A stretch of 64,000 bases of DNA, taken from positions 153,143 through 217,142 of IMG/VR virus record IMGVR_UViG_3300042895_001344; one strand, 5' to 3'. Below the pieces are notes generated by a model, which saw only the letters and a program-made list of their open reading frames with translations, searched no databases and was not told the DNA's origin. Shown one piece after another: positions 1 through 64,000 of the stretch (positions are counted from its first letter, which is position 1; the number at the start of each line of letters is the position of its first letter). Position numbers and translations under genes: made by a program.

Positions 1-1
1 C

Positions 2-481
2 TCTAAAGTCATAATCAAAAGCATTTCCTTTATCGTCAATTCTGTATGTTATTCTACCAAACGCAGCACCCGCGGTAACTTCAGTAGATGTAAAATATGG
101 ATCATATTGTATTGTATCACCTGAATATTCTGGTTGATATGCGTGTTCTGAAATTTTATCAACATCAGTTGCCAACACAAGTATAGGTGCCACATTACCT
201 TGTTTGTAATTACCCGTTTCAATTGTACTACCAGTGTGGTCATAATCAGGTTGGTCATAACAAGTTTTGAAATCTGTAATTAAATAATGTTTACCTGGTG
301 TTAATGTTGCACCTGTTAAAAGAGAATATAACTCACTATGTGTTACTTCCTCATATATTGAGACACTTAGTAAATTACTTACGCTTACTTTTTTAGTTTC
401 TCCGTTGTTAACTATTGGTAACATATCTCCCGATAAAGGTTCGGTAAGTTCATTTAATAGTGAAATTTTTTGATCTGCCAT
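2..481 (-). CDS. Partial (runs off the window) tail-fibre/structural protein, MADQKISLLNELTEPLSGDMLPIV...
   Basis: Hand translation: ATG at 481, open for 160 codons to the window edge; not in the ORF track. The N-terminus resembles that of 3568..4989, and a TATTTATA motif lies upstream. Confidence 0.75.
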   Translation of the reverse strand, partial: MADQKISLLNELTEPLSGDMLPIVNNGETKKVSVSNLLSVSIYEEVTHSELYSLLTGATLTPGKHYLITDFKTCYDQPDYDHTGSTIETGNYKQGNVAPILVLATDVDKISEHAYQPEYSGDTIQYDPYFTSTEVTAGAAFGRITYRIDDKGNAFDYDFR

Positions 482-502
482 TTTGTGTTTGTTTTTCTTT
501 TA

Positions 503-510
503 TATAAATA
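503..510 (-). promoter_or_regulatory. TATTTATA putative late-promoter motif
   Basis: 21 nt upstream of the ATG at 481; recurrent motif (see findings). Confidence 0.5.
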
Positions 511-546
511 GTTTTATTTTTTGTCTATTACTTAGTATTTTTATTA

Positions 547-3525
547 TTAACTACCGAATGTTATTGATATTGGGTCGGCATATACAAATGGATTAGCCGA
601 TGTTACTGTTTGTGTGGCAGGTCCCGTTTGTATTGTAAAGATTCCGCCAATAGTATCAGCAAAGAACGTACCTGGTGTTGTACTTGTGTATGTTACAGTG
701 TTAGCACCTTGTGTTATAGATATTGTACCACCATTAGTTGCCAATTCAGTAAATTGAGTTGTGTAGTTGGTACCATTACTATCATCTAAATTGAAATAAA
801 TTTCATTAACACCGTTTGATTTATTTGGATTAAATGTTTCAGTTACTTCATTAGTTTCATTATTTCTTATTAAAAATATAGAATTACCATCTGATAACGG
901 TGGTTGTGCATCAAAAATACCTCCTTCATCACTATAGAAATACCACGCACCTATTCCTCCACCTATTGATGTTGGTGTGGGTGTCGGTGTTGGTCCTCCT
1001 AATCCTATACCTACAACGACATCAATCGAACCGCCAGACCATGTGTAAGTATATGTTCCATTAGTTAAACCTAAACTCGATAATGTTTGACCTGTAAATG
1101 TTTGACTACTTGAAATGTTCGCACCTGATGTGTATCCTGTTGGTACAATCAATAAGTATGGTGGTGCCATATTCATGATTACACCAAACGCCTGTCCAGT
1201 ACCTGAACTATGTGGTAATCCAGAACCACTTCCGAAATTACTTGGTACAGATGTGAATCCACTATATGAACTACCTGATGAACCACTAGCCCCACAAACA
1301 AATGTTGCATTACTAATACCTAAACCTCCATTTCCAAATGGTCCAGCACTTGATGATACTAAAGTTAATCCACTAAGGTCAACTGTTCCCGATGCAGACA
1401 TAACAACATTAGAACCTACTTCAGTTATAGTAACTGTCATTGGTGCCGAACCAGATGTTGGTGTTGGAGTTGGTGTACTTGTTGCCGGTAAAGGTGTTGC
1501 AGTACTTGTCGGTTCTGGTGTTGGTGTACTTGTTGCAGCTAAAGGTGTTGGTGTAGGTGTATCTGTTGGTACTCCTGTTGGTGCTGGTGTCGCCGTTGCA
1601 GGTTCAGGTGTACTTGTTGCCTCAGGTGTTGGTGTAGGTGTGTCTGTTGGAACGTTTGTTGGTTCTGTTGTAGACGTAGGTGTTGGAGTTGGTGTCGATT
1701 GACCTGAAACTAATATATCTATATAGAAAACCTCCCCAAATGTAAATGTAGAAACGGGCGAACTTTGTACTAATGATAATTTAGTTGAATCTAAAAAATA
1801 CGAACTATTACTACCGTCATATACCATGGCAATATTTGTACCTGAATATATTGCACTATTTCCATTTTGACATAATGTTACAGTAAATGAAGTACCTACT
1901 GCATTTCCGAAGTATGTTGTTTGGTCTGTTCCATCATTATCAATTTCATTAAAATATAATACCGAAGAATTAGTACCTAATATATTAACGAGATTTAATG
2001 CTGTTGCCGGCATTGTACTTGATATCCAAAGTGACTCACCTGAACTTGGTGTTGTTAATAAATTTGACAACACATAAGGTTTACCACTACATGATGCAAC
2101 TGTTGTTGGTGTAGGGGTTGGTGTTTCAGTAGGTGTCGGTGTTGGTGTTGCGGTTGATGAAACTACTGTTGGTGTAGGTGTTGGTGTCATTTCAGGGAAC
2201 ACAGCTTTTAATGTTGCTGTATCACCAGTAATAGTTACAATGGTGTTAGATGAATTAGGTACAGGTAAATTAACATTAGTACCCTCCCAATTTTGGAATA
2301 ACCCACTACCACTAAACGCAGTAATAGAATATTGTTGATTTTTAACAACACTGATTGTTGTATCTGATGTATATGTGACTCCACCGAATGAAATACCATC
2401 ATAACCCATAACTATATCAATAAATAACGACGCCATTTCTGGTGTTGGTGTTGGTGTAGCGGTTGGACCTGGTGTTGGTGTTGGTGTAGGTGTATTTGAT
2501 GGAATACAGTTAACAATATCCACAAATTGACTATTGGTAAACTGAGATAAGAAATAAAATCCACTACCATCGGTAAGAATGTAATACCCATCAAATAGTA
2601 ATGAAACTGTTTCATTTGAATTTGAACTTACGTAAACATAATCAAAAATTTCACCATCGACATAACCGATAATTGAATCCTGTGCGGAACAACTTGAATT
2701 CATTAAACAATCAAGTGCACTACAAGCGGTGGTTAAATCATTAAAAAATGGACCCGTATTATCGGTATTACCAATTATTGTAATTTGATATGGATGATTA
2801 ATTGGTTCATTCGTTGCCGTTGGTGTACTTGTTGCCGGTAAAGGTGTATCTGTTGGTACGGGAGTTGGTGTACTTGTTGCCGGTAAAGGTGTAGGAGTAT
2901 CAGTTGGTACCGATGTTGAATCTGGCGTTGGTGTAGGAGTTGGGGTTGTTGATGTAGATTCTAATAAAATATTATCCCCATTTTCTTGTAATAAACTATC
3001 ACCATTCTCTTGTAATAAACTATCACCTAAATTATCTGTCGGTGTTGGTGTAGGTGTTGCTGTAGCTGGTAACGGAGTTGGAGTACTAGTTGCCGGTAAA
3101 GGAGTAGGTGTTGCCGTTGGTAAATTTGTAGGTGTAGGGGTTGGTGTTGGTAAATCTTCACCATATGTTGTAAAATAACCGTTATTATTTAACCAAGTTT
3201 TAGCATCACTACCATTTGTAAATGGTTCTAAACCATCTGTTATTGGTAAAACGTTTAATAAATCTAATAAAGATTGTTCGGTTAAATCTGTTGATCTCCA
3301 AAAATTAATATAGGAATCTTCATCCACCGGTGTCGGATGATCTCCCGTTGGTACTTGGTTGGCAATAACATAACCTAACTCTTCATCGGGTCCCATCCAC
3401 CATTTAACCCCACCTGGATCTTGTGAATAATCTTGATCTGAAACACCTATTGCGATGTTTCCAATTTGTATTGTTCCGTCTATGGTGGTACCTGTGTTGT
3501 ATGCGAAGGGTCTTGTTGTTGCCAT
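547..3525 (-). CDS. 992-aa modular Pro/Thr-repeat fibre or decoration protein with a PEP-CTERM-protein-like beta domain
   Basis: Globular segments separated by several (TP)n linkers; LLQENGD repeat; domain starting VTITEVGSNVVMSASGTVDL; no signal peptide. Confidence 0.65.
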   Translation of the reverse strand: MATTRPFAYNTGTTIDGTIQIGNIAIGVSDQDYSQDPGGVKWWMGPDEELGYVIANQVPTGDHPTPVDEDSYINFWRSTDLTEQSLLDLLNVLPITDGLEPFTNGSDAKTWLNNNGYFTTYGEDLPTPTPTPTNLPTATPTPLPATSTPTPLPATATPTPTPTDNLGDSLLQENGDSLLQENGDNILLESTSTTPTPTPTPDSTSVPTDTPTPLPATSTPTPVPTDTPLPATSTPTATNEPINHPYQITIIGNTDNTGPFFNDLTTACSALDCLMNSSCSAQDSIIGYVDGEIFDYVYVSSNSNETVSLLFDGYYILTDGSGFYFLSQFTNSQFVDIVNCIPSNTPTPTPTPGPTATPTPTPEMASLFIDIVMGYDGISFGGVTYTSDTTISVVKNQQYSITAFSGSGLFQNWEGTNVNLPVPNSSNTIVTITGDTATLKAVFPEMTPTPTPTVVSSTATPTPTPTETPTPTPTTVASCSGKPYVLSNLLTTPSSGESLWISSTMPATALNLVNILGTNSSVLYFNEIDNDGTDQTTYFGNAVGTSFTVTLCQNGNSAIYSGTNIAMVYDGSNSSYFLDSTKLSLVQSSPVSTFTFGEVFYIDILVSGQSTPTPTPTSTTEPTNVPTDTPTPTPEATSTPEPATATPAPTGVPTDTPTPTPLAATSTPTPEPTSTATPLPATSTPTPTPTSGSAPMTVTITEVGSNVVMSASGTVDLSGLTLVSSSAGPFGNGGLGISNATFVCGASGSSGSSYSGFTSVPSNFGSGSGLPHSSGTGQAFGVIMNMAPPYLLIVPTGYTSGANISSSQTFTGQTLSSLGLTNGTYTYTWSGGSIDVVVGIGLGGPTPTPTPTSIGGGIGAWYFYSDEGGIFDAQPPLSDGNSIFLIRNNETNEVTETFNPNKSNGVNEIYFNLDDSNGTNYTTQFTELATNGGTISITQGANTVTYTSTTPGTFFADTIGGIFTIQTGPATQTVTSANPFVYADPISITFGS

Positions 3526-3532
3526 TATGTTA

Positions 3533-3540
3533 TATAAATA
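3533..3540 (-). promoter_or_regulatory. TATTTATA putative late-promoter motif
   Basis: 7 nt upstream of the ATG at 3525. Confidence 0.55.
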
Positions 3541-3567
3541 CTTTTATTTTCTGTCTATTTTAATTTT

Positions 3568-4989
3568 TTAGTGTAATCTTTCTATTGAAATAAAGTTATT
3601 AAGATAAGTGTCACCGATTATCAAAATAATTCTATATACTCTATTGTTTGTATCATCTCTTAAAATGTAGGTAGATGTATCACCTTGTCCAGTAAAGTTC
3701 CAATTAAACATTGATGCAGTTGCGGTTGTTGATAATGAAGTTGAACTAACACTTCCCGATGAAGAACCTCCAAAAGCTTGATAATGTGCCGAAATAAATC
3801 CTGTAACAGTATCAGATACTGTTGCGACACTCAACCCCCTATTACCGCTTGATGTTAGAGTTGCTTTAATATTATCTAATGTTACAAATGTTCCAGCATT
3901 TACTATTCCACTTGATTTACACGTCAATTCACCACTAACGCCGGCGGGTGACTTACTTAAATCAAGATATACACCTCTTGCACCTCCACCTTGTTCAAAA
4001 ATTCTTAATCTATTTTGATAAGAATCAATTGTAATTCCACTACCTGTAAGTGAGTTGTTTGTTTGTGATTTTGCTAATAAAATTTCTCCACCTTCATCAC
4101 CACTTCCAGTTCCAATTTGTAATGCAGTTGTTATTATATTCATTGAACCACTTATTATTACCGAACCTGTAATATTTTGAGTTGTTGAAATTGAACCTGT
4201 TGTAATTAAACCCGTATAACTAACAACTCCACTAGTTCCTGATGAACCATTAGAACCCGATGTTCCACTACTACCATTAGAACCTGATGTACCACTTGTA
4301 CCTGACCAACCATTTATTTGGGTTACCATCATAAAACACTGATTTGTGCTAAACCCACCAGTTGAATTACTAAAAGTACTTCTTAGGGCTACTTGTGTCG
4401 TTCCTGTTGTGACAATAATTGCCTCCGCCAATGGTTGCCAAGCTGCAGGAGCGACACTATTAACAACTATTACACCTGCTAGATTTCCTATTAAAGTATT
4501 ACTTGTGGTTACATTTATCCATTGATATTGTGTTTCAGCATTGTTTATATTATTTGCCAATGCAAAACTAGCATTAAGTTTATATGTCTTATTTGCTGCT
4601 AAGGTTATAATACCCGTAGATTGATTATAAGATACCGAACCATTTGATATTGTGGTACCCGATAATATAAAATTATTTCCCGTTGATGGTATGGTTGCAG
4701 TTGATGGTGTAAAATATAACCAATCATTGTCTACGTAACCTGATGTTCCCGATGACCCTGAACTACCGTTTGAACCTGACGAACCCGAAGAACCGTTAGA
4801 CCCCGATGTTCCCGATGAACCGGCAGTTCCTGAAGAACCTAAATCAAGAAATGGTTGACTTGATACCAAATCTTCAATTGATATGCGATTTGATGTGTAC
4901 CCACTACCGCTGGTTGAGGATATCATTAATATATCATCAATTTTTACGGAACCCGTACTAGTTAATTCTGAAACTTTTATTAGTGCCAT
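3568..4989 (-). CDS. Tail-fibre-like protein with Gly-Ser-Ser collagen-like triplets
   Basis: Two G-X-X blocks (GSSGTSGSNGSSG...) flank a beta-rich domain; beta-rich C-terminal domain. Confidence 0.65.
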   Translation of the reverse strand: MALIKVSELTSTGSVKIDDILMISSTSGSGYTSNRISIEDLVSSQPFLDLGSSGTAGSSGTSGSNGSSGSSGSNGSSGSSGTSGYVDNDWLYFTPSTATIPSTGNNFILSGTTISNGSVSYNQSTGIITLAANKTYKLNASFALANNINNAETQYQWINVTTSNTLIGNLAGVIVVNSVAPAAWQPLAEAIIVTTGTTQVALRSTFSNSTGGFSTNQCFMMVTQINGWSGTSGTSGSNGSSGTSGSNGSSGTSGVVSYTGLITTGSISTTQNITGSVIISGSMNIITTALQIGTGSGDEGGEILLAKSQTNNSLTGSGITIDSYQNRLRIFEQGGGARGVYLDLSKSPAGVSGELTCKSSGIVNAGTFVTLDNIKATLTSSGNRGLSVATVSDTVTGFISAHYQAFGGSSSGSVSSTSLSTTATASMFNWNFTGQGDTSTYILRDDTNNRVYRIILIIGDTYLNNFISIERLH

Positions 4990-5013
4990 TTTTATTTATA
5001 TTTTTATAATTTT

Positions 5014-5337
5014 TTATTCAGGTATTAGTATGTTTCCATTTTCATCTGAAATTATGTAAACACCGTTTTCGGTTATTATACCAAACTCATTCGGAGTTGG
5101 ACTTGGTGTATTTGTTATTGTAGGAGTTGGTGTAGGTGTAATTGTTGGAGTGGCAGTTGGTGGAACAGGGGTAGATGTTGGCGTTGGTGTTGGTGTATCT
5201 GTTGGTACCGGTGTTGGTGTACTTGTAGCTGGTAAAGGTGTATCGGTAATTGACGGCGTCGGCGTAGGTGTCCCCGTTGGTGGGGATGTTTGGTTTTTTG
5301 GGACTAAAATGAATTTACCGTTTATCTGCCAAGACAT
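5014..5337 (-). CDS. Small Pro/Thr-repeat structural protein
   Basis: (TP)n core, C-terminal IITENG...DENGNILI motif. Confidence 0.7.
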
Positions 5338-5362
5338 ACATTAAATATTTTGTTTTATGAAA

Positions 5363-7090
5363 TTATATTGGTGTAGGGGTTGGAGTTGGTAAAGTATTCT
5401 GATCTACGAATCCAAAACAAACCGTACAATAGTTTTCTGTTTCAGTGTAATTAAAACTTACGCTACTTACCGTACCATCTATACGGATAATATTAAACCC
5501 TTCAATTCCTGTAAATTGAGTATATTGAGTTCCATTTACTGGGTTTTGGTATGTTGTATCTAGTTCCCAAATTGGTGTGAATGGTGCGGAAACGATAACC
5601 GGAACGGATGTAATTGAATTACCCACACTAGCAAAGGCAATCAAAGGATTTGTAACTGGTTGACTAAATGTTGCGGTAAACACACCCATCGATGTATTTC
5701 GTATTTGAGTTCCACTAACCGGAACATTATATTCTTGAGGGAACGTTGTACCCTCATACATACCTGAACTCTGTATTCCCATACCACCTACACTTTGTGT
5801 AACTGCAATAGTAATACCATTTTGACCTATACCTGATGCGGTTGAATCGGTAACTGAGTTAATAGTCATCCATTGAAATCCTAAACTTACAGGTGTTGCT
5901 GTAGGTGTAACAGTTGGCGTAGGAGTTGGACTTGGTGTCGATGTAGGAACCGGAGTTGGTGAAGGTGTTACTGTTGGTGTTGCCGTTGGTGGAACATATG
6001 CTCTCACGTCATCAACACAAGGTGCATTACATATTTCAAAAGTATATCCTGTTAATGTTCTAAAATTATGTTTAACGTGAATAAAATCTAATGGTTCTTC
6101 ATAATATAATGCCGATTTAATATTAAACCCACATGTTTTTGATGTATTACCAAAATAAGTGTAGTTATATCCTCCACCCCAAGATTGTATTAAAGTTTGT
6201 TCGTCTCTATATGACGGTATAATCTCTTCCCAATTAGTTTCGGTATAAATTAAATTACCATTTAAATAAAACTTTAAATCACCCAATCTCATATCTCTTT
6301 GTTCCGCCCATTTTTTATTTAATTCTTCAACATACTCAGTTGTAATTGTACCACCCGTAACCCAATCTTCTATTGTATTGGTAATTGTGTATCCTGTTGT
6401 GATTTGTGTTGATGTCATTGCGGTGACACCTGTTAATGGTTTAATAAATTCTACCGCATGTGGACCTCTAATTAAATTGTTAAATCCACCCACATTATCC
6501 AAATCACAATCTGTAAATTCTTTATATCTATTAAAAACTATCGTTAAATTAAAATCACTCGTATTTCCTGTTACACATAATACAGGTGTTTGACCATTTA
6601 AAAGACTATGTGTCTCAGTATAACCCGTAGTATTACAATAACCTGAATAATGATATGAAACCCACTTTACCCTACCATCATTTGTAAATTGAAATGATAA
6701 GTTATTATCCAAATAATTTGTATATGTAGTATCACCATCAACCCCGATATAGTAAAAAATCGTACCTCCAGACCAATTTACTGAGTTTCTATTGAATACA
6801 AAATCCAACGTCCAACCCTTTTCTGTTCTTCTTCTAACCGTAAAATCACAGGTATCTCCCGTGTAACGACTAGCAACCGGAACAACCCATGGTTTCTGAT
6901 CGTTTAAAGGTGTGGTTAAACAACTTGAGTCAATTGTAAGAGCACTATATGTGATTGGGGTAGTTAAATCTAACACATCTGTATCGTAATCAACCTCATT
7001 TGTGGTTAATTGATAGTCATAAAGTTCCGATGAATCTAACTTCAAATCCAATTTAGATCCGTAATAGTTTAAAATATTCTGTCTATTCAT
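5363..7090 (-). CDS. Structural protein with a lectin/LamG-like beta region and PT linker
   Basis: The ORF track starts at 7111, but the ATG at 7090 (MNRQNILNYYG) lies 5 nt after a TATTTATA motif; beta-rich sequence. Confidence 0.55.
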   Translation of the reverse strand: MNRQNILNYYGSKLDLKLDSSELYDYQLTTNEVDYDTDVLDLTTPITYSALTIDSSCLTTPLNDQKPWVVPVASRYTGDTCDFTVRRRTEKGWTLDFVFNRNSVNWSGGTIFYYIGVDGDTTYTNYLDNNLSFQFTNDGRVKWVSYHYSGYCNTTGYTETHSLLNGQTPVLCVTGNTSDFNLTIVFNRYKEFTDCDLDNVGGFNNLIRGPHAVEFIKPLTGVTAMTSTQITTGYTITNTIEDWVTGGTITTEYVEELNKKWAEQRDMRLGDLKFYLNGNLIYTETNWEEIIPSYRDEQTLIQSWGGGYNYTYFGNTSKTCGFNIKSALYYEEPLDFIHVKHNFRTLTGYTFEICNAPCVDDVRAYVPPTATPTVTPSPTPVPTSTPSPTPTPTVTPTATPVSLGFQWMTINSVTDSTASGIGQNGITIAVTQSVGGMGIQSSGMYEGTTFPQEYNVPVSGTQIRNTSMGVFTATFSQPVTNPLIAFASVGNSITSVPVIVSAPFTPIWELDTTYQNPVNGTQYTQFTGIEGFNIIRIDGTVSSVSFNYTETENYCTVCFGFVDQNTLPTPTPTPI

Positions 7091-7095
7091 TATAA

Positions 7096-7128
7096 TATAA
7101 ATATCTTTCATAACATTTGATATTTATA
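7096..7128. promoter_or_regulatory. Back-to-back divergent TATTTATA motifs (7096-7103 minus, 7121-7128 plus)
   Basis: Each copy points toward its own divergent gene at the strand switch. Confidence 0.6.
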
Positions 7129-7143
7129 TAAAAGTCTATTTAG

Positions 7144-7893
7144 ATGAATAATTTTATAAAACAGGTAATTGAGGAGAAATTTGCTTCAAAAGCACAACAA
7201 AGGTTCTTCTACGCTAAGGCGAATGAAAAGGGTAAACCCAAGAAAGAAAAGAAGAAATGGTCTAAATGGGCTAAGGAGTTCTCCGATAAAACAGATTATG
7301 ATGAAATCCCCGATAAAGTAGAGAAAGAGGAAGAAGTAGATGAAATCGTGGACGGTGCCGGTAATTTTGCTAAAAGTAAAAAACCAACTAACTCAAGAGC
7401 TGAAGTAACATCAAATTCAACAACTGATGAATTTGTATTAACAGGAGCGGGTCAATCGTCTATATCACCAAAATTAGGTATGGGTTTTAGAAGATATTGG
7501 GGTGAGTCTGATATGAGTAAAGCATTAGGTGCTGAAGATACAATTATGGATGATGCTAATTATGAAGAAGCTAAAAAGAAATTTATTGAGTTGGGTGTAA
7601 CTGACCCAAAGGAATTGGAAGATAGATTAGGACAAATGGGATATGATCCAAAATTACCAGACGATAAGGTGAGATTGGTAGAAAACCCTAAAAAATTCAT
7701 GGAAGAATACATAGATAATCTTTTAAAACAAAAAGGAAAAGATAATGATGTATTACCCAAAGAAGAAGAGGTTGAGGAGATTGAAATCAATCCAATAGTT
7801 GTAAAACAAATAAAATCACTTAAAAATAGTATGAAAACTTATGGTCTTAAACCAGACCATATTTTGAAAGGACTTAAAGACGATAATGAATAA
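7144..7893 (+). CDS. Hypothetical protein, probable virion/internal head protein
   Basis: 249-aa ORF after the motif; N-terminal IKQVIEE and KFASKAQQRFFYA segment. Confidence 0.6.
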   Translation: MNNFIKQVIEEKFASKAQQRFFYAKANEKGKPKKEKKKWSKWAKEFSDKTDYDEIPDKVEKEEEVDEIVDGAGNFAKSKKPTNSRAEVTSNSTTDEFVLTGAGQSSISPKLGMGFRRYWGESDMSKALGAEDTIMDDANYEEAKKKFIELGVTDPKELEDRLGQMGYDPKLPDDKVRLVENPKKFMEEYIDNLLKQKGKDNDVLPKEEEVEEIEINPIVVKQIKSLKNSMKTYGLKPDHILKGLKDDNE

Positions 7894-8377
7894 AGAGTTA
7901 AAAAATAGGGACTTTGATTTACCACAGAACATTTTAGATAAGATCAACCACACGGTTACAGGTCTTAACGGTCAAAATGTGCATGGGGTAATGAGAGCAA
8001 AAAAACTTTTAACCGATAAAAAAGTAACATATGGTCAACTTAAACGTATTATTCATGACATACAAGGTATGGATAAAGTTGCTGATAAAATTAGGTATGA
8101 CTTGGCTGGTGGTGATTTAATGGATACGTGGTCAAAACAATATCTTCAGGGTGAGAGAGATTTAATTCAAAATAGAAAAGAAGGTAGAAAACAGGCTGAT
8201 GATATTTCAAGTACAACGGGAGAAAGAAAAAATAGTTTCTTAACGAAACATACAAAAAAATCAAGTTGGTTACCGTCATTTAAATTTAATTCTAATTCAG
8301 AAAAAAATTCAGTGGCGTCAATAAAATTAACAGGTTTATTTGAACAAGTTAATAGAATAAAAAAATTAATGTTATAA
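7886..8377 (+). CDS. Hypothetical protein ending in LFEQVNRIKKLML
   Basis: ORF coupled to both neighbours. Confidence 0.7.
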   Translation: MNKELKNRDFDLPQNILDKINHTVTGLNGQNVHGVMRAKKLLTDKKVTYGQLKRIIHDIQGMDKVADKIRYDLAGGDLMDTWSKQYLQGERDLIQNRKEGRKQADDISSTTGERKNSFLTKHTKKSSWLPSFKFNSNSEKNSVASIKLTGLFEQVNRIKKLML

Positions 8378-8378
8378 T

Positions 8379-9071
8379 ATGGCAACAAAATTAGATCAAA
8401 TATCAGAACAGTTTAGAAAAGAATCTATTACAAGAAATTCTTATAACGAAAAGAATTTATATAATAGTCAAAATATTAATGCATTATCTAACGGAGATGA
8501 AAAAGGTAAAGGTCAAATTGGTGACAGCGATAAAATCGGTTCAACCACTGACATTCAAAATAGAATTTCAAGTTTAGGTAGAAACACTTACAATGAAAAT
8601 AATCAATATAGTTTAACTAATCCAAATGCATTAGCAGATGGAGATGAAAAAGGAAGAGGTCAAAAAGAAGATAATGTTGCAATTGGAACATCTGTAGATA
8701 TTGCAAATAGAAATTTATTATTAAGTAAAAACACATATAAATTAAATAATAAATATGGTGTTAACAATCCTAATGCAATGTCCGACGGTGATGAAAAAGG
8801 TAAGGGACAAAAAGGTGAAACAGGTGAGGTTGGTTCAAGAACTGACGTGTTAAAAAGAACTGAAAATTTAGTAAAAAATAAGTTTAATAAAAAGAATTTA
8901 TATAATAGTACAAATCCTGATGCAATTTCTGACGGAGATGAAAATGGTAAAGGACCTAAAGATGAAAATGGAACTGTTGGTTCTAAAACTGATATTTTAA
9001 AAAGAACCGAAAATACTGGTAAGAATAGTTATAACTCTAAAAAAGAATATAATAGACATCCAACAGAATAA
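8379..9071 (+). CDS. Protein of four tandem 49-aa repeats (NPNA.SDGDEKG.G)
   Basis: Repeats visible in the translation. Confidence 0.8.
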   Translation: MATKLDQISEQFRKESITRNSYNEKNLYNSQNINALSNGDEKGKGQIGDSDKIGSTTDIQNRISSLGRNTYNENNQYSLTNPNALADGDEKGRGQKEDNVAIGTSVDIANRNLLLSKNTYKLNNKYGVNNPNAMSDGDEKGKGQKGETGEVGSRTDVLKRTENLVKNKFNKKNLYNSTNPDAISDGDENGKGPKDENGTVGSKTDILKRTENTGKNSYNSKKEYNRHPTE

Positions 9072-9820
9072 TGAGTTTTACAAATACAATCTTCAAAATA
9101 CTTGAAGAACAAAATATTTTAAGGACATCAAAAACTAAACCTATAGTTGATTCAATCAAAAATAGGAATAAGATTTCTTTTTTTTATACTGGTCCAAGAA
9201 AACCTGCAAAAGATAGTGTTAAACCTGGTAAAAGAATTGATGCCGAAGCAGTGGCTTTAGGGTTAAGTAAAAGAGGTAATTTAGTTATTCGTGCATATGT
9301 CCAACCACCTTCAGTATCCAAAAAAGGATTTGATAAAACAGGTTGGAGAACTTTTATGGTTAGTAGAATGAGTGATTTAAGAATTAGCGATGAAAAATTT
9401 GATCAGAAGAGACCCGACTATAAAGAAGGTGATGATAAATCAATGAGTGTTACTTACGTAACAACAGATTGGACAAATAAACCTGAGGTTAAGAAACCAA
9501 GGATTGTTAAACCAAAACCAAGTGTCCCTTCGGCAACTGCAACAACTCAATCAACTCCAAGTGTTGACCCGACAACAACAACTACACCTGAGGAACCAAA
9601 AACAACAGAACTACCACAACCAAAAACTCAAACTAAACCTGAGAAAGTTGTACCAAAACCTGAACCAACAAAAACAGAACCTGAAACAACAGAACCTAAA
9701 ACACAAGAATTACCTCAACCAAAACAAACAGAAAAACCAGTTGCAAATCCTGAAGAGGATGAGGAAAATAAAAATTTACAAGAAAGTATTAAAAATATTA
9801 AGCGTTTAATGTTTTCTTAA
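9071..9820 (+). CDS. WYL-like domain protein with Pro/Thr/Lys/Glu tail
   Basis: ISFFYTG...G.R..EAVALG...LVIRAYV...GWRTFMVSRM matches the WYL/SH3-like pattern. Confidence 0.65.
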   Translation: MSFTNTIFKILEEQNILRTSKTKPIVDSIKNRNKISFFYTGPRKPAKDSVKPGKRIDAEAVALGLSKRGNLVIRAYVQPPSVSKKGFDKTGWRTFMVSRMSDLRISDEKFDQKRPDYKEGDDKSMSVTYVTTDWTNKPEVKKPRIVKPKPSVPSATATTQSTPSVDPTTTTTPEEPKTTELPQPKTQTKPEKVVPKPEPTKTEPETTEPKTQELPQPKQTEKPVANPEEDEENKNLQESIKNIKRLMFS

Positions 9821-9853
9821 AATAGTTTATTATAATATAAAATATTTATTAAC

Positions 9854-10423
9854 ATGTCACAACAAGGATCAATATCATCTAACGATTTAATGAAAAAGTT
9901 AGTACAAGCAAAAAAAGTAATGAATAAAGTTGATGGTGGAAATTATGAAAGAGGTCATGTTAATAGTGAAATGTTAAGATCTGATCCTTCAGAATTAATG
10001 GAAATGCAAACACCTCAACAACCTAATACAAGACCTGTGGGTGGTAATATGAGTATTGATAAAATACAAAATTCAAAATTACCTGACGCAATTAAAAAAG
10101 CAATGATGGAAAACCCAATTCAACAAATTTCTTTAAATGATACTTTAGATATGGATTTCGTTAAAGGAGCAAAACGTTTAATGGAACAAGAAGGTGTTGC
10201 AACAAGACCGTCGGCACAACCAAAACAAACTATTGTTAATAATAATATTGACATGAACGCAATCGCAGTTCTTATTGAAAATACAGTTCGTAAAGTAATG
10301 GATGAAAAATTAAATCAAATCCTTACAGCATCCACAACATCATCTATTAATGAAAATTTAGTACTGAAGGTGGGAGACTCTATTTTCAAGGGTAAAATTA
10401 CAGGAGTAAATAAAGCCAAGTAA
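9854..10423 (+). CDS. Hypothetical protein
   Basis: 189-aa ORF, TATTTATT upstream. Confidence 0.7.
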   Translation: MSQQGSISSNDLMKKLVQAKKVMNKVDGGNYERGHVNSEMLRSDPSELMEMQTPQQPNTRPVGGNMSIDKIQNSKLPDAIKKAMMENPIQQISLNDTLDMDFVKGAKRLMEQEGVATRPSAQPKQTIVNNNIDMNAIAVLIENTVRKVMDEKLNQILTASTTSSINENLVLKVGDSIFKGKITGVNKAK

Positions 10424-10475
10424 TTTTGTTTTTCCAATTTTTTTAGTTATATTTTAGACATATAAGTTAATTTAA

Positions 10476-11696
10476 ATGTCAAAAATTAGAATTTTAGCAA
10501 TTCCATCGGATAAGCATGGTGTAGGTAAGTTTAGAATGATGGATCCATTTGTATTCATTTCAGATAAACATTCGGAAGATATTCACGTAGATATTTCGTA
10601 TAATGCGGAAGATAGAGATGATTATTTTTTAAACTACGATATTGTAGTTTTTCATACTTTTATCCATCAAACAAATCACGAACATAACATTAAAAGAATT
10701 AATTGGTTAAAATCCAAAGGTATTATTACTATTATGGATATTGATGACCTATGGTTTGTTGATCAAAGACATCCAATGTATCATGCAATTAAAATGAATA
10801 AAGTTGGTGAGATGAAAATTGACATGTTAAAGACAGTTGATTATGTTAGTACTACCACTCCAATATTTGCAAAAACAATTAAAGATAAATTAAAAGTTAA
10901 TAATGTTGTTGTTTTTCCAAATGCGGTAAATGAAGATGAACCACAGTTTCAAAATAAACCTGTTCAATCAGATAAAGTTAGATTTGGTTGGTTAGGTGGG
11001 TCTTCTCATTTACATGATTTAGAGTTATTGTCTAATGGAATTTCTTCCACATATAATTTATTTAAAGATAAAGTACAATTTGTTTTATGTGGGTTTGATA
11101 CAAGAGGTAGTGTTACTGTGATTGATCAGAGTGGTAAACAACAACAAAGACCTATACAACCAACTGAAACAGTATGGTACAAATATGAAGGATTTTTCAC
11201 AGATGATTTTAAAGTATTAAGTTCTGAATATAAAAATTATTTAGGAACATTTACTCAAGGAGATTACAACGACATAGATGAACCATATAGAAGAAGATGG
11301 ACAAAAGATATTAACAGTTATGCAACAAACTATAACACGTTTGACGTATCATTAGCACCGTTAGTTGATTCGGTATTCAACGCAAATAAATCACAATTAA
11401 AAGTAATTGAAGCGGGATTTTTTAAGAAGGCAATCATTGCAAGTGATGTTGATCCATTTACAATCGATTTAATTTCTGCGGTTGATGAAGGTAAGTTTAA
11501 TGATAAAGGAAACGCATTATTAGTAGGTTCTAAAAAGAACCATAAAGATTGGGCAAAACATATGAAACGTTTAGTTGAAAATCCTAATATGATTGAAGAC
11601 TTAGGTAATCGTTTATATGAAACAGTTAAAGACACATACTCATTAAAGAAAGTATGTAAAGATAGAGTAGAATTTTTTAAATCAATAATAAAATAA
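10476..11696 (+). CDS. GT-B (GT4-like) glycosyltransferase
   Basis: RFGWLGGSSHLHDL; FDVSLAPL...FNANKSQLKVIEAG...IIASDV. Confidence 0.85.
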   Translation: MSKIRILAIPSDKHGVGKFRMMDPFVFISDKHSEDIHVDISYNAEDRDDYFLNYDIVVFHTFIHQTNHEHNIKRINWLKSKGIITIMDIDDLWFVDQRHPMYHAIKMNKVGEMKIDMLKTVDYVSTTTPIFAKTIKDKLKVNNVVVFPNAVNEDEPQFQNKPVQSDKVRFGWLGGSSHLHDLELLSNGISSTYNLFKDKVQFVLCGFDTRGSVTVIDQSGKQQQRPIQPTETVWYKYEGFFTDDFKVLSSEYKNYLGTFTQGDYNDIDEPYRRRWTKDINSYATNYNTFDVSLAPLVDSVFNANKSQLKVIEAGFFKKAIIASDVDPFTIDLISAVDEGKFNDKGNALLVGSKKNHKDWAKHMKRLVENPNMIEDLGNRLYETVKDTYSLKKVCKDRVEFFKSIIK

Positions 11697-11702
11697 AACA
11701 AC

Positions 11703-11939
11703 ATGCATTATTTAGTTACAATCGGTTATGAGACCGAACAAATGGACAGAGAAGGAAACCCTCGTGTTAAAAAGTACAAGTACATTATCGAGGCAGAATC
11801 AGTAGAAGAAGCAACCATTGTTGCATCAAAATACAGAGCTGGTGACACACGTTCAAGTGAAAGTATTTCAGTTGCAAAAATGGCAATTGAATGTATCATT
11901 GACAGTAAGAACACACCCGAGTATTACAAAAGTAAATAA
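11703..11939 (+). CDS. Hypothetical protein
   Basis: 78-aa ORF in operon. Confidence 0.7.
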   Translation: MHYLVTIGYETEQMDREGNPRVKKYKYIIEAESVEEATIVASKYRAGDTRSSESISVAKMAIECIIDSKNTPEYYKSK

Positions 11940-11958
11940 CAATTAAACACCAACTGAT

Positions 11959-12174
11959 ATGGAATTTTATAGTCGTGAGATACAAATTATGCGTCAATCA
12001 CAAAGTAAAATGGCATTGGAATATGTAACATCAGTTGGTGTTTCTGTTACTCTTGAGGAGTTGGTAAGGATTACCGATTTATTTGTGGAGATATGTTTAC
12101 GTCCACAAGATGATAATCTTAAACAAAGAATTAAGGCATTAGATAAATGGTTAGAAGAAAAGAAAAATAAATAA
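11959..12174 (+). CDS. Hypothetical protein
   Basis: 71-aa ORF in operon. Confidence 0.7.
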   Translation: MEFYSREIQIMRQSQSKMALEYVTSVGVSVTLEELVRITDLFVEICLRPQDDNLKQRIKALDKWLEEKKNK

Positions 12175-12175
12175 A

Positions 12176-12808
12176 ATGGACCAAAAAGAAGCTGAAGAAT
12201 ATTTAAAAAAATTAGAAGATTTTGAAAAAACAATCGGAACCGATAATGAAGATGATTTAGATTTAAATTTTATGTCGGAGTTAAATGAATTGTTGACAAA
12301 ATTACAAGAAGAATTACAACCAATTCAACCTGTTACTGAACAAAATATAATTAACACTCAACCAACGATGACGGGTGGGGGTGTTTTAGTTAAAGTAAAA
12401 AAATTAGATACAAATGCGGTTATTCCTTCATATTCAAAAGTTGGTGATGCTGGTATGGATTTAACAATCACAAAAGAAATTGAAAATACATCATTTAGTG
12501 TATCGTATGGTTTTGGTATTGCAATGGAAATTCCTAAAGGTTATGTTGGGTTAGTATTTCCTCGTTCATCAGTTAGAAATCAAGATTTAATATTATCAAA
12601 TTGTGTTGGTGTTATTGATAGTGGATATAGAGGTGAATTACAAGCAACATTTAAGAAAACTCAAGGTTTGGATTCAATTAAATATAAAGTGGGTGAAAGA
12701 GGTGCACAGATTATCATATTACCTTATCCTACTATATATATGACTGAAGTTCCTGAATTATCAGATACTGAAAGAGGTAGTGGTGGATTTGGATCTACGG
12801 GAAAATAG
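12176..12808 (+). CDS. dut: Trimeric dUTPase with acidic N-terminal extension
   Basis: AGMDL, PRSS, GVIDSGYRGE, AQII, RGSGGFGSTG motifs. Confidence 0.97.
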   Translation: MDQKEAEEYLKKLEDFEKTIGTDNEDDLDLNFMSELNELLTKLQEELQPIQPVTEQNIINTQPTMTGGGVLVKVKKLDTNAVIPSYSKVGDAGMDLTITKEIENTSFSVSYGFGIAMEIPKGYVGLVFPRSSVRNQDLILSNCVGVIDSGYRGELQATFKKTQGLDSIKYKVGERGAQIIILPYPTIYMTEVPELSDTERGSGGFGSTGK

Positions 12809-12811
12809 TGA

Positions 12812-12819
12812 TATTTATA
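12812..12819 (+). promoter_or_regulatory. TATTTATA putative late-promoter motif
   Basis: 32 nt upstream of phoH. Confidence 0.5.
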
Positions 12820-12851
12820 AACAATAAACGGATCATTTAAAACTATCAACT

Positions 12852-13583
12852 TTGGCGTATAAAACAAAAACCAAGACAACCAACCACCCACCCGTATTAG
12901 TAGAAGAAAAGAAAGTATCACATAAAGATAGGATTAGACAAATCATCAAACGTCCTAAAGAAAAGTTCCTAACCAAAAACCAAGAAACCTATTGGAATAT
13001 TCTTGGAGAAAATCAAATTACATTATGTTTCGGTCCCGCAGGTGTAGGTAAATCCTACATAGCAATGAAACGTGCAGTAGACCTATTATACGACGATTCT
13101 AACAAGTATGAGAAGATTATCATAGTAAGACCCGCAGTTGAAGCTGAGGAGAAATTAGGGTCACTTCCAGGGGGATTAGAAGAGAAATTAGATCCATACA
13201 TATACCCATCATATTATCTATTAAATAAGATTATCGGGAAAGAGGCTCGTGAAGAACTAAAAGATCAAGGTTATATCGAAGTTGCTGCCCTTGCTTACAT
13301 GAGAGGTTGGAACGTAGATAATACTATCCTTGTTTTTGAAGAAGCTCAAAATGCTACACCATCTCAAATTAAGTTATTATTAACTCGTATCGGTTTTAAT
13401 TCTAAATTCTTTATTTCGGGTGATCTTGAACAATCAGACAAATATCGCGACAAAACAAAATCAGGACTTTACGATGCTAAAATGAGATTACAAGATGTTA
13501 AAGGAATTGGTTTATTTGAATTCGGAATGCAAGATATTGTAAGGAACCCTATCATCGGTGAAATATTGAATAGATACGATTAG
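12852..13583 (+). CDS. phoH: PhoH-family ATPase (TTG start)
   Basis: GPAGVGKS, RPAVEA, LGSLPG, YMRG, FEEAQN, GDLEQSD, DIVRNP. Confidence 0.95.
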   Translation: MAYKTKTKTTNHPPVLVEEKKVSHKDRIRQIIKRPKEKFLTKNQETYWNILGENQITLCFGPAGVGKSYIAMKRAVDLLYDDSNKYEKIIIVRPAVEAEEKLGSLPGGLEEKLDPYIYPSYYLLNKIIGKEAREELKDQGYIEVAALAYMRGWNVDNTILVFEEAQNATPSQIKLLLTRIGFNSKFFISGDLEQSDKYRDKTKSGLYDAKMRLQDVKGIGLFEFGMQDIVRNPIIGEILNRYD

Positions 13584-13620
13584 TATTTACTTATAATTCA
13601 ATTCGTTGTATATTTTTACA

Positions 13621-14307
13621 ATGGAAATATATATTAGTATTGATGGTGTTTTAAGAAATACAATTCAAAAGTTTGATTATCATTATAATGAATCATATTT
13701 CAATAGTGATATTACAATTGAAGATGAAGAAGAAAACACATTTGAATATGCAGTTACTGAACCTATTCAAAATGATAATCTTTTAAATTCTTACAAATTT
13801 CAATCACAAGAAGAGTTTGAAAACTTTTTATTCATTGAATACCCAATTGAAATATTTGGTCATGCTGGATTAAGTTATTCAACTACATTTACCGATTTAC
13901 ATAAAATTTTATTTGATAATCCCGAACATAATTTTACATTAGTTGGGTTGGACGAATTAGGTAAATCTAAACCTGCAACATTATTCTTTTTATCTAAAAA
14001 TGGTTTTCTTGGTAATAATATTAAATTTATTAAAACAAAAGATATTGAAGATAATTGGAAACAATGCGATGTGTGGATCACCGACAATAAAAAGATTATT
14101 GACTTAATTCCTGAGAATAAAACTGGAATCAAATTCAATACCACTTATAATCAATTCTTTACTTATGGTAAAGAAATATCTAAATTAATAGAAATAAACG
14201 AACCATGGTTGAAATCTTTGGAAAAAACTACTACATTGACCTTGACGGAATCACAGAGAAGTGTAGAACAGGAGGAACCATCCCAGACGAAGACGGAACT
14301 GAAGTAA
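13621..14307 (+). CDS. HAD-like 5'(3')-deoxyribonucleotidase-type protein
   Basis: ISIDGVLRN (DxDG-like, first Asp replaced by Ser), DVWITDN, FNTTYNQ. The ATG at 13621 follows a promoter-like TTTA-N19-TATATTTT. Confidence 0.55.
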   Translation: MEIYISIDGVLRNTIQKFDYHYNESYFNSDITIEDEEENTFEYAVTEPIQNDNLLNSYKFQSQEEFENFLFIEYPIEIFGHAGLSYSTTFTDLHKILFDNPEHNFTLVGLDELGKSKPATLFFLSKNGFLGNNIKFIKTKDIEDNWKQCDVWITDNKKIIDLIPENKTGIKFNTTYNQFFTYGKEISKLIEINEPWLKSLEKTTTLTLTESQRSVEQEEPSQTKTELK

Positions 14308-14489
14308 CCGAAGTAAACATATTCAAATACGAAATTATAAAAATGTGTTTGGATAGAGTTTTAGGTGAAATTGACGAAGTTGACGAAGGGCTTGGAAAAT
14401 TTGCACAAGAAGGAACATCAGTATCTTTCAGAATTGCATTTAACACATTAATAAAAAATCAAATTTTAATAGAAGACGAAGATGAGTAA
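14205..14489 (+). CDS. Hypothetical protein
   Basis: 94-aa ORF overlapping the upstream gene by 103 nt. Confidence 0.7.
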   Translation: MVEIFGKNYYIDLDGITEKCRTGGTIPDEDGTEVTEVNIFKYEIIKMCLDRVLGEIDEVDEGLGKFAQEGTSVSFRIAFNTLIKNQILIEDEDE

Positions 14490-15537
14490 AGAAAACATAG
14501 AAAAACTTGAATCAGCCTTAGGAAGGTTAGAAACAAAAGAAAACGTTATATATTTTTTAACGTACGATACTAAAAATAATGCGAGAGCAGCGATTAAACA
14601 TATCTATGATATGGCTTTAACGTTAAAAGAAAATGGACACACTCCAAAAATTTTAACAGAAGATAAATCATATATTAGACCTGAATGGTTAGGTGAAAAA
14701 TATGATGATTTAGAACTTGTTTCAATTAAAGAAGACAAAATCAATATTCAAATTGATGATGTGATTGTTGTTCCTGAATATTATTCAAATGTACTACAAC
14801 AATTATCAAATGTAAGATGTACTAAAGTTATGTTGATACAACAAAAAGAATATATTTTTGAAACATTACCAGTTGGTAGTCGTTGGAGTGATTATGGATT
14901 TGATCGTGTAATCGTAACCACCGAGTCAACTAAAAAATATGTACAAGAATTATTTCCAGAATCTTTAGTTCATATTATCCCACCAATTATTGGTGATAAT
15001 TTTAAACCTACTGAAGGTATTGTAAAACCTTACATTGCAATTAGTTGTAGAGATAGAGTTAAACATAGAAAATTCATTTCTGAATTTTATATCAAATATC
15101 CTCATTTACGTTGGATCACATTTAAAGATATGGTTCAAATGACATATGAAGAATTCTCAGAAGGACTAAAAGATTGTATGGTTTCATTATGGGCCGATGA
15201 CGAATCAACATTTGGTACGTTCCCATTAGAATCAATGAAATCGGGTGTTCCGATTATTGGTAAAATACCAAGTACAGAACCTGATTGGTTAAATGAAAAT
15301 GGTATGTGGACTTATGATGAAAATAAATTAGTTGACATTTTAGGGACATTTGTTTTAGCTTGGTTAGATGGTGTTGAATTAACTGATGAAGTTAAACAAA
15401 AAATGAAAGATACTTTATTACCATATGATACTGAAATAACTAAAAATAATATCTTATCAATTTTCAATTCATTTACCAATAAAAGAGTTGAGACTTTATC
15501 GAAGGCATTAGAAAATCTAAAAAAAGAACAAGAATAA
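14482..15537 (+). CDS. GT-B glycosyltransferase-like protein
   Basis: DDVIVVPE, ESTFGTFPLESMKSGVPIIG. Confidence 0.75.
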   Translation: MSKENIEKLESALGRLETKENVIYFLTYDTKNNARAAIKHIYDMALTLKENGHTPKILTEDKSYIRPEWLGEKYDDLELVSIKEDKINIQIDDVIVVPEYYSNVLQQLSNVRCTKVMLIQQKEYIFETLPVGSRWSDYGFDRVIVTTESTKKYVQELFPESLVHIIPPIIGDNFKPTEGIVKPYIAISCRDRVKHRKFISEFYIKYPHLRWITFKDMVQMTYEEFSEGLKDCMVSLWADDESTFGTFPLESMKSGVPIIGKIPSTEPDWLNENGMWTYDENKLVDILGTFVLAWLDGVELTDEVKQKMKDTLLPYDTEITKNNILSIFNSFTNKRVETLSKALENLKKEQE

Positions 15538-15538
15538 T

Positions 15539-16318
15539 ATGAAAAATATAACAGTAATTTTACCTGTACATAGACTAGATGGCATTTATAAAGAAATGTT
15601 AGATAATTCGATTAAATCAGTTGAACAATTTCATAATGATGTTAACTTATCAATAGTATGTCCACCATCATTAAAAACAGAATTAGTAAATTTATCTGAA
15701 GTTTTAGAAATTGAAGTTATTTCTAACAATGGTAAAACTGATTTTTGTTCTCAAGTAAATTTGGGAATTGAAAAATGTAAAACTGAATGGTTTAGTATTT
15801 TAGAAATTGATGATGAGTATAAATCAATTTGGTTAAAATCAACAAACGAATATGTTAAAACATATACCGATGTTGATGTATTTTTACCTGTAGTTAAGGA
15901 TATTAATGTTGATGGAAATTTTGTAAGTTTTACAAATGAATCAACTTGGGCATATGGGTTTACTGAAAAACAAGGTATATTGGATAATGAAGTTTTATTA
16001 GATTTTCAAAACTATCAAATTAGTGGTGGACTTTATAAAACACAAGTTATTAAAGATAATGGTTCATTAAAAGAAAATATCAAGTTAACATTTGGTTATG
16101 AGTTTTTATTAAGATTAACACATAACAATATTAAGGTTATGACCGTACCAAGAGTAGGATATCAACACTTAAACTTTAGAGAGGATTCGTTATTTTGGTC
16201 ATATAAAAACGATGAAACTAATAAGATTAGTGAAGATGAGGCTAAGTTTTGGTTGGAGACGGCAAAGAAGGAATTTTTCTTTAAAAATAAACGAGATGTA
16301 AATTATGAAATAGCTTAA
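15539..16318 (+). CDS. GT2 (GT-A) glycosyltransferase
   Basis: ITVILPV, QVNLGIEKCKTEWFSILEIDDEY. Confidence 0.8.
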   Translation: MKNITVILPVHRLDGIYKEMLDNSIKSVEQFHNDVNLSIVCPPSLKTELVNLSEVLEIEVISNNGKTDFCSQVNLGIEKCKTEWFSILEIDDEYKSIWLKSTNEYVKTYTDVDVFLPVVKDINVDGNFVSFTNESTWAYGFTEKQGILDNEVLLDFQNYQISGGLYKTQVIKDNGSLKENIKLTFGYEFLLRLTHNNIKVMTVPRVGYQHLNFREDSLFWSYKNDETNKISEDEAKFWLETAKKEFFFKNKRDVNYEIA

Positions 16319-17019
16319 TGCCAAGACCAAGAACCCAAAAAATATATTTTGGGGAGGATCAAGAGAAGGCGGTAGTCAATTACTTAGAAAGTACTGATGA
16401 AGCAGAAAAAAATAAGATATTCAATGAATATTTACGTGAACCCCTAATTATAATGGTCGAATCAATTATTCGACGTTATAAACTTTATAGAAAAGATATG
16501 GAATTTGAAGAGATTCATACAGACACCATGTCCTTTCTTATAACAAAGATCAACAAGTTTGATCATACCAAGAATACCAAAGCATATTCTTATTTTGGTA
16601 CCATCTGTAAAAACTACCTTATGGGTGCAATACAGAAGGATACAAAGGAACAAAACAGACAAGTATCGTATGATGATATATCCTCAGATTTTGAAGATAG
16701 TAAAGACCTTTCATATGTAATTGACGAATTCGTAGTTGATTACGCATCTGTAATTGTAAAACTTACCGTGGATTTAGAAAATTTTGTGGAAAAGGAAAAA
16801 AACCTATCTGATAATGAAAGAAAACTGGGTTATGCATTATTAGAAATTTTTGGAAACTTCGATAAGATATTTCAAGTAGGAGATGGTAATAAATTCAATA
16901 AGAACCTCATTTTACTCTCTTTAAGAGAAATGACCTCATTATCAACAAAAGAGATTAGAGTCTCCCTAAAACGTTACAAGAAATTATATGACGGTATTTT
17001 GGGTGGGTTTTTAGAATAA
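16318..17019 (+). CDS. Sigma-70-like factor, probable late sigma (gp55 analogue)
   Basis: Region-2-like EEIHTDTMSFLITKINKFDHTKNTKAYSYFGTICKNYL. Confidence 0.6.
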   Translation: MPRPRTQKIYFGEDQEKAVVNYLESTDEAEKNKIFNEYLREPLIIMVESIIRRYKLYRKDMEFEEIHTDTMSFLITKINKFDHTKNTKAYSYFGTICKNYLMGAIQKDTKEQNRQVSYDDISSDFEDSKDLSYVIDEFVVDYASVIVKLTVDLENFVEKEKNLSDNERKLGYALLEIFGNFDKIFQVGDGNKFNKNLILLSLREMTSLSTKEIRVSLKRYKKLYDGILGGFLE

Positions 17020-17033
17020 ATCTATTTATTGAT

Positions 17034-17414
17034 ATGAGAACACAAAGAAACAATATTACATTAGATGTTGATTCGGCGTTAGCCTTAATGCAGGAGATCT
17101 ACAACGATGTCGTTGAGAATAGAAATACCGCATCCACCATTTTGAGAAAAATGATGAGTTTTATGAAGGACGCTGAAGATATGAGTACAATCGGACCTGT
17201 TATTAAAGAACAACAGAAGATCCTTAACGATTGTACCGAGAAGAAAATTTCATTAGTTAAATTACAAAGTGTTTTACTTAAACAAACCACCGGTGGGTCT
17301 GGTGGTGGAGGTGGTTCTATGGGTAAATTGACTTTATCTGACGAAGATCGTGAGATTTTGGATAGATTGGTTAATGATGGAAATGATAATAAATCAACTA
17401 ACTATTCATTATAA
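17034..17414 (+). CDS. Hypothetical coiled-coil protein
   Basis: 126-aa ORF. Confidence 0.7.
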   Translation: MRTQRNNITLDVDSALALMQEIYNDVVENRNTASTILRKMMSFMKDAEDMSTIGPVIKEQQKILNDCTEKKISLVKLQSVLLKQTTGGSGGGGGSMGKLTLSDEDREILDRLVNDGNDNKSTNYSL

Positions 17415-19348
17415 TGTTTGACAAATTAAAGACCAAAATTGATTTAATTCAGAAAAGTGTTGATAGTGCATCAGTTAAAATGGAAATTAATTCTGATGAC
17501 TTTATTAAAAAACATGCTCCTAAATTACCAAATTTAGATGCTAAATTAGAACAGTTTAAATCTAAATTAGCAAACAAAAAAAAGAAAAAACAAAATCAAA
17601 AAAATATTTTTGAGGAAGTTATTAGTGTAGTAAATAAATTTTTAGAAGCGGGTAGAAAAGTTAATGATTCAAGTAGATTTCAATCTACTCAAAGATTAAG
17701 ACAACACGTTATTGATTCTGTAGAAGTCACATCTAATTCCGCAAAACAAATTTTAATGGATTGCGTTAAAAGTGCGTTTTTTGCAAATGGAGGAATATGT
17801 GGTACTGATCGATTTCTTACAGGTGCCGATATGGACTCTGTAGTTATTTCACCAAAAGAGATTGATTTTTTAAATATGTTTAGAGTTCCACCAAAAAGTG
17901 ATTATGGTGCAATAATGTATGAAAACCCCAAAAGAACGGGGGGTAATAAAGTTCAAGTAAATACAGGACTATATAATTCATTTACAGGAGGAACATTTGA
18001 ATATGAAACACCAAGTAATAAAACATTATTTACATCAACTTGGAATACAAGTGATCAAACATTTCAAATAAGTGGATTAACACAGGGTCCAGGTCTTGGA
18101 CAATATGGTATTATTAAAGTAGAAGATTTCTTTAATGATTATTATTCAAATATAGAAATGCCAGATTTAAATGAAATTGTAAAGAAAGCGATGTTACTTA
18201 CTTTAAAGGCGGCTAGTGTCAGTGCAGATAAAACCGGTGTAAAAGTCGGAGGATCTGCAACAGGAATGGAAAATCCTTTAGATTTTACCCCTTCATTAGA
18301 TGAGGCAATTAATAACTTGGAAAGAATGTTAAATAAATTGTTTGCTTTTTGTAATAACCAAACCGAACAATTGAGTGGACAAACTCCAACAAATCTATTT
18401 CACGAAAATGAAGAACCCGATGAATTTTATTTTGATTTTGATGACGTTGAAGGAATTGATATAGATTCTGAAGATGCGAGAAGAAGAAAAGTTTTAAAAT
18501 TTGTGGACTGTAACAACTTTGAGGTTCCTTATAATACGGTTCATATTGAGGACTTTATTTATTTAGAAGATAAAACGGATCTAAGAACATTGATAGACGG
18601 TGCATTAAATAAAGCTGCGTCAGATGCATATGAACAATCTAATTTTGCAATTGACTTACCTAGTTTTCAATTATCCATAAATTTATCTTTTATCTTCAAT
18701 ATACCTAAGGCCTTAATAATGAGTGTAATATCACCTAAGATGTTTTTACCATTTGTAATAATTTATAAATTATTCACAGCGGGAGCAAAACAATTGATAT
18801 TCGATGTAAAAACAATAATGAAATTATTGAAAAAGATTTTCTTATGTACAATTAACCAATTGTTTTGGAAATTTTTACGTGAGTTTTGGAAAAGAGTTAA
18901 AGCCGACCTTAAGAATTTTTTAAAAAGAATAATACAAAAAATATTAAGAGATAAGTTTAGAAGATATTATATAGTAATTGCCGCGTTGATTGCATTATTA
19001 AAAAGAATAATTGAAACTGGTATAAATAACTGTGCGGATTTAATTGGTGCAATTGGTGCTGCAATTGACGGCGCATTAAGTGCATCGGGGGGTTTAAACA
19101 TACCAAACGTCCTTTTATTAATTGCAGATAAATTACCTGGTTTTAGTGCGGTTAAAACATCTATGGACGTTAATGAAAAAATGGAAGCGATGGGGATTCC
19201 AACAGGAGATGTAAATGGAGAACCTAACTATCACCTACTATCACATTCAGCGGCGATAGAGGGACTCGCCGATAATTTAGCAAAAACACCATTTATATCA
19301 ATACCTAAAGCATCAGGTATACCGGTTGGTGCATTAATGAAACATTAA
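17414..19348 (+). CDS. Large hypothetical protein, possibly tail/baseplate
   Basis: 644-aa ORF just upstream of the spike-like gene; basic hydrophobic helix near the C-terminus. Confidence 0.55.
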   Translation: MFDKLKTKIDLIQKSVDSASVKMEINSDDFIKKHAPKLPNLDAKLEQFKSKLANKKKKKQNQKNIFEEVISVVNKFLEAGRKVNDSSRFQSTQRLRQHVIDSVEVTSNSAKQILMDCVKSAFFANGGICGTDRFLTGADMDSVVISPKEIDFLNMFRVPPKSDYGAIMYENPKRTGGNKVQVNTGLYNSFTGGTFEYETPSNKTLFTSTWNTSDQTFQISGLTQGPGLGQYGIIKVEDFFNDYYSNIEMPDLNEIVKKAMLLTLKAASVSADKTGVKVGGSATGMENPLDFTPSLDEAINNLERMLNKLFAFCNNQTEQLSGQTPTNLFHENEEPDEFYFDFDDVEGIDIDSEDARRRKVLKFVDCNNFEVPYNTVHIEDFIYLEDKTDLRTLIDGALNKAASDAYEQSNFAIDLPSFQLSINLSFIFNIPKALIMSVISPKMFLPFVIIYKLFTAGAKQLIFDVKTIMKLLKKIFLCTINQLFWKFLREFWKRVKADLKNFLKRIIQKILRDKFRRYYIVIAALIALLKRIIETGINNCADLIGAIGAAIDGALSASGGLNIPNVLLLIADKLPGFSAVKTSMDVNEKMEAMGIPTGDVNGEPNYHLLSHSAAIEGLADNLAKTPFISIPKASGIPVGALMKH

Positions 19349-19351
19349 GAT

Positions 19352-19555
19352 ATGGAAAGTCAAAAATTAATTGAAATTGCAAACGATGTAGAAAATAAAT
19401 CTAATAAAGATTTAATGATTGTTGCGGATGAATTAAATGAGGAATTTGAAAAAACTAAAGAATTAATTATTGATTTAACCAGACATTTAGATGGTGTTGA
19501 AAGTTTATATAATAAGGTTAATAAAGAAATAGAAAAAAGATATACAGGGAAATGA
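19352..19555 (+). CDS. Hypothetical coiled-coil protein
   Basis: 67-aa ORF coupled to the next gene. Confidence 0.65.
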   Translation: MESQKLIEIANDVENKSNKDLMIVADELNEEFEKTKELIIDLTRHLDGVESLYNKVNKEIEKRYTGK

Positions 19556-21066
19556 AAATAATAGATATTGGTAAATGTATTGATAATGTTGATCCTTTAG
19601 GTATTGGTAGAATAAGGGTTAGTCGTTATAACGAATATACGGGACAGAAAGAAGGTGCGATCGACTATGAACCATGGAGTGATAGAGATTTATTTATTGC
19701 CAATCCTTTCTTACCTTCTAATGTCAATTTTATTCCTGAGATTAATCAATCTGTAAAAATAATACAATACAATACTGATAAAGATACAGTAAACGTTGAG
19801 TACATTGCCGGTCCATTTACAACGATGTATGATTATAACGGACAAACATTCTCACAACAAATTGCAAATACCACTTATGGTACTAACGTTAAACATAAAG
19901 CTAATATTAGAAATTCGACAGGTGAATATATAAATAAAAAATCTGAAAATACATTTGCAAAAGAAAAAGATTTTGCAATATATGGTAAGAGTGGTTCTGA
20001 TGTTCTTTTTACAGAAAATGGATTACAATTGAGAGGTGGTAAATTATTATCCAAAGAGGCGGCCAGTACTGTGAATAGACAAACTATGTTAGATTATCCT
20101 TTAATGGCTAAAAAGTCATCAAGGATTTATTTGAAAAAATTCCCTAAAAAAATGAACTTAGAGGAGGTTTTAACTACCGAAAATATAAGTGAAAACAAAG
20201 ATTTAAATTATATTATTGAATATGATGTAAATAGTTTTGTAAATGATGCAACGGGTTATACTATTAGTTTGTATGTTTATAAAGTAAACGGGGCGTTAGG
20301 TGATCTATTTAAAACAAATTATTTTACCGAAAATACCGAGGTTCAATCTTCTTTAATTAAGTTAATTAATGATGACAACACGAACACAACACCCACTTAT
20401 CAAATAACTGTAACATCAATATCCGACATATATAGAGAAATAAGAGATAAAATATTTTTAGTACACGACAAAGGATTAAATGAATTAAACACTCAATATC
20501 CTTCAGATGATATACATCCGTTCTTTTTTAGGCCATACACTAATTTTAAAAGATCTTTATCGACTACGGACGAATTAAATAATAAACAAACTATTTTGAA
20601 TGGAATTAACGTATTAAGAATTGGTCCTGGTGCTGGTTTAATATGGTCAGCAACAAGAGCAAAGGCGGAAGTTAATCCTGTTAATTCGATTGAGAAGGTT
20701 GCTAAAATTGATAATAATACTGCCGAACAAACATTTGGAGCTATGTTAGTGGATAAACTTTATCTATTATCAACTGATTTAGGTACAAACGAATCTACCA
20801 ATCCTGTACCATTTGTCGATTTAAATGGTTATGAATTATCTCAACAAGATTATATAGAAAAAATTGAACCTTCAACCTTTTCAACGGTAAGAGGTGAAAA
20901 TCTATTAAAATTACTTAGTAAAATGATAGAAGTTATTTTTACTCATAGACATAATCCATTAATGCCAATATCGGGTCAATATGATTACGATCATGGTAAT
21001 GAACTTAAGGAACTTTTTAAGACTATTGAAAATGACATTTTAAATAAATCGATTAGAATCAACTAA
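19552..21066 (+). CDS. gp5/VgrG-like baseplate central spike
   Basis: N-terminal OB-fold motif DNVDPLGIGRIRV and P..N.SV; C-terminal RGENL...THRH. Confidence 0.65.
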   Translation: MKIIDIGKCIDNVDPLGIGRIRVSRYNEYTGQKEGAIDYEPWSDRDLFIANPFLPSNVNFIPEINQSVKIIQYNTDKDTVNVEYIAGPFTTMYDYNGQTFSQQIANTTYGTNVKHKANIRNSTGEYINKKSENTFAKEKDFAIYGKSGSDVLFTENGLQLRGGKLLSKEAASTVNRQTMLDYPLMAKKSSRIYLKKFPKKMNLEEVLTTENISENKDLNYIIEYDVNSFVNDATGYTISLYVYKVNGALGDLFKTNYFTENTEVQSSLIKLINDDNTNTTPTYQITVTSISDIYREIRDKIFLVHDKGLNELNTQYPSDDIHPFFFRPYTNFKRSLSTTDELNNKQTILNGINVLRIGPGAGLIWSATRAKAEVNPVNSIEKVAKIDNNTAEQTFGAMLVDKLYLLSTDLGTNESTNPVPFVDLNGYELSQQDYIEKIEPSTFSTVRGENLLKLLSKMIEVIFTHRHNPLMPISGQYDYDHGNELKELFKTIENDILNKSIRIN

Positions 21067-21071
21067 TTTGA

Positions 21072-21079
21072 TATTTATA
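21072..21079 (+). promoter_or_regulatory. TATTTATA putative late-promoter motif
   Basis: 11 nt upstream of the ATG at 21091. Confidence 0.55.
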
Positions 21080-21090
21080 ATAAAAAAGAG

Positions 21091-22512
21091 ATGTCATATA
21101 TACGTTCCTATTTTGAGAAGAATAACACAATTATAAAGGGTTCAACCACAAATACCGCTAAAAATCCAACCACGGAGATTTATTACGGTAATAGCACTTT
21201 TTCTAAATTTATATTTAAGGTTGATTTCACAGATTTAATTGGAAAATTAAGTAATGGAGAATTGACTCTTACAGATATTGGTGTTAGTGGTAATACTGTA
21301 TCACATACATTACACCTAACAAATTGTATATTTGGTGATGAGGGGTTTAAAGGTCAGGGTAGAAGTACTGGTAGACAAAGAGCGACCTCTTTTGATCTAA
21401 TATTATTTGAAATTACCGAAGAATGGGATGAGGGTGTTGGTTTTGACTATGTGAATGCTCCCTCAGATACTACAGACGATAGTACAATTTTTGATCAAAA
21501 CCCATCAAATTGGTACAGTAGAACGACTTTAGACGCTTGGTCAACATCAGGAATTTATGCTGAAAACCCAACTGTGATAGGGACAATACATTTTGATAAT
21601 GGAAATGAAAATATTGATTTTGATTTAACAACTTATATTAATCAAAAATTAAGAAATGAGGTATTAAATTTCGGTACTAAATTAAGTCAAATTAAGGGAT
21701 TTGGATTGGCGTTTTCTTTACCTTATCAAGATCTCACACCTGAATATGATAAGTCAGTTTCGTTCTTTACAAAATATACACAAACATTTTTTGAACCTTA
21801 CGTCGAGACATTTGTAAATGATAGAATTAACGATAATAGAACAAACTTTGCTGCGGGTGTTTATAATTACTTATATCTTTATGTTACTAAAGGTTCTAAT
21901 TTTTATAATTTAGACACTATGCCGATAGTTAATGTTTTAGATTCAAATAACAACGTTATTGATGGTTTAGGTAATCAACAAGAGGTTTCTAGAGTTAAAA
22001 AAGGTGTTTATAAAGTAAAATTAGGTATTGATGGTGATTTGTGTGACGGTAAAAAATTCTTTTACGATCAGTGGACAAACCTTTCGATTGACGGGGTTGA
22101 AATTGATGATGTGAAACAAAAATTTGTTCCTAAACCATTTACCTCACAATATACAATTGGGGAAAATCAAACGGAATTACAAAGATATAAAATACAATAC
22201 TTTGGTATAAAACAAAACGAAAAGATTGTAAGAGGTGAATTGAGAAAAGTAGTTGTAACCATTAAATCTATAGATATTCAAAAAGCCAACTTGTTTGATG
22301 AGGTTTATTTTAGAATGTTTATTAAGGAAGGTACTACAAATGTAAATGTACATGATTGGACATTGTTAGATAAAACTAATGAAAATTCGTTTCATTTTGA
22401 CACTTCAGTTTATATCCCAAGAGAATATTTTATTGAAATTAAAGCTAAAACTCACACTGAAGAAATATTCTATAATGAACATATTAAATTTGAGATTGTC
22501 TCAGAAAAATAA
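21091..22512 (+). CDS. Probable structural (tail/baseplate) protein
   Basis: 473 aa, beta-rich, late motif upstream. Confidence 0.5.
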   Translation: MSYIRSYFEKNNTIIKGSTTNTAKNPTTEIYYGNSTFSKFIFKVDFTDLIGKLSNGELTLTDIGVSGNTVSHTLHLTNCIFGDEGFKGQGRSTGRQRATSFDLILFEITEEWDEGVGFDYVNAPSDTTDDSTIFDQNPSNWYSRTTLDAWSTSGIYAENPTVIGTIHFDNGNENIDFDLTTYINQKLRNEVLNFGTKLSQIKGFGLAFSLPYQDLTPEYDKSVSFFTKYTQTFFEPYVETFVNDRINDNRTNFAAGVYNYLYLYVTKGSNFYNLDTMPIVNVLDSNNNVIDGLGNQQEVSRVKKGVYKVKLGIDGDLCDGKKFFYDQWTNLSIDGVEIDDVKQKFVPKPFTSQYTIGENQTELQRYKIQYFGIKQNEKIVRGELRKVVVTIKSIDIQKANLFDEVYFRMFIKEGTTNVNVHDWTLLDKTNENSFHFDTSVYIPREYFIEIKAKTHTEEIFYNEHIKFEIVSEK

Positions 22513-22515
22513 AAC

Positions 22516-22523
22516 TATTTATA
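22516..22523 (+). promoter_or_regulatory. TATTTATA putative late-promoter motif
   Basis: 4 nt upstream of the ATG at 22528. Confidence 0.55.
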
Positions 22524-22527
22524 TATT

Positions 22528-23181
22528 ATGAAAGTAATTAAACTAAAAGAAAACGATCTTAGAAAATATATTGCTAAGATTATAAAGGAAAATCAATCAA
22601 CCGAAAACTATATGTTTTTCAGTAATTTACAACAAATACATAGACAATGTGAGATGTTGATGAAAATGGATCCACAAGAGTTAGATCAAATTATTAAAAA
22701 CGGTCACGATTGGGCGGACGATCATGTATCTGAAGCTAAGAACAATATGGATCAAGTTTTTGATTTCTTTATGAATGAAACTAAAAGTAAAGATAAACAA
22801 GATGTTACTGCCGATATGGATCAGTTTAGTATGAACGAAGAAGGACAACTTGACGAAAAATGTTGGGATGGGTATAAACAAGTTGGTAGTAAGAAAAAAG
22901 GTGGAAAAATGGTACCGAATTGTGTACCTGTAAGTGAAGCAAGTAGTCCTGCACAACAAGCTGCAATTGCAATCAATATGAAGAAAAAGGGTGTTGAACC
23001 TAAAAATGAGTCATACGGTGAAATAGACGAAAGTAAGAACTGTCCAACAGACCCTGCGAAGTGGGCAGCATCAAAGGCTAAAGCTAAATCTAAATTTGAC
23101 GTCTATCCTTCAGCATATGCAAATGGATTCGCGGCGAAAGATTATAAAGCAAAAGGTGGTGGTTGGAGAAAATGTAAATAG
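22528..23181 (+). CDS. Modular hypothetical protein with KCWDGY...VPNCVP and YPSAYANG mini-domains
   Basis: Small basic modules separated by (L/I/V)xE sites. Confidence 0.6.
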   Translation: MKVIKLKENDLRKYIAKIIKENQSTENYMFFSNLQQIHRQCEMLMKMDPQELDQIIKNGHDWADDHVSEAKNNMDQVFDFFMNETKSKDKQDVTADMDQFSMNEEGQLDEKCWDGYKQVGSKKKGGKMVPNCVPVSEASSPAQQAAIAINMKKKGVEPKNESYGEIDESKNCPTDPAKWAASKAKAKSKFDVYPSAYANGFAAKDYKAKGGGWRKCK

Positions 23182-23943
23182 ATGAATTTAGAAGAGAACA
23201 TACAAAGAATTAAACAAATGATGATTTCTGAGGAGATGGTACAATCTGATGCTTGGAAGTCTTTAAAGAAGACATTAGATGTTCTTAAAAAGAAGAAAAA
23301 AGTTTTACTATTAAGTTGTTCTAATAGACACAATTGGGACGAAAATGATATTGATATACCAAAATCTAAAATGATTGCGATGTATCTTAACGAAGAATTA
23401 GGTGACAAATCCGTTTTAATAGATGTACCTGAACTTAAGATATTTCCTTGTGAAGGTAACGTATCAAGAAAAGACGGAGATTCATGTGGAGTATTAAAAT
23501 CTAAACTTGAAGACAAGGACAAAAATCCTTCAGGTCATCATAGATGTTGGGCAAGTATAAACAACAAATCAGATGAACTTTGGAAAATATCTAAAGAACT
23601 ATTTGAATCGGACGCGGTTATATTTTTTAGTTCAATAAGGTGGGGACAGACAAATATGTATTATCAAAATCTAATTGAAAGACTTAATTGGATTGAAAAT
23701 AGACATACAACACAAAATGAATCAAACATAGTAAAAGATATTGAATCTGGATATATTTGTACGGGACATAATTGGAATGGAAGTAACGTTGTTGATCTAC
23801 AAAAACAAGTTCATTCATTTTATGGATTCAAACCAAACGATGATATATATTGGAATTGGCAGTATACTAAAGATATTAACGACGAAAGTCAAAAATCATA
23901 TAAAGATTCTCATGATAAATTCATAAAAGACACTAAATTATAA
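23182..23943 (+). CDS. Flavodoxin-fold, NADPH-FMN-reductase/iron-sulfur-flavoprotein-like protein
   Basis: VLLLSCSNR, KIFPCEG, ESDAVIFFSSIRWG, LIERL. Confidence 0.75.
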   Translation: MNLEENIQRIKQMMISEEMVQSDAWKSLKKTLDVLKKKKKVLLLSCSNRHNWDENDIDIPKSKMIAMYLNEELGDKSVLIDVPELKIFPCEGNVSRKDGDSCGVLKSKLEDKDKNPSGHHRCWASINNKSDELWKISKELFESDAVIFFSSIRWGQTNMYYQNLIERLNWIENRHTTQNESNIVKDIESGYICTGHNWNGSNVVDLQKQVHSFYGFKPNDDIYWNWQYTKDINDESQKSYKDSHDKFIKDTKL

Positions 23944-23944
23944 T

Positions 23945-24223
23945 ATGAGAATAATAATAACCGAAGACCAAAAAAATAAAATTATGAATAGTAATGATTG
24001 GGTGGAAACAAACGGTAAATTAATTAAAACATTTTATTTTAAAGATTATAAGGAAGTTATGTCATTTGCTAATGAGGTGATGAAAATTGCCAACAAACAA
24101 AATCATCACCCCGATATGACGGTTCATTATGATAATGTAAAGTTATCAATTACAGACCACGATAAGGGTAAGGTGTCCGATAAGTGTCATAAATTTGTTA
24201 ATGAGGTAAATAAAATTATATAA
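23945..24223 (+). CDS. phhB: Pterin-4-alpha-carbinolamine dehydratase
   Basis: F.FKDYKEVMSFAN...ANKQNHHPD...THD-like DHD...SDKC. Confidence 0.85.
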   Translation: MRIIITEDQKNKIMNSNDWVETNGKLIKTFYFKDYKEVMSFANEVMKIANKQNHHPDMTVHYDNVKLSITDHDKGKVSDKCHKFVNEVNKII

Positions 24224-24224
24224 C

Positions 24225-24977
24225 ATGAAAATTATTGTTTCAAAGGAAGATAAAGAATATATAAACGAATGTCTTAAATCAGGTGAGGTTTTAAAAGAAG
24301 ATCTTACAAGGTGGTTTAAAGAGAAGTGGGTAGATGTTAGTAAAAAGGTAGATGGTAAACACCCACCTTGTGGTAGAAAAGATGCTGATGGTAAATCGTA
24401 TCCTAAATGTAGACCTTCTAAAAAAGTGTCTAAAGAAACTCCAAAAGTTGCCTCTTCATATGATAAAAAAGAAAAGAAAGCAATGACTTCACAAAAAAGA
24501 AGAGCAGAAAAGAAAGACCCTAAAGTGGGTAAGGGTAATAAACCAACAATGACTAAATTTGATGAGAATATGGAAAAGAGAACAATAATTCAAATATCTG
24601 AAGATCAATTCGAAAGACTATTTGAATACAACGAAGAAACTCCTGTATTGATATATGAGGATGAGTTTGGATCAATAGAAAATACTAAATTTGAATACGA
24701 CTTAGGTCTTTTAAATGAGGCTGAGTATCAAGGACGTAAAGTTCAACTTGGTAAAATCATGCAAGGGGACGTAAAGAAATCAAAAGTTTATGTTAAGAAC
24801 GATAAAGGTAAAGTCGTTAAAGTAAACTTTGGTTTTGGTGGTAAATCCGCTAAAGGTAAACGAATGGTTATTAAGAAAAATAACCCTGCAAGACGTAAAT
24901 CATTTAGAGCACGTATGAATTGTGATAATCCAGGTCCTCGTTGGAAACCAAGATATTGGGCTTGTAGAACTTGGTAA
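24225..24977 (+). CDS. Two-module basic hypothetical protein (WFKEKWVD...; NNPARRKSFRARMNC)
   Basis: 250-aa ORF; two Cys/Trp/Lys-rich modules joined by an acidic linker. Confidence 0.65.
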   Translation: MKIIVSKEDKEYINECLKSGEVLKEDLTRWFKEKWVDVSKKVDGKHPPCGRKDADGKSYPKCRPSKKVSKETPKVASSYDKKEKKAMTSQKRRAEKKDPKVGKGNKPTMTKFDENMEKRTIIQISEDQFERLFEYNEETPVLIYEDEFGSIENTKFEYDLGLLNEAEYQGRKVQLGKIMQGDVKKSKVYVKNDKGKVVKVNFGFGGKSAKGKRMVIKKNNPARRKSFRARMNCDNPGPRWKPRYWACRTW

Positions 24978-25274
24978 TTAAATTAATTTTTGATTAGATA
25001 TAAAGTATACCCTATCGGACGCATAGAGACCTTTATAGGACGCCTCTTTCTTTTCCACTAACTTACCCATCTGTATTAAATGAAGACCGTTTTTAAGGTC
25101 TATTCCCACTAATAAACGACCTTGCCACTTTTCGTAGGTTGTTTCACGCACATATTTTCCCTCATCGTCCATTTTGAGGTGTTCAATCATCACTTCTTTT
25201 TTAATTTTACACGTAATCCCCCTCTCATCTATGAGTTTGGTTAAGACGTCTAATCGTAGATTTTCGTATTCCAT
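24978..25274 (-). CDS. Hypothetical protein
   Basis: 98-aa ORF with its own host-type promoter. Confidence 0.7.
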   Translation of the reverse strand: MEYENLRLDVLTKLIDERGITCKIKKEVMIEHLKMDDEGKYVRETTYEKWQGRLLVGIDLKNGLHLIQMGKLVEKKEASYKGLYASDRVYFISNQKLI

Positions 25275-25278
25275 AACA

Positions 25279-25310
25279 CAAATATACTATATTTTTTAGA
25301 ATATACCAAA
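25279..25310 (-). promoter_or_regulatory. Bacteroidota housekeeping-type promoter TTTG-N20-TATATTTG
   Basis: Exact match to the -33/-7 consensus, 4 nt before the ATG at 25274. Confidence 0.7.
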
Positions 25311-25313
25311 AAT

Positions 25314-25342
25314 AAAAAACCCCCGATTTCTCGAGGGTTTTT
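25314..25342 (-). terminator. Intrinsic terminator after the major capsid gene
   Basis: AAAAACCCTCGA-GAAA-TCGGGGGTTTTT on the minus strand. Confidence 0.8.
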
Positions 25343-25361
25343 CGTGATATTCCTATTAAGA

Positions 25362-27119
25362 TTATCTTAATGTATCTAAACCAAACACTTGGATACCTTG
25401 TACATCGATTACACCGAAGTAACGGTTGTTCACCATTTTCTTTGCGTAACGTGTCATGATACCTTTGATTGGAGTCATGTTGAATGGATTGTACATTGTA
25501 GGAGTTAATTGTAATGGCACATATGGTGCGTATACATAACCTGCATCTAACAATGATTTTCCTTTATGACCGATCAAGATTTTGTTAGCTGGGAAGTAAG
25601 GATCACGATACACTTGGTAACGACCACCTACTGTACCGATTTTCTCGATACCCATGTTATATTGATCTTGTTCTGGTTCTGCGTTAGAAACGTGGAAATA
25701 CTCTAAATCATCGAATACTGCAGAAACTTCTGAAGAAACAACGATCCAGTTAGCACCACCTCTTAACGTAGTTTTGTGGATTTGAGCAGAAATTTGGTTG
25801 ATTTTTGTAACCAAAGTTTGGTTCCAATCTTTTTGAGTGTAACCTTGTAAAGTTGAGTTTCCAGATCCACCGTATTTCCATCCATTGTAATCCCATTTAG
25901 CTTTCCATGCTGCACCTTTACGTAAGTCACGTAAGATTTCACGGTCAACCTCAGCAGCGATTTGCTCTGATAATAAAGCTGTCAATTCAGCTTCAGCGTC
26001 GATGTTGTGGAACGCACTAACATCTTGTGCTAATTCTGGAGACCAGCTAGCTCTTAATTTTCTTTCAGTTACAGAAACTGTTACTGATTCTAAATCAAAA
26101 GATACTTCACCAATTTGATCTTCAAACTCCAAAGTATCGTACTTGCGATAAGAAGCGTTGAATTCTGTTCTTGCTAAAGTTGAACCTGTTACTTCGTAAT
26201 CAGAAAAACCCGAAGTTGGGTCGTATTTTTGTAAATCTACTTGTACATAGATTTTACCGTCAGTATCACAAATATCGTAGAAATTTTGTGTTGCGTTAGT
26301 TGTTTTAGCACCGTATTCTACAATACCTTTACCGTACTTTTGAGTAACGATATTGATTGGTAATGAAGTACCTGTAGTTGCACCTAAGAAAGCTAATAAG
26401 TTAGCATCTGAAGTGAAAACTTGTAATGAAGCTAAGAATTCTTCAGAATCCATTTCATTACCGTCTGGTCCTTTCAATTTACCTGCACCTGCAGATTCAA
26501 ATCCTTCTAATTCTAAAATTACATAAGATTTAGTTGTACCGGTATTAATAGCAGATGTACTTGTAGTAACTTCACCGTTAGAGAAAGTTGTGAAACCATT
26601 TACAGTTAATGCGCTAACAGAATAAGCACCTTTTGAATAATCAAAAAGACCTTGTTCTAAGTCGTCATTAGCTTCGTAGAAACGATCGTAAAGATTCTTA
26701 GCACCTGTATTATAACCTGCTGTTGCAGCGTCAGAGTTACCTGGCATACCGTAAGGAGAGTAATGACCGTTAGCGTCAGTTCTCTCTTGGATTTTAGGTA
26801 CGAAGAAGAACAATTTACCGATTGGTAAGTTCATAGCTTGTACAGACACGATGTCGTTAGCTAATAATTTAGAGAATACACGACGAATGATAGGGAAAAC
26901 TACAGTCTCGAAAGAACCAGACGCATCAGCTACTGCTGCTTCGTTGATTAAGTAAGACGCTTGGTTTTCATACAATTGCGCGATGTTATCTTTTTGGTGA
27001 CCACCAAGACCCTCTAAGAATCCTAATTCGTCCCATTTTTTAATGGTATCTTCTTTGATAACTCTAAGGTGCTTAAGACCTATGTTACCAACCATACCGC
27101 TTTCTAATAATGCTCCCAT
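25362..27119 (-). CDS. gp23: T4 gp23-like major capsid protein
   Basis: VSVQAMNLPIG, RKLRASWSPELAQD, AEVDREI, YAPYVPL, GIMTRY. Confidence 0.97.
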   Translation of the reverse strand: MGALLESGMVGNIGLKHLRVIKEDTIKKWDELGFLEGLGGHQKDNIAQLYENQASYLINEAAVADASGSFETVVFPIIRRVFSKLLANDIVSVQAMNLPIGKLFFFVPKIQERTDANGHYSPYGMPGNSDAATAGYNTGAKNLYDRFYEANDDLEQGLFDYSKGAYSVSALTVNGFTTFSNGEVTTSTSAINTGTTKSYVILELEGFESAGAGKLKGPDGNEMDSEEFLASLQVFTSDANLLAFLGATTGTSLPINIVTQKYGKGIVEYGAKTTNATQNFYDICDTDGKIYVQVDLQKYDPTSGFSDYEVTGSTLARTEFNASYRKYDTLEFEDQIGEVSFDLESVTVSVTERKLRASWSPELAQDVSAFHNIDAEAELTALLSEQIAAEVDREILRDLRKGAAWKAKWDYNGWKYGGSGNSTLQGYTQKDWNQTLVTKINQISAQIHKTTLRGGANWIVVSSEVSAVFDDLEYFHVSNAEPEQDQYNMGIEKIGTVGGRYQVYRDPYFPANKILIGHKGKSLLDAGYVYAPYVPLQLTPTMYNPFNMTPIKGIMTRYAKKMVNNRYFGVIDVQGIQVFGLDTLR

Positions 27120-27141
27120 TTTTAATATTGGTTTTAATTTT

Positions 27142-28440
27142 TTATTTTATTTTTCTCATCATTTCTTTAATTCTACTGAATTGAGGATTTTCATAAGCTT
27201 TTGACTCAGATAATACCTCTGTAGAAGAAGATGTTGATGGAGTGTTAGAGATTTTTTTCGCAACTGATTCGGTAACCGTAGTTTTTGAACCTAATTCAGT
27301 TTTGATTGTTGAGAATAAAGACTTAGCTTCATTCATAGTAGAAACTGTATCAAATCTCTTTAATATATTCAATTTCTCTTGTTTTGTAGTTGAATGTTCA
27401 GTAAACAAACGTGTAGCGTAAGCTAAGTTTGCATTGAATACTGCAACTTCATTTAGTTTATCCTTGAATAATACTAACGCCTTTTTATATTCAGCATTTT
27501 GTTTTTTCAATGTTTCAACTTGTTCGTTGATACCTGAACCCGCTTTGTACATTTTTTTAGATGGTAAACCAGCTCTTTTCATACCGTTCTTGTTTCCATG
27601 AGGGTTTGATTTTGTACGTGCAGCTTCTGTAGCTTCAACTTTTTTAGGTTCTTCAACCTCGTCTTCCTCGTCTAATTCGATTTCATAGATAGTTTCTTCG
27701 TCAGCTTCTAATTCGTCTTCAGCATCAACATCTTCCATATCGGTTTCTGTATCAACATCAGATTCTAAATCAGAATCAACGTCTGTATCCATTCCACTCA
27801 TATCAACGTCGGAATCAACGTCAGAATCAACATCTGTATCTAAGTCAGCTCCCATGTCCATTCCAGTATCAAGATCAGAATCTTCACTATCTAATTTGAT
27901 AATGTATTCATTTTCTCCGTCACCGAATTCGACATTGTTACCGTCTTTTTTAACTACAATACCATCTTCTGGTTTCATAGCCTTGAATACTTTAAGAACT
28001 TCATCGTCTGAAGCACCTGTCATATCCATAACGTCTTCATCATCCATTGAACCTTCGTCACTCATAGATTCCATATCAGTACCCATATCGGTACCCATGT
28101 CATCCATGTCAACATCAGTGTCAACATCCGAATCAACGTCATCTGTTGAGTCTAAGTTATCGAGGTCTGTATCTGTATCAACATCTGTATCAACGTCTTC
28201 TTCAGATTCATCATCTGTGTCTTCGTCGTCAGCTGTTACATCTTGTTCTGCCTCTTCTTCAGGTTTAGCAACTTCTTCATCAGTTGTTGTTTCTTCCTCT
28301 TCTTCCAATGATTCTTTTAGCAAATCTTTAAGTTCTTCCTTCATTGTTGAAGCAAGTATACCTTTTGCATTTTGCTTTACGGCCTCTTCAAGATTTTGTA
28401 CTTGAAGTAACGCTTGTTCTAAAATTGATTTTTCGCTCAT
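27142..28440 (-). CDS. Prohead core/scaffolding protein (gp22-like) with long acidic tracts
   Basis: Lies between the protease and capsid genes; coiled-coil C-terminal half; D/E-rich middle. Confidence 0.75.
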   Translation of the reverse strand: MSEKSILEQALLQVQNLEEAVKQNAKGILASTMKEELKDLLKESLEEEEETTTDEEVAKPEEEAEQDVTADDEDTDDESEEDVDTDVDTDTDLDNLDSTDDVDSDVDTDVDMDDMGTDMGTDMESMSDEGSMDDEDVMDMTGASDDEVLKVFKAMKPEDGIVVKKDGNNVEFGDGENEYIIKLDSEDSDLDTGMDMGADLDTDVDSDVDSDVDMSGMDTDVDSDLESDVDTETDMEDVDAEDELEADEETIYEIELDEEDEVEEPKKVEATEAARTKSNPHGNKNGMKRAGLPSKKMYKAGSGINEQVETLKKQNAEYKKALVLFKDKLNEVAVFNANLAYATRLFTEHSTTKQEKLNILKRFDTVSTMNEAKSLFSTIKTELGSKTTVTESVAKKISNTPSTSSSTEVLSESKAYENPQFSRIKEMMRKIK

Positions 28441-28467
28441 TGTGAAAATTAATTGTTTTTATTACCT

Positions 28468-28475
28468 TATAAATA
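28468..28475 (-). promoter_or_regulatory. TATTTATA putative late-promoter motif
   Basis: 27 nt upstream of the scaffold ATG. Confidence 0.55.
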
Positions 28476-28529
28476 CTACGATTTATTAAAAAATCGTGTT
28501 TTTTAATGTTCCTGCCCCTAAAAAGTTTA

Positions 28530-29213
28530 TTATTTAGATAGAAATGTATCTAAATTGCCCATAAGTTTAGACATTCTACTGTCAAGTGTTGGTTTCTTAA
28601 TTTCCGCTTCTTGATATTGGTCTCTTTCTGATGGGTCTTTAAAAATATAAGCACCGGGAGTTGATGGTGATGATACTAAATCAAAACAAACTAATTCGAA
28701 ATCATCTTGTACGATGTTTTCTCCTTTAACTTGTTTAAGTGATCCTACACCACGTGAAGAGATACCTAAAGTTGCCCCGTTCATTAATAACATCGCAGCT
28801 TGATCTCCTTTGGTTGAAACGATACCCATCTTCTTCCATCCAGGAGAAGTGAATAACTTGATTTTACCCATAAGGATTCTACCGTCCCACCAAGTTTCTA
28901 AAATTGAATGTGATACTCGATCTAAATCGATTAGTGAAGATGAAGGGTGATTTAATTCATTTAATGCTCCACCCTTTTTAATTAGTGATTGATATTTTTC
29001 GTTTTCTCTCTTAAGTAACATTTCAGGATATATCCTTCCGTTCTTATTTGGAGTATCGAATTTTTGTAAAACAGCATAAAGGATTAGATCTTCAGAGAAG
29101 TCCACACCCTTCATTTCCTGTATAATTTTTTTATTCTCTTCTGGAGATACGTGTCCTGCGTCGTATTCTATTAAAATTCCTGTTCCAAGTTCTTTGGGTC
29201 CTAATATCTTCAT
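28530..29213 (-). CDS. gp21: T4 gp21-like prohead protease
   Basis: NKNGRIYP, ELNHP, DRVSH, GISSRGVGS, FDLVSSPSTPGA. Confidence 0.95.
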   Translation of the reverse strand: MKILGPKELGTGILIEYDAGHVSPEENKKIIQEMKGVDFSEDLILYAVLQKFDTPNKNGRIYPEMLLKRENEKYQSLIKKGGALNELNHPSSSLIDLDRVSHSILETWWDGRILMGKIKLFTSPGWKKMGIVSTKGDQAAMLLMNGATLGISSRGVGSLKQVKGENIVQDDFELVCFDLVSSPSTPGAYIFKDPSERDQYQEAEIKKPTLDSRMSKLMGNLDTFLSK

Positions 29214-29229
29214 TTATAGATTTTATTAC

Positions 29230-29237
29230 TATAAATA
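29230..29237 (-). promoter_or_regulatory. TATTTATA putative late-promoter motif
   Basis: 16 nt upstream of the gp21 ATG. Confidence 0.55.
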
Positions 29238-29251
29238 CATCGATATCCCTA

Positions 29252-29677
29252 TTATTTTTTGGATTTGTAGAAATTGAATAGATTTTTGTCAGAAAGTCCA
29301 TCTTCTATTACCATAGATAGAATATCTTTTACGTTATTTTTAATTTCTTTTGATTTAACGTCGAACTGTTTATCAACATATAATGTGATTTCTAAGTTCA
29401 TAAAAGATCTTTTTTCTAATTTAATTCCCTTTGTTCTAATATCTAAATCAACAATAGATTGTTGTTTAAAATAAGGGTTCTTAAGATTATAAATTATTTC
29501 TTTAACCTTTCGTCTTGATTTATGAATCATATGATCAAAATCATCAGTCTCATTTTCGGCTTGTACCCATGAGTTTAATTTCAAATAAATGGTTTTAAGA
29601 TTCTTAAAATCTACGGTACCATAACCGATCTTTACATCATTGTAAATCCCTAATGGGATATACTTACCTGTTTTCAT
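29252..29677 (-). CDS. Hypothetical protein
   Basis: 141-aa ORF. Confidence 0.7.
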   Translation of the reverse strand: MKTGKYIPLGIYNDVKIGYGTVDFKNLKTIYLKLNSWVQAENETDDFDHMIHKSRRKVKEIIYNLKNPYFKQQSIVDLDIRTKGIKLEKRSFMNLEITLYVDKQFDVKSKEIKNNVKDILSMVIEDGLSDKNLFNFYKSKK

Positions 29678-29779
29678 TAATATTTCATATTATTATTTCT
29701 TATGGTGTTTTTAAAAAATAACTAAAATACTTGGAATAACCAAAAATAATTTCATATATTTGTTGTATATTTATTATAT

Positions 29780-29971
29780 ATGATTATTATAGACTTATCT
29801 AAAGAAAAAAGTATTGAGACAGCGTTAAGAACTTATAAACAAAAAGTTCAAAAAACAAAGCAAGTTCAAAAATTGAGGGAAAGACAACAGTTCGTAAAAC
29901 CTTCCGTTAAAAAAAGAACTGAAAAATTAAAAGCAGTTTATTTACAACAAAAAAGAAATGGACTTAGTTAA
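29780..29971 (+). CDS. rpsU: Ribosomal protein bS21 (Bacteroidota type)
   Basis: SIETALRTYKQK...LRERQQFVKPSVKKR...KAVY. Confidence 0.9.
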   Translation: MIIIDLSKEKSIETALRTYKQKVQKTKQVQKLRERQQFVKPSVKKRTEKLKAVYLQQKRNGLS

Positions 29972-30701
29972 GTCCATTTTTTAATTCGTTTAATCTGTAG
30001 TAATTGTATCTCGACGGAAACATTTGATTTACTTCATCTTTAACAGCATTTAATTTATTTATTAAATCCGTTTCATTTGATTCACTTAAAAGTGTTGATA
30101 CTTGACTTACAATTGATTCTTTTAATTCAGTTGTTTTGGTGATGATCTCATCATAAGGAATAGATAAGATATTTTTTAATTCTTCTTTTTGTGATTCTGA
30201 TAATGTATTAGAATAAAGAGCGTTAAAATTGTTTGTTAACACCGCATTTAATAAATTTTCATTTGGTATCAAGGTTGAATCTTTAGATTCTTTAATTTCT
30301 TTTTTGGTTGTTAAATGATTTACTAAATTCTTTTTTGCATTAACCTTCTTTTCAATATTTGATAGACTATCTTTTTCAATTAAGATATCTAATGAATTGT
30401 ATATTTCATTTTCATTAATTGCCTCTACGTTTATCATTTTATTTAATGATGTACAAAATGTAGTTAAATCATCCATTTGTTGTTTTAAGATACTAATAAC
30501 TCCCTCGACGTATAACTTTGCGGTTTCTTTATCGTCAATATATTTGTTTTCAATTTCTTCATAAAACAAATACATTTCTTTAAAATTTTTATTTTCTTTA
30601 ATTGTTGTTAAAATATTTTTAATCTCACCTTTATTTTCATTGGTGTAAGATTCAGTTAACTTGTTTAATAATTTGGTTTTAATGACCCCGAATTTGTTCA
30701 T
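29964..30701 (-). CDS. Hypothetical head-module protein
   Basis: 245-aa helical ORF coupled to the portal gene. Confidence 0.7.
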   Translation of the reverse strand: MNKFGVIKTKLLNKLTESYTNENKGEIKNILTTIKENKNFKEMYLFYEEIENKYIDDKETAKLYVEGVISILKQQMDDLTTFCTSLNKMINVEAINENEIYNSLDILIEKDSLSNIEKKVNAKKNLVNHLTTKKEIKESKDSTLIPNENLLNAVLTNNFNALYSNTLSESQKEELKNILSIPYDEIITKTTELKESIVSQVSTLLSESNETDLINKLNAVKDEVNQMFPSRYNYYRLNELKNGLN

Positions 30702-30703
30702 GT

Positions 30704-32545
30704 TTAATCGTTTAAGATATCATTTATTTTTGTCTCTATTTCATAAATATTCTGTTGAGCTTTTTCCATATCAAACAGAATATTAAAATCTTCTTTTTCT
30801 TCACCTAACATACCAAGTATTTTAGATTTTTTTGATTTTTTAGCTAATGTAGATTCACTCAAAGGTTCCTCTCCTCCACCCGCTGGTGGCGGTGGTGCTC
30901 CACCTCCCATATCCATTCCTCCACCTCCCATATCCATTCCTCCACCCGCTTCTGCTCCTGCGGCTTCCATTGCCTTTTCTCTATCCTCTTCAGGAATACC
31001 ATACTTAGCATCTACCTCATCAAATACACCTGAACGTTTAATAACATTCTGAGTATTCGTTAATTCAAATCCTAATGCACGTTCTAAACGTTGTTGTTGT
31101 AAGTCTAACATAACTTCACTATCACTAAATCCAAGGATATTTTTCTTAGCCCATGTATGTGATACTGGTAAGATACCCACTTGAGATTGATCCGATGTTG
31201 CGTCTTTATAAAGTGTTACTTTTTCTTTCCATTGTTCAATACGTAATAAATCAGATTGTGCTGATGGGTTAGTTAATGATAATGAGAAATTATTTAATTC
31301 ATCCTCCATACCTAAAAGGTATAATTGAATTAATGCAATTTTATTTAATTCTTGAATAACAGATTTTTGAATTCTATTAATAGTTCTAGCAAAACGAATA
31401 TCCATTAAAGCTAAACTCTTACCTTCACCGACAACTTCTTCAAATCCTAAGAACGCTTTAGGTATACGTAATGCGGCTAACATCTTCTTTTGAATGTATT
31501 CAATATCAGCAATCTCTCCTAAGTTTTGTGCTCCTGGTAATGTTTCAATTGGATTAGATTGTGATGGATCACGAACAGGAATAAAATAATCCTGATCAAC
31601 AGCCATTTGATTATATCTCATATCGACTTGACCGTTACGTGGATCTGAAATCTGATCTCTTTTAAATTTGTTTGCAACACGTTGTACGTAAGATTCAATA
31701 TCCTTATCATCCATATTACCAACGAATACTTTGAATACACGTCTTTCAGGTGCTCTTGATGTTCTATAGATTAACATGGCATCTTCAGCAAGTAAAAGTT
31801 GTTTCCAAATACGTCTAATTTTATCTAACATAGAAGTACCGTAAGGTAACTTTCTATCATCACCTAATAATCTAAAGTGAGCAATTTCCCATGCTTGAAA
31901 TTCCAAATCTTTGTTCTTCCATTGAAAACGTAATTCTCTTGATGGAACTTTTAAATCTCTATTTTGTGTTGTGGTCTTACCCGCGGCACCTTCAATTCTT
32001 TCAATTTCAATATTTGGTAATTGTTGACATCCGATGATACCTTTTTCGGGATCTAACTTTAAATAAACAAAGTTGTCACCATACTTACAAACACCTCTAG
32101 TCCACATTTGTAAGTTAGTATTAACGTCTAATCTGTTATTAAATAAATCTTCTAATATTTCTTTAATTCTATCTGATTCAGAATAGATCGTTAAAATTTG
32201 ACCCTTTTCAGACATTGTAGTGGATTCTTCCGCATATATGTCTAACGCTGCAGATATTTCAGGAGTAAACTCCATCGCCTCATAATCGTAATAAGCTGCT
32301 AATCTATTTGGTTCATAATAAACCGATTGGTTATAGAGAGATTGGTCTAATTTAGTCCATTTATCAGCGATGTATTGACTCTGTTGAGCCTGTAACATTG
32401 CCTTATCATAATCTTCTTTGTTATCTGTTTTTAATAATTCATCTTTACTGAAATTAAATGAAGGTGCCTGTGTTACCTGAGGTTTCCCTGGGTACCCAAA
32501 CATCTTTGTTAATTTCTGAAATACAGTTAAATTTTGATTTGCCAT
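30704..32545 (-). CDS. gp20: T4 gp20-like portal protein
   Basis: EDAMLIYRTSRAPERRVFKVFVGNM, DYFIPVR, IETLPG, AALRIP. Confidence 0.95.
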   Translation of the reverse strand: MANQNLTVFQKLTKMFGYPGKPQVTQAPSFNFSKDELLKTDNKEDYDKAMLQAQQSQYIADKWTKLDQSLYNQSVYYEPNRLAAYYDYEAMEFTPEISAALDIYAEESTTMSEKGQILTIYSESDRIKEILEDLFNNRLDVNTNLQMWTRGVCKYGDNFVYLKLDPEKGIIGCQQLPNIEIERIEGAAGKTTTQNRDLKVPSRELRFQWKNKDLEFQAWEIAHFRLLGDDRKLPYGTSMLDKIRRIWKQLLLAEDAMLIYRTSRAPERRVFKVFVGNMDDKDIESYVQRVANKFKRDQISDPRNGQVDMRYNQMAVDQDYFIPVRDPSQSNPIETLPGAQNLGEIADIEYIQKKMLAALRIPKAFLGFEEVVGEGKSLALMDIRFARTINRIQKSVIQELNKIALIQLYLLGMEDELNNFSLSLTNPSAQSDLLRIEQWKEKVTLYKDATSDQSQVGILPVSHTWAKKNILGFSDSEVMLDLQQQRLERALGFELTNTQNVIKRSGVFDEVDAKYGIPEEDREKAMEAAGAEAGGGMDMGGGGMDMGGGAPPPPAGGGEEPLSESTLAKKSKKSKILGMLGEEKEDFNILFDMEKAQQNIYEIETKINDILND

Positions 32546-32549
32546 TCTA

Positions 32550-32557
32550 TATAAATA
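32550..32557 (-). promoter_or_regulatory. TATTTATA putative late-promoter motif
   Basis: 4 nt upstream of the portal ATG. Confidence 0.55.
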
Positions 32558-32599
32558 CTTTTCTTTATAATATAAACTAAAATAATGATAAACTAAACA

Positions 32600-34378
32600 T
32601 TATCTACGTTTACCAAATAACCAAGAATTCTCTTGATATGTTTGTTTACTGACATTCATATTATTATCTCGATAATATAAATTATTATTATCCGTTCCCA
32701 TTGAACCTATTTGATCAAATGCGGTACCATATGAATAGAATGATTTACTTGTCTCATATGATCTTTCACTCATAGTCCAAGAATCTAACATTGCTTTGTT
32801 CGCATTTTCGTTCTTTTGTAATAAATTAAATGATACATCCGCAGCATATAAAGCCATTGACATACCCATAATAGCATCATCATGTGTTCCTTTCATATGA
32901 TCAGGTCTACCGTTCATATAAACAAACGTGTTAAGTTCGTTTAATAATCTTGCAGATCTAACAATAAATCCTTTTCTAAGTTGTTCCTCAAATGCTGCAA
33001 CAATTTGAGTTCTTTTGTTGTTAAAGTTAAGACCTGGTATTTTCTCCATCGCCTTAGCGTTATAGTCCCAAATGTTTTGAGTATTAACACCCTCAACGTA
33101 TACGTTTTTGTAATTTAACTCAGTTAATTTTCTTGATGTTGCAACTCCCATTCCACCTGTAATATCCGTTACAATAAACGCATTACCATATAGGATAGCC
33201 CATTTGTATGCAACTGCCGCTAAGTCATCGGGAGGTATTTTACCAATATATTCTGCAACCTGTTCCCTATCATCAAAATCTATAATTGATATAGCCGAAA
33301 AATCCTCACTATCTCCTCTACTAACATCCACACCCATAATATAACGATGACCAATTATTGGTTCTTTCCATTGCCAAAACGTAGCCTGCATGTATTTTTC
33401 AATAGGTTCTCTAATCATGTTTTTAGCAATATTCTCTTGAATATCACCAGGGATAACACCATCTCCCGAACCTAAGAAATCACATTCCAACTCCTGAGCA
33501 ATTTTACGTCTATCGTATTTAAATTTCTTAGACATTGACTCAAACCACGAAGAAAATGGTTTATAACCATCCTCTAAAAGTTTGTTATATTCTTTCATAT
33601 CAAAATCATGTAAAACAACTTCATCGTCATTATATTGTTCTCTATTCAACATGTAATGACAGATGTCCTGACATTTAACCCAATGTAAATCTTTGGTGTA
33701 ACGAGGGTCTTTAAACCACCTTAAATCTGTTATATGGAAATCATTGATTCCACGTAATGCTTGGTCGTAAACACCGTAATAGATAGGGTCATAACCATTT
33801 GGAGTGGAGATAAGAATAATCTTACCACCCGTTGATAGGGACGCCATAGATGCTGCCCAAAAATCATCACCTGCTTCAATATATGCTGCCTCATCAAATA
33901 CAAGTATGGTAGGTGTATAACCACGAAGGGCATCCGCTGAAGTTGCAACCGCCTTAACCTCACAACCATTATTTAATCTAAATCTACTCTCTGAGTTTTT
34001 ATCAGGTGAGAACCCAACATTTAACCATTCAGGCCATTGTTCCAAGAAGTGTCTAACCTTATTAGCCATCTCCACCGCAGTATCACGTTTGTTTGCAATA
34101 AGTAGAACTCTCTCAGGATTATCGGGTTTTGCTAATTGTAATTTTTTTGATAACCATGCGGCCGTTACTGTTGTTACACCCGCCTGTCTATATTTTCTTG
34201 TAATGTTTTCGTTGTAATCTTCGTAGTCCTTTATTAGTTGAATTTGATCTTCAAACAGGTCCATTGGGACATACTTCTTCTGTGTATTATCGAATGTTTG
34301 TAAATACGTTCTAAGTGCATACGGAGTATCTTTTATAATCTTTGCATACTCAATTAATTGTTCCGTTCTGGTATTCAT
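32600..34378 (-). CDS. gp17: T4 gp17-like terminase large subunit
   Basis: KYRQAGVTT, LVFDEAAYI, ISTPNG, QELEC, MGVDVSRG, HDDAIM. Confidence 0.95.
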   Translation of the reverse strand: MNTRTEQLIEYAKIIKDTPYALRTYLQTFDNTQKKYVPMDLFEDQIQLIKDYEDYNENITRKYRQAGVTTVTAAWLSKKLQLAKPDNPERVLLIANKRDTAVEMANKVRHFLEQWPEWLNVGFSPDKNSESRFRLNNGCEVKAVATSADALRGYTPTILVFDEAAYIEAGDDFWAASMASLSTGGKIILISTPNGYDPIYYGVYDQALRGINDFHITDLRWFKDPRYTKDLHWVKCQDICHYMLNREQYNDDEVVLHDFDMKEYNKLLEDGYKPFSSWFESMSKKFKYDRRKIAQELECDFLGSGDGVIPGDIQENIAKNMIREPIEKYMQATFWQWKEPIIGHRYIMGVDVSRGDSEDFSAISIIDFDDREQVAEYIGKIPPDDLAAVAYKWAILYGNAFIVTDITGGMGVATSRKLTELNYKNVYVEGVNTQNIWDYNAKAMEKIPGLNFNNKRTQIVAAFEEQLRKGFIVRSARLLNELNTFVYMNGRPDHMKGTHDDAIMGMSMALYAADVSFNLLQKNENANKAMLDSWTMSERSYETSKSFYSYGTAFDQIGSMGTDNNNLYYRDNNMNVSKQTYQENSWLFGKRR

Positions 34379-34383
34379 ATATG

Positions 34384-34391
34384 TATAAATA
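34384..34391 (-). promoter_or_regulatory. TATTTATA putative late-promoter motif
   Basis: 5 nt upstream of the terminase ATG, just after a terminator. Confidence 0.55.
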
Positions 34392-34396
34392 CAAAA

Positions 34397-34422
34397 AAAG
34401 GTGGTTATTGTAAACCACCTTT
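34397..34422 (-). terminator. Intrinsic terminator
   Basis: AAAGGTGGTT-6 nt-AACCACCTTT inverted repeat with U-run on the minus strand. Confidence 0.75.
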
Positions 34423-34425
34423 GTA

Positions 34426-35844
34426 TTATTTCGTAGGTCTGTCTAACCCTAACTCGTCAAATAGACTGTCATCATCATCTTCTTCATCATTACCACCACT
34501 TGGTAAATCAACACCTAAATTATTTAAAAAACCCTTTAATTCATCGTTATCAGTTTCATCACTTATACCTGTTAAGTCCTCGTCAAATTCCGCCATCGTT
34601 TGTTCGTAATCGTAATTGTTGATGTCCTCTTCAATTGCACGAACCAATGTTTCCATTAAACGATTTCCATTCTCAGAATTAGAAACTATTTCTTTCATGA
34701 ATACTAAGAATTCCTTTGCTGGTTTTTTGAATATATGTTGGAATACCATTAATTGAATAATTCCTTTATCTTCATCTGTCAATACATCTTCAGGGAATTT
34801 AGATCTAATTCTATCCCAAATTGCAGGTCCTAAACGTAAATCCCACATTTCTTTTTCCAATGTATCTTCACTATCTTCAATTGCTGTAAAGTCTTCTTCA
34901 TTACCTTCTTCATCTCTTTTTCTACCTTGTAATGCAACTAACTCTAAAGTTCCTTTAATCAATTCGTGTATTAAAACTGGAAAGTTTACTGCTCTTGCTT
35001 TAACTGTCGGTGGATCAGTTTGTCTATCAACATCTTCTCTACCTGCAATATTACCAGCTTGACCCATTGCTTTCATGGTATCATTAGGTAATTGCCAATA
35101 TAATGCGTCGTTTACTGACATCATAATTCCGTAAAGACCAACAAGCCTGTCGTTACCAACAATTTGACTAATTCTCTCTTCAGCGTAATGATACATGTAA
35201 TGACCTCTTTTAGATGCACCTTGTATAATTGTATTTATAAATCTTCTTTTTGCTTTTTCTAAGTCAAGTTTCTCTAAATCATTAACGATTTCAATTTCGT
35301 TACCAAAATTCATTTCTTCTTCACCACCTTCTTCTTCACCACCTTCTTCTTCACCACCTTCTTCTTCACCTTCTTGGTCGTGATTAAAATCTTCAGGGTT
35401 GAATTCCCCCATACCAATAATTTTTGCATCATATTGAACTGACCCTTCAGGAATACCTAATTCCTTCATAACTAATTCAATCGCTAACGCTTCTAATTCT
35501 CCTCTGTGGTTTTGTTCAAACTGTAAGATTTGGTTGTGAGCACTCATCATTTGTTGCATCAATGGAGACATACCTTGTGTACCTCTAATAGTGGCATTTG
35601 TACCGGTATATTGTCTCATTTTAGCAACAACTTGTCTATATCTTTCTGAAGCTAATAGTTCTTGGAAGTTCTTGTTAGGTTCATCCCCTGTTTCAGGGAA
35701 AGGTATTTTTTGCAATGGGGTTTCTCCCGCAGCTAAATCATCTTGTACCCCTTGGTCAGGTCTATCCTGACTATCAAAATCCATTGGCATTTCATTCAAA
35801 TTTTCTTGAATTAAAGATAAGAGTTTTTTCTTAGAAAATTGCAT
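34426..35844 (-). CDS. Acidic hypothetical protein, probably head-associated
   Basis: 472 aa; GGEEE repeats; PVLIHELIKG segment. Confidence 0.6.
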   Translation of the reverse strand: MQFSKKKLLSLIQENLNEMPMDFDSQDRPDQGVQDDLAAGETPLQKIPFPETGDEPNKNFQELLASERYRQVVAKMRQYTGTNATIRGTQGMSPLMQQMMSAHNQILQFEQNHRGELEALAIELVMKELGIPEGSVQYDAKIIGMGEFNPEDFNHDQEGEEEGGEEEGGEEEGGEEEMNFGNEIEIVNDLEKLDLEKAKRRFINTIIQGASKRGHYMYHYAEERISQIVGNDRLVGLYGIMMSVNDALYWQLPNDTMKAMGQAGNIAGREDVDRQTDPPTVKARAVNFPVLIHELIKGTLELVALQGRKRDEEGNEEDFTAIEDSEDTLEKEMWDLRLGPAIWDRIRSKFPEDVLTDEDKGIIQLMVFQHIFKKPAKEFLVFMKEIVSNSENGNRLMETLVRAIEEDINNYDYEQTMAEFDEDLTGISDETDNDELKGFLNNLGVDLPSGGNDEEDDDDSLFDELGLDRPTK

Positions 35845-35849
35845 TTTAA

Positions 35850-37013
35850 TTACTTTTTTTTCTCCTCGGCCATTTTTGCCTTTGGTTTAGGGTTTGTCCC
35901 TGGTCCAGGTTGAAAAGGAGTTTTTCTTGGATCTTCTCTTCTTGTTGGAGTTGGTCTTGTACCAGGTTTAGTTGATGGTGCGGGTTTTGAAGGTGCAGTT
36001 TTTGGTTCCGCACTTACAATGGCATCATATGACATAAACTCAGGAATACCGTTGTGTCCCTTTTTAACTTTAGGACCGAATTGGTGGGTCATTGTTTCAG
36101 ACTCATTAAGTTTAGATTGGATAAGTTCCATAATTTCGTTTTTAGACGTAAAGCTATGAAATTCTTTGTTCTCCACCAAACCTTTAACCCAATTTTTTAC
36201 TTCTTTAACATCTACCTTTTTACACTTACATTTAGATTCTACCTTTTCACACTCATCACATTTTTTAATATTTTTAAGTTGTGGGAAATCTTCTTTAGAT
36301 TTCTGTAATGCCTTTTCACTTCTTTCATTGTGATAGTCACCCTCTTCTACTTCACTCTCTTTCTTTTCTTTTCTCTTATTATAACCATTAAAATCTGGAC
36401 TTGGTGGTTTTCCTGGATTAAATGGATTTTTTCCCTTTTTTTCTTTAGACTCGTTATCCTTTTTCCAACTATCAACAAATTTACCAAGTTCTTTTTCAAC
36501 TTCATGATCTTCAGGATCTCTACCTAAATCTTTTTTTAATTTTTCTTTAGTTGCACCTATCATAATACCATGTAAAGATTCGTCCACTTCTCCCTCTTCA
36601 GTTTCGTCAACTTCTTTTTTCTTAGGGGTAGATTTCTTTTTAGGAGTTCCACCAAATACCGTTGAACTACTTGATTTTGAACCTTTAATAGTTAAACCCA
36701 TATCCGCTTCGCTCACATCTTCCTTTGTTTCACCCTTCTTTTCTTTATTCAAGATTGCAAAGTCGTCAGCATCTATTTTACCGTTCTTGTTTTTATCAAT
36801 TTTATTTTGTTTTCCTTTTAAAATTTCTTTAACCTCAACAGTTTTATTTGGATCATTTGCCAATTTCTGAATTTCAGGATTGGATGCCATAGCTTGTGTA
36901 GTTGTTACAATTCTTTCTGATAAATCGTTAAGTTGTTTATCGGTAAAATTAACTAATGTCTTTTCAGAAAAACCTTCTTTTAAAAGTCTTCCTATTAATT
37001 CTGTTCTTTTCAT
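35850..37013 (-). CDS. Lys/Glu-rich hypothetical protein with one EF-hand-like loop
   Basis: DKNKNGKIDADD. Confidence 0.6.
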   Translation of the reverse strand: MKRTELIGRLLKEGFSEKTLVNFTDKQLNDLSERIVTTTQAMASNPEIQKLANDPNKTVEVKEILKGKQNKIDKNKNGKIDADDFAILNKEKKGETKEDVSEADMGLTIKGSKSSSSTVFGGTPKKKSTPKKKEVDETEEGEVDESLHGIMIGATKEKLKKDLGRDPEDHEVEKELGKFVDSWKKDNESKEKKGKNPFNPGKPPSPDFNGYNKRKEKKESEVEEGDYHNERSEKALQKSKEDFPQLKNIKKCDECEKVESKCKCKKVDVKEVKNWVKGLVENKEFHSFTSKNEIMELIQSKLNESETMTHQFGPKVKKGHNGIPEFMSYDAIVSAEPKTAPSKPAPSTKPGTRPTPTRREDPRKTPFQPGPGTNPKPKAKMAEEKKK

Positions 37014-37411
37014 GATTCCTTGAATTTTATTTCTTCTTTTAAGAGGATAAACCCTCTTGATTTTAATTTTTTTGTTACGTTTTCAATTGGTTCCGCAAAC
37101 TTAAATGTTAGTCTTTCTTCTGTATTTTCAAAATCAAACTTTTCCCAAGCCATTGAAATTACACCATCTACAGCATCAATAACTCCGAAATGATCGGAGT
37201 CTTGAACTAATTCTAATTGTAAATCTGTATCTTTTAATAAACCAACTACGTCAACATATTCGATGTCAGGTGATTTAGACCGTTGGCAAGCCGAAGCAGG
37301 TATAACGAACCAATCGCCCATATCAATTTCAGTGGTCTCACTGAATACGAATTCGTATTGTTTTTGACCTTTGTAATCTGACCCAATTTCATTGACATAT
37401 ATTAGATGCAT
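37010..37411 (-). CDS. Hypothetical protein
   Basis: 133-aa ORF coupled to both neighbours. Confidence 0.7.
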   Translation of the reverse strand: MHLIYVNEIGSDYKGQKQYEFVFSETTEIDMGDWFVIPASACQRSKSPDIEYVDVVGLLKDTDLQLELVQDSDHFGVIDAVDGVISMAWEKFDFENTEERLTFKFAEPIENVTKKLKSRGFILLKEEIKFKES

Positions 37412-37413
37412 TT

Positions 37414-38385
37414 TTATTTAAAATATTTGCTTAATGTATCACCAATTGCAGCCTTTATTTCGTCCAAATCTAATTCTTTAGTTTCATCTTCCGCGTCCAT
37501 TTCACCTTCTTCTTTAATTGAATACTTACTCAAATTTACTTCATCGGTATCCATTGGGGTATTAACGAATTCATCTAAAGCTGACATTGAATCGTATTCG
37601 TTCATATCTAATTCAGGTTCAGCAGATGGAGCAGGTTCTTCACCTGTTGGTTCTTCAGAACCCATTCCACCTTCTTCTTCCTCTCTTTCAAATTTCTTAG
37701 CAACATCTTCAATATCTTCATCTGATAATTTATCTAAATCAACTGCAGAAATAATCATGTTTAAAATGTATTTGATATCATCACTTTCCATTCTATCATG
37801 TAAATCTCTTAATTCTTGACCTAATTTACCAGCGTATTTTTGAGCTTCAGCCATGTAAGATGATCTCTTACCAGCATCTTCATCTTCACCACCTTCAGCA
37901 GGAGGAGCATCTGTAGGTGCATCCATTGGAACTTCACCTTCAGGAGATGGGGGAGGAACGTCACCTGATGCATCAGCCGCAGGTGCTGGAGGTAAATCCA
38001 TCGGTGCTTCAGGCATTGGAGCCTCTTGTTGAGGTTTGTTTTGCTTTAACACATATTTTGTTGCTTCCTGTAGTTCTTCCTGTCCTTTCAACAATTCAAG
38101 TCGTTTGAACGCTTCGGCATACGAAGAGAACTTATTCTTGTTCTTCATGAACATACCACCGATATAATCGAGTGATGATTCATTTAATCCTCTCTTTACA
38201 TAGTAACCGTCTTTTTCTTTAACGACACCATATACACCCCCGTTTTTAGATTCTTTCACTAATTCGGGTTTACTCGAAGAACGACTGTTATTTTTATTAC
38301 TGTTGAAGTATGTTAATTCAAGGATTCTTTTTAACTTGTCGTCCCCGTTTAATTTTTCACTTCCTAGTGGTTTTAATTCTGCCAT
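37414..38385 (-). CDS. Acidic, Pro-rich hypothetical protein
   Basis: 323-aa ORF; TATTTATA at 38421-38428 upstream. Confidence 0.65.
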   Translation of the reverse strand: MAELKPLGSEKLNGDDKLKRILELTYFNSNKNNSRSSSKPELVKESKNGGVYGVVKEKDGYYVKRGLNESSLDYIGGMFMKNKNKFSSYAEAFKRLELLKGQEELQEATKYVLKQNKPQQEAPMPEAPMDLPPAPAADASGDVPPPSPEGEVPMDAPTDAPPAEGGEDEDAGKRSSYMAEAQKYAGKLGQELRDLHDRMESDDIKYILNMIISAVDLDKLSDEDIEDVAKKFEREEEEGGMGSEEPTGEEPAPSAEPELDMNEYDSMSALDEFVNTPMDTDEVNLSKYSIKEEGEMDAEDETKELDLDEIKAAIGDTLSKYFK

Positions 38386-38456
38386 TTTATAAAATTGTTA
38401 AGATATACTTATTCTTATCCTATAAATACATAGATATATAGAAAAATTAGGTATAA

Positions 38457-39209
38457 TTATTGTGTTATAGACAATTTCCTGTCCTTAAGTTGCGTTTTTA
38501 GTCTTAAAAGTTTTTGGATGTATCCGTTTCTTCTTAATAATTTGAATGTTAGATTTTCATAAGAATATTCCCCACCCGACTCTAAACCACTCTGTCTAAA
38601 CTCTTTTATCTTTTTTCTAAGATCTTCAAGTTGATCAATGGTGATTTCTTTTGGGTTTTGTACTAACCGATCTATCTTTTTTCCAAACTCTTCACCCTTC
38701 TCTAAAATCTTTCTGTCATCAATATTCGGTTTATCTTTTTCAGGTTCTACAATCCATTTATTATGTAATACGGAGTAAACACCTGATGACACATGTTCCT
38801 CATTTACATCTTGGACGTAAACCTCAACATCATAACCTTTTATTTTAATATCATATTTTTCATTCCACACGTTTTTCTTCGCATCGAAAAACTCTTTTAA
38901 GATATCCATTTCATATTTGGATTCTTCAAAGTCAATAAGAATATGTAAATCAACGTCGGAGTATTGTGACCAATTATAGTTCGCTAAAGATCCAGTGAGA
39001 ACTACATCATGTATAAAAAACTCAACCCCCAAACTTTCAATAAAGTCATTAGATACCTCAAGAAGTCTTTTTTTAATTTCATCACGCATAACAAAATGAC
39101 CCTTTTTCTCCTCAAAAATTTGATCGGATAAAGTTTCTTTTGTTTCGAAAGATTTTACAATTTGTTTGTCTTTCTTTTTTCCCTCAATAAGTTCTTCAAA
39201 TAAACTCAT
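38457..39209 (-). CDS. Pol-beta superfamily nucleotidyltransferase
   Basis: GSLANY...SDVDLHI (GS + DxD) and third acidic strand DVEVYVQD. Confidence 0.8.
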   Translation of the reverse strand: MSLFEELIEGKKKDKQIVKSFETKETLSDQIFEEKKGHFVMRDEIKKRLLEVSNDFIESLGVEFFIHDVVLTGSLANYNWSQYSDVDLHILIDFEESKYEMDILKEFFDAKKNVWNEKYDIKIKGYDVEVYVQDVNEEHVSSGVYSVLHNKWIVEPEKDKPNIDDRKILEKGEEFGKKIDRLVQNPKEITIDQLEDLRKKIKEFRQSGLESGGEYSYENLTFKLLRRNGYIQKLLRLKTQLKDRKLSITQ

Positions 39210-39451
39210 CCTTTTTTAGTATAGTTATGTGCTTTAGCGATATTTTCGTTAAAGTATTTTCCTTGGGATTCAGATAACCTAAATTTGGTGAACTTAGACC
39301 AAGGAACTTTATTATACTCATAAATACTTCCGTTATTGAATATAACGGTCAAGTCTTCTGTTTCTGTATGGTAAGAGACTTCTTTAAGATTGGATGATTG
39401 GACAACGACAGTAATAAGTTTACCATCAATTTTTTCTGATATTATTCCCAT
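39206..39451 (-). CDS. KTSC-domain protein
   Basis: SSNLKEVSY...LTVIFNNGSIYEYNKVP...SESQGKYFNENI. Confidence 0.9.
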   Translation of the reverse strand: MGIISEKIDGKLITVVVQSSNLKEVSYHTETEDLTVIFNNGSIYEYNKVPWSKFTKFRLSESQGKYFNENIAKAHNYTKKG

Positions 39452-39493
39452 ATTATATTGTTTATATATTATAGATAATAAATATCAAAAAAT

Positions 39494-39516
39494 AAACCCC
39501 TCATTTAGAGGGGTTT
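39494..39516 (-). terminator. Intrinsic terminator between the two KTSC genes
   Basis: AAACCCCTC-5 nt-GAGGGGTTT. Confidence 0.65.
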
Positions 39517-39523
39517 AAGTTAG

Positions 39524-39775
39524 TTAGATACTTTTAACTTTTCTCGTCTTAAACTGACTCACAATGTTCTCGTTTAAGAACTTACCTTGTGATTTAGCCA
39601 ATCTAAACTTTGTAAAAGTTGTAGACGGAACGTTTTGGTACTCATAAGATTTACCTGTTGTAAAGGTAACTCTTAAATTTTCTTTTAAAGTGTCGTAAGA
39701 CGCAGCCTTTAAACTAGTGGAAGCGATTGATACGGTGATCATCTTTCCGTTGATTTTTTCTTTTTTTACTGACAT
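39524..39775 (-). CDS. KTSC-domain protein (paralog)
   Basis: STSLKAASY...LRVTFTTGKSYEYQNVP...AKSQGKFLNENI. Confidence 0.88.
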   Translation of the reverse strand: MSVKKEKINGKMITVSIASTSLKAASYDTLKENLRVTFTTGKSYEYQNVPSTTFTKFRLAKSQGKFLNENIVSQFKTRKVKSI

Positions 39776-39842
39776 GGTGTTAAATTTTATATTATAAATC
39801 TACACAAATATATCCATAAAAAAAAATTTTAGAGAAAATATT

Positions 39843-40199
39843 TTAATTCAATGAAATCAATCTTTCTAAACTTTTCTTCTTATCAATTGGTAATGAAAGA
39901 GTTAGAACTCCGTTTTCTACTTTTCCTTCGATTTCTTTTTCTTTAACATCTTCTGGAATATTGTAGGATTTCACAAAACTTCCAATAAAATGATGTGTAT
40001 TATCACTCTCTTCTTTTTGGTAAGTGATCTTTAACACACCTTCTTTGGTAGAAATTTTAAGGTCTTCCTTTGTTAAACCAGGAACACTGATGGATACCGT
40101 GTATCCTAATTCATCTTTTTCGATGTTAGTTTCAGGAGTAGATAGAAATCCCTTCGTGTCCAATCCTCTAAAAAATGGGTCTTTAAATAATGTAATCAT
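39843..40199 (-). CDS. Small heat-shock protein (Hsp20)
   Basis: VPGLTKEDLKI, F.KSYNIP, GKVENGVLTLSLP. Confidence 0.92.
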   Translation of the reverse strand: MITLFKDPFFRGLDTKGFLSTPETNIEKDELGYTVSISVPGLTKEDLKISTKEGVLKITYQKEESDNTHHFIGSFVKSYNIPEDVKEKEIEGKVENGVLTLSLPIDKKKSLERLISLN

Positions 40200-40323
40200 A
40201 ATATATTGTTTTTATACTCTCTTACTAACAAAATTTTTGCCAACACATTAATTTAGACAACTTGTCATAGTTTTTTAATTTTATTTGACAACTTGTCATT
40301 AAAATAAATTTATACACAACCGT

Positions 40324-40354
40324 TTTGTTTTTAGTTCGATTTATGTTATGTTTG
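40324..40354 (+). promoter_or_regulatory. Bacteroidota-type promoter TTTG-N19-TATGTTTG
   Basis: Exact consensus upstream of the ATG at 40379. Confidence 0.7.
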
Positions 40355-40378
40355 TACTGTAAACTAAACTTATTATTT

Positions 40379-42412
40379 ATGTCAGTAGATTTTTTTGAGG
40401 ATGGACCAACCACGAACCCCAAGAAGGTTAGAAAAGGGTCAAACACACCAATCTTGGACAATTTCTCTCGTGATCTTATTAAGATGGCTGAAGAGGGTAA
40501 AATTGATCCTGTAGTTGGTAGGGATAAAGAGGTAAAAAGAATTGCTCAAATTCTATCTCGTAAAAAGAAAAACAACGCGGTAATTGTTGGAGAGGCTGGT
40601 GTCGGTAAATCAGCGTTAGTTGAAAAATTAGCATTAATGATATACAAAGGAGATTGTCCTTCAAATCTCTTAGACAAACGTATCATGTCTTTGGATTTAA
40701 CTTCATTAGTTGCCGGTACAAAATACCGTGGACAATTTGAAGAGAGAATTAAAGCAATTATCAACGAATTACAAGAGGCTCCAAACGTAATCATCTTTAT
40801 TGATGAATTACATACTATGGTTGGTGCCGGTAATGCGAGTGGTGCGATGGATGCTGCAAATATTTTAAAACCCGCATTAGCACGTGGTGAATTACAATGT
40901 ATTGGTGCAACAACATTTGATGAATTTAAAAAACATATTGAAAAAGACGCAGCATTAGTTCGTCGTTTTCAAAAAATAGTTTTACAAGAACCAACCGAAG
41001 AAGAAACATTAGAAATTCTTAAAAACTTAACAACATCATATCAAGACTTTCACAAAGTAAGTTATGAAGAAGGTGTTTTAGAAACTATTGTTAAACTTTC
41101 AGGTCGTTATATTACTGATAGACAATTTCCTGATAAGGCAATTGACGTATTAGATGAATTAGGTTCTGAAAAAAGAGTATCGTCTAAAATTCCTGAAGTA
41201 ATTGAAAAATTAAAAAAGGAAATTGACATTATTAAAGAAAAGAAAGTTCAAGTTGTAAAAAGTCAAAATTACGAACAAGCTGCGAAGCTTCGTGATGAAG
41301 AAAGGAAGGTCACAACAAAATTAGATGAAGAAAAATTAAAGTGGTCCGACAAACAAAAAGATAATAAAATACCGGTTTCATTAGATGATGTTTACGACAT
41401 CGTTAGTGATATGACGGGAGTTCCAATTACTAAACTTGACACTAAAGAAACTAAGAAGTTATTAGAACTTGAAAATATTTTATCTTCAAAAGTAATTGGT
41501 CAAGACGAAGCGGTTAAAACAATCTCTAAGGCAATTAGAAGAAATCGTGTAGGTATCAAAGAAGCAAATAAACCAATCGGTTCATTTATTTTTATCGGAT
41601 CAACAGGTGTTGGTAAAACATATCTTGCAAAGTCAATTGCTGAAACCTTATTTGGTGATCCTGATAAAATTATCCGTGTTGATATGAGTGAGTATATGGA
41701 GAAACATAATGTATCTAAATTAATCGGTTCTCCACCGGGTTATGTCGGTTATGATGAAGGGGGTCAGTTGACTGAGAAGATTAAAAATAACCCATTCTCT
41801 GTCGTTTTATTTGATGAAATTGAGAAGGCTCATAAAGACGTGTTTAATATCTTACTCCAAATTTTAGATGAAGGACATTTAACAGATTCATTTGGTAGAA
41901 AAATTAATTTCACAAATACAATTGTTATCATGACATCTAACGTAGGAGCTAAACGTGTATCTGATTTAGGTGCAGGTGTTGGATTTAAAACTTCATCAAG
42001 TGAAGAACAACAATATGAAGTTAGAAAGACAATGATTCAAAAGGCATTGAAACAACAATTCAATCCTGAGTTTTTAAATCGTATTGACGATATCATTCTA
42101 TTCAATTCATTAAATGATGAAACGTTAAGAAAAATTATTGGAATTGAAGTTAATAATTTAAACAAACGTTTAATTAATAAGAACTACAAAATTAATTTCG
42201 ATAAAACGGTTATCAATAGAATTTATGAATTGAACTCACAAGAAGAGTACGGTGCACGTCCGTTAAAACGTATTATACAAAATCTTTGTGAAGACTTTTT
42301 GAGTGAGGAAATTTTAAAAGGTACAATTTTAGAAAATGTACAATATATTTTGAAATATAAGGACGAAAATTTAACTATCACTAAAAAAACCACCAATATT
42401 GAATCAAAATAA
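40379..42412 (+). CDS. clpC: ClpC-type AAA+ chaperone lacking the Clp N-domain
   Basis: GEAGVGKS and GSTGVGKT Walker A motifs, IDELH and FDEIEK Walker B motifs, UVR-type middle domain, GVGF loop. The start is moved from 40325 to the ATG at 40379, after the promoter. Confidence 0.9.
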   Translation: MSVDFFEDGPTTNPKKVRKGSNTPILDNFSRDLIKMAEEGKIDPVVGRDKEVKRIAQILSRKKKNNAVIVGEAGVGKSALVEKLALMIYKGDCPSNLLDKRIMSLDLTSLVAGTKYRGQFEERIKAIINELQEAPNVIIFIDELHTMVGAGNASGAMDAANILKPALARGELQCIGATTFDEFKKHIEKDAALVRRFQKIVLQEPTEEETLEILKNLTTSYQDFHKVSYEEGVLETIVKLSGRYITDRQFPDKAIDVLDELGSEKRVSSKIPEVIEKLKKEIDIIKEKKVQVVKSQNYEQAAKLRDEERKVTTKLDEEKLKWSDKQKDNKIPVSLDDVYDIVSDMTGVPITKLDTKETKKLLELENILSSKVIGQDEAVKTISKAIRRNRVGIKEANKPIGSFIFIGSTGVGKTYLAKSIAETLFGDPDKIIRVDMSEYMEKHNVSKLIGSPPGYVGYDEGGQLTEKIKNNPFSVVLFDEIEKAHKDVFNILLQILDEGHLTDSFGRKINFTNTIVIMTSNVGAKRVSDLGAGVGFKTSSSEEQQYEVRKTMIQKALKQQFNPEFLNRIDDIILFNSLNDETLRKIIGIEVNNLNKRLINKNYKINFDKTVINRIYELNSQEEYGARPLKRIIQNLCEDFLSEEILKGTILENVQYILKYKDENLTITKKTTNIESK

Positions 42413-43058
42413 TCTTTGGGTATTTGGAGATTCCTTTTCTGTTCCATTTAAAAAAATAGAAAAGGAATGTCCTTATGTCCATTATAAAGGGTACTGTCCA
42501 AAAATATATTCAGAACTTTTATCTGAAAAATTAGAATATAATTTAATTGATATGTCAATTGGTGGATGTTCTAATTATAGTTTATTCCATAAATTTATTG
42601 ACTGTGTAGAAAAAATTAAACCTAATGACATTTTAATATTTGGTTGGACACAACCAATTAGATTTAGGGTTGCATCTAAACATAATGATTTTTATGACGT
42701 TATGATTGCGGTTGTAAAACATATGACTGACATGTTTACACTTAAAGTTGATACGTTACAGGACATAACAATTAATCGAAATGAAAATTCCGTTTATTAC
42801 ACCGAATTATCGGATTACATAAAACTTATAAATTTTACATTAAAAAATAATAAAATAATTCATTGGACTTGGGTAGAACCATCTAATAAATTTTTTACTG
42901 ATGAAAAACAATATGAAAAAGCATATTATGATTTATTAGAACCATATAAAAAATATCTTTTAATAAAAGAAGAAACAAATAAAGAAATTGACGATTTTCA
43001 TTATGGTGAAATTGCTCATTTAGAATTATCAGAAGATTTATATAAAAAAATAATGTAA
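42399..43058 (+). CDS. SGNH/GDSL-like hypothetical protein (start uncertain, TTG)
   Basis: VFGDSFS, GGCSN, D.HY motifs. Confidence 0.55.
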   Translation: MNQNNLWVFGDSFSVPFKKIEKECPYVHYKGYCPKIYSELLSEKLEYNLIDMSIGGCSNYSLFHKFIDCVEKIKPNDILIFGWTQPIRFRVASKHNDFYDVMIAVVKHMTDMFTLKVDTLQDITINRNENSVYYTELSDYIKLINFTLKNNKIIHWTWVEPSNKFFTDEKQYEKAYYDLLEPYKKYLLIKEETNKEIDDFHYGEIAHLELSEDLYKKIM

Positions 43059-43094
43059 ATAGTTGACTTTTTATTAAAGTTATATATATTTATA

Positions 43095-43198
43095 TCACTA
43101 TAGGTTCTCTTTGTCGATTACCTTTTCGTTTTTCAAAAGTAAGTGGGGTTGAACCCACCCAAAGACCTTAAACCCCGACATCTCGTTGGGGTTTTTTT
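43095..43198 (+). ncRNA. Candidate ~100-nt structured small RNA
   Basis: Bounded by a promoter-like GTTG-N19-TATATTTA and a terminator; no ATG; multibranch fold. Confidence 0.4.
43170..43198 (+). terminator. Intrinsic terminator
   Basis: AAACCCCGAC-ATCTC-GTTGGGGTTT plus T-run. Confidence 0.8.
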
Positions 43199-43242
43199 AT
43201 GTAATTTGGTTTTATCGTTAAACTTTCGTATATTTACTATAT

Positions 43243-43461
43243 ATGAAAAAAGTAACATTTATTTTAGCTCTTGGTGTAGCACTTACACTAACAGCATGTG
43301 GTTCAGGGTCAGCCGCAACAGAAACAACAGACTCTACAGTAGCTCCTGTTGCAGATACAACTGCAGTAGTCGCTGATTCAACAGTATCACCTGTAGAAGG
43401 TGGTGGTGTTTTATTAAAAGAAGGTGCTGAAAAACCAGTATCTAATGAAGAAGTAAAATAA
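43243..43461 (+). CDS. Small lipoprotein with three D-S/T-T motifs
   Basis: MKK + hydrophobic stretch + LTAC lipobox; own promoter (TTTG-N20-TATATTTA) and terminator. Confidence 0.75.
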   Translation: MKKVTFILALGVALTLTACGSGSAATETTDSTVAPVADTTAVVADSTVSPVEGGGVLLKEGAEKPVSNEEVK

Positions 43462-43465
43462 GAAA

Positions 43466-43497
43466 TAGGGGTTGGTTTATTCTGACCCCCATTTTTT
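43466..43497 (+). terminator. Intrinsic terminator
   Basis: GGGGTTG...TGACCCC imperfect stem followed by a T-run. Confidence 0.55.
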
Positions 43498-43514
43498 AAT
43501 CCTAAATCTCTCCT

Positions 43515-43943
43515 ATGGATATTACAAACGAGACACAAGGCGAATTAATATTATTACGAGGTTTACCTGGTTCAGGTAAAACAACTCTAGCAAAAATCAT
43601 ACTACAACTTAGAAGTACGGACGAACCTGAAATTTTATCTGCCGATGATTTTTTCGAAGATAAAGAAGGTGATTACAATTTTGATCCTACTAAATTAAAA
43701 GAAGCTCATAACTATTGTCAATTTAGATGCTCAGAAAGAATGAGACAACAAAAGGCAAAGATAGTTGTTGCAAATACTTTTACCCAAGAATGGGAAATGG
43801 ACGAATATTTTAAAATGGCTGAAAGATACAATTATCGTGTTCATACAGTGGTTGTTGAAAACAGACATGGTAATGAAAATATTCATGGGGTTCCCGAAGA
43901 TAAACTTCAACAAATGAAGAATAGATTTCAAGTTAAACTTTAA
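43515..43943 (+). CDS. P-loop polynucleotide-kinase-like protein (AAA_33/N4BP2 type)
   Basis: LRGLPGSGKTT, SADDFF, VVANTFT, IHGVP. Confidence 0.8.
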   Translation: MDITNETQGELILLRGLPGSGKTTLAKIILQLRSTDEPEILSADDFFEDKEGDYNFDPTKLKEAHNYCQFRCSERMRQQKAKIVVANTFTQEWEMDEYFKMAERYNYRVHTVVVENRHGNENIHGVPEDKLQQMKNRFQVKL

Positions 43944-44185
43944 TGAGTCAATTTATTTCTTCTTTTATTGAATCCATAAATCCAAAACCAAAGATGAAAT
44001 TTCACGCTAACTTACATAGAAACCAATGGTCAATATATCCATTACCTTTTGTTTATTTTTATTTTGAAACATGTCAACCAGATTCTCATGTATCAATTTG
44101 GAAAAACAAAATATGTGGAGTATATTTGTCCTTTAATTGGTTGAAACATACTTACAACATCGGAATCCACAAAACAATAAACTAA
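43943..44185 (+). CDS. Hypothetical protein
   Basis: 80-aa ORF coupled on both sides. Confidence 0.6.
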   Translation: MSQFISSFIESINPKPKMKFHANLHRNQWSIYPLPFVYFYFETCQPDSHVSIWKNKICGVYLSFNWLKHTYNIGIHKTIN

Positions 44186-45255
44186 TGTTAGAGATTTTAG
44201 AGAAATATTATACTGATGGTTTGTTACATAAACAAACACATCCTACTAAAGATTTGACTATATGGAATTATTCTCCTAAAGTTCAATACGAAAGATTGTG
44301 GGATGATATTACTTTGCAATGCCGTGGATTGGTGACCAATTCAAAAGGTGATATTGTTGCAAGACCATTTAAGAAATTCTTTAACTACGAAGAACATAAA
44401 CCAGAAGATATTCCAAATGAAACTTATGTTGTTTATGAAAAGATGGATGGATCATTAGGTATTCTTTTTAATTATGAAGGAGAATGGATATTATCCACTC
44501 GTGGTTCTTTTACATCACCGCAAGCAATTAAAGGAAAAGAAATTCTTGATAGACACGACATCAGTGCGTGGAGAAAAGACAACACATATTTGTTTGAAAT
44601 TATTTATCCTGAAAATAGAATTGTTGTTGATTACAAAGGTGAAGAAAAATTAGTTGTTCTTGGTGCTTTTCATACTGAAAGTGGAATGGAAATACCTGAT
44701 AGTAGTTTATTTTGGACACAAGATTCAGGATTTGAAGTTGCTATGACATACAAAACTTGGGGAGAAGGATATGATTTACTTAAAGAAGAAATATCTAAAG
44801 ATAGAGAAGGATATGTAATTAAATTTAAGAATGGTTTTCGTATGAAAATCAAAGGAGAAGAATATAAAAGATTACATAAAATATTAACCAACTTTTCATC
44901 CAAAGATATTTGGGAATTATTGAGGGATGGAAAACCTATGGATGAATTTTTAGATAGGGTACCTGATGAATTTTACAAGTGGGTTAAACAACAAGTGAGT
45001 TCTTTTGAATATGCCAAATACAGAATTGGTGAACATTGTGGTAAGATACACGATTATTTTAGATATGGAAAATATGGTGATGTGGACCCAATGCCAACAA
45101 AAAAAGATTTTGCGTTACATTTAGAAAAATGTAATGTTGAGACATTTTATAGACCAATATTATTTGCAATGTGGGACGGAAAACCATATGAACATATTAT
45201 TTGGAGAATAATGAAACCTAAATACGAAAAACCATTTAAGAAAGATGAAAATTAA
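44185..45255 (+). CDS. T4 Rnl1-type RNA ligase
   Basis: CRGLV, KKFFN, EKMDGSLG (motif I), FEII, EGYVI, MKIK; likely start is the ATG at 44185. Confidence 0.92.
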   Translation: MLEILEKYYTDGLLHKQTHPTKDLTIWNYSPKVQYERLWDDITLQCRGLVTNSKGDIVARPFKKFFNYEEHKPEDIPNETYVVYEKMDGSLGILFNYEGEWILSTRGSFTSPQAIKGKEILDRHDISAWRKDNTYLFEIIYPENRIVVDYKGEEKLVVLGAFHTESGMEIPDSSLFWTQDSGFEVAMTYKTWGEGYDLLKEEISKDREGYVIKFKNGFRMKIKGEEYKRLHKILTNFSSKDIWELLRDGKPMDEFLDRVPDEFYKWVKQQVSSFEYAKYRIGEHCGKIHDYFRYGKYGDVDPMPTKKDFALHLEKCNVETFYRPILFAMWDGKPYEHIIWRIMKPKYEKPFKKDEN

Positions 45256-45733
45256 TAATAGATTGAGATTATACCTTGACGATATAAGAACTCCTGTGGA
45301 TGATGATTGGATTGTTGTGAGAAATTATGATGAATTTGTTGCACAAATAAAATTACATGGATTAGGTAATTTTGAAGTTATATCCTTAGATCATGATTTA
45401 GGTGAAGGTGCTATGGTGGAATACTATACAAATGTAAAAAATAATTATATGTTGGATTACAACAACATAGAAGAAAGAACGGGAATGGATTGTTGTAGAT
45501 ATTTGGTTAGTGAGAGTATGAACGAAAAAATACCCTTACCTCAAGTATATATACATTCCGCAAACCCTATTGGTTCCGCAAATATGATGGGATATATCAA
45601 CAATTATTTAATGAATTGTAGACTACCTCAAACCTGTGTAAGAGTTCAAATTAATCACACCATTAATGAAATCCACATGTTATCCCCTGAAGCACGTAAA
45701 GCAAAGTGGGATCGTAGTATGGAGAATGAATAA
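45245..45733 (+). CDS. Cyclic-phosphate-processing receiver-like domain protein
   Basis: LYLDDIR, SLDHDLG, TGMD, IHSANPIG. Confidence 0.8.
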   Translation: MKINNRLRLYLDDIRTPVDDDWIVVRNYDEFVAQIKLHGLGNFEVISLDHDLGEGAMVEYYTNVKNNYMLDYNNIEERTGMDCCRYLVSESMNEKIPLPQVYIHSANPIGSANMMGYINNYLMNCRLPQTCVRVQINHTINEIHMLSPEARKAKWDRSMENE

Positions 45734-45800
45734 TTCTTGGATATTCAAAAAAAATCATTATTTTTACGTTCATAACTAAACAAACTAAACACTTACCCAC

Positions 45801-46139
45801 ATGGAAAATTTGGATCAACCAAAAAGAAGAAAGAAACCTTATAAAGAATTGATTATCAATGGAATTTATAAGGATTGGAAAAGTTTTTACGAACCAAACA
45901 AAGAAGACATTTATAAATCTATAATTGAAATTTTTGAGGAGTTTAAAAACACAAGAAAAAAATCTTTAGTATTAAAACTTTCAGCTAAGTTTAAAAACAC
46001 TGATTGGAATACAGAATTTGAATTTCATCGTAATGAAACCATTGTTTTAAAAAGAGATATTTTACCTTTTTTTGAAGAAAATGAAGATTATGAAATGTGT
46101 GGTCAAGTATTAAATTTACATAAAGAATTGACTTCTTAA
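45801..46139 (+). CDS. Hypothetical protein with a C-terminal UVR-like motif
   Basis: FFEENEDYEMCGQV. Confidence 0.55.
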   Translation: MENLDQPKRRKKPYKELIINGIYKDWKSFYEPNKEDIYKSIIEIFEEFKNTRKKSLVLKLSAKFKNTDWNTEFEFHRNETIVLKRDILPFFEENEDYEMCGQVLNLHKELTS

Positions 46140-46197
46140 AATATAATTAATATATTAGTAAAGTATCAGGAGAGAGGTACATTTATTTTTTGTCAAG

Positions 46198-46228
46198 TCC
46201 TCGAGGTTTATACTTCGGGGATTTTTTT
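46198..46228 (+). terminator. Intrinsic terminator at the convergence with the envelope module
   Basis: TCCTCGAGG-TTATA-CTTCGGGGA plus T-run. Confidence 0.75.
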
Positions 46229-47835
46229 TATAATACCATTCTACTACCTATTTGGAAATTACTTAAAAAATCAGAAAATGGTTTGGTGTTTCCACTCATT
46301 TTGTAGTTTGCGGAGAACCCAAATCTCTTACTAATTTTATAATCAAATGCTGCACCTAATAAAAATCCCATATGTCTATTGACTGTTGTTACACCCGTTG
46401 CACTATTATAACTTATAGGTGCAAACATTGTAAATACCTGTGGTGATATTGTTAATTTTTTATTATACTGATAAGGTTTAGTCCAAAACACAATTGCAGA
46501 TGTAGCCATATTGTATTCAAACCCACCCGTCTCATCGTTTTTAAGTAATAGATTAATTACACCCACATTATAACCATATGTTCCTTTTTTTGCAGTTGGT
46601 TTGATGTATGTATATCCTAATAAATTCATATAGTTTCCACCTAAGTACGCAATTCCAGTTCCGTATGAATGTATTGCGTCTAATTGTCCATCTTCGGTCA
46701 TTCCCATTTTTGTTATACCACCCGTCATTACGATTGAACTTAAATTACTATTCACCATCAATCCAGCACTATAACTCACATCACCTGCTAACGATGATTT
46801 ACTAAGTCCTAATGATATAGACGCTAAGAAACTACCCGGAGTTGCTTCCATAACACTTATATCCGATGCCAATAGTGTTGGATTTGTTACCTCTTGTTTT
46901 TTCTTTTTTTCTTCTTCTTTTTTCTTTTCTTCCTCTTTCTTTTTCTCTTCCTCTTTTTTAGCTTCTTCTTTCTTCTCTTCTTCTTTTTTGGCTTCTTCCT
47001 TTTTCTCCTCAGTCTTTTTTTCTTCTGATTTCTTTTCTTCGGTTTTTGCTTCTTCTTTCTTTTCTTCTGTTTTAGCTTCAGTTTTCTTTTCTTCGGTTTT
47101 TTGTTCTGCAGGTTTGTCCGATTTAGTTTCAGCAGGTTTTGCCTCCGCGGGTTTTGCTTCAGCAGGTTTTGCTTCTGTTGATGATGAACTACCACCACTT
47201 GCAGGAGGTGGAGATGAACTACCACTTGCGGGTGGTGGTGCAGCTGCCGGTGGAGGTGCTGCCGTTGGTGGGGGTGCAGTGACTACGGGTGGTGGGGGTG
47301 GTGGTGCAATGTTTATTGGTGGTGGTGTTGCTGCATTTGCCGCTGCAGAACTTGCTGCCGCACTTGCCGATGAACTTGCTGCCGATGATGCCGATGAACT
47401 TGCAGCCTTTGCCGCAGCCTCTGCAGCCGCCTTTGCTGCAGCATCTGCGGCAGCTTTTGCGGCGGCGTCCGATGCCGCTTTTGCTGCGGCATCTGCAGCT
47501 GCCTTTGCGGCTGCGTCAGCGGCAGCTCTTGCTGCAGCATCTGCGGCAGCTCTCGCGGCAGCTTCTTGTGCCAATCTTATATTATCATTTATAGGACAAG
47601 GAGTTGAAAATATTGAATTTACCCATACTTGAAACGCACCACTACTCATGTCAGCTAATGTAACTATTTTAGATTTACCTCTAATAACTGCAACCGTTTG
47701 ATTTTGACCAAAGGGAATTGTTACCACATAGACTTTATTGTCACATGGATCAATATATGTTTGTGTTATAGTACTTTGACTAAACGACTTAACATAAAAA
47801 AATAATATTAGGAGAGAGATAATATATTTTTTCAT
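46228..47835 (-). CDS. Exported protein with a long Ala/Pro/Lys/Glu linker and C-terminal outer-membrane beta-barrel
   Basis: Signal peptide ...VKSFS|Q; AAADAAAK, poly-Pro and EEKK tracts; amphipathic strands; ISPQVF motif. Confidence 0.7.
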   Translation of the reverse strand: MKKYIISLLILFFYVKSFSQSTITQTYIDPCDNKVYVVTIPFGQNQTVAVIRGKSKIVTLADMSSGAFQVWVNSIFSTPCPINDNIRLAQEAAARAAADAAARAAADAAAKAAADAAAKAASDAAAKAAADAAAKAAAEAAAKAASSSASSAASSSASAAASSAAANAATPPPINIAPPPPPPVVTAPPPTAAPPPAAAPPPASGSSSPPPASGGSSSSTEAKPAEAKPAEAKPAETKSDKPAEQKTEEKKTEAKTEEKKEEAKTEEKKSEEKKTEEKKEEAKKEEEKKEEAKKEEEKKKEEEKKKEEEKKKKQEVTNPTLLASDISVMEATPGSFLASISLGLSKSSLAGDVSYSAGLMVNSNLSSIVMTGGITKMGMTEDGQLDAIHSYGTGIAYLGGNYMNLLGYTYIKPTAKKGTYGYNVGVINLLLKNDETGGFEYNMATSAIVFWTKPYQYNKKLTISPQVFTMFAPISYNSATGVTTVNRHMGFLLGAAFDYKISKRFGFSANYKMSGNTKPFSDFLSNFQIGSRMVL

Positions 47836-47841
47836 TATTCG

Positions 47842-48570
47842 TTATTCAAATTTTTCATTATAATCTTTTATTGTAAATGGACAATATACTGAATATCTAA
47901 TGTCTTTTGATAAGTTTTTAGTTACCTCATGTACGTAATTGTATTTTTGATGTTCAATCAACACACATTTATTAAAATTTGGTAAAACTTCTATTTCACC
48001 ATTTTTAGTATAAAGTTTTAATAATGACCCATCATCAAATTTTCTATCGTTGTTTATAAAAAATACAGCAGTAAATAATCTTTCACCATTTGGGTCACTA
48101 TCAAAATGTTTCTTAATAAATGATCCTTCTGGATATACATTTATATGACCAACTAATGAATCTTTAAAATTTGGTTTAATTTTTTTATTAAATAATTCAA
48201 ATAATATGTTTTCGTAACATTTAGATATTAGATCATAAATTCCATTAGTTTTTAACAAACTACTATTATGTGTTAATAAAAAATTAAAATAATCATTTTC
48301 ATTAAATCCATATTGATCATTTAATTTATTTAAAAAACAATAATCTGTATAATTCAATGAATATGAATCTACTATTTTATTGTATCTTATTGGATCTATT
48401 TCTTTAACTTTATTTTCCACATCATTTGACCATTGTAAAAACCCTAACGAGCTATTAATCTCATCAACATTTACGTCAAAATTAATTAATGATGTATTAA
48501 GTTTAACAAACTCATCTTTAGTAAGATAATTTTCTAAATCAAATATTTTATAGTCAAAATCTAAATTCAT
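47842..48570 (-). CDS. 2OG-Fe(II) oxygenase (prolyl-hydroxylase-like)
   Basis: HFD, GSLL, VHEV, RYS. Confidence 0.8.
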   Translation of the reverse strand: MNLDFDYKIFDLENYLTKDEFVKLNTSLINFDVNVDEINSSLGFLQWSNDVENKVKEIDPIRYNKIVDSYSLNYTDYCFLNKLNDQYGFNENDYFNFLLTHNSSLLKTNGIYDLISKCYENILFELFNKKIKPNFKDSLVGHINVYPEGSFIKKHFDSDPNGERLFTAVFFINNDRKFDDGSLLKLYTKNGEIEVLPNFNKCVLIEHQKYNYVHEVTKNLSKDIRYSVYCPFTIKDYNEKFE

Positions 48571-49415
48571 TATTTGTTATTTAAACCTATTGATATTTGT
48601 GTGTATCCTCTTATTGGGTCGGTATCTAATTTTAATGTAACGAATTTAAAATCTTTTATAATACCAACTTTAAATGTGGTAAATGATGAATTTGATTTTG
48701 GAAATGAAATACCACCTAAGTCATCTTTACCTTGCCATCTAATAACTTCATTACCAAATCCTACCATACCATGTATTCCTATTTTACCAATTCTTTTACC
48801 ACCACCAACATAGAAAGTTGATTCTTTTTTCCAATCTTCTTTACTAAGTGGAAAGTCGACATTGTTAATTTGACCATATGGATAATAGCTATTTTGGTCT
48901 ATTGCGTAAGTCATTACATAATCCATAATAAAATATCCTCTCTTGTCACCAATCGTTCCCCAATAAGAAATTTGTTTATTATTTGTATGTCCAAATCCAA
49001 AGGAGGTATAAACACGTTCTTTTCTAATAGTATCTCTTTTTCCACCTTCATATATATGAATTACACTTCTTTGTCTCCATCCGTAATCATCATACCAAAT
49101 ATAAGGCATTGGTTGATACCATCCCCAGTTTCCCCAATAGTAACCAAATTGATTATTTCTATTCCAATTTTGAACACGTACTCTACCACGTTGGTCTGGT
49201 TGTGATTGTTGAGGTTGATTATTTCTCCAACTACTTACATTATTTTGTTGTGGTACAGATGGTTGAACTCTTGTTTGAGTTGATTGTGATGTTTGTGATG
49301 ATGCTGGAACACTTCCACCAGTTTGTCTCCAAGAACTAACTTGGGAATATAACATTATTGTGCAGAATAATATTAATATTAATATTAAACCTGTAACTAA
49401 TAAAACCTTTTTCAT
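48570..49415 (-). CDS. Exported protein, probable small outer-membrane beta-barrel
   Basis: Signal peptide ...MLYS|Q; Gln-rich and aromatic low-complexity region; alternating Gly/aromatic strands. Confidence 0.55.
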   Translation of the reverse strand: MKKVLLVTGLILILILFCTIMLYSQVSSWRQTGGSVPASSQTSQSTQTRVQPSVPQQNNVSSWRNNQPQQSQPDQRGRVRVQNWNRNNQFGYYWGNWGWYQPMPYIWYDDYGWRQRSVIHIYEGGKRDTIRKERVYTSFGFGHTNNKQISYWGTIGDKRGYFIMDYVMTYAIDQNSYYPYGQINNVDFPLSKEDWKKESTFYVGGGKRIGKIGIHGMVGFGNEVIRWQGKDDLGGISFPKSNSSFTTFKVGIIKDFKFVTLKLDTDPIRGYTQISIGLNNK

Positions 49416-49591
49416 ACTGTTTCAGTTAAAATTGTGGTTAGTAAATAACCGGTTATTATTGGGAATGGTGAAAATATTAAAAAAAAGAACAATAACCTCC
49501 AAACCAATGGATCAACATTTGTACGGTGACTTAAACCACTACATACACCAAAAAAAACTTTGTCGTCGTGAACTCTTTTAAACTTTTTCAT
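49412..49591 (-). CDS. pspC: PspC-domain membrane protein (59 aa, absent from the ORF track)
   Basis: Hand translation MKKFKRVHDDKVFFGVCSGLSHRTNVDPLVWRLLFFFLIFSPFPIITGYLLTTILTETV; TGA overlaps the next ATG; TATTTATA 4 nt upstream. Confidence 0.85.
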   Translation of the reverse strand: MKKFKRVHDDKVFFGVCSGLSHRTNVDPLVWRLLFFFLIFSPFPIITGYLLTTILTETV

Positions 49592-49595
49592 ATAA

Positions 49596-49603
49596 TATAA
49601 ATA
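49596..49603 (-). promoter_or_regulatory. TATTTATA putative late-promoter motif
   Basis: Just after a terminator and before pspC. Confidence 0.55.
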
Positions 49604-49607
49604 TTAA

Positions 49608-49631
49608 AAAAGGGGTTATAAAACCCCTTTT
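49608..49631 (-). terminator. Intrinsic terminator
   Basis: AAAAGGGGTT-4 nt-AACCCCTTTT. Confidence 0.75.
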
Positions 49632-49849
49632 AAACATATTCTATCTAATTCTTCTTGCCTTAAACCTATGGTTGAATCTATTTGTCCTCCGTCGGATAAA
49701 ATGTTTACTAAATAAAGACCAAATTTTTTATCACTTATCTCAATTTCTTGCCCATGTATAAACCCCATATCCATCAATTTTAATCTCATACATGGTGTAC
49801 AATTTTCACAAGGATTATTTTGTGGAACGTCCACTACTTCATATTTCAT
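49616..49849 (-). CDS. feoA: FeoA-like SH3 protein with an N-terminal CxxCxxC
   Basis: RLKLMDMGFIHGQEIEI...IGLRQEE. Confidence 0.7.
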   Translation of the reverse strand: MKYEVVDVPQNNPCENCTPCMRLKLMDMGFIHGQEIEISDKKFGLYLVNILSDGGQIDSTIGLRQEELDRICLKGVL

Positions 49850-50577
49850 TATTTCGTGAATATACCTTTTTTAATCATTCTATCAAGGATGTTAGCACAT
49901 GCAATGTCTAAAGCTTTCTTTGTTGCAATACTAATTGTTGATTGATTGAACTTAATTGGGTCAATGGTCGCATCCGATAAAAGGGTTAACTCTCTTTTTG
50001 TTGTTGCCTCACCTAAACCTGACCCACCAAATACTACACCTGTTTCAGCATCAGTAAATCTAACCTGAAGACCTATACGAGTTACCATATTGTCTTTAAT
50101 ACCGTCTTTTAGGTTAATAGTTTCGTCTTCTGACACCGAGTAGTCATAACACTCAATCGTAACAAAATACTTCGCCAAATTGATTTTACCACGACCGTCT
50201 AATTTATTCTCAGAAATACCCGCAGCAGACGCTTGGAATTGTTTTACCATCCTATTCTTAATTTCTGTCTTATCCTCGGTAAATTTGAATCTATTTAAGT
50301 TTTCAAGGTATTCCATTGAAATGTTAGCAACACCCAAACCAACACGTTTTTCTTTTAACTCAGGATACATTTCATACATCTCATCAGAAATGCCTGCCTT
50401 TAATATTTGAATTGGAATTTGAGGACCGTCGTAATCCATGTAAGCACTTATGTCTCGTTTTTTTTCAAAATCTGCTTTATACTGTTCGGTTTTTGTTGAT
50501 CCTATTGTTTGTCCCATTGCATTATCTGCAATTAAACAGGTTAAAATAAAAATTAAAAATATTATTAAATGTCTCAT
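49849..50577 (-). CDS. CsgG/HfaB-like exported protein
   Basis: Signal peptide ...NAMG|Q; GVANISMEYL.N.NRFKFTE; IGLQVRFTDAETGVV.G.G.G; C-terminal A.KKAL helix. Confidence 0.65.
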   Translation of the reverse strand: MRHLIIFLIFILTCLIADNAMGQTIGSTKTEQYKADFEKKRDISAYMDYDGPQIPIQILKAGISDEMYEMYPELKEKRVGLGVANISMEYLENLNRFKFTEDKTEIKNRMVKQFQASAAGISENKLDGRGKINLAKYFVTIECYDYSVSEDETINLKDGIKDNMVTRIGLQVRFTDAETGVVFGGSGLGEATTKRELTLLSDATIDPIKFNQSTISIATKKALDIACANILDRMIKKGIFTK

Positions 50578-50586
50578 AGTTTTATA

Positions 50587-51330
50587 TTAAGGGTTCCATT
50601 TATTTAATGCACTTATGTAGTTACTCGTCATATGATCTTTGGCAGTATTACCTGTGAATACAGCTTTAAGATATTCACCAACTCTTTGCCAATCAATCAT
50701 CCATTTTTTAACTTTACCCTCACTATCAATACGTAATTCAGTATTAACGTGGTGATATCCAATATTTGGGGCACGAGTAACAACATCTAAATTATTAACA
50801 ATCCTTAATGATTCAATTGATGATTTATCAAAGTTCTGTTTGAATACTTTATTACCAACTCTTGGACTACCGATAGTACAACATATAATTTTATTTGATT
50901 TATAAATTGAATAAATCTCATATGCACATAAGGTAGAAACTGCAGCTCCCAAACTGTGACCGCAAACAATAATATTATCAACTTCACCCTCCCCACCTAA
51001 TGTGGATAATGCTTTTTCAAATGATTTATAAGTTTCGTCTTTAACAGCGTCCCAAGATGATTTAAATCCAATGTGAACTTTTTCACCATCTTGAACAAAT
51101 GGAACTTTATCAATTGATGCGTCGTTTTGGAAATCCTTTTTAGAAGAACTTCCTCTCCAAACGATATAGATAGATTTATCCTTTGTGGCAACAAATCCTT
51201 GTGTATCTGTTTTTTTATCGTCAATCCATTTAATTAATTTTAATCTTTGTGCTTTAAAATCAATGTCTTTTTGTTCTGAATATACTTTCTCGGTTAAACC
51301 GACATTGTATAGTATTTCGTTTTTTGTCAT
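50587..51330 (-). CDS. Class-3 lipase (alpha/beta hydrolase)
   Basis: VWRGS, VHIGF, GHSLG, TIGSPRVG, VNNLDVVTRAP, Y.HV, DH. Confidence 0.92.
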   Translation of the reverse strand: MTKNEILYNVGLTEKVYSEQKDIDFKAQRLKLIKWIDDKKTDTQGFVATKDKSIYIVWRGSSSKKDFQNDASIDKVPFVQDGEKVHIGFKSSWDAVKDETYKSFEKALSTLGGEGEVDNIIVCGHSLGAAVSTLCAYEIYSIYKSNKIICCTIGSPRVGNKVFKQNFDKSSIESLRIVNNLDVVTRAPNIGYHHVNTELRIDSEGKVKKWMIDWQRVGEYLKAVFTGNTAKDHMTSNYISALNKWNP

Positions 51331-51354
51331 TGTGTATTTGTTTTTGTTATAATA

Positions 51355-51591
51355 TTACTGTCTTGCTGGCCATATACCACGAGTGGCTATTATGTATTTC
51401 ATACCATCCATAGGTGGTTCCATTTTAGGTACCGCAAATAAATTTGGTGTTGCTCCGTATCTATCTTGCAGTAATACATATAACGCCTCATTTTCCCTTA
51501 TGTTTAATAATTGTCCGTTGCATTCTACATATCCTTGAGGAGCGTAGCCTCCTGCAAATAATTTAATTGCCCCAATTAATTCTTCTTCCAT
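51355..51591 (-). CDS. Stand-alone phage tail-collar domain protein
   Basis: IGAIKLFAGGYAPQGYVECNGQLL...ALYVLL...YG; YIIATRGIWP. Confidence 0.85.
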   Translation of the reverse strand: MEEELIGAIKLFAGGYAPQGYVECNGQLLNIRENEALYVLLQDRYGATPNLFAVPKMEPPMDGMKYIIATRGIWPARQ

Positions 51592-51594
51592 AGT

Positions 51595-52668
51595 TTATTG
51601 TGTTTTTGTTTTAGATTGATCACCCTTCTTTAAAAATATATCAAATATTGTTTTAGGACTGTATTCTACAAGTAATATTAAACCCTTCCTCAACGTAGAG
51701 TTTTTTACAACGTGATTTAAAATATCTTTAATAACCTCTTTAATGGCGAAATTTTTAGTGTCAAAATATGTTCCATCAAAATATCTTGGACTTGTTCCCT
51801 CACCACCTGGTGAACCGTGATGAGCACCTATAGAGGTACGCCAATAATCAGCATGATTTTGCCATTCAGGAACTGAAACCAATTCAGGTGAATCAAAAAA
51901 TAAATTCCACGATAATACATTACCCTTTTGTAACATATTACCAGTACCTAAGTTAAAAAGATTTAAAAAGTATTGATTAAACTTATCTAATTTGTGATCA
52001 CTTGTTGTTACCATTCCTCCTATTTCTACATTGATATGTCCTGTACTATATGCTTCTTCCTTTATTGCAAATTCAGGATTTTTAAATCTTGGTGATAAAC
52101 CCTTTCCGAGTTGAAATATAGGTTCTTTAGGATTTCCTGGTAGATGTGTTAAAACACGAATAGCATTTTCTTTGTTGATAGGATACTTACGAGAACTGTA
52201 TTTTAATAATGGCCAAATTGCTCTTAATAGACCACCTTGATTTTCACCTGGTGTTAACCAAATTTTTCCCTCAACCATCATATCCGCAGCAATTTCCTTT
52301 GTGTCTTCATTAACCCATCCTCTTTGTCCCGTAACTGTTACTTCCACATTGATACAAATCTCATCTCCAATCCACATCCCTTGTTGAGGACAGATTATGG
52401 AATAAATTCTACCTTCATTGGTATATCCTATTCTTGAAATATAAGGAGCAAATTGTACATAACAACGTTTTGGGTCTTTTTCCCCATTTAGGGTATTCCA
52501 ACTAAACATTGGCCATTTAACACCCCATTGTCTTTGTAGTAAATTAATGTTATCCATATTACCCAACATAGGTAATGAGGTTAAATCTGTGGTAGGATAT
52601 AGCATTTTCTTTTGTTTTTCAGATGGAAAACCACCTTGCCATCCCGTAGGAATTTGTTCGTTTGTCAT
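51595..52668 (-). CDS. Hypothetical protein
   Basis: 357-aa ORF; TATTTATA at 52679-52686 upstream. Confidence 0.7.
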   Translation of the reverse strand: MTNEQIPTGWQGGFPSEKQKKMLYPTTDLTSLPMLGNMDNINLLQRQWGVKWPMFSWNTLNGEKDPKRCYVQFAPYISRIGYTNEGRIYSIICPQQGMWIGDEICINVEVTVTGQRGWVNEDTKEIAADMMVEGKIWLTPGENQGGLLRAIWPLLKYSSRKYPINKENAIRVLTHLPGNPKEPIFQLGKGLSPRFKNPEFAIKEEAYSTGHINVEIGGMVTTSDHKLDKFNQYFLNLFNLGTGNMLQKGNVLSWNLFFDSPELVSVPEWQNHADYWRTSIGAHHGSPGGEGTSPRYFDGTYFDTKNFAIKEVIKDILNHVVKNSTLRKGLILLVEYSPKTIFDIFLKKGDQSKTKTQ

Positions 52669-52691
52669 ATTCTTTTAATATAAATACACAA

Positions 52692-52716
52692 AAAAGGGAG
52701 TTTTTAACTCCCTTTT
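52692..52716 (-). terminator. Intrinsic terminator
   Basis: AAAAGGGAGTT-TTT-AACTCCCTTTT. Confidence 0.8.
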
Positions 52717-52719
52717 ATA

Positions 52720-52968
52720 CTAACCTTCTGTTTCTTCTTTCTTTTTGTGAGAGAATTTATCCAAAGTATCTGCACCCATTCCAATTCCCGTGATTAACAT
52801 CACCGCATTCACCAATTCAGGTGATGGAGCGAAATCCGCGTGAGAGAACGAATTTAAAATCATCGTAATACATAGGAATAAAGCACCTATCATTGCTATT
52901 ACCGGCTTTACCGATATTGATCCTCTTTCATCTTTGAAAATTTCAATAACCCATTGTTTAAAATTCAT
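52720..52968 (-). CDS. Two-TM small membrane protein (holin-like)
   Basis: Two hydrophobic helices, charged C-terminal tail. Confidence 0.55.
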   Translation of the reverse strand: MNFKQWVIEIFKDERGSISVKPVIAMIGALFLCITMILNSFSHADFAPSPELVNAVMLITGIGMGADTLDKFSHKKKEETEG

Positions 52969-52997
52969 AGTTTTTTATTTTTTGTCTTTTGTTTATT

Positions 52998-53666
52998 TTA
53001 TCCTTCCGTATGCATTTCTGCATTTTCATCTTTAATTTTACCACATTTTAAACACTCCTCAATGCCATCACCATCCAAGTCACCCCAAACGTGTTCACAT
53101 TGTCTATGTGCGAAATACATATCTATTTTACCGTCACCATCAAAATCAATACCATCTATTGTACCATCACCATCTTCATCAACCTCAACACCTGTTCTTG
53201 GTTGTGATTTGAAAGGACTTTCAACAACTTGAGGATTATTTGGTTCTGATTTTACCTCTACTTTGTTTGCCTCAATTAAGTTGATTTCATGTGCGTTCTT
53301 TGCGGCTTGCACAAATGCATCTGGAATCAATGGAGTGTTATTTGGTGGAGTTACAGGCATATCAGCAGTATTACTCATTGACGTACCATCTTCTTCGTCC
53401 ATTTTCTGAACTAACATCTTATCCTTATCAGTATCACTAAACCAATAGTCAATGATTTTACCATAACTACCGATAAACGCTCCTAATAATAATAAAAGAA
53501 GTTCTTTCCATTCTCCTTCAATCGTAGATTTATTTAATATACCAAAGAACATTCCTCCAATAATAATCATAAATCCACCTAACACTATCGCAGTGATATA
53601 CCACCTGCGTTTCATCATATTTGCTAATAAATCCTTAAATCCGCTTGGCGGTTGTTCATTACTCAT
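52998..53666 (-). CDS. Two-TM membrane protein with DxDGDG Ca-binding-like repeats and a CxHxW...CxxC tail
   Basis: DEDGDGTIDGIDFDGDGKID; CEHVWGDLDGDGIEECLKCG. Confidence 0.65.
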   Translation of the reverse strand: MSNEQPPSGFKDLLANMMKRRWYITAIVLGGFMIIIGGMFFGILNKSTIEGEWKELLLLLLGAFIGSYGKIIDYWFSDTDKDKMLVQKMDEEDGTSMSNTADMPVTPPNNTPLIPDAFVQAAKNAHEINLIEANKVEVKSEPNNPQVVESPFKSQPRTGVEVDEDGDGTIDGIDFDGDGKIDMYFAHRQCEHVWGDLDGDGIEECLKCGKIKDENAEMHTEG

Positions 53667-53683
53667 CTTTTTTTAATTTAAAA

Positions 53684-53998
53684 TTACCATTTAGGTGCTT
53701 CTTCTTTAAACTCATCACCTTCTTTTTTCTTAGGTTTTGGTGCTGGCGCCGGTTTAGCACTACCGTCTCCACCTTTATTGATGATTACAGTTTTACCACC
53801 ACCCGATTGTTGAGTTTGTGAATTGGTAATGTTGATTACAGGTGCCGCTTGTTGAACGGGAGCCTCTTTTTCGTCACCACCTGTTAATTTTGTTGTAAAC
53901 CAACCACCCACACCTAATGTGATGGTGCTTACTAAACCGATAATGATGTTCTTAATTGAACCACCTGTACTTTCTGATTTTTCTTGTTCTTCTGCCAT
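53684..53998 (-). CDS. Single-TM protein with a Pro/Gly/Lys-rich tail
   Basis: IIIGLVSTITLGVGGWF followed by low-complexity sequence. Confidence 0.65.
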   Translation of the reverse strand: MAEEQEKSESTGGSIKNIIIGLVSTITLGVGGWFTTKLTGGDEKEAPVQQAAPVINITNSQTQQSGGGKTVIINKGGDGSAKPAPAPKPKKKEGDEFKEEAPKW

Positions 53999-54030
53999 AA
54001 TTTTGTGTTTTTTGTCTTTATATAATTATC

Positions 54031-54399
54031 TTAAATTTTATTAAAATCTGTAATTCCTAACATATTACCCGCAACATCGTATAATGCAATCCTATACGCT
54101 GAAGATGGTAAAGCGGATGTATACACCCTTAAAATGTTATCACCAACCTTAACCTCACTTGTTGATTTTGATACCACTCTATTGGAAATATCAAAAATCT
54201 TAACGGTTACAGTTTGAGCAACATCACTTTTTATGTTCATTGCAACTTCATTTGTTATAAATGAAGTTTCTAATTTTAATCCCACTGAACTTGAGATTTT
54301 AAGGTTGTCACTAATCACTTGTGGTTGCATTGGTATGTCTACTTTTCTACATCCAACAAGTAAGATTAATCCAAAGAGTACGAGAGATACTTTTTTCAT
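54031..54399 (-). CDS. Lipoprotein consisting of a T9SS-CTD-like Ig domain
   Basis: LVGC lipobox; VTVKIFDISNRVV...G.N.L.V.TSALPSSAYRIAL. Confidence 0.6.
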   Translation of the reverse strand: MKKVSLVLFGLILLVGCRKVDIPMQPQVISDNLKISSSVGLKLETSFITNEVAMNIKSDVAQTVTVKIFDISNRVVSKSTSEVKVGDNILRVYTSALPSSAYRIALYDVAGNMLGITDFNKI

Positions 54400-54411
54400 T
54401 TTTTGTCTTGT

Positions 54412-54765
54412 TTAATTTATAATTATTCTTGTTTTACCTATTTGATTATTATTTTGATCCTTTAACACGACACTTAGGTTTTTTGTCGGTAAAGTATTAG
54501 TAAATATTTTAAGAGAGTTTAATCCTACTTTACCAGTAAACCTTTCCCTTGATACTACTTGGTTTTGAACCGTATCAATCATTGTTAAAGTATATACTCC
54601 TCCTGTAGTTAAATTAATATTAATAACATCCCCGTTTTTTACCTTATTTTCAGATAAGGAGAAAAATTCCACATTTGTCGGTGACACAGGTGTAAACGGA
54701 ACCATTTTTTTGCACGATATTATAAAAACCATACAACACAATAATATAATTTTGATACGTTTCAT
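54412..54765 (-). CDS. Lipoprotein paralog with a T9SS-CTD-like domain
   Basis: IISC lipobox; YTLTMID...VV...G.NSLKIFTNTLP. Confidence 0.55.
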   Translation of the reverse strand: MKRIKIILLCCMVFIISCKKMVPFTPVSPTNVEFFSLSENKVKNGDVININLTTGGVYTLTMIDTVQNQVVSRERFTGKVGLNSLKIFTNTLPTKNLSVVLKDQNNNQIGKTRIIIN

Positions 54766-54768
54766 ATT

Positions 54769-55662
54769 TTAAAATTGAAAGTTTGTTCCTATCATAAATA
54801 GAATTGGATTACTCTTTTTATACCCAACCGATTCACTTAATTTATTCCAAGTTGTGTTATATCTAACATTAGTATTCAATACAAATTTTTTAGTTATTTT
54901 CCAATCAATAGATGTACCATAATATAAGTCCAAATTGAAATCATCTACATATGCTAAATCCGATTCAGTCCCATCTTTGAATACTTTGTAGATATCACTC
55001 ATTGCAAATATTTGTGGTGAGATGTTTACTCTCTTTGTTTTGAATGTATACGTATACATTGCCATACCTCTATAACTAATTTGACTTGATGATGGCATTT
55101 GTGGATATATTAAATCTTTAAAATCACCATTTTCATCTACTATATATTTTCCTTCCCATTGACCTTGATAACTTCCCCAAAACGATTTTGACGCAATCAC
55201 ACTATAACCAAATGTTCCAAACTTTTTAGTTCTGAATACATCAATGAATGATAGAGAAATATCTTTTTGAAAATCAAAATCGGTTGAATAGAATGATTGT
55301 AATGTAGTAGTTCTTGTATTCGTATTTCTACTGAAACCATAACCCACACCATAGTAGTTCCATATTGGATTTATTGATGATGCGAATGAGTGACCCCATT
55401 TACCATTTTTAGATGATTTACTATATCCTAAATTTAAGGTAGTAGATACTTGTTTTCCAATTACACCTACTGATAAATTTGAGGATGAAAGAACATCTTT
55501 TGAAAAATCAATATATGACTCTAATATACCTAAATTATTCCAATCACCACTTTCTCCAAATAATTCTTTTGGTGATAGTTGTAAGGTATCTGGTTTTACA
55601 ATTTGTGCGTTTGTAACAAATGTTGTCAAAATTAGTGACAGAATTAATAATAGTTTTTTCAT
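54769..55662 (-). CDS. Outer-membrane beta-barrel protein
   Basis: Signal peptide ...VTNA|Q; amphipathic strands; ISPQIF; C-terminal Phe (GTNFQF). Confidence 0.75.
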   Translation of the reverse strand: MKKLLLILSLILTTFVTNAQIVKPDTLQLSPKELFGESGDWNNLGILESYIDFSKDVLSSSNLSVGVIGKQVSTTLNLGYSKSSKNGKWGHSFASSINPIWNYYGVGYGFSRNTNTRTTTLQSFYSTDFDFQKDISLSFIDVFRTKKFGTFGYSVIASKSFWGSYQGQWEGKYIVDENGDFKDLIYPQMPSSSQISYRGMAMYTYTFKTKRVNISPQIFAMSDIYKVFKDGTESDLAYVDDFNLDLYYGTSIDWKITKKFVLNTNVRYNTTWNKLSESVGYKKSNPILFMIGTNFQF

Positions 55663-58271
55663 TAATTTATTTTTATTTTTAATGATTTTCCATCTTTATT
55701 AACTGCGTCCGTTGAACCTATTGAAATTAAACCCAATATGTTATCCAATTTTGTGTTTGACGAAAATGAAATCTTATATGTTGTTGTCTTATCTAAACTT
55801 GTACTACCATCACTTACCAAAGAACCTAAATTAATGTAATTACCCTTGTTGGTTGCATAGTTGGTAGGTGAACCTTTTGTGGTAAATTGTATTCCTTTAA
55901 AATTTAAGACCGAATTATCGTAGTTTAATTGAAATTGAGTTCCTACCACGTTTTGTTGTAATGGGTCAAATGTGATGTAAGCATAAACACTATCACCAAT
56001 TACTTCGGTCATAATAGATGCGTTGATGTCAGTTGATATTGGTGTACTCATTGATGTTCTAACTGTCATCGTTGTGATATTATTTGATGGAGGAGTTGCC
56101 GAATGTGATAAGTTTACATCACCTTTCCAACTAACAGCCAAATCGTAGTTATAACTTATTACATTATCTAATAAACTAAAATTATAAGTTTTTCCTGCAA
56201 AATTTTGAAAAGAACTCCAAGTTGACTTACCAATTTTATTATAAATTGAATCAGGTATCAAACGTATTGTATTATCCAAAGTATAATTACTAACTAAGTT
56301 TTGTACACCCGTTAAATTTTGTAATAATTTGAAACAATCCGCTTCATTAAATAAACCATCATCATTTACATCTGCGTTTTTATATTGAATTCCGTAAGTA
56401 AACTCATTACCACTTTGATTTCCAAATATACCACCATTTGCCAATTCCTTAAATGCCAAATACACATCTGATACTGTTACGATACTATTATACAAAGTTT
56501 TTAATTGTGTACTATCATATTCTTGTAATTCCATTTTGTGTTGTTTGAACGCACCTTGTTGGGTAAGTCCAATACCACATGCAAATGCATAGTCGGTATT
56601 TGAACCATTCATATTTCTAATATATTGATTATATGCAGAAGTTCCATCGGTTACTTTTGTTAATGGAGATGGAACAGTATATTGTGCCCAACCATTATTG
56701 TCATGTGATGTATATGTAACAGGCCCATCATACGCATCTAATATTTTTACATTTGATATTTTCGTTGGGTCTATACTTCCAACTTGTCTCATATCAATTA
56801 ACAATCTACTATTACCATTTAACCAACTTGCATTTGGATTTGTATAAGACCACTCTACCCCACCCGGAGATATAGTTGCTTTGTATGATGCAGGTGCCGA
56901 TACGAATTGGTAACTTAATCCCCATCCACCATAACCCGATGTTGATACTCCATTACGAGTTGAACCAACATATTCACTTAACCCCTGTACTACTTTAATA
57001 TAAACTTCTTTTGTTTGTCCGTCTGATATTACACCAGCATGTACCGCTGCGGCTGGAATATATGAATCACTTGTATAGATATCGGTTCCCCATATTGCTC
57101 CACCTGTTGTACCTGTTATTGTTATTCTATATATCTTACCAATATCCGATTCATTAAATTGTTGCATATCGGATGTTCCTGCTGTTAATGGAATACCAGT
57201 TGTATAAATCTTTGAAGTATCTATTTGATTTGAAAGAAATACTTTACCCAAACCACTCAATGATTTATAACCATCCGCCGCTGCCCAATTTGAATATGTG
57301 TCGTTTCTTTTGAATATCTGTGCTAAGAATTTTGTTTTATCTATTGAAGTATTAAACTTAAATCCAAATAATGCTTTTATAGTTTCTCCGTTTGAATGTG
57401 TTACTGAATTGGTATAGAACTCCGTAAATGTTGCATCATCGGGATTAGACCAAGTTCCATATTCAATTACATATGGGTTACTCCAATTGTTTGATAAGTC
57501 ATTCCATTGATTACCATTCCATTTTGTTACTGCATAATCCTCACTATGATTATATCCGTTTGGTTCACCATTTGCCCAATTATTATACACACCTGGTCGG
57601 TTTCCGGCAGTTGGTCCGTTGGATGTTTTCATCACAGTCCCCTTTTCAGGACCCGCATCAATTACCCAAGTTCCATCTATAACTTCATCTGTTGCTGCAA
57701 ACCATATATTTGATTGTGGTACATTAGCTTGAATAAATAAATCTTCCGATGATGATGTTAGTGTTAATAGATAACCCGTCTGTCCTTTGAATGTTGTTGT
57801 TAACGCAATTGCTCTTGCGTTTGTATAAGTTGTACCGGTTGTTACGGGTTTGTAAAAGTGACCATTTACTCCATTGAAATAATATCCTGGTTGATTAACA
57901 GTTGCGGCCACTGAAATATTAATATCACCAATTACTGTTCCTGTGTTTATTTTTAGAGACGCTAACGCAGTATTAATACTTGCCATTGTTCCAGTTACCA
58001 CTAAACGAGTTTTATTACCACTTAAAGTAAATCCACTTGCTGCCGTTAAACCCGTTGTTGTGTTTAATACGAATGTTGTACCTGATGGTGGATTGACTAA
58101 ACTTATAGAAGCAAGTAAAGTAGATGTTGCACCAAATCCACTTAATGAAAATCCACTAGCGTCTTGTCCTGTGGTATTCACAGTAAATGATTTAGGGTCT
58201 GGAGCCGTTACTGACTGACCAAACCCTAAAAATGATATAAATAAAAATAATACTACTAATAGTTTCTTCAT
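55662..58271 (-). CDS. Exported adhesin-like protein: C-type lectin + LCCL + dockerin-like + cohesin-like domains
   Basis: Signal peptide ...LGFG|Q; GYLLTLTS.SE, WANGEPN, WNDL; IWGTDIYTSDS.I.AAAVHAG; ADVNDDG; GTQFQLNYD. Confidence 0.8.
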   Translation of the reverse strand: MKKLLVVLFLFISFLGFGQSVTAPDPKSFTVNTTGQDASGFSLSGFGATSTLLASISLVNPPSGTTFVLNTTTGLTAASGFTLSGNKTRLVVTGTMASINTALASLKINTGTVIGDINISVAATVNQPGYYFNGVNGHFYKPVTTGTTYTNARAIALTTTFKGQTGYLLTLTSSSEDLFIQANVPQSNIWFAATDEVIDGTWVIDAGPEKGTVMKTSNGPTAGNRPGVYNNWANGEPNGYNHSEDYAVTKWNGNQWNDLSNNWSNPYVIEYGTWSNPDDATFTEFYTNSVTHSNGETIKALFGFKFNTSIDKTKFLAQIFKRNDTYSNWAAADGYKSLSGLGKVFLSNQIDTSKIYTTGIPLTAGTSDMQQFNESDIGKIYRITITGTTGGAIWGTDIYTSDSYIPAAAVHAGVISDGQTKEVYIKVVQGLSEYVGSTRNGVSTSGYGGWGLSYQFVSAPASYKATISPGGVEWSYTNPNASWLNGNSRLLIDMRQVGSIDPTKISNVKILDAYDGPVTYTSHDNNGWAQYTVPSPLTKVTDGTSAYNQYIRNMNGSNTDYAFACGIGLTQQGAFKQHKMELQEYDSTQLKTLYNSIVTVSDVYLAFKELANGGIFGNQSGNEFTYGIQYKNADVNDDGLFNEADCFKLLQNLTGVQNLVSNYTLDNTIRLIPDSIYNKIGKSTWSSFQNFAGKTYNFSLLDNVISYNYDLAVSWKGDVNLSHSATPPSNNITTMTVRTSMSTPISTDINASIMTEVIGDSVYAYITFDPLQQNVVGTQFQLNYDNSVLNFKGIQFTTKGSPTNYATNKGNYINLGSLVSDGSTSLDKTTTYKISFSSNTKLDNILGLISIGSTDAVNKDGKSLKIKIN

Positions 58272-58274
58272 AAA

Positions 58275-59927
58275 TTATTCAACAATCAAATTAATCTTGT
58301 TTCCGTTTCCATCAACCGCGTCAGCTAAAACTGTATAAAATAAACCCGCCGTATTTGTTATGGTTTCTTTCGGTATAAAAGTTAATTTGTAAGGTGTCCC
58401 TATTTTAATTCTACCAGTTTTCATTTGATCCATTGAACCGAATGTTAATCTACCATCTCCATTTGTTGAGAAGTTAGTTACGTTTGGACCGGCGTCAAAT
58501 GATATATTATCAAATGTTAATTTTGAATTGTCATATTGTAAGATTACCTCTAATCCCGCTAATCCGTCTTTTGTTAATGTTCCCGTTAATACAACTTTAC
58601 CATTAACAATTGTAGAGTTTAATCCTAATGTTGCCTTTTCAATTGTTGGTGTATATGACATTGATTGAACTGAAAATGATTTGATTGATGAGGTACTTTT
58701 TTCATTAATTGAGTTTAAGTAAGTTCCTGCTGCAATTCTACTTGCGATTACATCAGGGTCAGATGAATGAGACCAATCCAAATCACCACCCCATGCGTAT
58801 ACCATATCTACCGATTGATTTGATGATGTTACTTTTGTTTTGTAAGTAGGTACACCATCTAACCAACTTTGATTTAATAAACCACTATACCATTTGAATA
58901 AACCACTATTTGTACTCAATGGAATCCATGCACTATCTTTTACATTAGCGATACCCATTACATATGCAAACATATAATATGAATCACTTTCACTAAACAC
59001 ACTTTTACTCTTTGTAATTTGACCTATATTCTTTTGTAATTGTGGTCTTGTAAAATAAGTTTTTACACCCGCGATATCCGTTTGTGAAATACCTAAAAAT
59101 GCTTTATATGCGTCTGATACTGTTATAATGTTATTCATAAAAGTTTTTCCTGTTGCACCATACATCCACACCGCCAAACTATCTCCCACTTTCACTTCTG
59201 TTGTAAATGTCGCCTCACCACTTGCATCTAATACTTTTGTTGCAATTGGTGTTACTGTAAAATCAATTGTACCATCTGTTTTTATTGGAAATAATGCAAC
59301 ACTGTGTGCGGTAATATCATATCCTGTTGGGAATAAAACTCTTAGTTTGAACTGAGACGTATTACCAACAACATTTGTTAAAGACATTGTACCTGGATCA
59401 GTTGTAATTGGTGTAATGTATGCACTTGTTGCATCAATTGAATATGATAAGTCTAATTTATGAATGTCGGTATACGCACCCAAATCTTTGATTACATATT
59501 TTTGAGTTGCAACATCTCCGTTGATAGATGCATCGGTTCTTTGAACAGTTAATTGACCAACATTCCAATCTGCGTTGGCTGCGTAACCCCATGGAGATAT
59601 TAGATATTGTGCATATAAATCTTTAGCTGTAATACTATTTGCTGCACTTGAAGTAAATTTATAAGACGACCAACCTGTGTAGAATGTTTGAACTGATGTT
59701 CCTTGTGAGAACGTCGTTGAAACATATGAAAGTGCCTTATTGTTAAATTGATATCTCAACCAAAAATAACGAGGCGTGGTTGTACCTCTCGCAACCGTGT
59801 ATTTAACTGAAACCGTATCACCAACCTTTAACCCTGTTGTAGGTGTCACAGATTGGTTGACAGTTAATTGTGCATTTGTTGCTATGGATATTACTAGTAT
59901 TCCAAGTAGCGTTAATAGTTTTTTCAT
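58275..59927 (-). CDS. Exported protein with dockerin-like and cohesin-like domains, paralog of 55662..58271
   Basis: Signal peptide ...ATNA|Q; ITVSDAY; GGDLDWSHS; GLEVILQYDNSKLTF. Confidence 0.7.
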   Translation of the reverse strand: MKKLLTLLGILVISIATNAQLTVNQSVTPTTGLKVGDTVSVKYTVARGTTTPRYFWLRYQFNNKALSYVSTTFSQGTSVQTFYTGWSSYKFTSSAANSITAKDLYAQYLISPWGYAANADWNVGQLTVQRTDASINGDVATQKYVIKDLGAYTDIHKLDLSYSIDATSAYITPITTDPGTMSLTNVVGNTSQFKLRVLFPTGYDITAHSVALFPIKTDGTIDFTVTPIATKVLDASGEATFTTEVKVGDSLAVWMYGATGKTFMNNIITVSDAYKAFLGISQTDIAGVKTYFTRPQLQKNIGQITKSKSVFSESDSYYMFAYVMGIANVKDSAWIPLSTNSGLFKWYSGLLNQSWLDGVPTYKTKVTSSNQSVDMVYAWGGDLDWSHSSDPDVIASRIAAGTYLNSINEKSTSSIKSFSVQSMSYTPTIEKATLGLNSTIVNGKVVLTGTLTKDGLAGLEVILQYDNSKLTFDNISFDAGPNVTNFSTNGDGRLTFGSMDQMKTGRIKIGTPYKLTFIPKETITNTAGLFYTVLADAVDGNGNKINLIVE

Positions 59928-59929
59928 AG

Positions 59930-60577
59930 TTATTTAACAAATAATTTAGTTATTAATTTATCCGCCGATTTTTTTAAGGCGTTACTAAGTGACGTTTGAT
60001 TAAATTGACCTCCCTCATCAACAATTAATGTTGACATTGATATTTCTGAAGATGATTCTTCGACCATTATTTCCTTTTCTTTTTTACCATCCTTATATAA
60101 AGTTCCTTTCATACGAATGACAACTTCTTCTTCATTTTTGTGAAAAACAGAAATGTTCTTTTTTGTTGTAAGAACATCTAAATAAATGATTTGAACTTTT
60201 AATTTGTATGGGGCTGAAGGTGTTAAATCATAACCCTTTTCTTGTAAGAATTCTTCCAATGTATTTTTTACACCGAAAGCTAAATTTCTATTACCTGCCA
60301 ATTTACCCATCTTAACTTCATTGGTAACACTCTCCACCCAAATATGGTCTTCAGCCACATAGAATATATTTTCAGGTGAGTTCTTGAATGTACCATCAAT
60401 CCTCCACGAAATCCAATTTGAGATGTCTCTTGTTATTTCTCTTTGGCCTGAAAATTCCAAAACCGCCATGGATATACCGAATATCATTCCAAATATTACC
60501 CATGATATCGCAAAGTATAAAAAACCTAAAAAGATTTTTTCTTTAATATTAATTGATAGTGTTCTTAATTTTTCCAT
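59930..60577 (-). CDS. Membrane-anchored CsgG-like protein (paralog of 49849..50577)
   Basis: N-terminal TM helix; LAFGVKNTLEEFL; FNQTSLSNALKK. Confidence 0.55.
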   Translation of the reverse strand: MEKLRTLSINIKEKIFLGFLYFAISWVIFGMIFGISMAVLEFSGQREITRDISNWISWRIDGTFKNSPENIFYVAEDHIWVESVTNEVKMGKLAGNRNLAFGVKNTLEEFLQEKGYDLTPSAPYKLKVQIIYLDVLTTKKNISVFHKNEEEVVIRMKGTLYKDGKKEKEIMVEESSSEISMSTLIVDEGGQFNQTSLSNALKKSADKLITKLFVK

Positions 60578-60664
60578 ACTGTTCTGAGTTTACAATTCCC
60601 TCAGAACCACATATTAATATAATACATAATATCTTGAGAGAGATACGTTTATTTTTTGTCTGTC

Positions 60665-60672
60665 TATAAATA
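60665..60672 (-). promoter_or_regulatory. TATTTATA putative late-promoter motif heading the envelope operon
   Basis: 87 nt upstream of the ATG at 60577. Confidence 0.5.
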
Positions 60673-60772
60673 CTATTGAATTAGTCTACTGATGAAACTC
60701 ATGAGTTATTTTATTGAAAATATTTTGTTTTCATAAAAAAATATCTTATATTATAATATTAAATAAATTATT

Positions 60773-61555
60773 ATGGGAAATTTTAAACATCTCACAGAAT
60801 TGGAAATTCAACAAATGACATTTGATTGGAGATACCGAGGATTTACAACATTAGAACTCTTAACAGAAGAAGAATGTGACGAAATCAATGACGAACTTGA
60901 ACGTTTACGTCAGGAGAGAAAAGGAACATTAACAGACGATGGTAAGGAGTGGGGTGAATGGGATCCATTCGCATATCCACATAAATTATCGGATAAACTT
61001 GCAAAACTATATGTTCACCCTAAATTAATTGAAGCTTGTCAGTTTCTAATGGAAGGTGAAATTGTTGGGATGCAAAGTTGGGCATACTTTAAACCACCAG
61101 GACAATTAGGTAGAGATATGCACCAAAACGCCTTTTACACGGGTTGTAAACACAATGAAATTATCAATACGGCATTAGCATTGGATAACCACGACAACAG
61201 TAATGGTTCCGTGTGGAACTACGAAGGTTCACATAGATTACAAACCTTACCAATTGAGGTTGATGAGGAAAGAACAAAAACTAATCCATCGTTTTGGAGA
61301 AATGAAAGAGGTAAACCTTGTATTATGCCTGAGGGACACGATTTCCGTAAGGTAGAAGGAATTCTAAAAAAAGGACAAGTGGTTTTATTACACTCACATT
61401 GTGTACACGGGTCGGAAGCTAACAACTCAAATAGAATGAGAAGAAACTTTTTAGGTGGATTCTTAAAAAAAGGTGCATTTTACAATCAGGGAAGTCATAT
61501 GAAACGTGAACCAATTGATGTATATGAACTTAGAGATAAACATTGGAGTGAATAG
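60773..61555 (+). CDS. PhyH-family 2OG-Fe(II) dioxygenase with a non-canonical HQN motif
   Basis: GFTTLELLT.EEC, YFKPPG, MHQN, GSHR, VHGSEAN.S.RMR. Confidence 0.85.
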   Translation: MGNFKHLTELEIQQMTFDWRYRGFTTLELLTEEECDEINDELERLRQERKGTLTDDGKEWGEWDPFAYPHKLSDKLAKLYVHPKLIEACQFLMEGEIVGMQSWAYFKPPGQLGRDMHQNAFYTGCKHNEIINTALALDNHDNSNGSVWNYEGSHRLQTLPIEVDEERTKTNPSFWRNERGKPCIMPEGHDFRKVEGILKKGQVVLLHSHCVHGSEANNSNRMRRNFLGGFLKKGAFYNQGSHMKREPIDVYELRDKHWSE

Positions 61556-61575
61556 TAGTATATTGTTATATTGAT

Positions 61576-61605
61576 AACCCTCACCTTAAAAAGTGGGGGT
61601 TTTTT
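61576..61605 (+). terminator. Intrinsic terminator
   Basis: AACCCTCAC-8 nt-GTGGGGGTT plus T-run. Confidence 0.7.
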
Positions 61606-61624
61606 GTAAAAGATTAAAAATAAT

Positions 61625-61655
61625 TTTGTATATTCGTATATATTTATTATCTTTG
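61625..61655 (+). promoter_or_regulatory. Bacteroidota-type promoter TTTG-N19-TATCTTTG driving the tRNA cluster
   Basis: Exact consensus match. Confidence 0.7.
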
Positions 61656-61693
61656 TAAAATAAGTGGTTCTTTGACATATTGAAATAAAATAA

Positions 61694-61766
61694 GCCTCGT
61701 TAGCTCAGTTGGTAGAGCAAGTCATTTGTAATGATTAGGTCTGCGGTTCAAGTCCGTAACGAGGCT
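61694..61766 (+). tRNA. trnT: tRNA-Thr(TGT)
   Basis: GCCTCGT/ACGAGGC acceptor, AGTCA-TTTGTAA-TGATT anticodon arm, GGTTCAA T-loop. Confidence 0.93.
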
Positions 61767-62036
61767 CAACAGGTGACGACGGTGGTGTGACCCCACTGTC
61801 TATGAATCTCAACTATCCGTTTGAATCTAGATGTAGAACGGTGAGAGTAGAGTTACTATAAGTTGGAGTAATTAACCATTAAGCGAAAAGTAACCTCCGA
61901 TTCATGAATCAGTCTCGGACATGATGTACATAGATGGTACGAAAAACCTGTAACTTTTTGAAACTAACTCAACGAGGACTTTGTTAACCAGTGCATGACA
62001 CGGAGGTGCAACTTAAGTTGGGTTGGAATCAAACAC

Positions 62037-62109
62037 GCTTCCTTAGCTCAGTTGGTAGAGCGCAAAACTGTTAATTTTGAAGTCGGGGGATCGTGACCCT
62101 CAGGGAGCG
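62037..62109 (+). tRNA. trnN: tRNA-Asn(GTT)
   Basis: GCTTCCT/AGGGAGC acceptor, CAAAA-CTGTTAA-TTTTG; T-loop ATCGTGA. Confidence 0.88.
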
Positions 62110-62202
62110 CAACGTGATAATCACTCCACGCAAGTGGTAAGCACCCGGCAGTAACACCGGGATGGCAATGTGGTTATTAAGAGGTAAGGAAAAGACTAAA
62201 AT

Positions 62203-62277
62203 GGGAATGTAGCTCAGTTGGTTAGTAGCAGTGCTCTCATAAAGCAAAGGTCTTTGGTTCAAATCCAAACTTTCCCA
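62203..62277 (+). tRNA. tRNA with CAT anticodon (elongator Met or Ile2; not initiator-like)
   Basis: GGGAATG/CTTTCCC acceptor with one mismatch, loop CTCATAA, GGTTCAAATCC. Confidence 0.8.
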
Positions 62278-62471
62278 CACGATTCGGTTAGTCACCGAAT
62301 AGTATGTCCAATATGATGAGAAATGGTTTGACAACCATATGGAAACGTACATTGACGTATAGGAAGAACGTCAGGGGACATCACCCCGACCTCGTGAGGA
62401 CGAAATGATTATTCCTAACCCGAAAGGGGACAGCTAAGACACCTGTGAGTTGGATAAATAAAGGTGTCAAC

Positions 62472-62557
62472 GGAGAGATGGCAGAGTTGGTCTATCGCGA
62501 CAGTCTTGAAAACTGTAGACTGTAACAGGTCCGTGGGTTCGAATCCTACTCTCTCCG
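62472..62557 (+). tRNA. trnS: tRNA-Ser(TGA)
   Basis: GGAGAGA/TCTCTCC, ACAGT-CTTGAAA-ACTGT, long variable arm, GGTTCGAATCC. Confidence 0.95.
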
Positions 62558-62820
62558 CTGTAGAGTTTGCCCGTGGTAACGGTCTAATGGGGAAACCTTG
62601 TAGACTTCTCGCGTCAAAACCCAAAACACTGATCTACTGGTGCTTGGGCTAAATGTAGAAAAAAAACGGGATCTTTTTTAATCACAAATAAAAATGTGAG
62701 CTATAATAAAGTAGCCAATTATAAGCCAACATAAAGCTGTTGGATACAGACGGAGTAATTAACCAGAGTATAGTGCAACAATTGTGATATTATAACAAAT
62801 ACCCATTTGAGTGATTATTT

Positions 62821-62892
62821 GTTCTTGTCGACTAAGGGTTAGGTCACCTCCCTTTCACGGAGGTAATACGGGTTCGAATCCCGTCGAGAATA
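62821..62892 (+). tRNA. trnE: tRNA-Glu(TTC)
   Basis: GTTCTTG/CGAGAAT, CCTCC-CTTTCAC-GGAGG, GGTTCGAATCC. Confidence 0.92.
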
Positions 62893-62930
62893 CATTTTGT
62901 TTATTGGAATATTTTTTGTATATTATCATC

Positions 62931-63281
62931 ATGAAACCGCAGATTTTTAATTTACTTACATCAATTTCACTTTTCCTATTAGGATCGGTTGGTCATTGGT
63001 ATATAATGTATTGGCAATTTAAAATGGAAAATTGGATTAAGACTCCGTGGCCTTATTTAATTGCAGTCGGTTGTACGTTCTTGTGGATTAAAGCATCTCA
63101 TTATGGTGTAAAAGCGTTTAATGGTGAAATGTGGAGTAATAGATTTATATTTTTTGTGACAGGTATTATGATTGCATCGGTTCTTTATCCGTACCATTTT
63201 GGTCAACCGTTCACAATGAAAACCGCAGTTCAATTACTGTTGGCTTTCACAATTATTATTATATCATTATTTTGGAAATAA
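62931..63281 (+). CDS. Small 4-TM membrane protein (DMT/SMR-like)
   Basis: ATG at 62931 after TTTG-N19-TATATTAT; the longer ORF call runs through tRNA-Glu; four hydrophobic helices. Confidence 0.6.
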   Translation: MKPQIFNLLTSISLFLLGSVGHWYIMYWQFKMENWIKTPWPYLIAVGCTFLWIKASHYGVKAFNGEMWSNRFIFFVTGIMIASVLYPYHFGQPFTMKTAVQLLLAFTIIIISLFWK

Positions 63282-63294
63282 AAAATTAAAAGTT

Positions 63295-63525
63295 ATGTTT
63301 ATAGGTTATTATGTTATTTGTGTTATTTATTGTTTGTATCAGTTGTTTAAAAATTTAGACAAAAGATATTCTAACGACCCAACAGGTGGTTCACCAGAAT
63401 TAGATACTATCATGGTTTTAGTAATGGCTTGGATACTTGCCCCCGTTGATGTTTCATTGACTTGGATTCGTTGGTATAGGGAAGCTGAAGAAGCAAGAAG
63501 AAGACAAGGTAGTAGATTTTTATAA
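63295..63525 (+). CDS. Small membrane protein
   Basis: Two hydrophobic segments. Confidence 0.6.
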   Translation: MFIGYYVICVIYCLYQLFKNLDKRYSNDPTGGSPELDTIMVLVMAWILAPVDVSLTWIRWYREAEEARRRQGSRFL

Positions 63526-63691
63526 GATATGGGACTCCGATGGAAGTCCGCAAGAAGAATAGATGTTTTTCATCCATCAAATATCAATAGTGCTGACTGC
63601 TACGGAGATACAAGACAGAAGTGAAGGAACTGTTCCTATTGATTATTTTGTTTTTTAACAAAAAATTCCTATATTATTAAAAATAGAAAAT

Positions 63692-63907
63692 ATGAAGTGT
63701 TTAAAAAACGTAAAAACGGGAAACATTATTAGAGTTGATGAAAAACAAGCCTATCAAATGGCTGGTTCAACATGGAAATACACAACTAAAACAGAATGGA
63801 AAGGTATTGTAACTGAATCACCAAAAGAGAATGTTGAAGTTGGACATGATATGGGTGGATCATATGAAATTAAAAAAGAAAAAAAATCTAAAAAAGTTTC
63901 AAAATAA
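63692..63907 (+). CDS. Small basic hypothetical protein
   Basis: 71-aa ORF after TTTG-N19-TATATTAT. Confidence 0.65.
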   Translation: MKCLKNVKTGNIIRVDEKQAYQMAGSTWKYTTKTEWKGIVTESPKENVEVGHDMGGSYEIKKEKKSKKVSK

Positions 63908-63939
63908 TTTGGAATATTAGAAAACATTTCTTATCTTTG
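63908..63939 (+). promoter_or_regulatory. Bacteroidota-type promoter TTTG-N20-TATCTTTG
   Basis: Exact consensus match; the target lies at or beyond the window edge. Confidence 0.7.
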
Positions 63940-64000
63940 TAAAAGAAAGGAACAATCAGTAAAAATGTACCTGAAGTGAGAGCGACAAGTTTGCTACACC

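What the first reader, a model, noticed from the sequence alone, without database searches (positions are those of the whole stretch)
49412..49591. Unannotated phage PspC gene heading the last envelope unit
Seen: a 59-aa ORF below the ORF-track cutoff with the PspC signature KxxRxxDDKVxxGVCxGL...VDPxxxRLLF plus a TM helix. Established: PspC is the membrane sensor of the phage-shock response, triggered by mislocalised outer-membrane pores. Inference: the phage buffers or jams the envelope stress caused by its own pore and barrel proteins.
Basis: partly seen in the sequence, partly recalled or inferred. Interest (0 to 1): 0.65.

Follow-up and report, generated by a model that had tools for sequence, protein, structure and literature searches.

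The report
Minimal PspC gene in jumbo phage
A giant freshwater phage that most likely infects Bacteroidota carries a real, selected 59-residue gene that is only the membrane core of the bacterial envelope-stress sensor PspC. It is an optional add-on placed just ahead of the phage's own outer-membrane barrel gene, its function is untested, and it cannot signal the way classical E. coli PspC does.

Summary
Window 49412-49591 (minus strand) encodes a 59-aa protein matching Pfam PspC (54.6 bits, cut-off 25), under purifying selection (dN/dS about 0.14). About 47 close homologues lie on contigs up to 351 kb.

The window is the end of a lake-water T4-like jumbo phage. The host is probably Bacteroidota.

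The protein is only the PspC core: a basic N-terminus, a short amphipathic helix, an invariant Arg and one TM helix. It fails both true-PspC equivalog models and lacks the C-terminal PspA-binding half. The 217-kb phage record held (about 65% complete) shows no PspA, PspB, Toastrack or PadR.

Its stop codon overlaps the start of a secreted protein whose C-terminus folds as an 8-stranded OmpX/Ail/OmpA-like barrel. The gene sits in a 14-kb block where 13 of 18 genes are exported or membrane proteins. A conserved hairpin plus TATTTATA box precedes it.

PspC is accessory. Only 18 of 74 related barrel loci have it, with at least 7-9 gains or losses, usually together with a FeoA-like gene.

"Phage-shock sensor" is not transferable, and "buffers or jams stress" remains an untested inference.

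Moderately interesting: a new phage-borne variant of a known domain.

The parts
49412..49591 (-). Gene for a 59-aa minimal PspC-domain inner-membrane protein: basic N-terminus, short amphipathic helix, invariant R32, one TM helix at about residues 28-55, and a 4-residue tail.
   Evidence: ORF; Pfam PspC 54.6 bits; family alignment with 24 invariant residues; dN/dS 0.14; hydropathy.
49608..49631 (-). Terminator-like hairpin (A-run, GGGGTT/AACCCC stem, T-run) overlapping the stop codon of the FeoA-like gene.
   Evidence: Consensus scan. Conserved in 12 of 15 distinct PspC-bearing relatives, with pairing-preserving stem variants. Folding energy -12 to -17 kcal/mol for most (weakest -8.8, L020), z -3 to -7 against shuffles.
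49596..49603 (-). TATTTATA box 4 nt upstream of the PspC ATG. The same box precedes the terminase, portal and other genes. Whether it is a promoter or a translation-initiation signal is unresolved.
   Evidence: the box lies 0-30 nt upstream of 9 ORFs of at least 100 aa in the window, against 0.32 expected.
48570..49415 (-). Downstream gene whose ATG overlaps the PspC stop by 4 nt (ATGA). It encodes a 281-aa secreted protein: Sec signal peptide with Gln at +1, a disordered Q/S/W-rich linker with repeated VSxWR, and a C-terminal 8-stranded outer-membrane beta-barrel.
   Evidence: Alignment; AlphaFold2 pLDDT about 90 over residues 136-281; Foldseek top hits Ail, OmpX and OmpA-TM, E 4e-6 to 1e-5, probability 1.0; 852 homologues, none with a function-bearing name or Pfam domain among the 120 listed.
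49616..49849 (-). FeoA-like (SH3-like) 77-aa cytoplasmic protein with an N-terminal CxxCxxC motif. It is usually gained and lost together with PspC.
   Evidence: Pfam FeoA 25 bits against cut-off 23; architectures and independent-pair test.
49849..50577 (-). 242-aa secreted protein (signal peptide with Gln at +1), a conserved backbone gene. It resembles CsgG/HfaB/LpoB clusters by language-model features only.
   Evidence: Atlas feature scores 0.93-0.94; no Pfam hit; the fold was unusable at pLDDT 39.
47842..48570 (-). 2OG-Fe(II) oxygenase gene, a strain-specific insertion between the two barrel genes.
   Evidence: Pfam; absent from L002, L003 and L025-27; an RNA-library contig joins 47817 to 48566.
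46228..47835 (-). 535-aa secreted protein: signal peptide with Gln at +1, a long A/P/K/E-rich low-complexity linker, and a C-terminal outer-membrane beta-barrel at about residues 335-535. It is the last gene of the unit.
   Evidence: Atlas structure matches to DUF2490 and YaiO outer-membrane barrels, TM 0.67-0.74; ORF.
46195..46224 (.). Terminator-like hairpin between the convergent genes that end at 46139 (+) and 46228 (-); probable end of the unit.
   Evidence: Consensus scan.

Best explanation
SHOWN. The ORF is a genuine, selected gene of a lake-water T4-like jumbo phage; relatives are 335-351 kb. The host is most likely Bacteroidota.

The product is a 59-residue inner-membrane protein made of nothing but the PspC core domain. 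It is not an orthologue of proteobacterial PspC and lacks that protein's PspA-binding C-terminal half.

The gene is accessory. Usually together with the FeoA-like gene, it forms an optional insert between a hairpin/TATTTATA cassette and a conserved phage gene for an OmpX/OmpA-like outer-membrane barrel. It is therefore positioned to be made together with a block of exported envelope proteins that share an upstream box with the terminase and portal genes.

INFERRED (my committed mechanism). The protein inserts N-in into the host inner membrane late in infection. There it acts through its membrane-embedded core, independently of PspA, as a membrane-protecting accessory. The analogy is the PspA-independent role of Yersinia PspBC against mislocalised outer-membrane pore proteins. 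This would help keep the inner membrane tight and energised while the phage loads the Sec pathway with its own outer-membrane proteins.

The benefit must be conditional, depending on host or strain, because most relatives do without the gene.
For: Identity:
- Pfam PspC 54.6 bits against 25.
- Invariant F14, G15, C17, G19, R32 and a near-invariant TM helix. This fits the described PspC core, a cryptic helix, a conserved Arg and a TM helix (PMC11237479).
- dN/dS 0.14.

Phage and host:
- Gp23, Gp20 and T4-type terminase; IMG/VR record; lake-water runs.
- Relatives of the ClpB-like protein are mostly Bacteroidota.
- 6 of 6 Sec signal peptides have Gln at +1, matching the Bacteroidetes Q-rule (PMC5837995).

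Context:
- The barrel fold and the second barrel.
- 13 of 18 genes in 46228-60577 are exported or membrane proteins.
- The stop/start overlap with the barrel gene is present in every PspC-bearing locus.
- The shared hairpin plus TATTTATA cassette.
- An RNA-library contig spans the PspC/barrel junction.

Precedent: PspBC are sufficient to counteract mislocalised secretin toxicity and bind the secretins in the inner membrane (PMC5596341). PspC is reported to act independently of PspA in some species (PMC11237479).
Against: - There is no functional test.
- The barrel gene occurs without PspC in 56 of 74 related loci, and PspC was gained or lost at least 7-9 times. The barrel therefore does not need PspC.
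- The Yersinia precedent needs PspB as well and concerns multimeric secretins, not small monomeric barrels.
- Overlaps of 1-4 nt between neighbouring genes are common throughout this genome, so the ATGA overlap is weak evidence of a functional link.
- The near-invariant TM helix suggests a specific protein partner rather than a general membrane effect.
- The RNA evidence comes from contigs only.
Confidence: 0.35

Rival explanations
1. Output-less decoy. The core-only PspC pairs within the membrane with host PspC-domain sensors, which in Bacteroidota are mostly 450-870-aa multidomain proteins. Because it has no output domain, it silences or mis-sets the host's envelope-stress response during infection ('jams' rather than 'buffers'). 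The FeoA-like protein could be its cytoplasmic adaptor.
For: - The protein retains exactly the core and nothing else.
- Host-phylum genomes carry PspC domains in long multidomain frames as well as mini forms.
- Yersinia PspB and PspC form homo- and heterodimers (reference list of PMC5596341).
- The near-invariant TM helix fits a specific protein partner.
- The patchy accessory distribution fits a host-specific function.
- Popp et al. predict that Bacteroidota PspC is tied to a beta-lactam stress response (PMC9239133).
Against: - The best identity to any sampled Bacteroidota PspC domain is only 45%.
- There is no precedent for PspC decoys.
- No interaction data exist.
- The host is unidentified.
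Confidence: 0.22
2. Lysis-timing component. The small membrane protein acts like a holin, antiholin or another lysis regulator, possibly with the barrel and neighbouring small membrane proteins.
For: - It is small, has a single TM helix and shares a box with late-type genes.
- In two other phage lineages, mini-PspC genes lie in a conserved neighbourhood with a DUF2061 membrane protein and an M23 peptidase.
- An 82-aa membrane protein, a class-3 lipase and other membrane proteins lie just upstream in the window.
Against: - It has no charged C-terminal tail and essentially no periplasmic part.
- No M23 or T4-lysozyme family gene was found in the 217-kb record, which is about 65% complete.
- No PHROG holin or lysis family matches.
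- Being optional in three quarters of relatives is odd for a core lysis part.
- It does not fit spanin definitions: no periplasmic domain on PspC and no lipobox on the barrel.
Confidence: 0.12
3. Superinfection exclusion or receptor masking. An inner-membrane protein and a phage outer-membrane barrel together block entry of competing phages.
For: - Phage-encoded outer-membrane barrels of the Ail/OmpX fold class and small inner-membrane exclusion proteins are known (own knowledge: lambda Lom, T4 Imm and Sp).
- The accessory, frequently exchanged distribution is typical of such genes.
Against: - The gene shares its upstream box with terminase and portal genes, which suggests late rather than early expression.
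- No sequence similarity to known exclusion proteins.
- The barrel is present without PspC in most relatives.
Confidence: 0.08

Closest known systems
Stand-alone PspC-domain mini-proteins of bacteria (for example Bacillus subtilis YvlC, and the 60-76-aa forms in Bacteroidota seen here in L139 and L146)
   Same: Same domain and size class. Pfam PspC covers the whole protein: a basic N-terminus, a G-x-C-x-G motif, a conserved Arg and one TM helix. The stand-alone domain of about 50 aa is described in PMC9239133.
   Different: - It is encoded by a phage.
- Its best identity to 251 sampled Bacteroidota genomes is only 45%.
- Its neighbours are a FeoA-like protein and an outer-membrane barrel. Cellular forms sit next to Toastrack/DUF4097, PadR/HAAS or other membrane proteins (PMC11237479, PMC9239133).
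Canonical PspC of the proteobacterial Psp regulon (E. coli, Yersinia enterocolitica)
   Same: It shares the N-terminal core, aligning to positions 2-59 of the 121-position TIGR02978 model. It is made in a setting where outer-membrane proteins are overproduced, which is the classical inducing condition.
   Different: - It fails both equivalog cut-offs.
- It lacks the C-terminal cytoplasmic domain that binds PspA (PMC5596341).
- The phage record held has no PspA, PspB or PspF.
- PspB is over cut-off in only 2 of 251 sampled Bacteroidota genomes.
Mini-PspC genes in other large phages (IMG/VR loci L029-L042; 85-aa ORF in the 735-kb megaphage LR756501)
   Same: They are 60-85-aa PspC-domain proteins on AT-rich viral contigs, 43-57% identical to this one.
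   Different: They sit in other neighbourhoods (HAD-like protein, DUF2061 membrane protein, M23 peptidase), with no barrel and no FeoA-like gene.
Phage-encoded 8-stranded outer-membrane barrels of the Ail/OmpX/Lom class (comparison for the partner gene)
   Same: The partner's C-terminal 145 residues match Ail, OmpX and OmpA-TM folds.
   Different: - No sequence-family match.
- It has a disordered N-terminal extension of about 110 residues with VSxWR repeats.
- No cellular homologue in the 251 sampled Bacteroidota genomes.

Membership tests
PspC domain family (Pfam PF04024) | Profile match above the curated gathering score | tested here: met
   54.6 bits against 25, E 9e-15, model positions 1-55 of 58; 53.2 bits in the six-frame genome scan.
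PspC domain family (Pfam PF04024) | Core anatomy: short first (cryptic) helix, conserved arginine, then a TM helix (as described in PMC11237479) | tested here: met
   Invariant F14, G15, C17, G19 and R32, with a hydrophobic stretch at residues 28-55. Topology is inferred from charge distribution and was not measured.
Canonical PspC of the Psp regulon (NCBIfam TIGR02978 / NF007973 equivalogs) | Score above the equivalog cut-off | tested here: not met
   34.2 bits against 104, and 14 bits against 136.
Canonical PspC of the Psp regulon | C-terminal domain that binds PspA or PspB | tested here: not met
   The protein ends 4 residues after the TM helix and aligns only to positions 2-59 of 121. The role of that domain is described in PMC5596341.
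Canonical PspC of the Psp regulon | Partners PspA and PspB encoded alongside or present in the system | tested here: not met
   No PspA or PspB over cut-off in the 217-kb phage record, which is about 65% complete. In 251 sampled Bacteroidota genomes PspA is over cut-off in 97 and PspB in 2. The actual host is unknown.
Canonical PspC of the Psp regulon | Senses mislocalised secretins or membrane damage and maintains proton-motive force | not testable with these tools
   Needs expression and membrane-potential assays.
PspC-Toastrack / PadR-HAAS modules (YvlC/LiaF type) | Adjacent or fused Toastrack (DUF4097/DUF2807) domain or PadR-type regulator | tested here: not met
   The partner folds as an 8-stranded barrel, not a beta-helix. 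No DUF4097 or PadR was found in the record. A cellular example with a Toastrack-looking neighbour is seen in L146, judged by reading the sequence only.
Phage holin / antiholin | Small TM protein with a charged C-terminal tail, next to an endolysin, matching a holin family | tested here: inconclusive
   It has one TM helix but no charged tail. No PHROG holin match. No M23 or T4-lysozyme family gene in the record. Other endolysin families were not searched.
Two-component spanin | Inner-membrane subunit with a periplasmic coiled-coil plus an outer-membrane lipoprotein subunit | tested here: not met
   PspC has a 4-residue periplasmic tail. The barrel protein has a signal-peptidase-I type signal with Gln at +1 and no lipobox.

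The most novel reading that the evidence does not exclude
FeoA-like plus mini-PspC is a mobile two-gene phage module. It acts as an output-less mimic of the host's PspC-domain envelope-stress sensors: the PspC core pairs with host sensors in the membrane, and the SH3-like FeoA protein acts on the cytoplasmic side. Infected Bacteroidota would then fail to mount their envelope-stress response while the phage rebuilds the envelope. That would be a viral counter-measure against a bacterial stress response, and a natural minimal system for learning what the PspC core does on its own.
Probability: 0.15. Interest if true: 0.7.

Novelty: new variant of a known kind. Interest (0 to 1): 0.42.

Why it matters
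The PspC domain is widespread in bacteria, but what its membrane core does on its own, outside the E. coli and Yersinia PspABC circuit, is still unclear.

Here a virus carries just that core, under selection. Natural near-isogenic variants with and without it exist, for example L161 against L156, L168 against L216, and L221 against L223. It always sits directly ahead of a phage outer-membrane barrel gene.

That offers a compact, testable system for PspA-independent PspC function. It is also an example of large freshwater phages bringing envelope-stress parts along with a whole set of exported envelope proteins.

No PHROG family matched any mini-PspC tested, and none of the papers returned by the literature search described one. 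Only automatic JGI labels exist.

Tried and rejected
1. "The partner is a Toastrack domain", the usual PspC neighbour. Rejected: it folds as an 8-stranded barrel matching Ail, OmpX and OmpA.
2. "PspC and the barrel are an obligatory pair". This was my working idea. Rejected by the barrel-centred survey: 56 of 74 barrel loci have no PspC.
3. Complex prediction of PspC with the barrel protein gave no answer. It is not evidence either way.
4. The AlphaFold2 model of the 242-aa upstream protein had pLDDT 39 and was unusable, so no fold search was run on it. "CsgG-like" stays a lead from atlas features only.
5. The genome-contig scan with the PspC alignment found no relative because the patterns were too specific. 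It was replaced by the genome search on 251 Bacteroidota genomes.
6. megablast of 12 kb of the window and tblastn of PspC against INPHARED phages gave no match.
7. PHROGs has no family for this or six other viral mini-PspCs, nor for the neighbouring block.
8. The "Acinetobacter phage MD-2021a" PspC hit is a mislabelled bacterial contig carrying aidB and an HPP-family gene. The "Listeria phage" hits are short unannotated fragments and were not relied on.
9. Pair-counting on the hairpin alignment was abandoned because MAFFT shifted the register of variant stems. Each sequence was folded on its own instead.
10. "The host lacks PspA, so Psp is irrelevant" is not tenable: 97 of 251 sampled Bacteroidota genomes have PspA, although B. 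thetaiotaomicron and the Flavobacterium used as the centre do not.
11. The large representative-protein search was not run. The family scans settled the identity, and the operators had marked that search as costly.

Full report
1. THE OBSERVATION

Window 49412..49591 holds a 59-codon ATG-initiated ORF on the minus strand. It matches Pfam PspC (PF04024) at 54.6 bits against a gathering score of 25 (E 9e-15), over model positions 1-55 of 58. A six-frame scan of the whole record finds the same single match.

The quoted motif is present: K3, R6, D9-D10-K11-V12, G15-V16-C17, G19-L20, V26-D27-P28 and R32-L33-L34-F35. One strongly hydrophobic stretch follows at residues 28-55.

The word search found 47 homologues at 64-97% identity. 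Nearly all are exactly 59 aa, and they lie on contigs up to 351 kb. In an alignment of 24 of them, 24 residues are invariant. These include F14, G15, C17, G19, R32 and most of the TM helix. Across 18 distinct coding sequences the median dN/dS is 0.14 at dS about 1. The gene is real and under purifying selection.

"Unannotated" only reflects the first stage's length cut-off. JGI already labels the homologues "phage shock protein PspC".

2. WHAT THE WINDOW IS

The window is bases 153143-217142 of a 217,142-bp IMG/VR virus record estimated 65% complete. It encodes a T4-type major capsid protein, portal and large terminase, and a ClpB-like AAA+ protein. It also holds five tRNA genes. Related contigs reach 335-351 kb.

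At least 14 lake-water metagenome runs from different studies hold the stretch.

The host was not identified. Two lines point to Bacteroidota:
- The closest cellular relatives of the ClpB-like protein are mostly Flavobacteriales, Chitinophagaceae, Saprospiraceae and similar groups, at 53-58% identity.
- All six Sec-type signal peptides I could read in the block 46228-60577 expose Gln at +1. This is the Bacteroidetes "Q-rule" (PMC5837995). The cleavage sites are my reading of the sequences, not a predictor's output.

3. ANATOMY OF THE LOCUS

On the minus strand the order is:
- a 357-aa protein (no family match);
- a tail-collar-domain mini-protein;
- a class-3 lipase;
- a 242-aa secreted protein;
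- a FeoA-like 77-aa protein;
- a hairpin plus TATTTATA box;
- PspC;
- a 281-aa protein;
- a 2OG-Fe(II) oxygenase;
- a 535-aa protein;
- a terminator-like hairpin.

The PspC stop overlaps the ATG of the 281-aa gene by 4 nt.

The 281-aa protein has a signal peptide, a disordered linker with repeated VSxWR, and a C-terminal domain modelled with pLDDT about 90 as eight long antiparallel strands. Foldseek ranks Ail, OmpX and the OmpA transmembrane domain first, at E 4e-6 to 1e-5 and probability 1.0. It is not a Toastrack domain, the usual PspC neighbour.

The 535-aa protein ends in a larger outer-membrane barrel, with TM 0.67-0.74 to DUF2490 and YaiO models.

The 242-aa protein resembles CsgG/HfaB/LpoB clusters only by language-model features, at 0.93-0.94. 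It has no Pfam hit and its fold failed. "CsgG-like" is therefore a lead, not a finding.

Thirteen of the 18 genes between 46228 and 60577 encode exported or membrane proteins. None has a PHROG family.

4. SIGNALS

The hairpin at 49631..49608 folds at -14.5 kcal/mol, z = -7 against shuffles. It recurs in 12 of 15 distinct PspC-bearing relatives, with stems that vary but keep pairing: GGGG/CCCC, GGGGG/CCCCC and GGGAG/CTCCC.

It is followed by a T-run and an invariant TATTTATA box 3-4 nt before the ATG. The same hairpin plus box precedes the terminase gene and the 357-aa gene. The box alone precedes the portal and other genes. In total it lies 0-30 nt upstream of 9 large ORFs, against 0.32 expected.

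In this window, PspC therefore does head a unit, and it shares its upstream signal with late or structural genes. Whether the box is a promoter or a translation signal is open. At 4 nt from the ATG it is too close for a T4-style -10 element with a normal leader.

In some relatives the cassette is missing and the FeoA-like gene overlaps the PspC start by 4 nt (L013-15, L025).

5. EXPRESSION

Four freshwater metatranscriptomes, held as Logan contigs, contain pieces of the region. All four hold the barrel gene. One contig (49223-49555) spans the PspC/barrel junction. None covers 49556-49735.

This is presence in RNA libraries. It is not proof of transcription, strand or level.

6. WHY IT IS NOT CANONICAL PspC

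- It reaches 34.2 bits against the 104-bit cut-off of TIGR02978, and 14 against 136 for NF007973. It aligns only to positions 2-59 of 121.
- It ends four residues after the TM helix. [quoted passage not shown]
- The phage record held has no PspA, PspB, DUF4097 (Toastrack) or PadR over cut-off.
- In 251 sampled Bacteroidota genomes, PspA is over cut-off in 97 and PspB in 2.
- The phage protein finds matches in 120 of those genomes, but the best is 45% identical at 36.5 bits. No recent donor is visible.
- Cellular relatives are both mini forms (60-76 aa) and long multidomain proteins.

7. THE KEY CORRECTION: PspC IS ACCESSORY

Starting from PspC, every close relative shows the PspC-barrel overlap. 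Starting from the barrel gives a different picture.
- Of 74 viral barrel loci with enough upstream sequence, only 18 have a PspC.
- In the rest, the barrel follows the hairpin/TATTTATA cassette directly or overlaps the FeoA-like gene.
- On a barrel tree of 57 distinct sequences, PspC presence (13 against 44) needs at least 9 changes. At least 7 of these are forced by well-supported branches.

Architectures among loci with at least 1000 nt upstream:

| Loci | Architecture |
|---|---|
| 20 | barrel (other upstream genes) |
| 17 | 240 - barrel |
| 11 | 240 - FeoA - PspC - barrel |
| 2 | 240 - FeoA - barrel |
| 1 | FeoA - 240 - barrel |
| 1 | FeoA - 240 - PspC - barrel |
| 1 | 240 - PspC - barrel |

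In phylogenetically independent contrasts, an adjacent FeoA-like gene changes with PspC in about 5 of 7 and never oppositely (median p 0.06).

FeoA-like plus PspC therefore behaves as an optional two-gene insert. The barrel does not need PspC.

Both PspC and the barrel gene begin with TATGAAAAAG. This direct repeat could mediate precise loss or gain, but it may be chance, because many genes here start with MKK.

Gene overlaps of 1-4 nt are common throughout this genome. The overlap alone therefore says little about function.

8. OTHER PHAGES

Fourteen further IMG/VR loci carry 60-65-aa PspC-domain genes at 43-57% identity, in other AT-rich lineages. They sit next to a HAD-like protein, a DUF2061 membrane protein and an M23 peptidase.

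The 735-kb megaphage LR756501 has an 85-aa one.

No PHROG family covers any of them. None of the papers returned by my literature search on phage-encoded PspC mentions PspC.

9. MECHANISM

Shown: this is an accessory, selected, core-only PspC-domain membrane protein, placed to be co-expressed with phage outer-membrane proteins.

Inferred and committed (0.35): it acts in the inner membrane, without PspA, as a membrane-protecting accessory during the late flood of exported phage proteins. The precedent is that PspBC alone counteract mislocalised secretins and bind them in the inner membrane (PMC5596341).

Rivals:
- an output-less decoy of host PspC-domain sensors (0.22);
- a lysis-timing part (0.12);
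- superinfection exclusion (0.08).

The patchy distribution does not separate the first two. Either could depend on the host's own Psp repertoire. The complex prediction gave no answer.

10. VERDICT

The feature is a new phage-borne variant of a known domain family, in a new genomic context. It is of moderate interest, mainly as a natural minimal system for asking what the PspC core does by itself.

Limits:
- the host is not identified;
- topology and signal-peptide cleavage are read from sequence only;
- RNA evidence comes from contigs only;
- the genome samples are samples, so "not found" means not found in those searched.

Noticed in passing
window, both strands; e.g. 34384-34391 (-), 32550-32557 (-), 52679-52686 (-), 3533-3540 (-), 22516-22523 (+), 21072-21079 (+): An exact TATTTATA box lies 4-30 nt upstream of the start codons of the terminase, portal and at least seven other large genes (9 observed against 0.32 expected). 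It is often preceded by an A-run/GC-stem/T-run hairpin. It is a candidate phage-specific late promoter or translation signal for this clade. Its reverse complement is the T4 late-promoter consensus TATAAATA (own knowledge).
   Followed up: partly
window 47842-48570 (-): A 2OG-Fe(II) oxygenase gene is inserted between the two barrel genes in this strain only. Relatives, and one RNA-library contig (joint 47817->48566), lack it.
   Followed up: partly
window 50587-51591 (-): A class-3 lipase (Pfam 95.9 bits) and a 78-aa tail-collar-domain protein sit inside the envelope block. They are present in some relatives (L026, L027) and absent in others (L002, L003). A phage lipase next to outer-membrane proteins might act on the outer membrane at lysis.
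   Followed up: no
window 49616-49849 (-): The FeoA-like (SH3-like) 77-aa protein has an N-terminal CxxCxxC motif. It co-varies with PspC, and in some relatives its stop overlaps the PspC start.
   Followed up: partly
window 52720-53998 (-): Three small membrane proteins in a row (82 aa, 222 aa and 104 aa, each with at least one hydrophobic TM-like segment), none with a significant PHROG or Pfam match. The 82-aa one has a charged C-terminal tail, is followed by a terminator-like hairpin, and looks holin-like.
   Followed up: no
window 54031-60577 (-): A run of exported proteins:
- two lipoproteins with lipoboxes, one of them DUF3244-like;
- a 297-aa and a 550-aa secreted protein;
- an 869-aa secreted protein with LCCL, C-type lectin and cohesin domains;
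- a 215-aa TM protein with a near-threshold YajG-type (Lipoprotein_16) match.

This is an unusually large set of envelope or surface proteins for a phage.
   Followed up: partly
window 40325-42412 (+), 44137-45733 (+): The phage encodes a two-ring ClpB/ClpC-like AAA+ chaperone, a T4-type RNA ligase, and next to it a 162-aa protein whose homologue in related phages carries a cREC_REC domain. All three are conserved beside the envelope block in related phages.
   Followed up: no
L029-L042 (IMG/VR loci), e.g. L032:2986-5131, L030:3001-5263: Other AT-rich phage lineages carry 60-65-aa mini-PspC genes in a conserved neighbourhood with a DUF2061 membrane protein and an M23 peptidase. This may be a lysis or cell-wall module.
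   Followed up: partly
L148 (CAKLQH020000003.1 85966-94136): The INPHARED record 'Acinetobacter phage MD-2021a' (240 kb) looks like a mislabelled bacterial contig: it carries isovaleryl-CoA dehydrogenase, an HPP-family protein and a radical-SAM DNA-repair protein around its 'PspC'.
   Followed up: partly
window 46887-47632, both strands: Long shadow ORFs (112-214 aa) overlap the A/P/K/E-rich low-complexity linker of the 535-aa gene. They are artefacts of the repetitive composition, not genes.
   Followed up: no
window 61694-62893 (+): A cluster of five tRNA genes (Thr-TGT, Asn-GTT, Met-CAT, Ser-TGA, Glu-TTC) near the end of the record.
   Followed up: no

What the first reader, a model, noticed from the sequence alone, without database searches (positions are those of the whole stretch)
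49849..60577. Two CsgG-like proteins with different anchors and no lipobox
Seen: the 242-aa protein has a cleavable signal and two hairpin-like segments (YDYSVSEDETINLKDGIKDNMVTRIGLQVRF and GEATTKRELTLLSDATID) at the positions where CsgG contributes pore strands. The 215-aa paralog has an N-terminal TM helix instead. Established: canonical CsgG is a lipoprotein nonamer. Inference: a non-canonical pore, possibly with an inner-membrane-anchored ring and an outer-membrane ring stacked across the periplasm. CsgG-like folds also occur in non-pore periplasmic proteins, so pore formation is unproven.
Basis: inference. Interest (0 to 1): 0.7.

Follow-up and report, generated by a model that had tools for sequence, protein, structure and literature searches.

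The report
Phage CsgG-like pair, probably not a pore
A large lake-water phage that probably infects Bacteroidota carries two distantly related CsgG-type envelope proteins that are predicted to bind each other, but they lack the lipid anchor and membrane hairpins a CsgG pore needs, so they look like a periplasmic scaffold.

Summary
Protein A (49849-50577, minus strand, 242 aa) is a remote but full-length homologue of CsgG. It has a signal-peptidase-I type signal and no conserved lipobox. Protein B (59930-60577, minus strand, 215 aa) has an N-terminal membrane helix and a core of the same CsgG/PelC/LptE superfold.

The pore reading is not supported. A's two hairpin regions are shorter than CsgG's, a third of their residues are charged, and they have almost no aromatic residues. 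The lipid anchor that CsgG needs for membrane insertion is gone.

New findings:
- The window is the end of a 217-kb T4-like phage contig from lake water.
- A and B are the first and near-last genes of a roughly 14-kb envelope-protein module that keeps its order in hundreds of related contigs.
- Bacterial relatives of A are lipoproteins. They sit in a three-gene operon with a second, non-lipidated paralogue and an outer-membrane barrel protein.
- B matches that second paralogue at profile level.
- B's membrane-anchor part is a separate small gene next to A in many related phages.
- A complex prediction supports A-B binding (score 0.64, best control 0.17).

Best reading: a laterally associated A/B periplasmic assembly tied to the inner membrane. 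Its role in infection is unknown.

The parts
49849..50577 (-). Protein A, 242 aa: a non-lipidated member of the CsgG family
   Evidence: The ORF is. The protein itself has no Pfam hit, but 14 of 38 family members hit PF03783 CsgG. hhalign against E. coli CsgG gives 94.3% probability, E 1e-7. The AF2 model has pLDDT 79. The best solved match is CsgG, with Foldseek E 2e-6 and VIA Z 11.5.
50515..50577 (-). Signal peptide of A (residues 1-21), with the cut predicted before Gln22
   Evidence: 111 of 120 close homologues have a small residue followed by Q directly before the conserved mature N-terminus. This fits the Bacteroidetes Q-rule (PMC5837995). Cleavage is inferred, not shown.
50356..50367 (-). 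YPEL motif of A (residues 71-74), which aligns with Y51-P52 of CsgG's constriction loop
   Evidence: P72 is nearly invariant in the family. The alignment to CsgG is and the CsgG loop residues.
50083..50142 (-). Hairpin region 1 of A (residues 146-165), at the position of CsgG TM1
   Evidence: It is 20 aa and 35% charged, and every alternating face carries two charges. The family mean is 18.9 aa.
49951..50013 (-). Hairpin region 2 of A (residues 189-209), at the position of CsgG TM2
   Evidence: It is 21 aa against 31 in CsgG, has no aromatic residue, and its tail has low model confidence.
59930..60577 (-). Protein B, 215 aa: a membrane-anchor module fused to a CsgG/PelC/LptE-superfold core
   Evidence: The ORF is. 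PF03923 scores 24.7 bits, just under its cut-off of 25. The AF2 model has pLDDT 68. Fold matches are LptE-like proteins, PelC and CsgG, with Z 12.2-12.6.
60353..60577 (-). Anchor module of B (residues 1-75): cytoplasmic basic N-terminus, transmembrane helix, short periplasmic tail
   Evidence: In about 30 related loci this part is a separate ORF of 68-78 aa upstream of A, immediately upstream where no variable insert intervenes. In 16 loci it is fused to the core as here. No locus shows both forms.
59933..60352 (-). Core of B (residues 76-215)
   Evidence: In 23 related loci the core has its own Q-rule signal peptide. It matches the second paralogue of the bacterial operon at 96.9% probability, E 1.7e-10.
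58275..59927 (-). 550-aa secreted protein with a cohesin-like C-terminal part
   Evidence: Its signal ends with Q at +1. Its C-terminal 290 residues are related to the 869-aa protein (E 5e-15).
55662..58271 (-). 869-aa secreted protein with LCCL, C-type lectin and cohesin-like domains
   Evidence: Pfam hits are and the signal.
54769..55662 (-). 297-aa protein with a signal peptide and a C-terminal Phe; a candidate outer-membrane barrel
   Evidence: This rests on sequence features only. No family hit was found. It is present in only some relatives.
54031..54765 (-). Two small lipoproteins of 117 and 122 aa, both with canonical lipoboxes
   Evidence: The N-termini are. The 122-aa protein gives weak DUF3244 and Por_Secre_tail hits.
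52720..53998 (-). Three inner-membrane proteins: 104 aa (one helix), 222 aa (two helices plus an acidic, Cys-rich tail), and 82 aa (two helices plus a charged tail, holin-like)
   Evidence: Sequences are. The 82-aa protein gives a weak holin_phiLC3 hit (E 0.02). All three are conserved in relatives.
52692..52716 (-). Terminator-like hairpin after the 82-aa gene
50587..52668 (-). Variable insert upstream of A: a 357-aa protein of unknown function and a class-3 lipase
   Evidence: Lipase_3 scores E 2.6e-27. The two genes are present in only 9 and 14 of the 80 A-centred loci.
49608..49631 (-). Terminator-like hairpin downstream of A
48570..49415 (-). 281-aa secreted protein, Gln-rich and then beta-rich
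   Evidence: The sequence is. It is present in 51 of the 80 A-centred loci. No family hit was found.
46228..47835 (-). 535-aa protein: signal peptide, small N-terminal domain, about 250 residues of Ala/Pro/Glu/Lys-rich spacer, and a C-terminal outer-membrane beta-barrel
   Evidence: For residues 330-535 the Atlas gives structural matches to DUF2490, YaiO and OMP_b-brl barrels (TM 0.72-0.74) and feature matches to Bacteroidota 'transporter' clusters and Phage_OMP. The gene is present in 72 of 80 loci.

Best explanation
A and B are the phage's versions of a two-paralogue CsgG-family pair. In bacteria that pair is encoded beside an outer-membrane barrel protein.

A is exported by Sec and cut by signal peptidase I, leaving an N-terminal Gln. 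It therefore ends up as a soluble or peripherally bound periplasmic protein. It is neither an outer-membrane lipoprotein nor a beta-barrel pore.

B holds a related core close to the inner membrane through a fused anchor module. In sister phages that core is soluble and the anchor is a separate small protein encoded next to A.

The two cores bind side by side. B's first and last helices lie on the open face of A's beta-sheet, and A's N-terminal arm lies on B. This would give a heteromeric assembly, possibly a ring.

The assembly belongs to a conserved module of about twelve envelope proteins. My best guess, and it is only a guess, is that it serves as a periplasmic scaffold or adaptor for the module's outer-membrane barrels and secreted lectin- and cohesin-like proteins.

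What is shown: homology, fold, loss of the lipobox, gene linkage, and the fusion/fission of the anchor. What is predicted: A-B binding. What is inferred: absence of a pore, ring formation, and the role in infection.
For: - **Phage context.** The contig carries T4-type capsid, portal, terminase and prohead protease genes and is a 217-kb virus record.
- **A belongs to the CsgG family.** Evidence is.
- **The lipobox is ancestral and was lost.** Nearly all distant members have a ..GC..SC or ..AC lipobox, while the freshwater phage clade has a Q-type cut at the same place to within one residue. A marine phage relative still has the lipobox.
- **Bacterial operon.** In 33 loci from MAGs, mainly the FCB group, Desulfuromonadota and relatives, and Acidobacteriota, an A-like lipoprotein sits next to a second paralogue (about 20 loci; a signal peptide, mostly without a lipobox, by inspection of the N-termini) and a roughly 400-aa protein (22 loci). 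One representative of that protein was scanned and has a C-terminal OMP_b-brl domain.
- **B matches the second paralogue.** The profile of that paralogue matches B at 96.9% probability, E 1.7e-10, over 142 columns. The A-like profile does not match B (0.5%).
- **Module order is conserved.** Starting from A, 61 of 80 loci also hold B. Starting from B, 38 of 41 loci with enough flank also hold A.
- **The anchor is fused or split, never both.**
- **Complex prediction of full-length B with A residues 23-242.** The score was 0.64 and the best of 3 controls was 0.17. That mark was reached by 58 of 80 solved complexes and 2 of 110 mismatched pairs; these counts hold only roughly because my own alignments were used. 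The three runs agree in at least 86% of contacts, and the partner's pLDDT is at least 71.
- **The predicted interface is conserved on B.** B's invariant residues numbered N104 and E108 in alignment A2 (true N105 and E109, because A2's first row lacks the Met) touch A's invariant Q171 and nearly invariant S186. B's interface is more conserved than the rest of its core (permutation p 0.011).
- **The hairpins are unlike pore hairpins.**
- **Non-lipidated CsgG does not insert.** See PMC4389571.
- **Possible transcription.** Freshwater metatranscriptome contigs cover A and its neighbours at 85-99% identity. DNA carry-over is not excluded.
Against: - The complex prediction may only reproduce, from memory, the neighbour contact of solved rings of this fold. 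In that case it shows likeness, not binding (warning).
- On A's side the interface is not more conserved than the rest of the protein (p 0.22).
- B carries Lys where A has Q171, so a simple alternating ring is not obviously closed.
- The B model is of modest quality (pLDDT 68).
- Terminator-like hairpins suggest that A and B lie in different transcription units here.
- The most conserved motif of the A family (YPEL) aligns with CsgG's channel-lining loop. That is what one would expect if a lumen matters.
- Homology between the bacterial barrel protein and the phage barrel proteins is weak (54% probability over 35 columns).
- No experiment bears on localisation, stoichiometry or function.
Confidence: 0.55

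Rival explanations
1. A forms a CsgG-type beta-barrel ring in the outer membrane and B forms a second ring anchored in the inner membrane. The two are stacked to make a channel across the periplasm.
For: A is homologous to CsgG along its whole length, and its hairpin segments sit at the TM1 and TM2 positions. The AF2 model draws a long hairpin at 137-176. The YP of the constriction loop is conserved. B is anchored in the inner membrane.
Against: The hairpins are shorter than CsgG's, highly charged, and lack aromatic girdle residues. Two family members have a hairpin 1 of only 12 residues. A has no lipid anchor, which CsgG needs to insert (PMC4389571; PMC13397529). The predicted A-B contact is lateral, helix layer on sheet layer, and not end to end. 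B's linker of about 35 residues keeps its core near the inner membrane.
Confidence: 0.08
2. A lysis device. The A/B pair, together with the neighbouring one-helix and two-helix membrane proteins and the small lipoproteins, bridges the inner and outer membranes like a spanin complex. It would disrupt the outer membrane at the end of infection.
For: The module holds an 82-aa protein with two helices and a charged tail that gives a weak holin hit (E 0.02). In a marine relative, a 108-aa type-II membrane protein overlaps the start of a lipobox-bearing A homologue. That is the usual layout of inner- and outer-spanin gene pairs. B is inner-membrane anchored and is predicted to bind A.
Against: A has lost its lipid anchor in this clade. 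Known outer spanins are small and proline-rich (my own knowledge), not 220-aa globular proteins. No endolysin was recognised in the module. The bacterial homologues sit in ordinary chromosomal operons with a barrel protein.
Confidence: 0.12
3. A surface or periplasmic exclusion device. The assembly alters the infected cell's envelope to block adsorption or DNA entry by other phages, as the ring-forming lipoprotein TraT blocks conjugative entry.
For: Decameric TraT is among the fold matches (Z 7.0 for A and 9.9 for B). The module is full of envelope and surface proteins. T4-type phages are known to encode envelope exclusion proteins (my own knowledge).
Against: The TraT match is no better than the matches to a dozen other families of the same fold. 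Nothing in the data speaks specifically for exclusion.
Confidence: 0.1
4. A and B act separately as monomeric periplasmic binding or regulatory proteins of this fold, for example LpoB-like modulators of host cell-wall synthases. Their gene linkage would then reflect only shared regulation.
For: LpoB profiles hit 6 of 38 members of the A family. Atlas and AFDB neighbours include LpoB clusters. Non-lipidated CsgG is described as a soluble species (PMC4389571).
Against: The complex prediction passes its controls, with invariant residues at the contact. The anchor module alternates between fusion to B and adjacency to A. The two-paralogue arrangement is conserved in bacteria.
Confidence: 0.12

Closest known systems
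CsgG, the curli secretion channel (Pfam PF03783; PDB 4UV2, 4UV3, 6L7A, 6LQH)
   Same: A aligns with CsgG from the signal/lipobox region to the C-terminal helix (94.3% probability, E 1e-7). CsgG is A's best fold match. The YP of the constriction loop and a polar-x-Arg motif on strand beta4 are shared. In the predicted complex, A's N-terminal arm contacts its neighbour, as a review describes for CsgG protomers (PMC4389571).
   Different: A has no lipobox. Its hairpin regions are 20 and 21 aa against 24 and 31, are charged, and lack aromatics. N55 and F56 of the constriction are not kept. The contig has no curlin, CsgE or CsgF. A itself does not reach the Pfam threshold. It is encoded by a phage and paired with a divergent paralogue.
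An uncharacterised bacterial three-gene operon: a CsgG-like lipoprotein, a non-lipidated CsgG-like paralogue, and an outer-membrane barrel protein of about 400 aa (mainly FCB group, Desulfuromonadota and relatives, and Acidobacteriota MAGs)
   Same: A matches the lipoprotein member (E 3e-79) and B matches the second paralogue (E 1.7e-10). In both settings, genes for outer-membrane barrel proteins lie next to the pair.
   Different: In the phage the lipoprotein member has lost its lipid anchor. The second paralogue has lost the middle helix and has gained, in some phages, an inner-membrane anchor. Ten further envelope genes lie between the two. Homology between the barrel proteins is not established. 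I found no description of this operon, though I did not search the literature for it specifically.
PelC, a dodecameric lipoprotein ring on the PelB barrel (PDB 5T0Z, 5T10, 9H80), and LptE, the plug of the LptD barrel
   Same: Both have the same two-layer alpha/beta fold (Z 9.5 for A; Z 11.9-12.6 for B against PelC; LptE-like Cj1090c Z 12.2). Both are non-pore members of the fold that work on an outer-membrane barrel, which is the mode of action I propose.
   Different: PelC and LptE are lipoproteins, and A and B are not. No profile-level sequence link to either family was found. No PelB- or LptD-like partner was identified. Ring formation and barrel docking were not tested for A or B.
YajG (Pfam PF03923, Lipoprotein_16)
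   Same: This is the only Pfam family that B touches (E 2.2e-5, residues 88-149). NCBIfam PRK11627 also gives a weak hit (E 0.013).
   Different: The score of 24.7 bits is below the cut-off of 25. Only 62 residues are covered. B is not a lipoprotein. Its link to the bacterial CsgG-like paralogue is stronger.

Membership tests
CsgG/HfaB family (PF03783) | Sequence homology to the family profile | tested here: met
   For A the link is remote but covers the full length. hhalign of the A family against E. coli CsgG gives 94.3% probability, E 1e-7, over 226 columns. 14 of 38 family members hit PF03783, the best at 1.9e-17. A alone is below threshold. B does not match CsgG directly (0.2%). It is linked only through the bacterial paralogue.
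CsgG/HfaB family (PF03783) | The alpha/beta periplasmic-domain fold | tested here: met
   For A, the top hits are CsgG 4UV2 and 6L7A (E 2e-6, TM 0.44-0.49) and 6LQH (Z 11.5, 159 residues, rmsd 3.4 A). For B's core, 6LQH scores Z 12.6, tied with PelC.
CsgG/HfaB family (PF03783) | N-terminal lipobox and an acylated Cys that targets the protein to the outer membrane | tested here: not met
   A has a Q-type signal-peptidase-I site and its Cys14 is not conserved. B has a transmembrane helix and no Cys. Distant bacterial members of A's family do have the lipobox.
CsgG/HfaB family (PF03783) | Two amphipathic hairpins per protomer, long enough to build the 36-stranded barrel | tested here: not met
   Judged by sequence only, the regions are 20 and 21 aa against 24 and 31, 33-35% charged against 17-23%, with 1 aromatic residue against 8. 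The family means are 18.9 and 18.6 aa, with a minimum of 12. This is an inference. No oligomer model or experiment was available.
CsgG/HfaB family (PF03783) | Constriction loop with Y51, N55 and F56 | tested here: inconclusive
   Y71-P72 of A align with Y51-P52, and P72 is nearly invariant. N55 aligns with Lys, and F56 falls in a gap.
CsgG/HfaB family (PF03783) | Ring oligomer of eight or nine protomers | not testable with these tools
   The complex tool takes at most 6 chains and 1000 residues. Only the A-B pair was run.
Curli (type VIII) secretion system | Partner genes for curlin subunits, CsgE and CsgF | tested here: not met
   PF07012, PF10627 and PF10614 give no match at E<=10 in the 217-kb contig. 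The contig is estimated to be 65% complete.
PelC / LptE type barrel-accessory lipoproteins | Same fold, a lipid anchor, and a cognate outer-membrane barrel that the protein docks on or plugs | tested here: inconclusive
   The fold is matched. The lipid anchor is not met. Barrel proteins are encoded in the module, but docking was not tested and no PelB- or LptD-like protein was recognised.
YajG (PF03923) | Score above the Pfam gathering threshold, and a lipoprotein signal | tested here: not met
   B scores 24.7 bits against a cut-off of 25, over 62 residues, and has no lipobox.
Two-component spanin | A type-II inner-membrane protein plus a small outer-membrane lipoprotein that bind across the periplasm, encoded in a lysis cassette | tested here: inconclusive
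   B is a type-II membrane protein predicted to bind A. However, A has no lipobox and is large and globular. There is a weak holin lead nearby. No endolysin was found in the module.

The most novel reading that the evidence does not exclude
The module builds a phage-encoded structure that spans the host envelope. It would combine an inner-membrane anchor (B's N-terminal module), a heteromeric ring of two CsgG-family paralogues in the periplasm, and outer-membrane barrels, one of which carries a spacer of about 250 residues that resembles TolA. Infected Bacteroidota cells would use this structure to export or hold the module's lectin-, dockerin- and cohesin-like proteins on their surface. That would be a CsgG-derived machine that works without a CsgG barrel. 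It would also give a first function to the uncharacterised bacterial three-gene operon it came from.
Probability: 0.2. Interest if true: 0.8.

Novelty: new variant of a known kind. Interest (0 to 1): 0.5.

Why it matters
CsgG is known as a lipoprotein that forms its own outer-membrane barrel. Here a whole branch of the family, in bacteria and in phages, appears to have kept the periplasmic body and the conserved central loop without the barrel. This branch comes as a pair of paralogues next to a separate barrel protein.

The phage copies show a clean switch from a lipoprotein signal to a Bacteroidota Q-type signal at the same position. They also show a fission/fusion of a membrane anchor that ties the two proteins together.

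The phages are very common in lakes. The metagenome protein database holds thousands of homologues of A and B, 505 and 392 viral contigs encode relatives of A and B, and lake-water and freshwater runs hold the locus. They spend about 14 kb on envelope proteins whose purpose is unknown.

Working out this pair would say something about how large phages of Bacteroidota rebuild the host envelope. It would also give a handle on an unstudied bacterial operon.

Tried and rejected
**Searches that found nothing useful**
- Direct family searches of A in Pfam, NCBIfam and PHROGs gave nothing.
- Profile searches of the A family, the B family and the bacterial barrel protein against PDB sequences gave nothing meaningful.
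- Megablast of the region against deposited phages found no match. The capsid protein finds only distant T4-type phages, at most 44% identity.
A 10-sequence subset worked.
- A family scan of the other module proteins found only weak leads.
- Two look-ups of distant A homologues landed on 1-kb contigs without context.
- Literature. No paper describes phage CsgG-like proteins beyond a remark in NanoporeDB that a few viral homologues exist. A 2025 paper on large aquatic phages of Bacteroidota ('moraphages', PMC12619734) does not mention such genes, and I did not test whether this contig belongs to that lineage. One look-up of the original CsgG structure paper failed because the paper is not held.

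**Ideas tested and dropped**
- Homology between the bacterial 400-aa barrel protein and the phage's 535-, 281- and 297-aa proteins. Only 54% probability over 35 columns was found for the 535-aa protein and nothing for the others, so this is not claimed.
- An apparent in-frame fusion of the anchor module to A in locus L054. This was an error of my ORF script: a stop codon separates the two genes.
- The T4 late-promoter octamer. It occurs 21 times against 13 expected, and 4 of 100 shuffles reach that count. It is suggestive near gene starts but was not pursued.

**Not attempted**

Full report
**Setting**

The window is the last 64 kb of a 217-kb virus contig that is estimated to be 65% complete. 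It encodes a T4-type major capsid protein, portal, large terminase and prohead protease, a ClpB-like ATPase, an RNA ligase, and five tRNAs. Deposited phages are only distant relatives, with capsid identity of at most 44%. There is no nucleotide match.

Related contigs reach 324-336 kb. Lake-water and freshwater metagenomes hold the locus almost word for word.

Six proteins of the region have a signal-peptidase-I type signal: the 550-, 869-, 297-, 281- and 535-aa proteins and A. In all six, Gln follows the predicted cut. This is the 'Q-rule' described for Bacteroidetes (PMC5837995, PMC10653852). The Atlas neighbours of the 535-aa protein's barrel are also mostly Bacteroidota. I therefore take the host to be a freshwater member of the Bacteroidota. 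This is an inference.

**The observation**

Protein A (242 aa) has a signal peptide that ends AMG|Q. Of its 120 closest homologues, 111 keep a small residue followed by Q directly before the conserved mature N-terminus. The Cys inside the window protein's signal is not conserved, and only 10 of the 120 show anything like a lipobox.

Protein B (215 aa) has four basic residues followed by a hydrophobic helix of about 25 residues, and no Cys.

The residue ranges I used for those hairpins (mature 134-154 and 184-208) are my recollection. One search printed the sequence there and confirmed Y51, N55 and F56 in the 47-58 loop.

**What A is**

A has no direct hit in Pfam, NCBIfam or PHROGs. An exhaustive search against representatives clustered at 50% identity found 214 relatives. 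In an alignment of 38 of them, 14 hit Pfam CsgG (best 1.9e-17) and 6 hit LpoB.

The family profile aligns with E. coli CsgG at 94.3% probability, E 1e-7, over 226 columns. The AF2 model has pLDDT 79. Its best solved match is CsgG, with Foldseek E 2e-6 and VIA Z 11.5 over 159 residues. PelC, CT253, FlgT, LptE and others of the same fold follow. Protein-language-model neighbours are CsgG/HfaB and LpoB clusters.

A is therefore a remote member of the CsgG family.

**What B is**

B touches Pfam PF03923 (YajG) just under threshold, at 24.7 bits against a cut-off of 25. Its model is weaker (pLDDT 68). The core, from residue 76 to the end, has the beta-alpha-beta-beta-beta-alpha layout of the same superfold.

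By Foldseek, LptE-like proteins lead. By VIA, CsgG, PelC and Cj1090c tie at Z 12.2-12.6. AFDB clusters give the same mixed picture.

B does not match CsgG by profile. It matches A's family only weakly (62% probability, E 7.6e-5), and the alignment skips A's middle helix.

**The bacterial source**

A subset of the A alignment found 33 loci. They lie in MAGs mainly of the FCB group (Bacteroidota, Ignavibacteriales, Cloacimonadota, KSB1, Fibrobacterota, Chitinispirillum and relatives), Desulfuromonadota and related groups, and Acidobacteriota.

Clustering their neighbouring genes shows a recurrent trio:
- an A-like protein with a canonical lipobox;
- a second CsgG-like paralogue in about 20 loci, with a signal peptide and, by inspection of the N-termini, mostly no lipobox;
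- a protein of about 400 aa in 22 loci. One representative was scanned against Pfam, and its C-terminal part hits the OMP_b-brl barrel family.

Profile comparisons sort the phage proteins onto this pair:
- The lipoprotein profile matches A's family (E 3e-79) and not B's (0.5% probability).
- The second-paralogue profile matches B's family at 96.9% probability, E 1.7e-10, over 142 columns.
- The second-paralogue profile also matches A's family (E 3e-30).

B is therefore best seen as the phage's much-changed copy of the second paralogue.

**The lipobox was lost, not absent from the start**

Nearly all distant members of A's family have ..GC..SC or ..AC followed by Ala or Ser. The closest lipobox-bearing relatives have the Cys within one residue of where the phage protein has Gln22, in front of the same KTE..(A)xFE motif.

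One of these relatives sits on marine contigs that carry phage replication genes. There it lies next to a 646-aa protein with cohesin and type-IX-secretion sorting domains, a short homologue of the 222-aa protein, a secreted nuclease, and a 108-aa one-helix membrane protein. So phage copies with a lipid anchor exist. The freshwater clade swapped the lipoprotein cut site for a Q-type site.

The same module still has two proteins with canonical lipoboxes, the 117- and 122-aa proteins. The host machinery is therefore not the reason for the change.

**Why it is probably not a pore**

- Hairpin 1 of A is 5 residues shorter than CsgG's in the alignment. Hairpin 2 is about 10 residues shorter.
- The regions are 20 and 21 aa against 24 and 31. 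They are 35% and 33% charged against 17% and 23%. They hold 1 aromatic residue against 8.
- Every alternating face of hairpin 1 carries two acidic residues.
- Across the 38 family members the means are 18.9 and 18.6 aa. Two members have only 12 residues in hairpin 1.
- CsgG with its lipidated Cys mutated folds in the periplasm but does not insert (PMC4389571). A database study makes the same point for models that lack the anchor (PMC13397529).
- The contig has no curlin, CsgE or CsgF.

All of this is inference from sequence. One point runs the other way. The best-conserved motif of the family, YPEL followed by KRVG.G, aligns with CsgG's lumen-lining constriction loop. Y and P are kept, and N55 and F56 are not.

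**A and B belong together**

Gene order. In 80 loci fetched with A, the order recurs with 82-98% identity for A:
- B, then the 550- and 869-aa proteins, then (in some) the 297-aa protein;
- then the 117-, 122-, 104-, 222- and 82-aa proteins;
- then a variable insert, then A, then (in some) the 281-aa protein, then the 535-aa protein.

B is found in 61 of these loci. In 80 loci fetched with B, 38 of the 41 with enough downstream sequence hold A, 3.5-9.6 kb away.

Fusion and fission of the anchor. B's first 75 residues are fused to the core in 16 loci, as in the window. In about 30 loci they form a separate ORF of 68-78 aa upstream of A. The ORF is immediately upstream where no variable insert intervenes, for example L035 9731-9958 with A starting at 10001. 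In L036 the 357-aa and lipase genes lie between them. In 23 loci the core carries its own Q-type signal. No locus shows both the fused and the split form. A gene that is fused to one protein in some genomes and sits next to the other protein in sister genomes is classical evidence for a functional link.

Complex prediction. Full-length B with A residues 23-242 scored 0.64, against 0.17 for the best of 3 controls. That mark was reached by 58 of 80 solved complexes and 2 of 110 mismatched pairs. These counts hold only roughly because my own alignments were used. The runs agree in at least 86% of contacts, and the partner's pLDDT is at least 71.

Predicted contact. B's first helix, the following strand, the 175-181 segment and the last helix lie on A's strands beta3 to beta5 and on A's N-terminal arm (residues 26-37). 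B's invariant residues, numbered N104 and E108 in alignment A2 (true N105 and E109), touch A's only invariant polar residue, Q171, and the nearly invariant S186. On B's side the interface is more conserved than the rest of the core (p 0.011). On A's side it is not (p 0.22).

A's own first helix carries the same G..N...E spacing as B's. The same kind of contact could therefore chain A to A. I did not test this.

The tool warns that a pass for families with solved rings may be memory of those rings. If so, it shows a CsgG-like neighbour contact rather than proof of binding. The anchor part of B makes no confident contact with A in the model.

**The rest of the module**

- The 550- and 869-aa proteins share a C-terminal part of about 290 residues (E 5e-15). 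The 869-aa protein also has LCCL, C-type lectin and cohesin-like hits.
- The C-terminal 200 residues of the 535-aa protein form an outer-membrane barrel by structure and feature search. Before the barrel lies a spacer of about 250 residues rich in Ala, Pro, Glu and Lys.
- The 297- and 281-aa proteins have signals and beta-rich sequences, but no family hit.
- The 82-aa protein looks like a small holin, with a weak hit at E 0.02.
- The class-3 lipase, the 357-aa protein, a 2OG-Fe(II) oxygenase and the PhyH-like gene are present in only 7-14 of the 80 A-centred loci. I take them to be variable cargo.
- Terminator-like hairpins follow the 82-aa gene and A. This suggests three transcription units.
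- Short contigs from four freshwater metatranscriptomes match A and its neighbours at 85-99% identity and thin out in the gap after A. This is weak evidence for transcription, because DNA carry-over is not excluded.

**Mechanism and verdict**

I commit to the following with confidence 0.55. A/B is a laterally associated, heteromeric periplasmic assembly of two CsgG-family paralogues. It has no lipid anchor and no barrel of its own. It is held at the inner membrane by B's anchor module and acts within a conserved envelope module.

The role I think most likely is a scaffold or adaptor for the module's barrel proteins and secreted adhesin-like proteins. That would follow the way PelC and LptE serve their barrels. 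This step is the least supported.

Rivals, with my confidence in each:
- a spanin-like lysis bridge, 0.12;
- an exclusion device, 0.10;
- two independent monomeric periplasmic proteins, 0.12.

It is a new variant of a known kind. It is a real and widespread feature, and its function is open.

Noticed in passing
window 60353-60577; related loci such as L035:9731-9958, L044:9765-9995 and L017:9774-9998: The first 75 residues of B (a transmembrane helix plus a conserved W[KR][IVF][DN]G.[FY]KN tail) are a stand-alone gene of 68-78 aa upstream of A in about 30 related phage contigs, immediately upstream where no insert intervenes. In 16 contigs they are fused to B's core. No contig shows both forms.
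   Followed up: yes
window 46228-60577, N-termini of the 550-, 869-, 297-, 281- and 535-aa proteins and of A: Every signal-peptidase-I type signal in the module has Gln right after the predicted cut. This is the Bacteroidetes 'Q-rule' and points to a Bacteroidota host for this uncultured phage.
   Followed up: partly
L085-L117 (bacterial MAG contigs), e.g. L109:7363-9772 and L101:4957-7212: There is a recurrent bacterial trio: a CsgG-like paralogue with a plain signal, a CsgG-like lipoprotein, and a protein of about 400 aa. One scanned representative of that protein has a C-terminal OMP_b-brl barrel. Some loci add a protein with a weak FlgT_N hit (E 2e-4, below the Pfam cut-off). I know of no description of this operon.
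   Followed up: partly
L201:3556-7425 (marine metagenome contig with phage replication genes): A marine phage relative keeps a lipobox on its A homologue. It encodes the homologue beside a 646-aa protein with cohesin and type-IX-secretion sorting domains, a secreted Endonuclease_NS, a 104-aa homologue of the N-terminal half of the window's 222-aa protein, and a 108-aa one-helix membrane protein whose stop overlaps the start of the A homologue.
   Followed up: partly
window 46228-47835: This 535-aa protein has a signal peptide, a small N-terminal domain, about 250 residues of low-complexity spacer (Ala-Lys/Asp repeats, a Pro run, then Glu-Lys repeats) and a C-terminal outer-membrane barrel. The spacer also creates long spurious ORFs in other frames (46887-47225, 46988-47632, 47289-47594).
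   Followed up: partly
window 55662-59927: The 550- and 869-aa secreted proteins share a C-terminal part of about 290 residues. It holds a D-x-N-D-D-G-type calcium-loop motif, which resembles a dockerin, followed by a cohesin-like domain. They might pair with each other.
   Followed up: no
window 52720-52968: This 82-aa protein has two membrane helices and a highly charged C-terminal tail. It is 88-98% identical in relatives and gives a weak hit to holin_phiLC3 (E 0.02). It is a possible holin inside the module.
   Followed up: no
window 52998-53666: This 222-aa protein has two membrane helices and a tail with repeated D-x-D-G-D-G calcium-binding-like motifs and four Cys/His in a zinc-ribbon-like spacing. 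In a marine relative only the first 104 residues are present.
   Followed up: no
window 47842-48570, 50587-52668 and 60773-61555: A 2OG-Fe(II) oxygenase, a 357-aa unknown protein with a class-3 lipase, and a PhyH-type dioxygenase are present in only 7-14 of 80 related loci. They are variable cargo inserted into or beside the conserved module.
   Followed up: partly
window, 21 sites, e.g. 60665-60672, 52679-52686, 49596-49603, 32550-32557 and 34384-34391: The octamer TATAAATA, or its reverse complement, lies a few to about 180 bases upstream of many gene starts. These include B, the 357-aa gene, the 281-aa gene, the portal and the terminase. Two of the sites sit right after terminator-like hairpins. 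The enrichment is modest: 21 sites against 13 expected, with 4 of 100 shuffles reaching 21.
   Followed up: no
window 40325-42412: A full-length two-ring AAA+ chaperone of the ClpB type is encoded by the phage.
   Followed up: no
window 61694-62893: A cluster of five tRNA genes (Thr, Asn, Met, Ser, Glu) lies right after the module.
   Followed up: no

Follow-up and report, generated by a model that had tools for sequence, protein, structure and literature searches.

The window analyzed here is the terminal 64,000 nucleotides (positions 153,143 to 217,142) of the IMG/VR record IMGVR_UViG_3300042895_001344, a 217-kb contig of a large freshwater jumbo phage of Bacteroidota. Positions 54031–59927 of this window encode, on the minus strand, two adhesin-like proteins with signal peptides, a putative outer-membrane barrel, and two small lipoproteins, designated LP2 and LP1. 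[quoted passage not shown]

Genes of the adhesin–lipoprotein cassette

The cassette opens with a gene (59930–60577, minus strand) for a 215-aa membrane protein with a weak YajG/Lipoprotein_16-like domain (PF03923; E 2.2e-5, 24.7 bits against a cut-off of 25), which is 40–42% identical to the 156–165-aa signal-peptide proteins opening the same cassette in distant relatives, and which marks the start of every complete cassette. Adhesin A (58275–59927, minus strand; 550 aa) contains a Sec signal peptide ending in ATNAQ, an N-terminal domain, a dockerin-like segment, a GDL/GDV..SHS motif, and a C-terminal cohesin-like domain, but no CTD. Full-length orthologues of adhesin A occur in three distant cassettes (L005, L008, and L011; 25–27% identity), of which L008 is from a marine relative. 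Adhesin B (55662–58271, minus strand; 869 aa) contains a Sec signal peptide ending in GFGQS, followed by a C-type lectin domain (Lectin_C, residues 164–268), an LCCL domain (residues 391–450, E 5e-14), a weak dockerin-like match (residues 605–649; 13.1 bits, cut-off 22.9), and a cohesin-like domain (residues 759–824; 21.5 bits, cut-off 24.1), again without a CTD. The N-terminal part of adhesin B varies between related phages, giving lengths of 638–869 aa. The two adhesins share their last ~300 residues (24% identity, E 5e-15), and both stop at the end of the cohesin-like domain. Although adhesin A gave no direct hit to the cohesin family (PF00963), some of its close homologues carry a precomputed PF00963 hit, and relatives of the adhesins pass the Pfam cut-off, as in the adhesin of the related locus L069 (32.3 bits against 24.1).

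Downstream of adhesin B lies a gene (54769–55662, minus strand) for a 297-aa protein with a signal peptide, about 14 predicted strands, and a C-terminal NFQF. These features fit an outer-membrane barrel, but the AF2 model is poor (pLDDT 44) and unusable for a fold search, and no Pfam or NCBIfam family, including PorP/SprF and PorV, was matched at E ≤ 1. Among the complete cassettes, this gene was seen only in those with two adhesins, and in most but not all of them. LP2 (54412–54765, minus strand; 117 aa, lipobox IISC) and LP1 (54031–54399, minus strand; 122 aa, lipobox LVGC) follow, and are paralogues of each other (28% identity, E 4e-11). In LP1, residues 1–17 form the lipoprotein signal and residues 18–36 a linker, with the remaining residues, 37–122, forming a predicted CTD-like β-sandwich that ends in DFNKI. 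LP2 likewise carries a putative CTD-like β-sandwich.

Beyond LP1, a 104-aa single-pass membrane protein ending in PKW (53684–53998, minus strand) always follows the LP gene or the fused adhesin, its position being conserved in every complete cassette, including the distant ones. Two more membrane proteins are encoded at 52720–53666 (minus strand), one of 222 aa carrying a DxDGDG dockerin/EF-hand-like repeat and a Cys-rich tail, and the other of 82 aa, with their order conserved in related phages. The most conserved gene of the cassette (49849–50577, minus strand) encodes a 242-aa CsgG/HfaB/LpoB-like protein with a signal peptide, which is 82–98% identical across related phages and about 51% identical in the distant cassettes; it has no Pfam hit, but its protein-language-model neighbours are CsgG/HfaB/LpoB clusters (0.94), and all ten best named hits fall in one clan. 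Finally, a 535-aa protein (46228–47835, minus strand) contains a signal peptide, a small Cys-containing head, about 250 aa of Ala/Pro/Lys-Glu low-complexity linker, and a C-terminal barrel-like domain. Its C-terminal ~220 aa are conserved in the distant cassette L005 (33% identity) and are weakly similar to the 297-aa barrel (E 5e-4).

Relationship of LP1 and LP2 to the T9SS sorting domain

Scoring against TIGR04183 and Por_Secre_tail (PF18962), which had been proposed beforehand as a check, placed the lipoproteins below the curated thresholds. LP1 was measured at 16.8 bits on TIGR04183 (cut-off 23) and 15.7 bits on PF18962 (cut-off 27), and LP2 gave no hit, whereas DUF3244 (PF11589) scored slightly higher with LP1 (20.2 bits, cut-off 25; E 6e-4) and is its best single Pfam hit. 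Of 37 family members, 20 hit Por_Secre_tail weakly (best E 1.6e-5) and 25 hit DUF3244 weakly. No protein in the 217-kb contig passes the TIGR04183 cut-off; the adhesins therefore do lack a fused CTD.

Fold and profile–profile comparisons, in contrast, tie LP1 to the type-A CTD. The AF2 model of LP1 (pLDDT 93) is a seven-strand sandwich, with strands at residues 40–121. In an exhaustive structural search of 48,161 PDB chains with VIA-align, the CTD of mirolase ranked first (8qb1_A; Z 11.0, rmsd 1.8 Å over 77 residues), that of PorU second (6za2_B; Z 10.3), and that of NucA bound in the translocon seventh (8glk_D; Z 9.8), with the FspA and PorZ CTDs also appearing. Generic Ig-like and macroglobulin domains reach Z ~10 as well, however, and thus the fold match alone is not specific. 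Foldseek against the PDB returned only generic Ig and CBM folds plus DUF3244, whereas its top 30 AFDB matches are dominated by the last ~85–110 residues of T9SS type-A proteins (E ~1e-6; rmsd 1.3–1.7 Å over 81–87 residues for the best), and all non-viral ESM-Atlas neighbours carry Por_Secre_tail. Single-sequence and profile searches of PDB sequences with LP1 or the family alignment, of which LP2 is a member, gave nothing significant. In an hhalign comparison, however, the family alignment matched 20 genuine CTDs from a Flavobacteriales MAG with a probability of 95.2% (E 2.5e-8, 71 columns).

The conserved motifs of the CTD are retained only in part. The PNP motif of the first strand, invariant in the true CTDs, is absent from the LP family, and GxY (motif D) is replaced by SxY, with the Tyr nearly invariant. 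The near-invariant and functionally important Lys close to the C-terminus of CTDs (motif E; PMC10994853, PMC10202324) is kept in 45 of 45 LP1 orthologues (DFNK[IL]), a Lys being found within the last five residues in 26 of 44 LP2 orthologues and 20 of 33 distant members. The lipobox Cys is present in all 122 distinct family members examined. The canonical surface-export motif of Bacteroidota lipoproteins, C-X-K-(D/E)2 directly after the lipidated Cys (PMC5080379), occurs in 21 of 45 LP1 orthologues, 1 of 44 LP2 orthologues, and 5 of 33 distant members; in the window itself, LP1 (CRKVDI) carries a partial motif and LP2 (CKKMVP) none.

Fused and split forms among related phages

The decisive evidence is comparative. 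Related loci in IMG/VR number at least 431. The gene order is the same in about 60 IMG/VR loci and in cassettes as distant as 25% adhesin identity, and in the single-adhesin cassettes the adhesin stop and the LP start are at most 2 nt apart or overlap. A sister clade has a 633–638-aa orthologous adhesin with a canonical fused type-A CTD (residues 553–632 in L070) that, as a positive control for the HMM scoring, passes both cut-offs (PF18962, 36.4 against 27; TIGR04183, 34.3 against 23), and has no LP gene, the next gene starting 7 nt after the adhesin stop. Among 63 complete cassettes, 34 have two CTD-less adhesins and two LPs, 7 have one of each, and 22 have one adhesin with a fused CTD and no LP, without exception. 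This rule nevertheless rests on few independent events; an independent-contrast test found only one or two supported contrasts between the fused and split forms, which cannot reach significance. Furthermore, the LP family is not close to the phages' own fused CTDs (hhalign probability 2–13%), and the idea that the LPs are recent fission products of that CTD was therefore dropped.

A search for homologous proteins returned only near-identical metagenomic copies and so did not show distant or cellular relatives; the adhesin gave no tblastn hit in the INPHARED phages, and the region gave no nucleotide hit. The original prediction started from the premise that cellular Bacteroidota proteins of dockerin–GDV–cohesin architecture usually end in a fused CTD. 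This premise holds for the sister phages, but found no confirmation in cellular genomes, the adhesin family not having been found in 150 sampled Flavobacteriales genomes, apart from one phage contig binned into a MAG. A metatranscriptome run was found to hold only fragmentary contigs from related strains, which is not evidence of transcription.

A complex model of adhesin A (residues 21–550) with LP1 (residues 18–122) scored 0.65, against a best control of 0.00. That mark was reached by 58 of 80 solved complexes and by 2 of 110 mismatched pairs, although these counts hold only roughly because custom alignments were used. The predicted interface includes the last residues of the adhesin (548–550) and LP1 residues 31–34, just before the sandwich, which is where a fused CTD would be joined. 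The LP sandwich makes more than 100 contacts over most of its strands, however, which may leave too little surface free for the SprA/PorV pocket.

Interpretation and comparison with known systems

LP1 and LP2 are best explained as phage-encoded lipoproteins whose only folded part is a divergent homologue of the type-A CTD, each being the dedicated partner of one of the two CTD-less adhesins encoded just upstream, such that the sorting domain that sister phages carry fused to the adhesin is here supplied in trans on a lipid anchor. In the proposed mechanism, both proteins would cross the inner membrane by Sec, with the adhesin cut by signal peptidase I and the LP lipidated and cut by signal peptidase II; the LP sandwich would then dock in the periplasm on the C-terminal cohesin-like domain and N-terminal domain of the adhesin; and, after export by the T9SS, the complex would stay on the infected cell through the lipid, instead of being cut off by PorU and released or tied to lipopolysaccharide. 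The lipobox, the CTD fold and profile-level homology, the conserved operon, the strict match between the numbers of LPs and CTD-less adhesins, and the fused form in sister phages are established by the analysis, whereas LP1–adhesin binding rests on a model alone, and production of the proteins, recognition of the LP domain by the T9SS of an as yet unidentified host, export of the split form, its lipid anchoring, and the purpose of the adhesins are inferred. The fast evolution of the adhesins and their lectin and LCCL domains suggest that they remodel or mask the surface of the infected Bacteroidota cell. On present evidence, this explanation is somewhat more likely than not. The original interpretation is thus partly supported: of its two alternatives, a split, trans-acting sorting signal is what the comparative data point to, whereas membrane-tethered CTD decoys that jam the host T9SS are not supported.

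The most serious alternative, possible although less likely, is that the LP serves only as an outer-membrane lipid anchor or chaperone, binding its adhesin through a CTD-derived Ig-like domain that the T9SS no longer recognizes, with the split form either held in the periplasm or brought to the surface by the Bacteroidota lipoprotein export pathway or by the CsgG-like and barrel proteins of the cassette, which could provide a T9SS-independent route. The burial of much of the sandwich in the complex model, the loss of PNP and GxY, the sub-threshold HMM scores, the conservation of the CsgG/HfaB-like and barrel proteins in the same cassette, and the export signal in about half of the LP1 orthologues, which would suffice for surface exposure without the T9SS, are consistent with this view. 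However, the fused canonical CTD of the sister phages shows that this adhesin family is T9SS cargo, the C-terminal Lys is kept in all 45 LP1 orthologues, neither LP in the window carries a full export signal, and the CsgG-like and barrel genes are also present in fused-CTD phages, so they do not replace the T9SS.

The remaining readings were rejected as unlikely. A decoy or superinfection-exclusion role in the manner of T5 Llp or Cor, in which lipid-tethered CTD mimics would occupy PorV/SprA or another receptor to block secretion, gliding, or adsorption of further phages, is compatible with the CTD-like fold, with the existence of receptor-blocking phage lipoproteins such as T5 Llp (PMC9586334), and with the fast divergence of the LPs (37–99% identity, with neighbouring genes at 87–98%); but a decoy has no reason to vanish exactly when the adhesin carries its own CTD or to be duplicated together with the adhesin, a specific complex with the adhesin was modelled, and no similarity to any PHROG family, Llp and Cor types included, was found. 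Still less likely is a two-component spanin formed by the LP, as the outer-membrane lipoprotein, and the 104-aa protein, as the inner-membrane partner. A T4-like phage needs spanins (pseT.2 and pseT.3 in T4), and the LP gene is always followed by a gene for a small type-II membrane protein, but the 22 fused-CTD cassettes keep the 104-aa protein without an LP, the LP is a well-folded predicted β-sandwich unlike typical o-spanins, there are two LP copies, the gene order is the reverse of the usual one, and no PHROG spanin hit was obtained. Coincidence, with the LPs being ordinary DUF3244-like Ig-fold lipoproteins whose resemblance to CTDs and position have no functional meaning, is likewise very unlikely. 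Although DUF3244 is the best single Pfam hit, its structures match at Z 8.2–9.2, and stand-alone small CTD-like proteins also exist in cells, the LP family is found only in viruses in the ESM Atlas, synteny with abutting genes is conserved down to 25% adhesin identity, the LP count follows the adhesin count and the LP is missing when the CTD is fused, and the complex model supports binding.

A more far-reaching reading, which remains tentative and rather doubtful, is that the T9SS can export a non-covalent complex whose sorting domain is supplied in trans by a lipoprotein, the cargo ending up lipid-anchored on the cell surface without PorU processing. This would be a new targeting and anchoring mode of the T9SS, evolved by jumbo phages to decorate the cells they infect with fast-evolving adhesins. 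T9SS cargo is defined by a CTD fused in cis, and literature searches found no paper describing a CTD supplied as a separate subunit, a lipidated CTD, or phage-encoded T9SS cargo. The fused and split forms make a natural matched pair with which to ask what the T9SS actually recognizes, whether it can carry hetero-oligomers, and whether a lipid can pass the lateral gate of SprA. The finding also shows that an abundant lineage of freshwater jumbo phages, with thousands of near-identical homologues in metagenomes and related contigs reaching 335 kb, invests a conserved cassette of more than 10 kb in the inferred remodelling of the envelope of its Bacteroidota host. If the LP sandwich works as a portable tag, it could also be used to display proteins on Bacteroidota surfaces.

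Among known systems, the closest is the type-A CTD itself, as in mirolase, PorU, NucA, FspA, and RgpB, a seven-strand β-sandwich of ~80–90 residues at the very C-terminus of a Sec-exported protein. Such CTDs are the best structural matches to LP1 (Z 8.3–11.0). The LP domain is also C-terminal, but differs in being phage-encoded and fused to no passenger, preceded only by a lipobox and a ~20-residue linker, and in carrying a signal for signal peptidase II rather than I, in addition to its sub-threshold scores and altered motifs. DUF3244 proteins of Bacteroides (structures 4g5a, 3d33, and 3sd2), which have no known function to compare with and for which a literature search found no study, are stand-alone proteins of about 100–140 aa with the same β-sandwich (Z 8.2–9.2), whereas the LP family is phage-only, always lipidated, and always paired with an adhesin gene. 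In type-B CTD systems with PorP/SprF-like partners, such as SprB–SprF, a large adhesin gene is likewise followed by a gene for a ~300-aa outer-membrane barrel, and the cargo stays on the surface bound non-covalently to a dedicated outer-membrane partner (PMC9143113, PMC12618676); however, no type-B CTD or PorP/SprF HMM match was found in the adhesins or the 297-aa barrel, and the partner proposed here is a lipoprotein with a type-A-like CTD, not a barrel. Receptor-blocking lipoproteins (T5 Llp, Cor) are also small, fast-evolving, and encoded by lytic or temperate phages next to genes for host-recognition proteins (PMC9586334), but those systems do not predict that LP presence tracks the lack of a CTD in the adhesin. 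Finally, the C-terminal cohesin-like domain and EF-hand/dockerin-like segment of the adhesins recall the cohesin–dockerin scaffolds of cellulosomes, although the dockerin hit is not significant, there are no enzymes and no scaffoldin, and the modelled partner of the cohesin-like domain is a CTD-like sandwich, not a dockerin.

Genomic context of the adhesin-lipoprotein cassette

The window is the last 64 kb of a single 217,142-bp contig with 31.6% G+C, and it encodes a T4-like major head protein, a portal, and a large terminase. The nearest cultured relatives, at only ~38% capsid identity, are Flavobacterium phage 'immuto' and a Microcystis phage. The record was rated 65% complete by CheckV, and related IMG/VR contigs reach 298-335 kb; the contig is therefore a fragment of a jumbo phage lineage that is very abundant in freshwater metagenomes, with LP1, one of the two small lipoproteins described below, alone having 3,616 database hits, the best 120 of which are all at least 91% identical. 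In the whole contig, proteins with Sec or lipoprotein signals were found to be almost confined to one minus-strand cassette at 46228-60577.

The arrangement described in the original prediction—that is, two adhesin-like proteins stopping right after a cohesin-like domain, followed, past one barrel gene, by two lipoproteins of ~120 aa—was confirmed. Adhesin A (58275-59927, 550 aa) and adhesin B (55662-58271, 869 aa) both have signal peptides, and adhesin B also has C-type lectin and LCCL domains. The two share a C-terminal module of ~300 residues, consisting of a dockerin-like segment, a GD[LV]..SHS motif, and a cohesin-like domain, and both stop at its end. Next comes a 297-aa signal-peptide protein with about 14 predicted strands and a terminal Phe, which is probably an outer-membrane barrel, although the model is poor (pLDDT 44) and no family matches it. 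Then come LP2 (54412-54765) and LP1 (54031-54399), paralogous lipoproteins of 117 and 122 aa, respectively. The genes abut or overlap, with gaps of -1 to 32 nt, as in one operon. A 2017 freshwater metatranscriptome holds fragmentary contigs, most only 85-95% identical, over parts of the barrel and both adhesin genes in 54031-59927, but these come from related strains and may be carried-over DNA.

Other proteins of the cassette show features of their own. The ~100-aa membrane protein (53684-53998, minus strand) that always follows the LP gene, or the fused adhesin described below, ends, together with its homologues in two distant metagenomic cassettes (L005 and L008) and in the fused-adhesin relative L070, in a conserved ..(P)KW or ..DW, which may be a C-terminal docking motif. 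A 222-aa membrane protein (52998-53666, minus strand) carries a DEDGDGTIDGIDFDGDGKID repeat (dockerin/EF-hand-like) and a Cys-rich tail, and could be an inner-membrane partner for the cohesin-like domains of the adhesins; in L008, a 224-aa lipoprotein with a thrombospondin type-3 repeat lies immediately after the LP gene, ahead of the ~100-aa membrane protein, whereas the slot of the 222-aa protein is after it. The most conserved gene of the cassette (82-98% identity across relatives) encodes a 242-aa signal-peptide protein (49849-50577, minus strand) without a Pfam hit, whose protein-language-model neighbors are CsgG/HfaB/LpoB clusters; a phage-encoded CsgG-like envelope protein would be unusual. 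A 535-aa protein (46228-47835, minus strand) has a signal peptide, a small Cys-containing head, about 250 residues of Ala-, Pro-, and Lys/Glu-rich low complexity, and a C-terminal barrel-like domain ending ..SRMVL, a layout resembling a small autotransporter; it is conserved in distant cassettes, where it ends ..LQF.

Around the cassette lie auxiliary genes for a ClpB-like double-AAA ATPase (40325-42412, plus strand), a T4-type RNA ligase (44137-45255, plus strand), a 2OG-Fe(II) oxygenase (47842-48570, minus strand), a class-3 lipase (50587-51330, minus strand), and a PhyH-family dioxygenase (60773-61555, plus strand), as well as a 78-aa phage tail-collar-domain protein (51355-51591). A cluster of five tRNA genes (Thr-TGT, Asn-GTT, Met-CAT, Ser-TGA, Glu-TTC) is located at 61694-62893 (plus strand), close to the end of the contig.

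Relationship of the lipoprotein domain to the T9SS type-A CTD

By the curated HMMs, the lipoprotein domain is not a T9SS CTD: LP1 scores 16.8 bits on TIGR04183 (cut-off 23) and 15.7 bits on PF18962 (cut-off 27), with DUF3244 scoring slightly better (20.2 bits against 25). Across 37 diverse family members, 20 hit Por_Secre_tail weakly and 25 hit DUF3244. By structure and profile comparison, however, the relationship is evident. With a 37-sequence alignment, AlphaFold2 gave a model with pLDDT 93 and a seven-strand sandwich at residues 40-121. Exhaustive alignment of this model to 48,161 PDB representatives ranked the mirolase CTD first (Z 11.0), the PorU CTD second, and the NucA CTD as bound in the translocon seventh, with the FspA and PorZ CTDs also appearing; macroglobulin-type Ig domains reach Z ~10 too, and DUF3244 structures Z 8-9. 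In AlphaFold DB clusters and the ESM Atlas, the non-viral neighbors are almost exclusively the C-terminal ends of T9SS type-A cargo, with alignments running to the last residue of both proteins. Furthermore, the LP family profile matches the profile of 20 genuine CTDs taken from a Schleiferiaceae MAG at 95.2% probability (E 2.5e-8). The family lacks the PNP motif and has SxY in place of GxY, motifs that specify the fold rather than contacts with the translocon (PMC10994853), while the one near-invariant functional residue, a Lys close to the C-terminus, is kept in all 45 LP1 orthologues. The domain is therefore regarded as a divergent homologue of the type-A CTD, but not as a member by the curated definition.

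An exhaustive HMMER search of 1.84 billion representatives found only 53 clusters of this family, nearly all of which are 117-128-aa proteins with a lipobox, and the Atlas clusters holding them are 100% viral. Many members, including 21 of 45 LP1 orthologues, carry C-X-K-(D/E)2 straight after the lipidated Cys, the optimal Bacteroidota lipoprotein surface-export signal (PMC5080379), which points to a Bacteroidota host and to surface exposure. LP2 orthologues, however, largely lack the motif, and the LP1 of the window (CRKVDI) has only part of it.

Fused and split forms across related cassettes

Three distant metagenomic cassettes (L005, L008, and L011; adhesin ~25% identical) share one order, namely YajG-like protein, adhesin, LP, ~100-aa membrane protein, and, further on, a CsgG/LpoB-like protein and a linker-plus-barrel protein, with the LP start overlapping the adhesin stop or falling within 2-13 nt after it. 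The order is the same across about 60 IMG/VR relatives, in which the adhesins and LPs are the fast-evolving genes (42-96% and 37-99% identity, respectively), next to a CsgG-like gene at 87-98%. Some two-adhesin cassettes carry extra genes, such as one for a second barrel-like 254-aa protein after the 297-aa barrel (L052:6767-7531 and L055:2486-3250) or for a 227-239-aa unknown protein between LP1 and the 104-aa membrane protein (L033, L038-L040, L042, and L061).

More detailed comparison of the relatives in which no LP had been detected proved decisive. In one clade (L070, L072, and L116-L135), the single adhesin is 633-638 aa and ends in a canonical type-A CTD (PF18962 36.4 bits, TIGR04183 34.3 bits, both above cut-off; PNP, GNY, and a terminal K..IK[FLV]), and the gene for the 104-aa membrane protein starts 7 nt after its stop, leaving no room for an LP gene. 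The other apparent gaps were found to hold divergent LPs. Over 63 complete cassettes, 34 have two CTD-less adhesins and two LPs, 7 have one and one, and 22 have one fused-CTD adhesin and no LP, without exception. This is a Rosetta-stone relation, showing that this adhesin family is T9SS cargo and that the LP stands where the CTD would be. However, on a tree of the CsgG-like marker the architectures change about seven times, of which well-supported branches force only 2-3 per architecture, and only 1-2 supported independent contrasts separate fused from split forms, so that the rule cannot be given a p-value. The architecture does not follow this marker tree, and the modular cassette thus appears to recombine. 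In addition, the LP family is not close to the phages' own fused CTDs (hhalign 13%); a recent gene fission is not shown, whereas functional replacement is.

Binding of LP1 to adhesin A is supported, but not proven, by a predicted complex. A complex prediction with adhesin A residues 21-550 and LP1 residues 18-122 gave a score of 0.65 against a best control of 0.00, a mark reached by 58 of 80 solved complexes and 2 of 110 mismatched pairs, although these counts hold only roughly because custom alignments were used. The three runs agreed on 96-100% of contacts. The predicted interface joins the N-terminal domain of the adhesin (residues 54-129) and its cohesin-like domain (435-440, 464-469, 523-532, and the last residues 548-550) to most strands of LP1, and includes LP1 residues 31-34, just ahead of the sandwich. 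The geometry fits a CTD detached from the C-terminus of the adhesin, but the extent of burial is also an argument that little surface may remain for the SprA/PorV pocket.

Proposed mechanism and comparison with known T9SS cargo

The best-supported statement is that each LP is the cognate, lipid-anchored, trans-supplied CTD of one CTD-less adhesin. Whereas the gene arrangement, the profile-level homology, and the match between LP and CTD-less adhesin numbers are direct results of the analysis, LP1-adhesin binding rests on a model, and export of the complex by the host T9SS is inferred from the fused form in sister phages, the retained Lys, and the published exit route, CTD-first through a lateral opening of SprA to the external membrane surface (PMC10994853). 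The interpretation originally proposed is partly supported: of its two alternatives, the split, trans-acting sorting signal is favored by the comparative data, but the membrane-tethered decoy is not.

The main rival is that the LP has become a pure anchor or chaperone, in which case surface delivery, if any, would use the lipoprotein export signal or the CsgG-like and barrel proteins of the cassette itself; this reading is considered possible but less likely. The decoy, Llp-like, and spanin readings, all regarded as improbable, predict neither the loss of LP in fused-CTD phages nor its co-duplication with the adhesin, and no family support was found for them among PHROG families. With respect to spanins, a third predicted lipoprotein of 72 aa (..LTLTAC GSGS..), encoded outside the cassette at 43243-43461 (plus strand), overlapping a longer minus-strand ORF (43218-43538), and giving weak PHROG hits of unknown function, may be the real o-spanin candidate. 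As for the adhesins themselves, the lectin and LCCL domains, variable N-termini, and rapid divergence suggest binding of surface glycans, which could make infected cells or their debris sticky, or mask receptors.

The adhesin family was not found in 150 sampled Flavobacteriales genomes, with the one exception of a 3.4-kb contig of a related phage (adhesin 63% identical) binned into a Schleiferiaceae MAG from Lake Mendota, which is either a binning error or at best a weak hint to the host; that MAG has at least 22 type-A CTD proteins. Literature searches found no description of a split or lipidated CTD, of T9SS piggy-backing, or of phage-encoded T9SS cargo. UniProt-derived viral models do, however, include uncultured-phage proteins automatically named 'Secretion system C-terminal sorting domain', one of which, at 636 aa, has the length of the fused adhesins. 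Bacteria also have minimal proteins of ~110 aa consisting only of a signal peptide and a type-A CTD, with no lipobox (L097:1486-1818, minus strand, among the loci examined, and AlphaFold DB entries A0A4R5DJH3 and A0A1A9LFB9), and these might be cellular counterparts of a trans-acting CTD.
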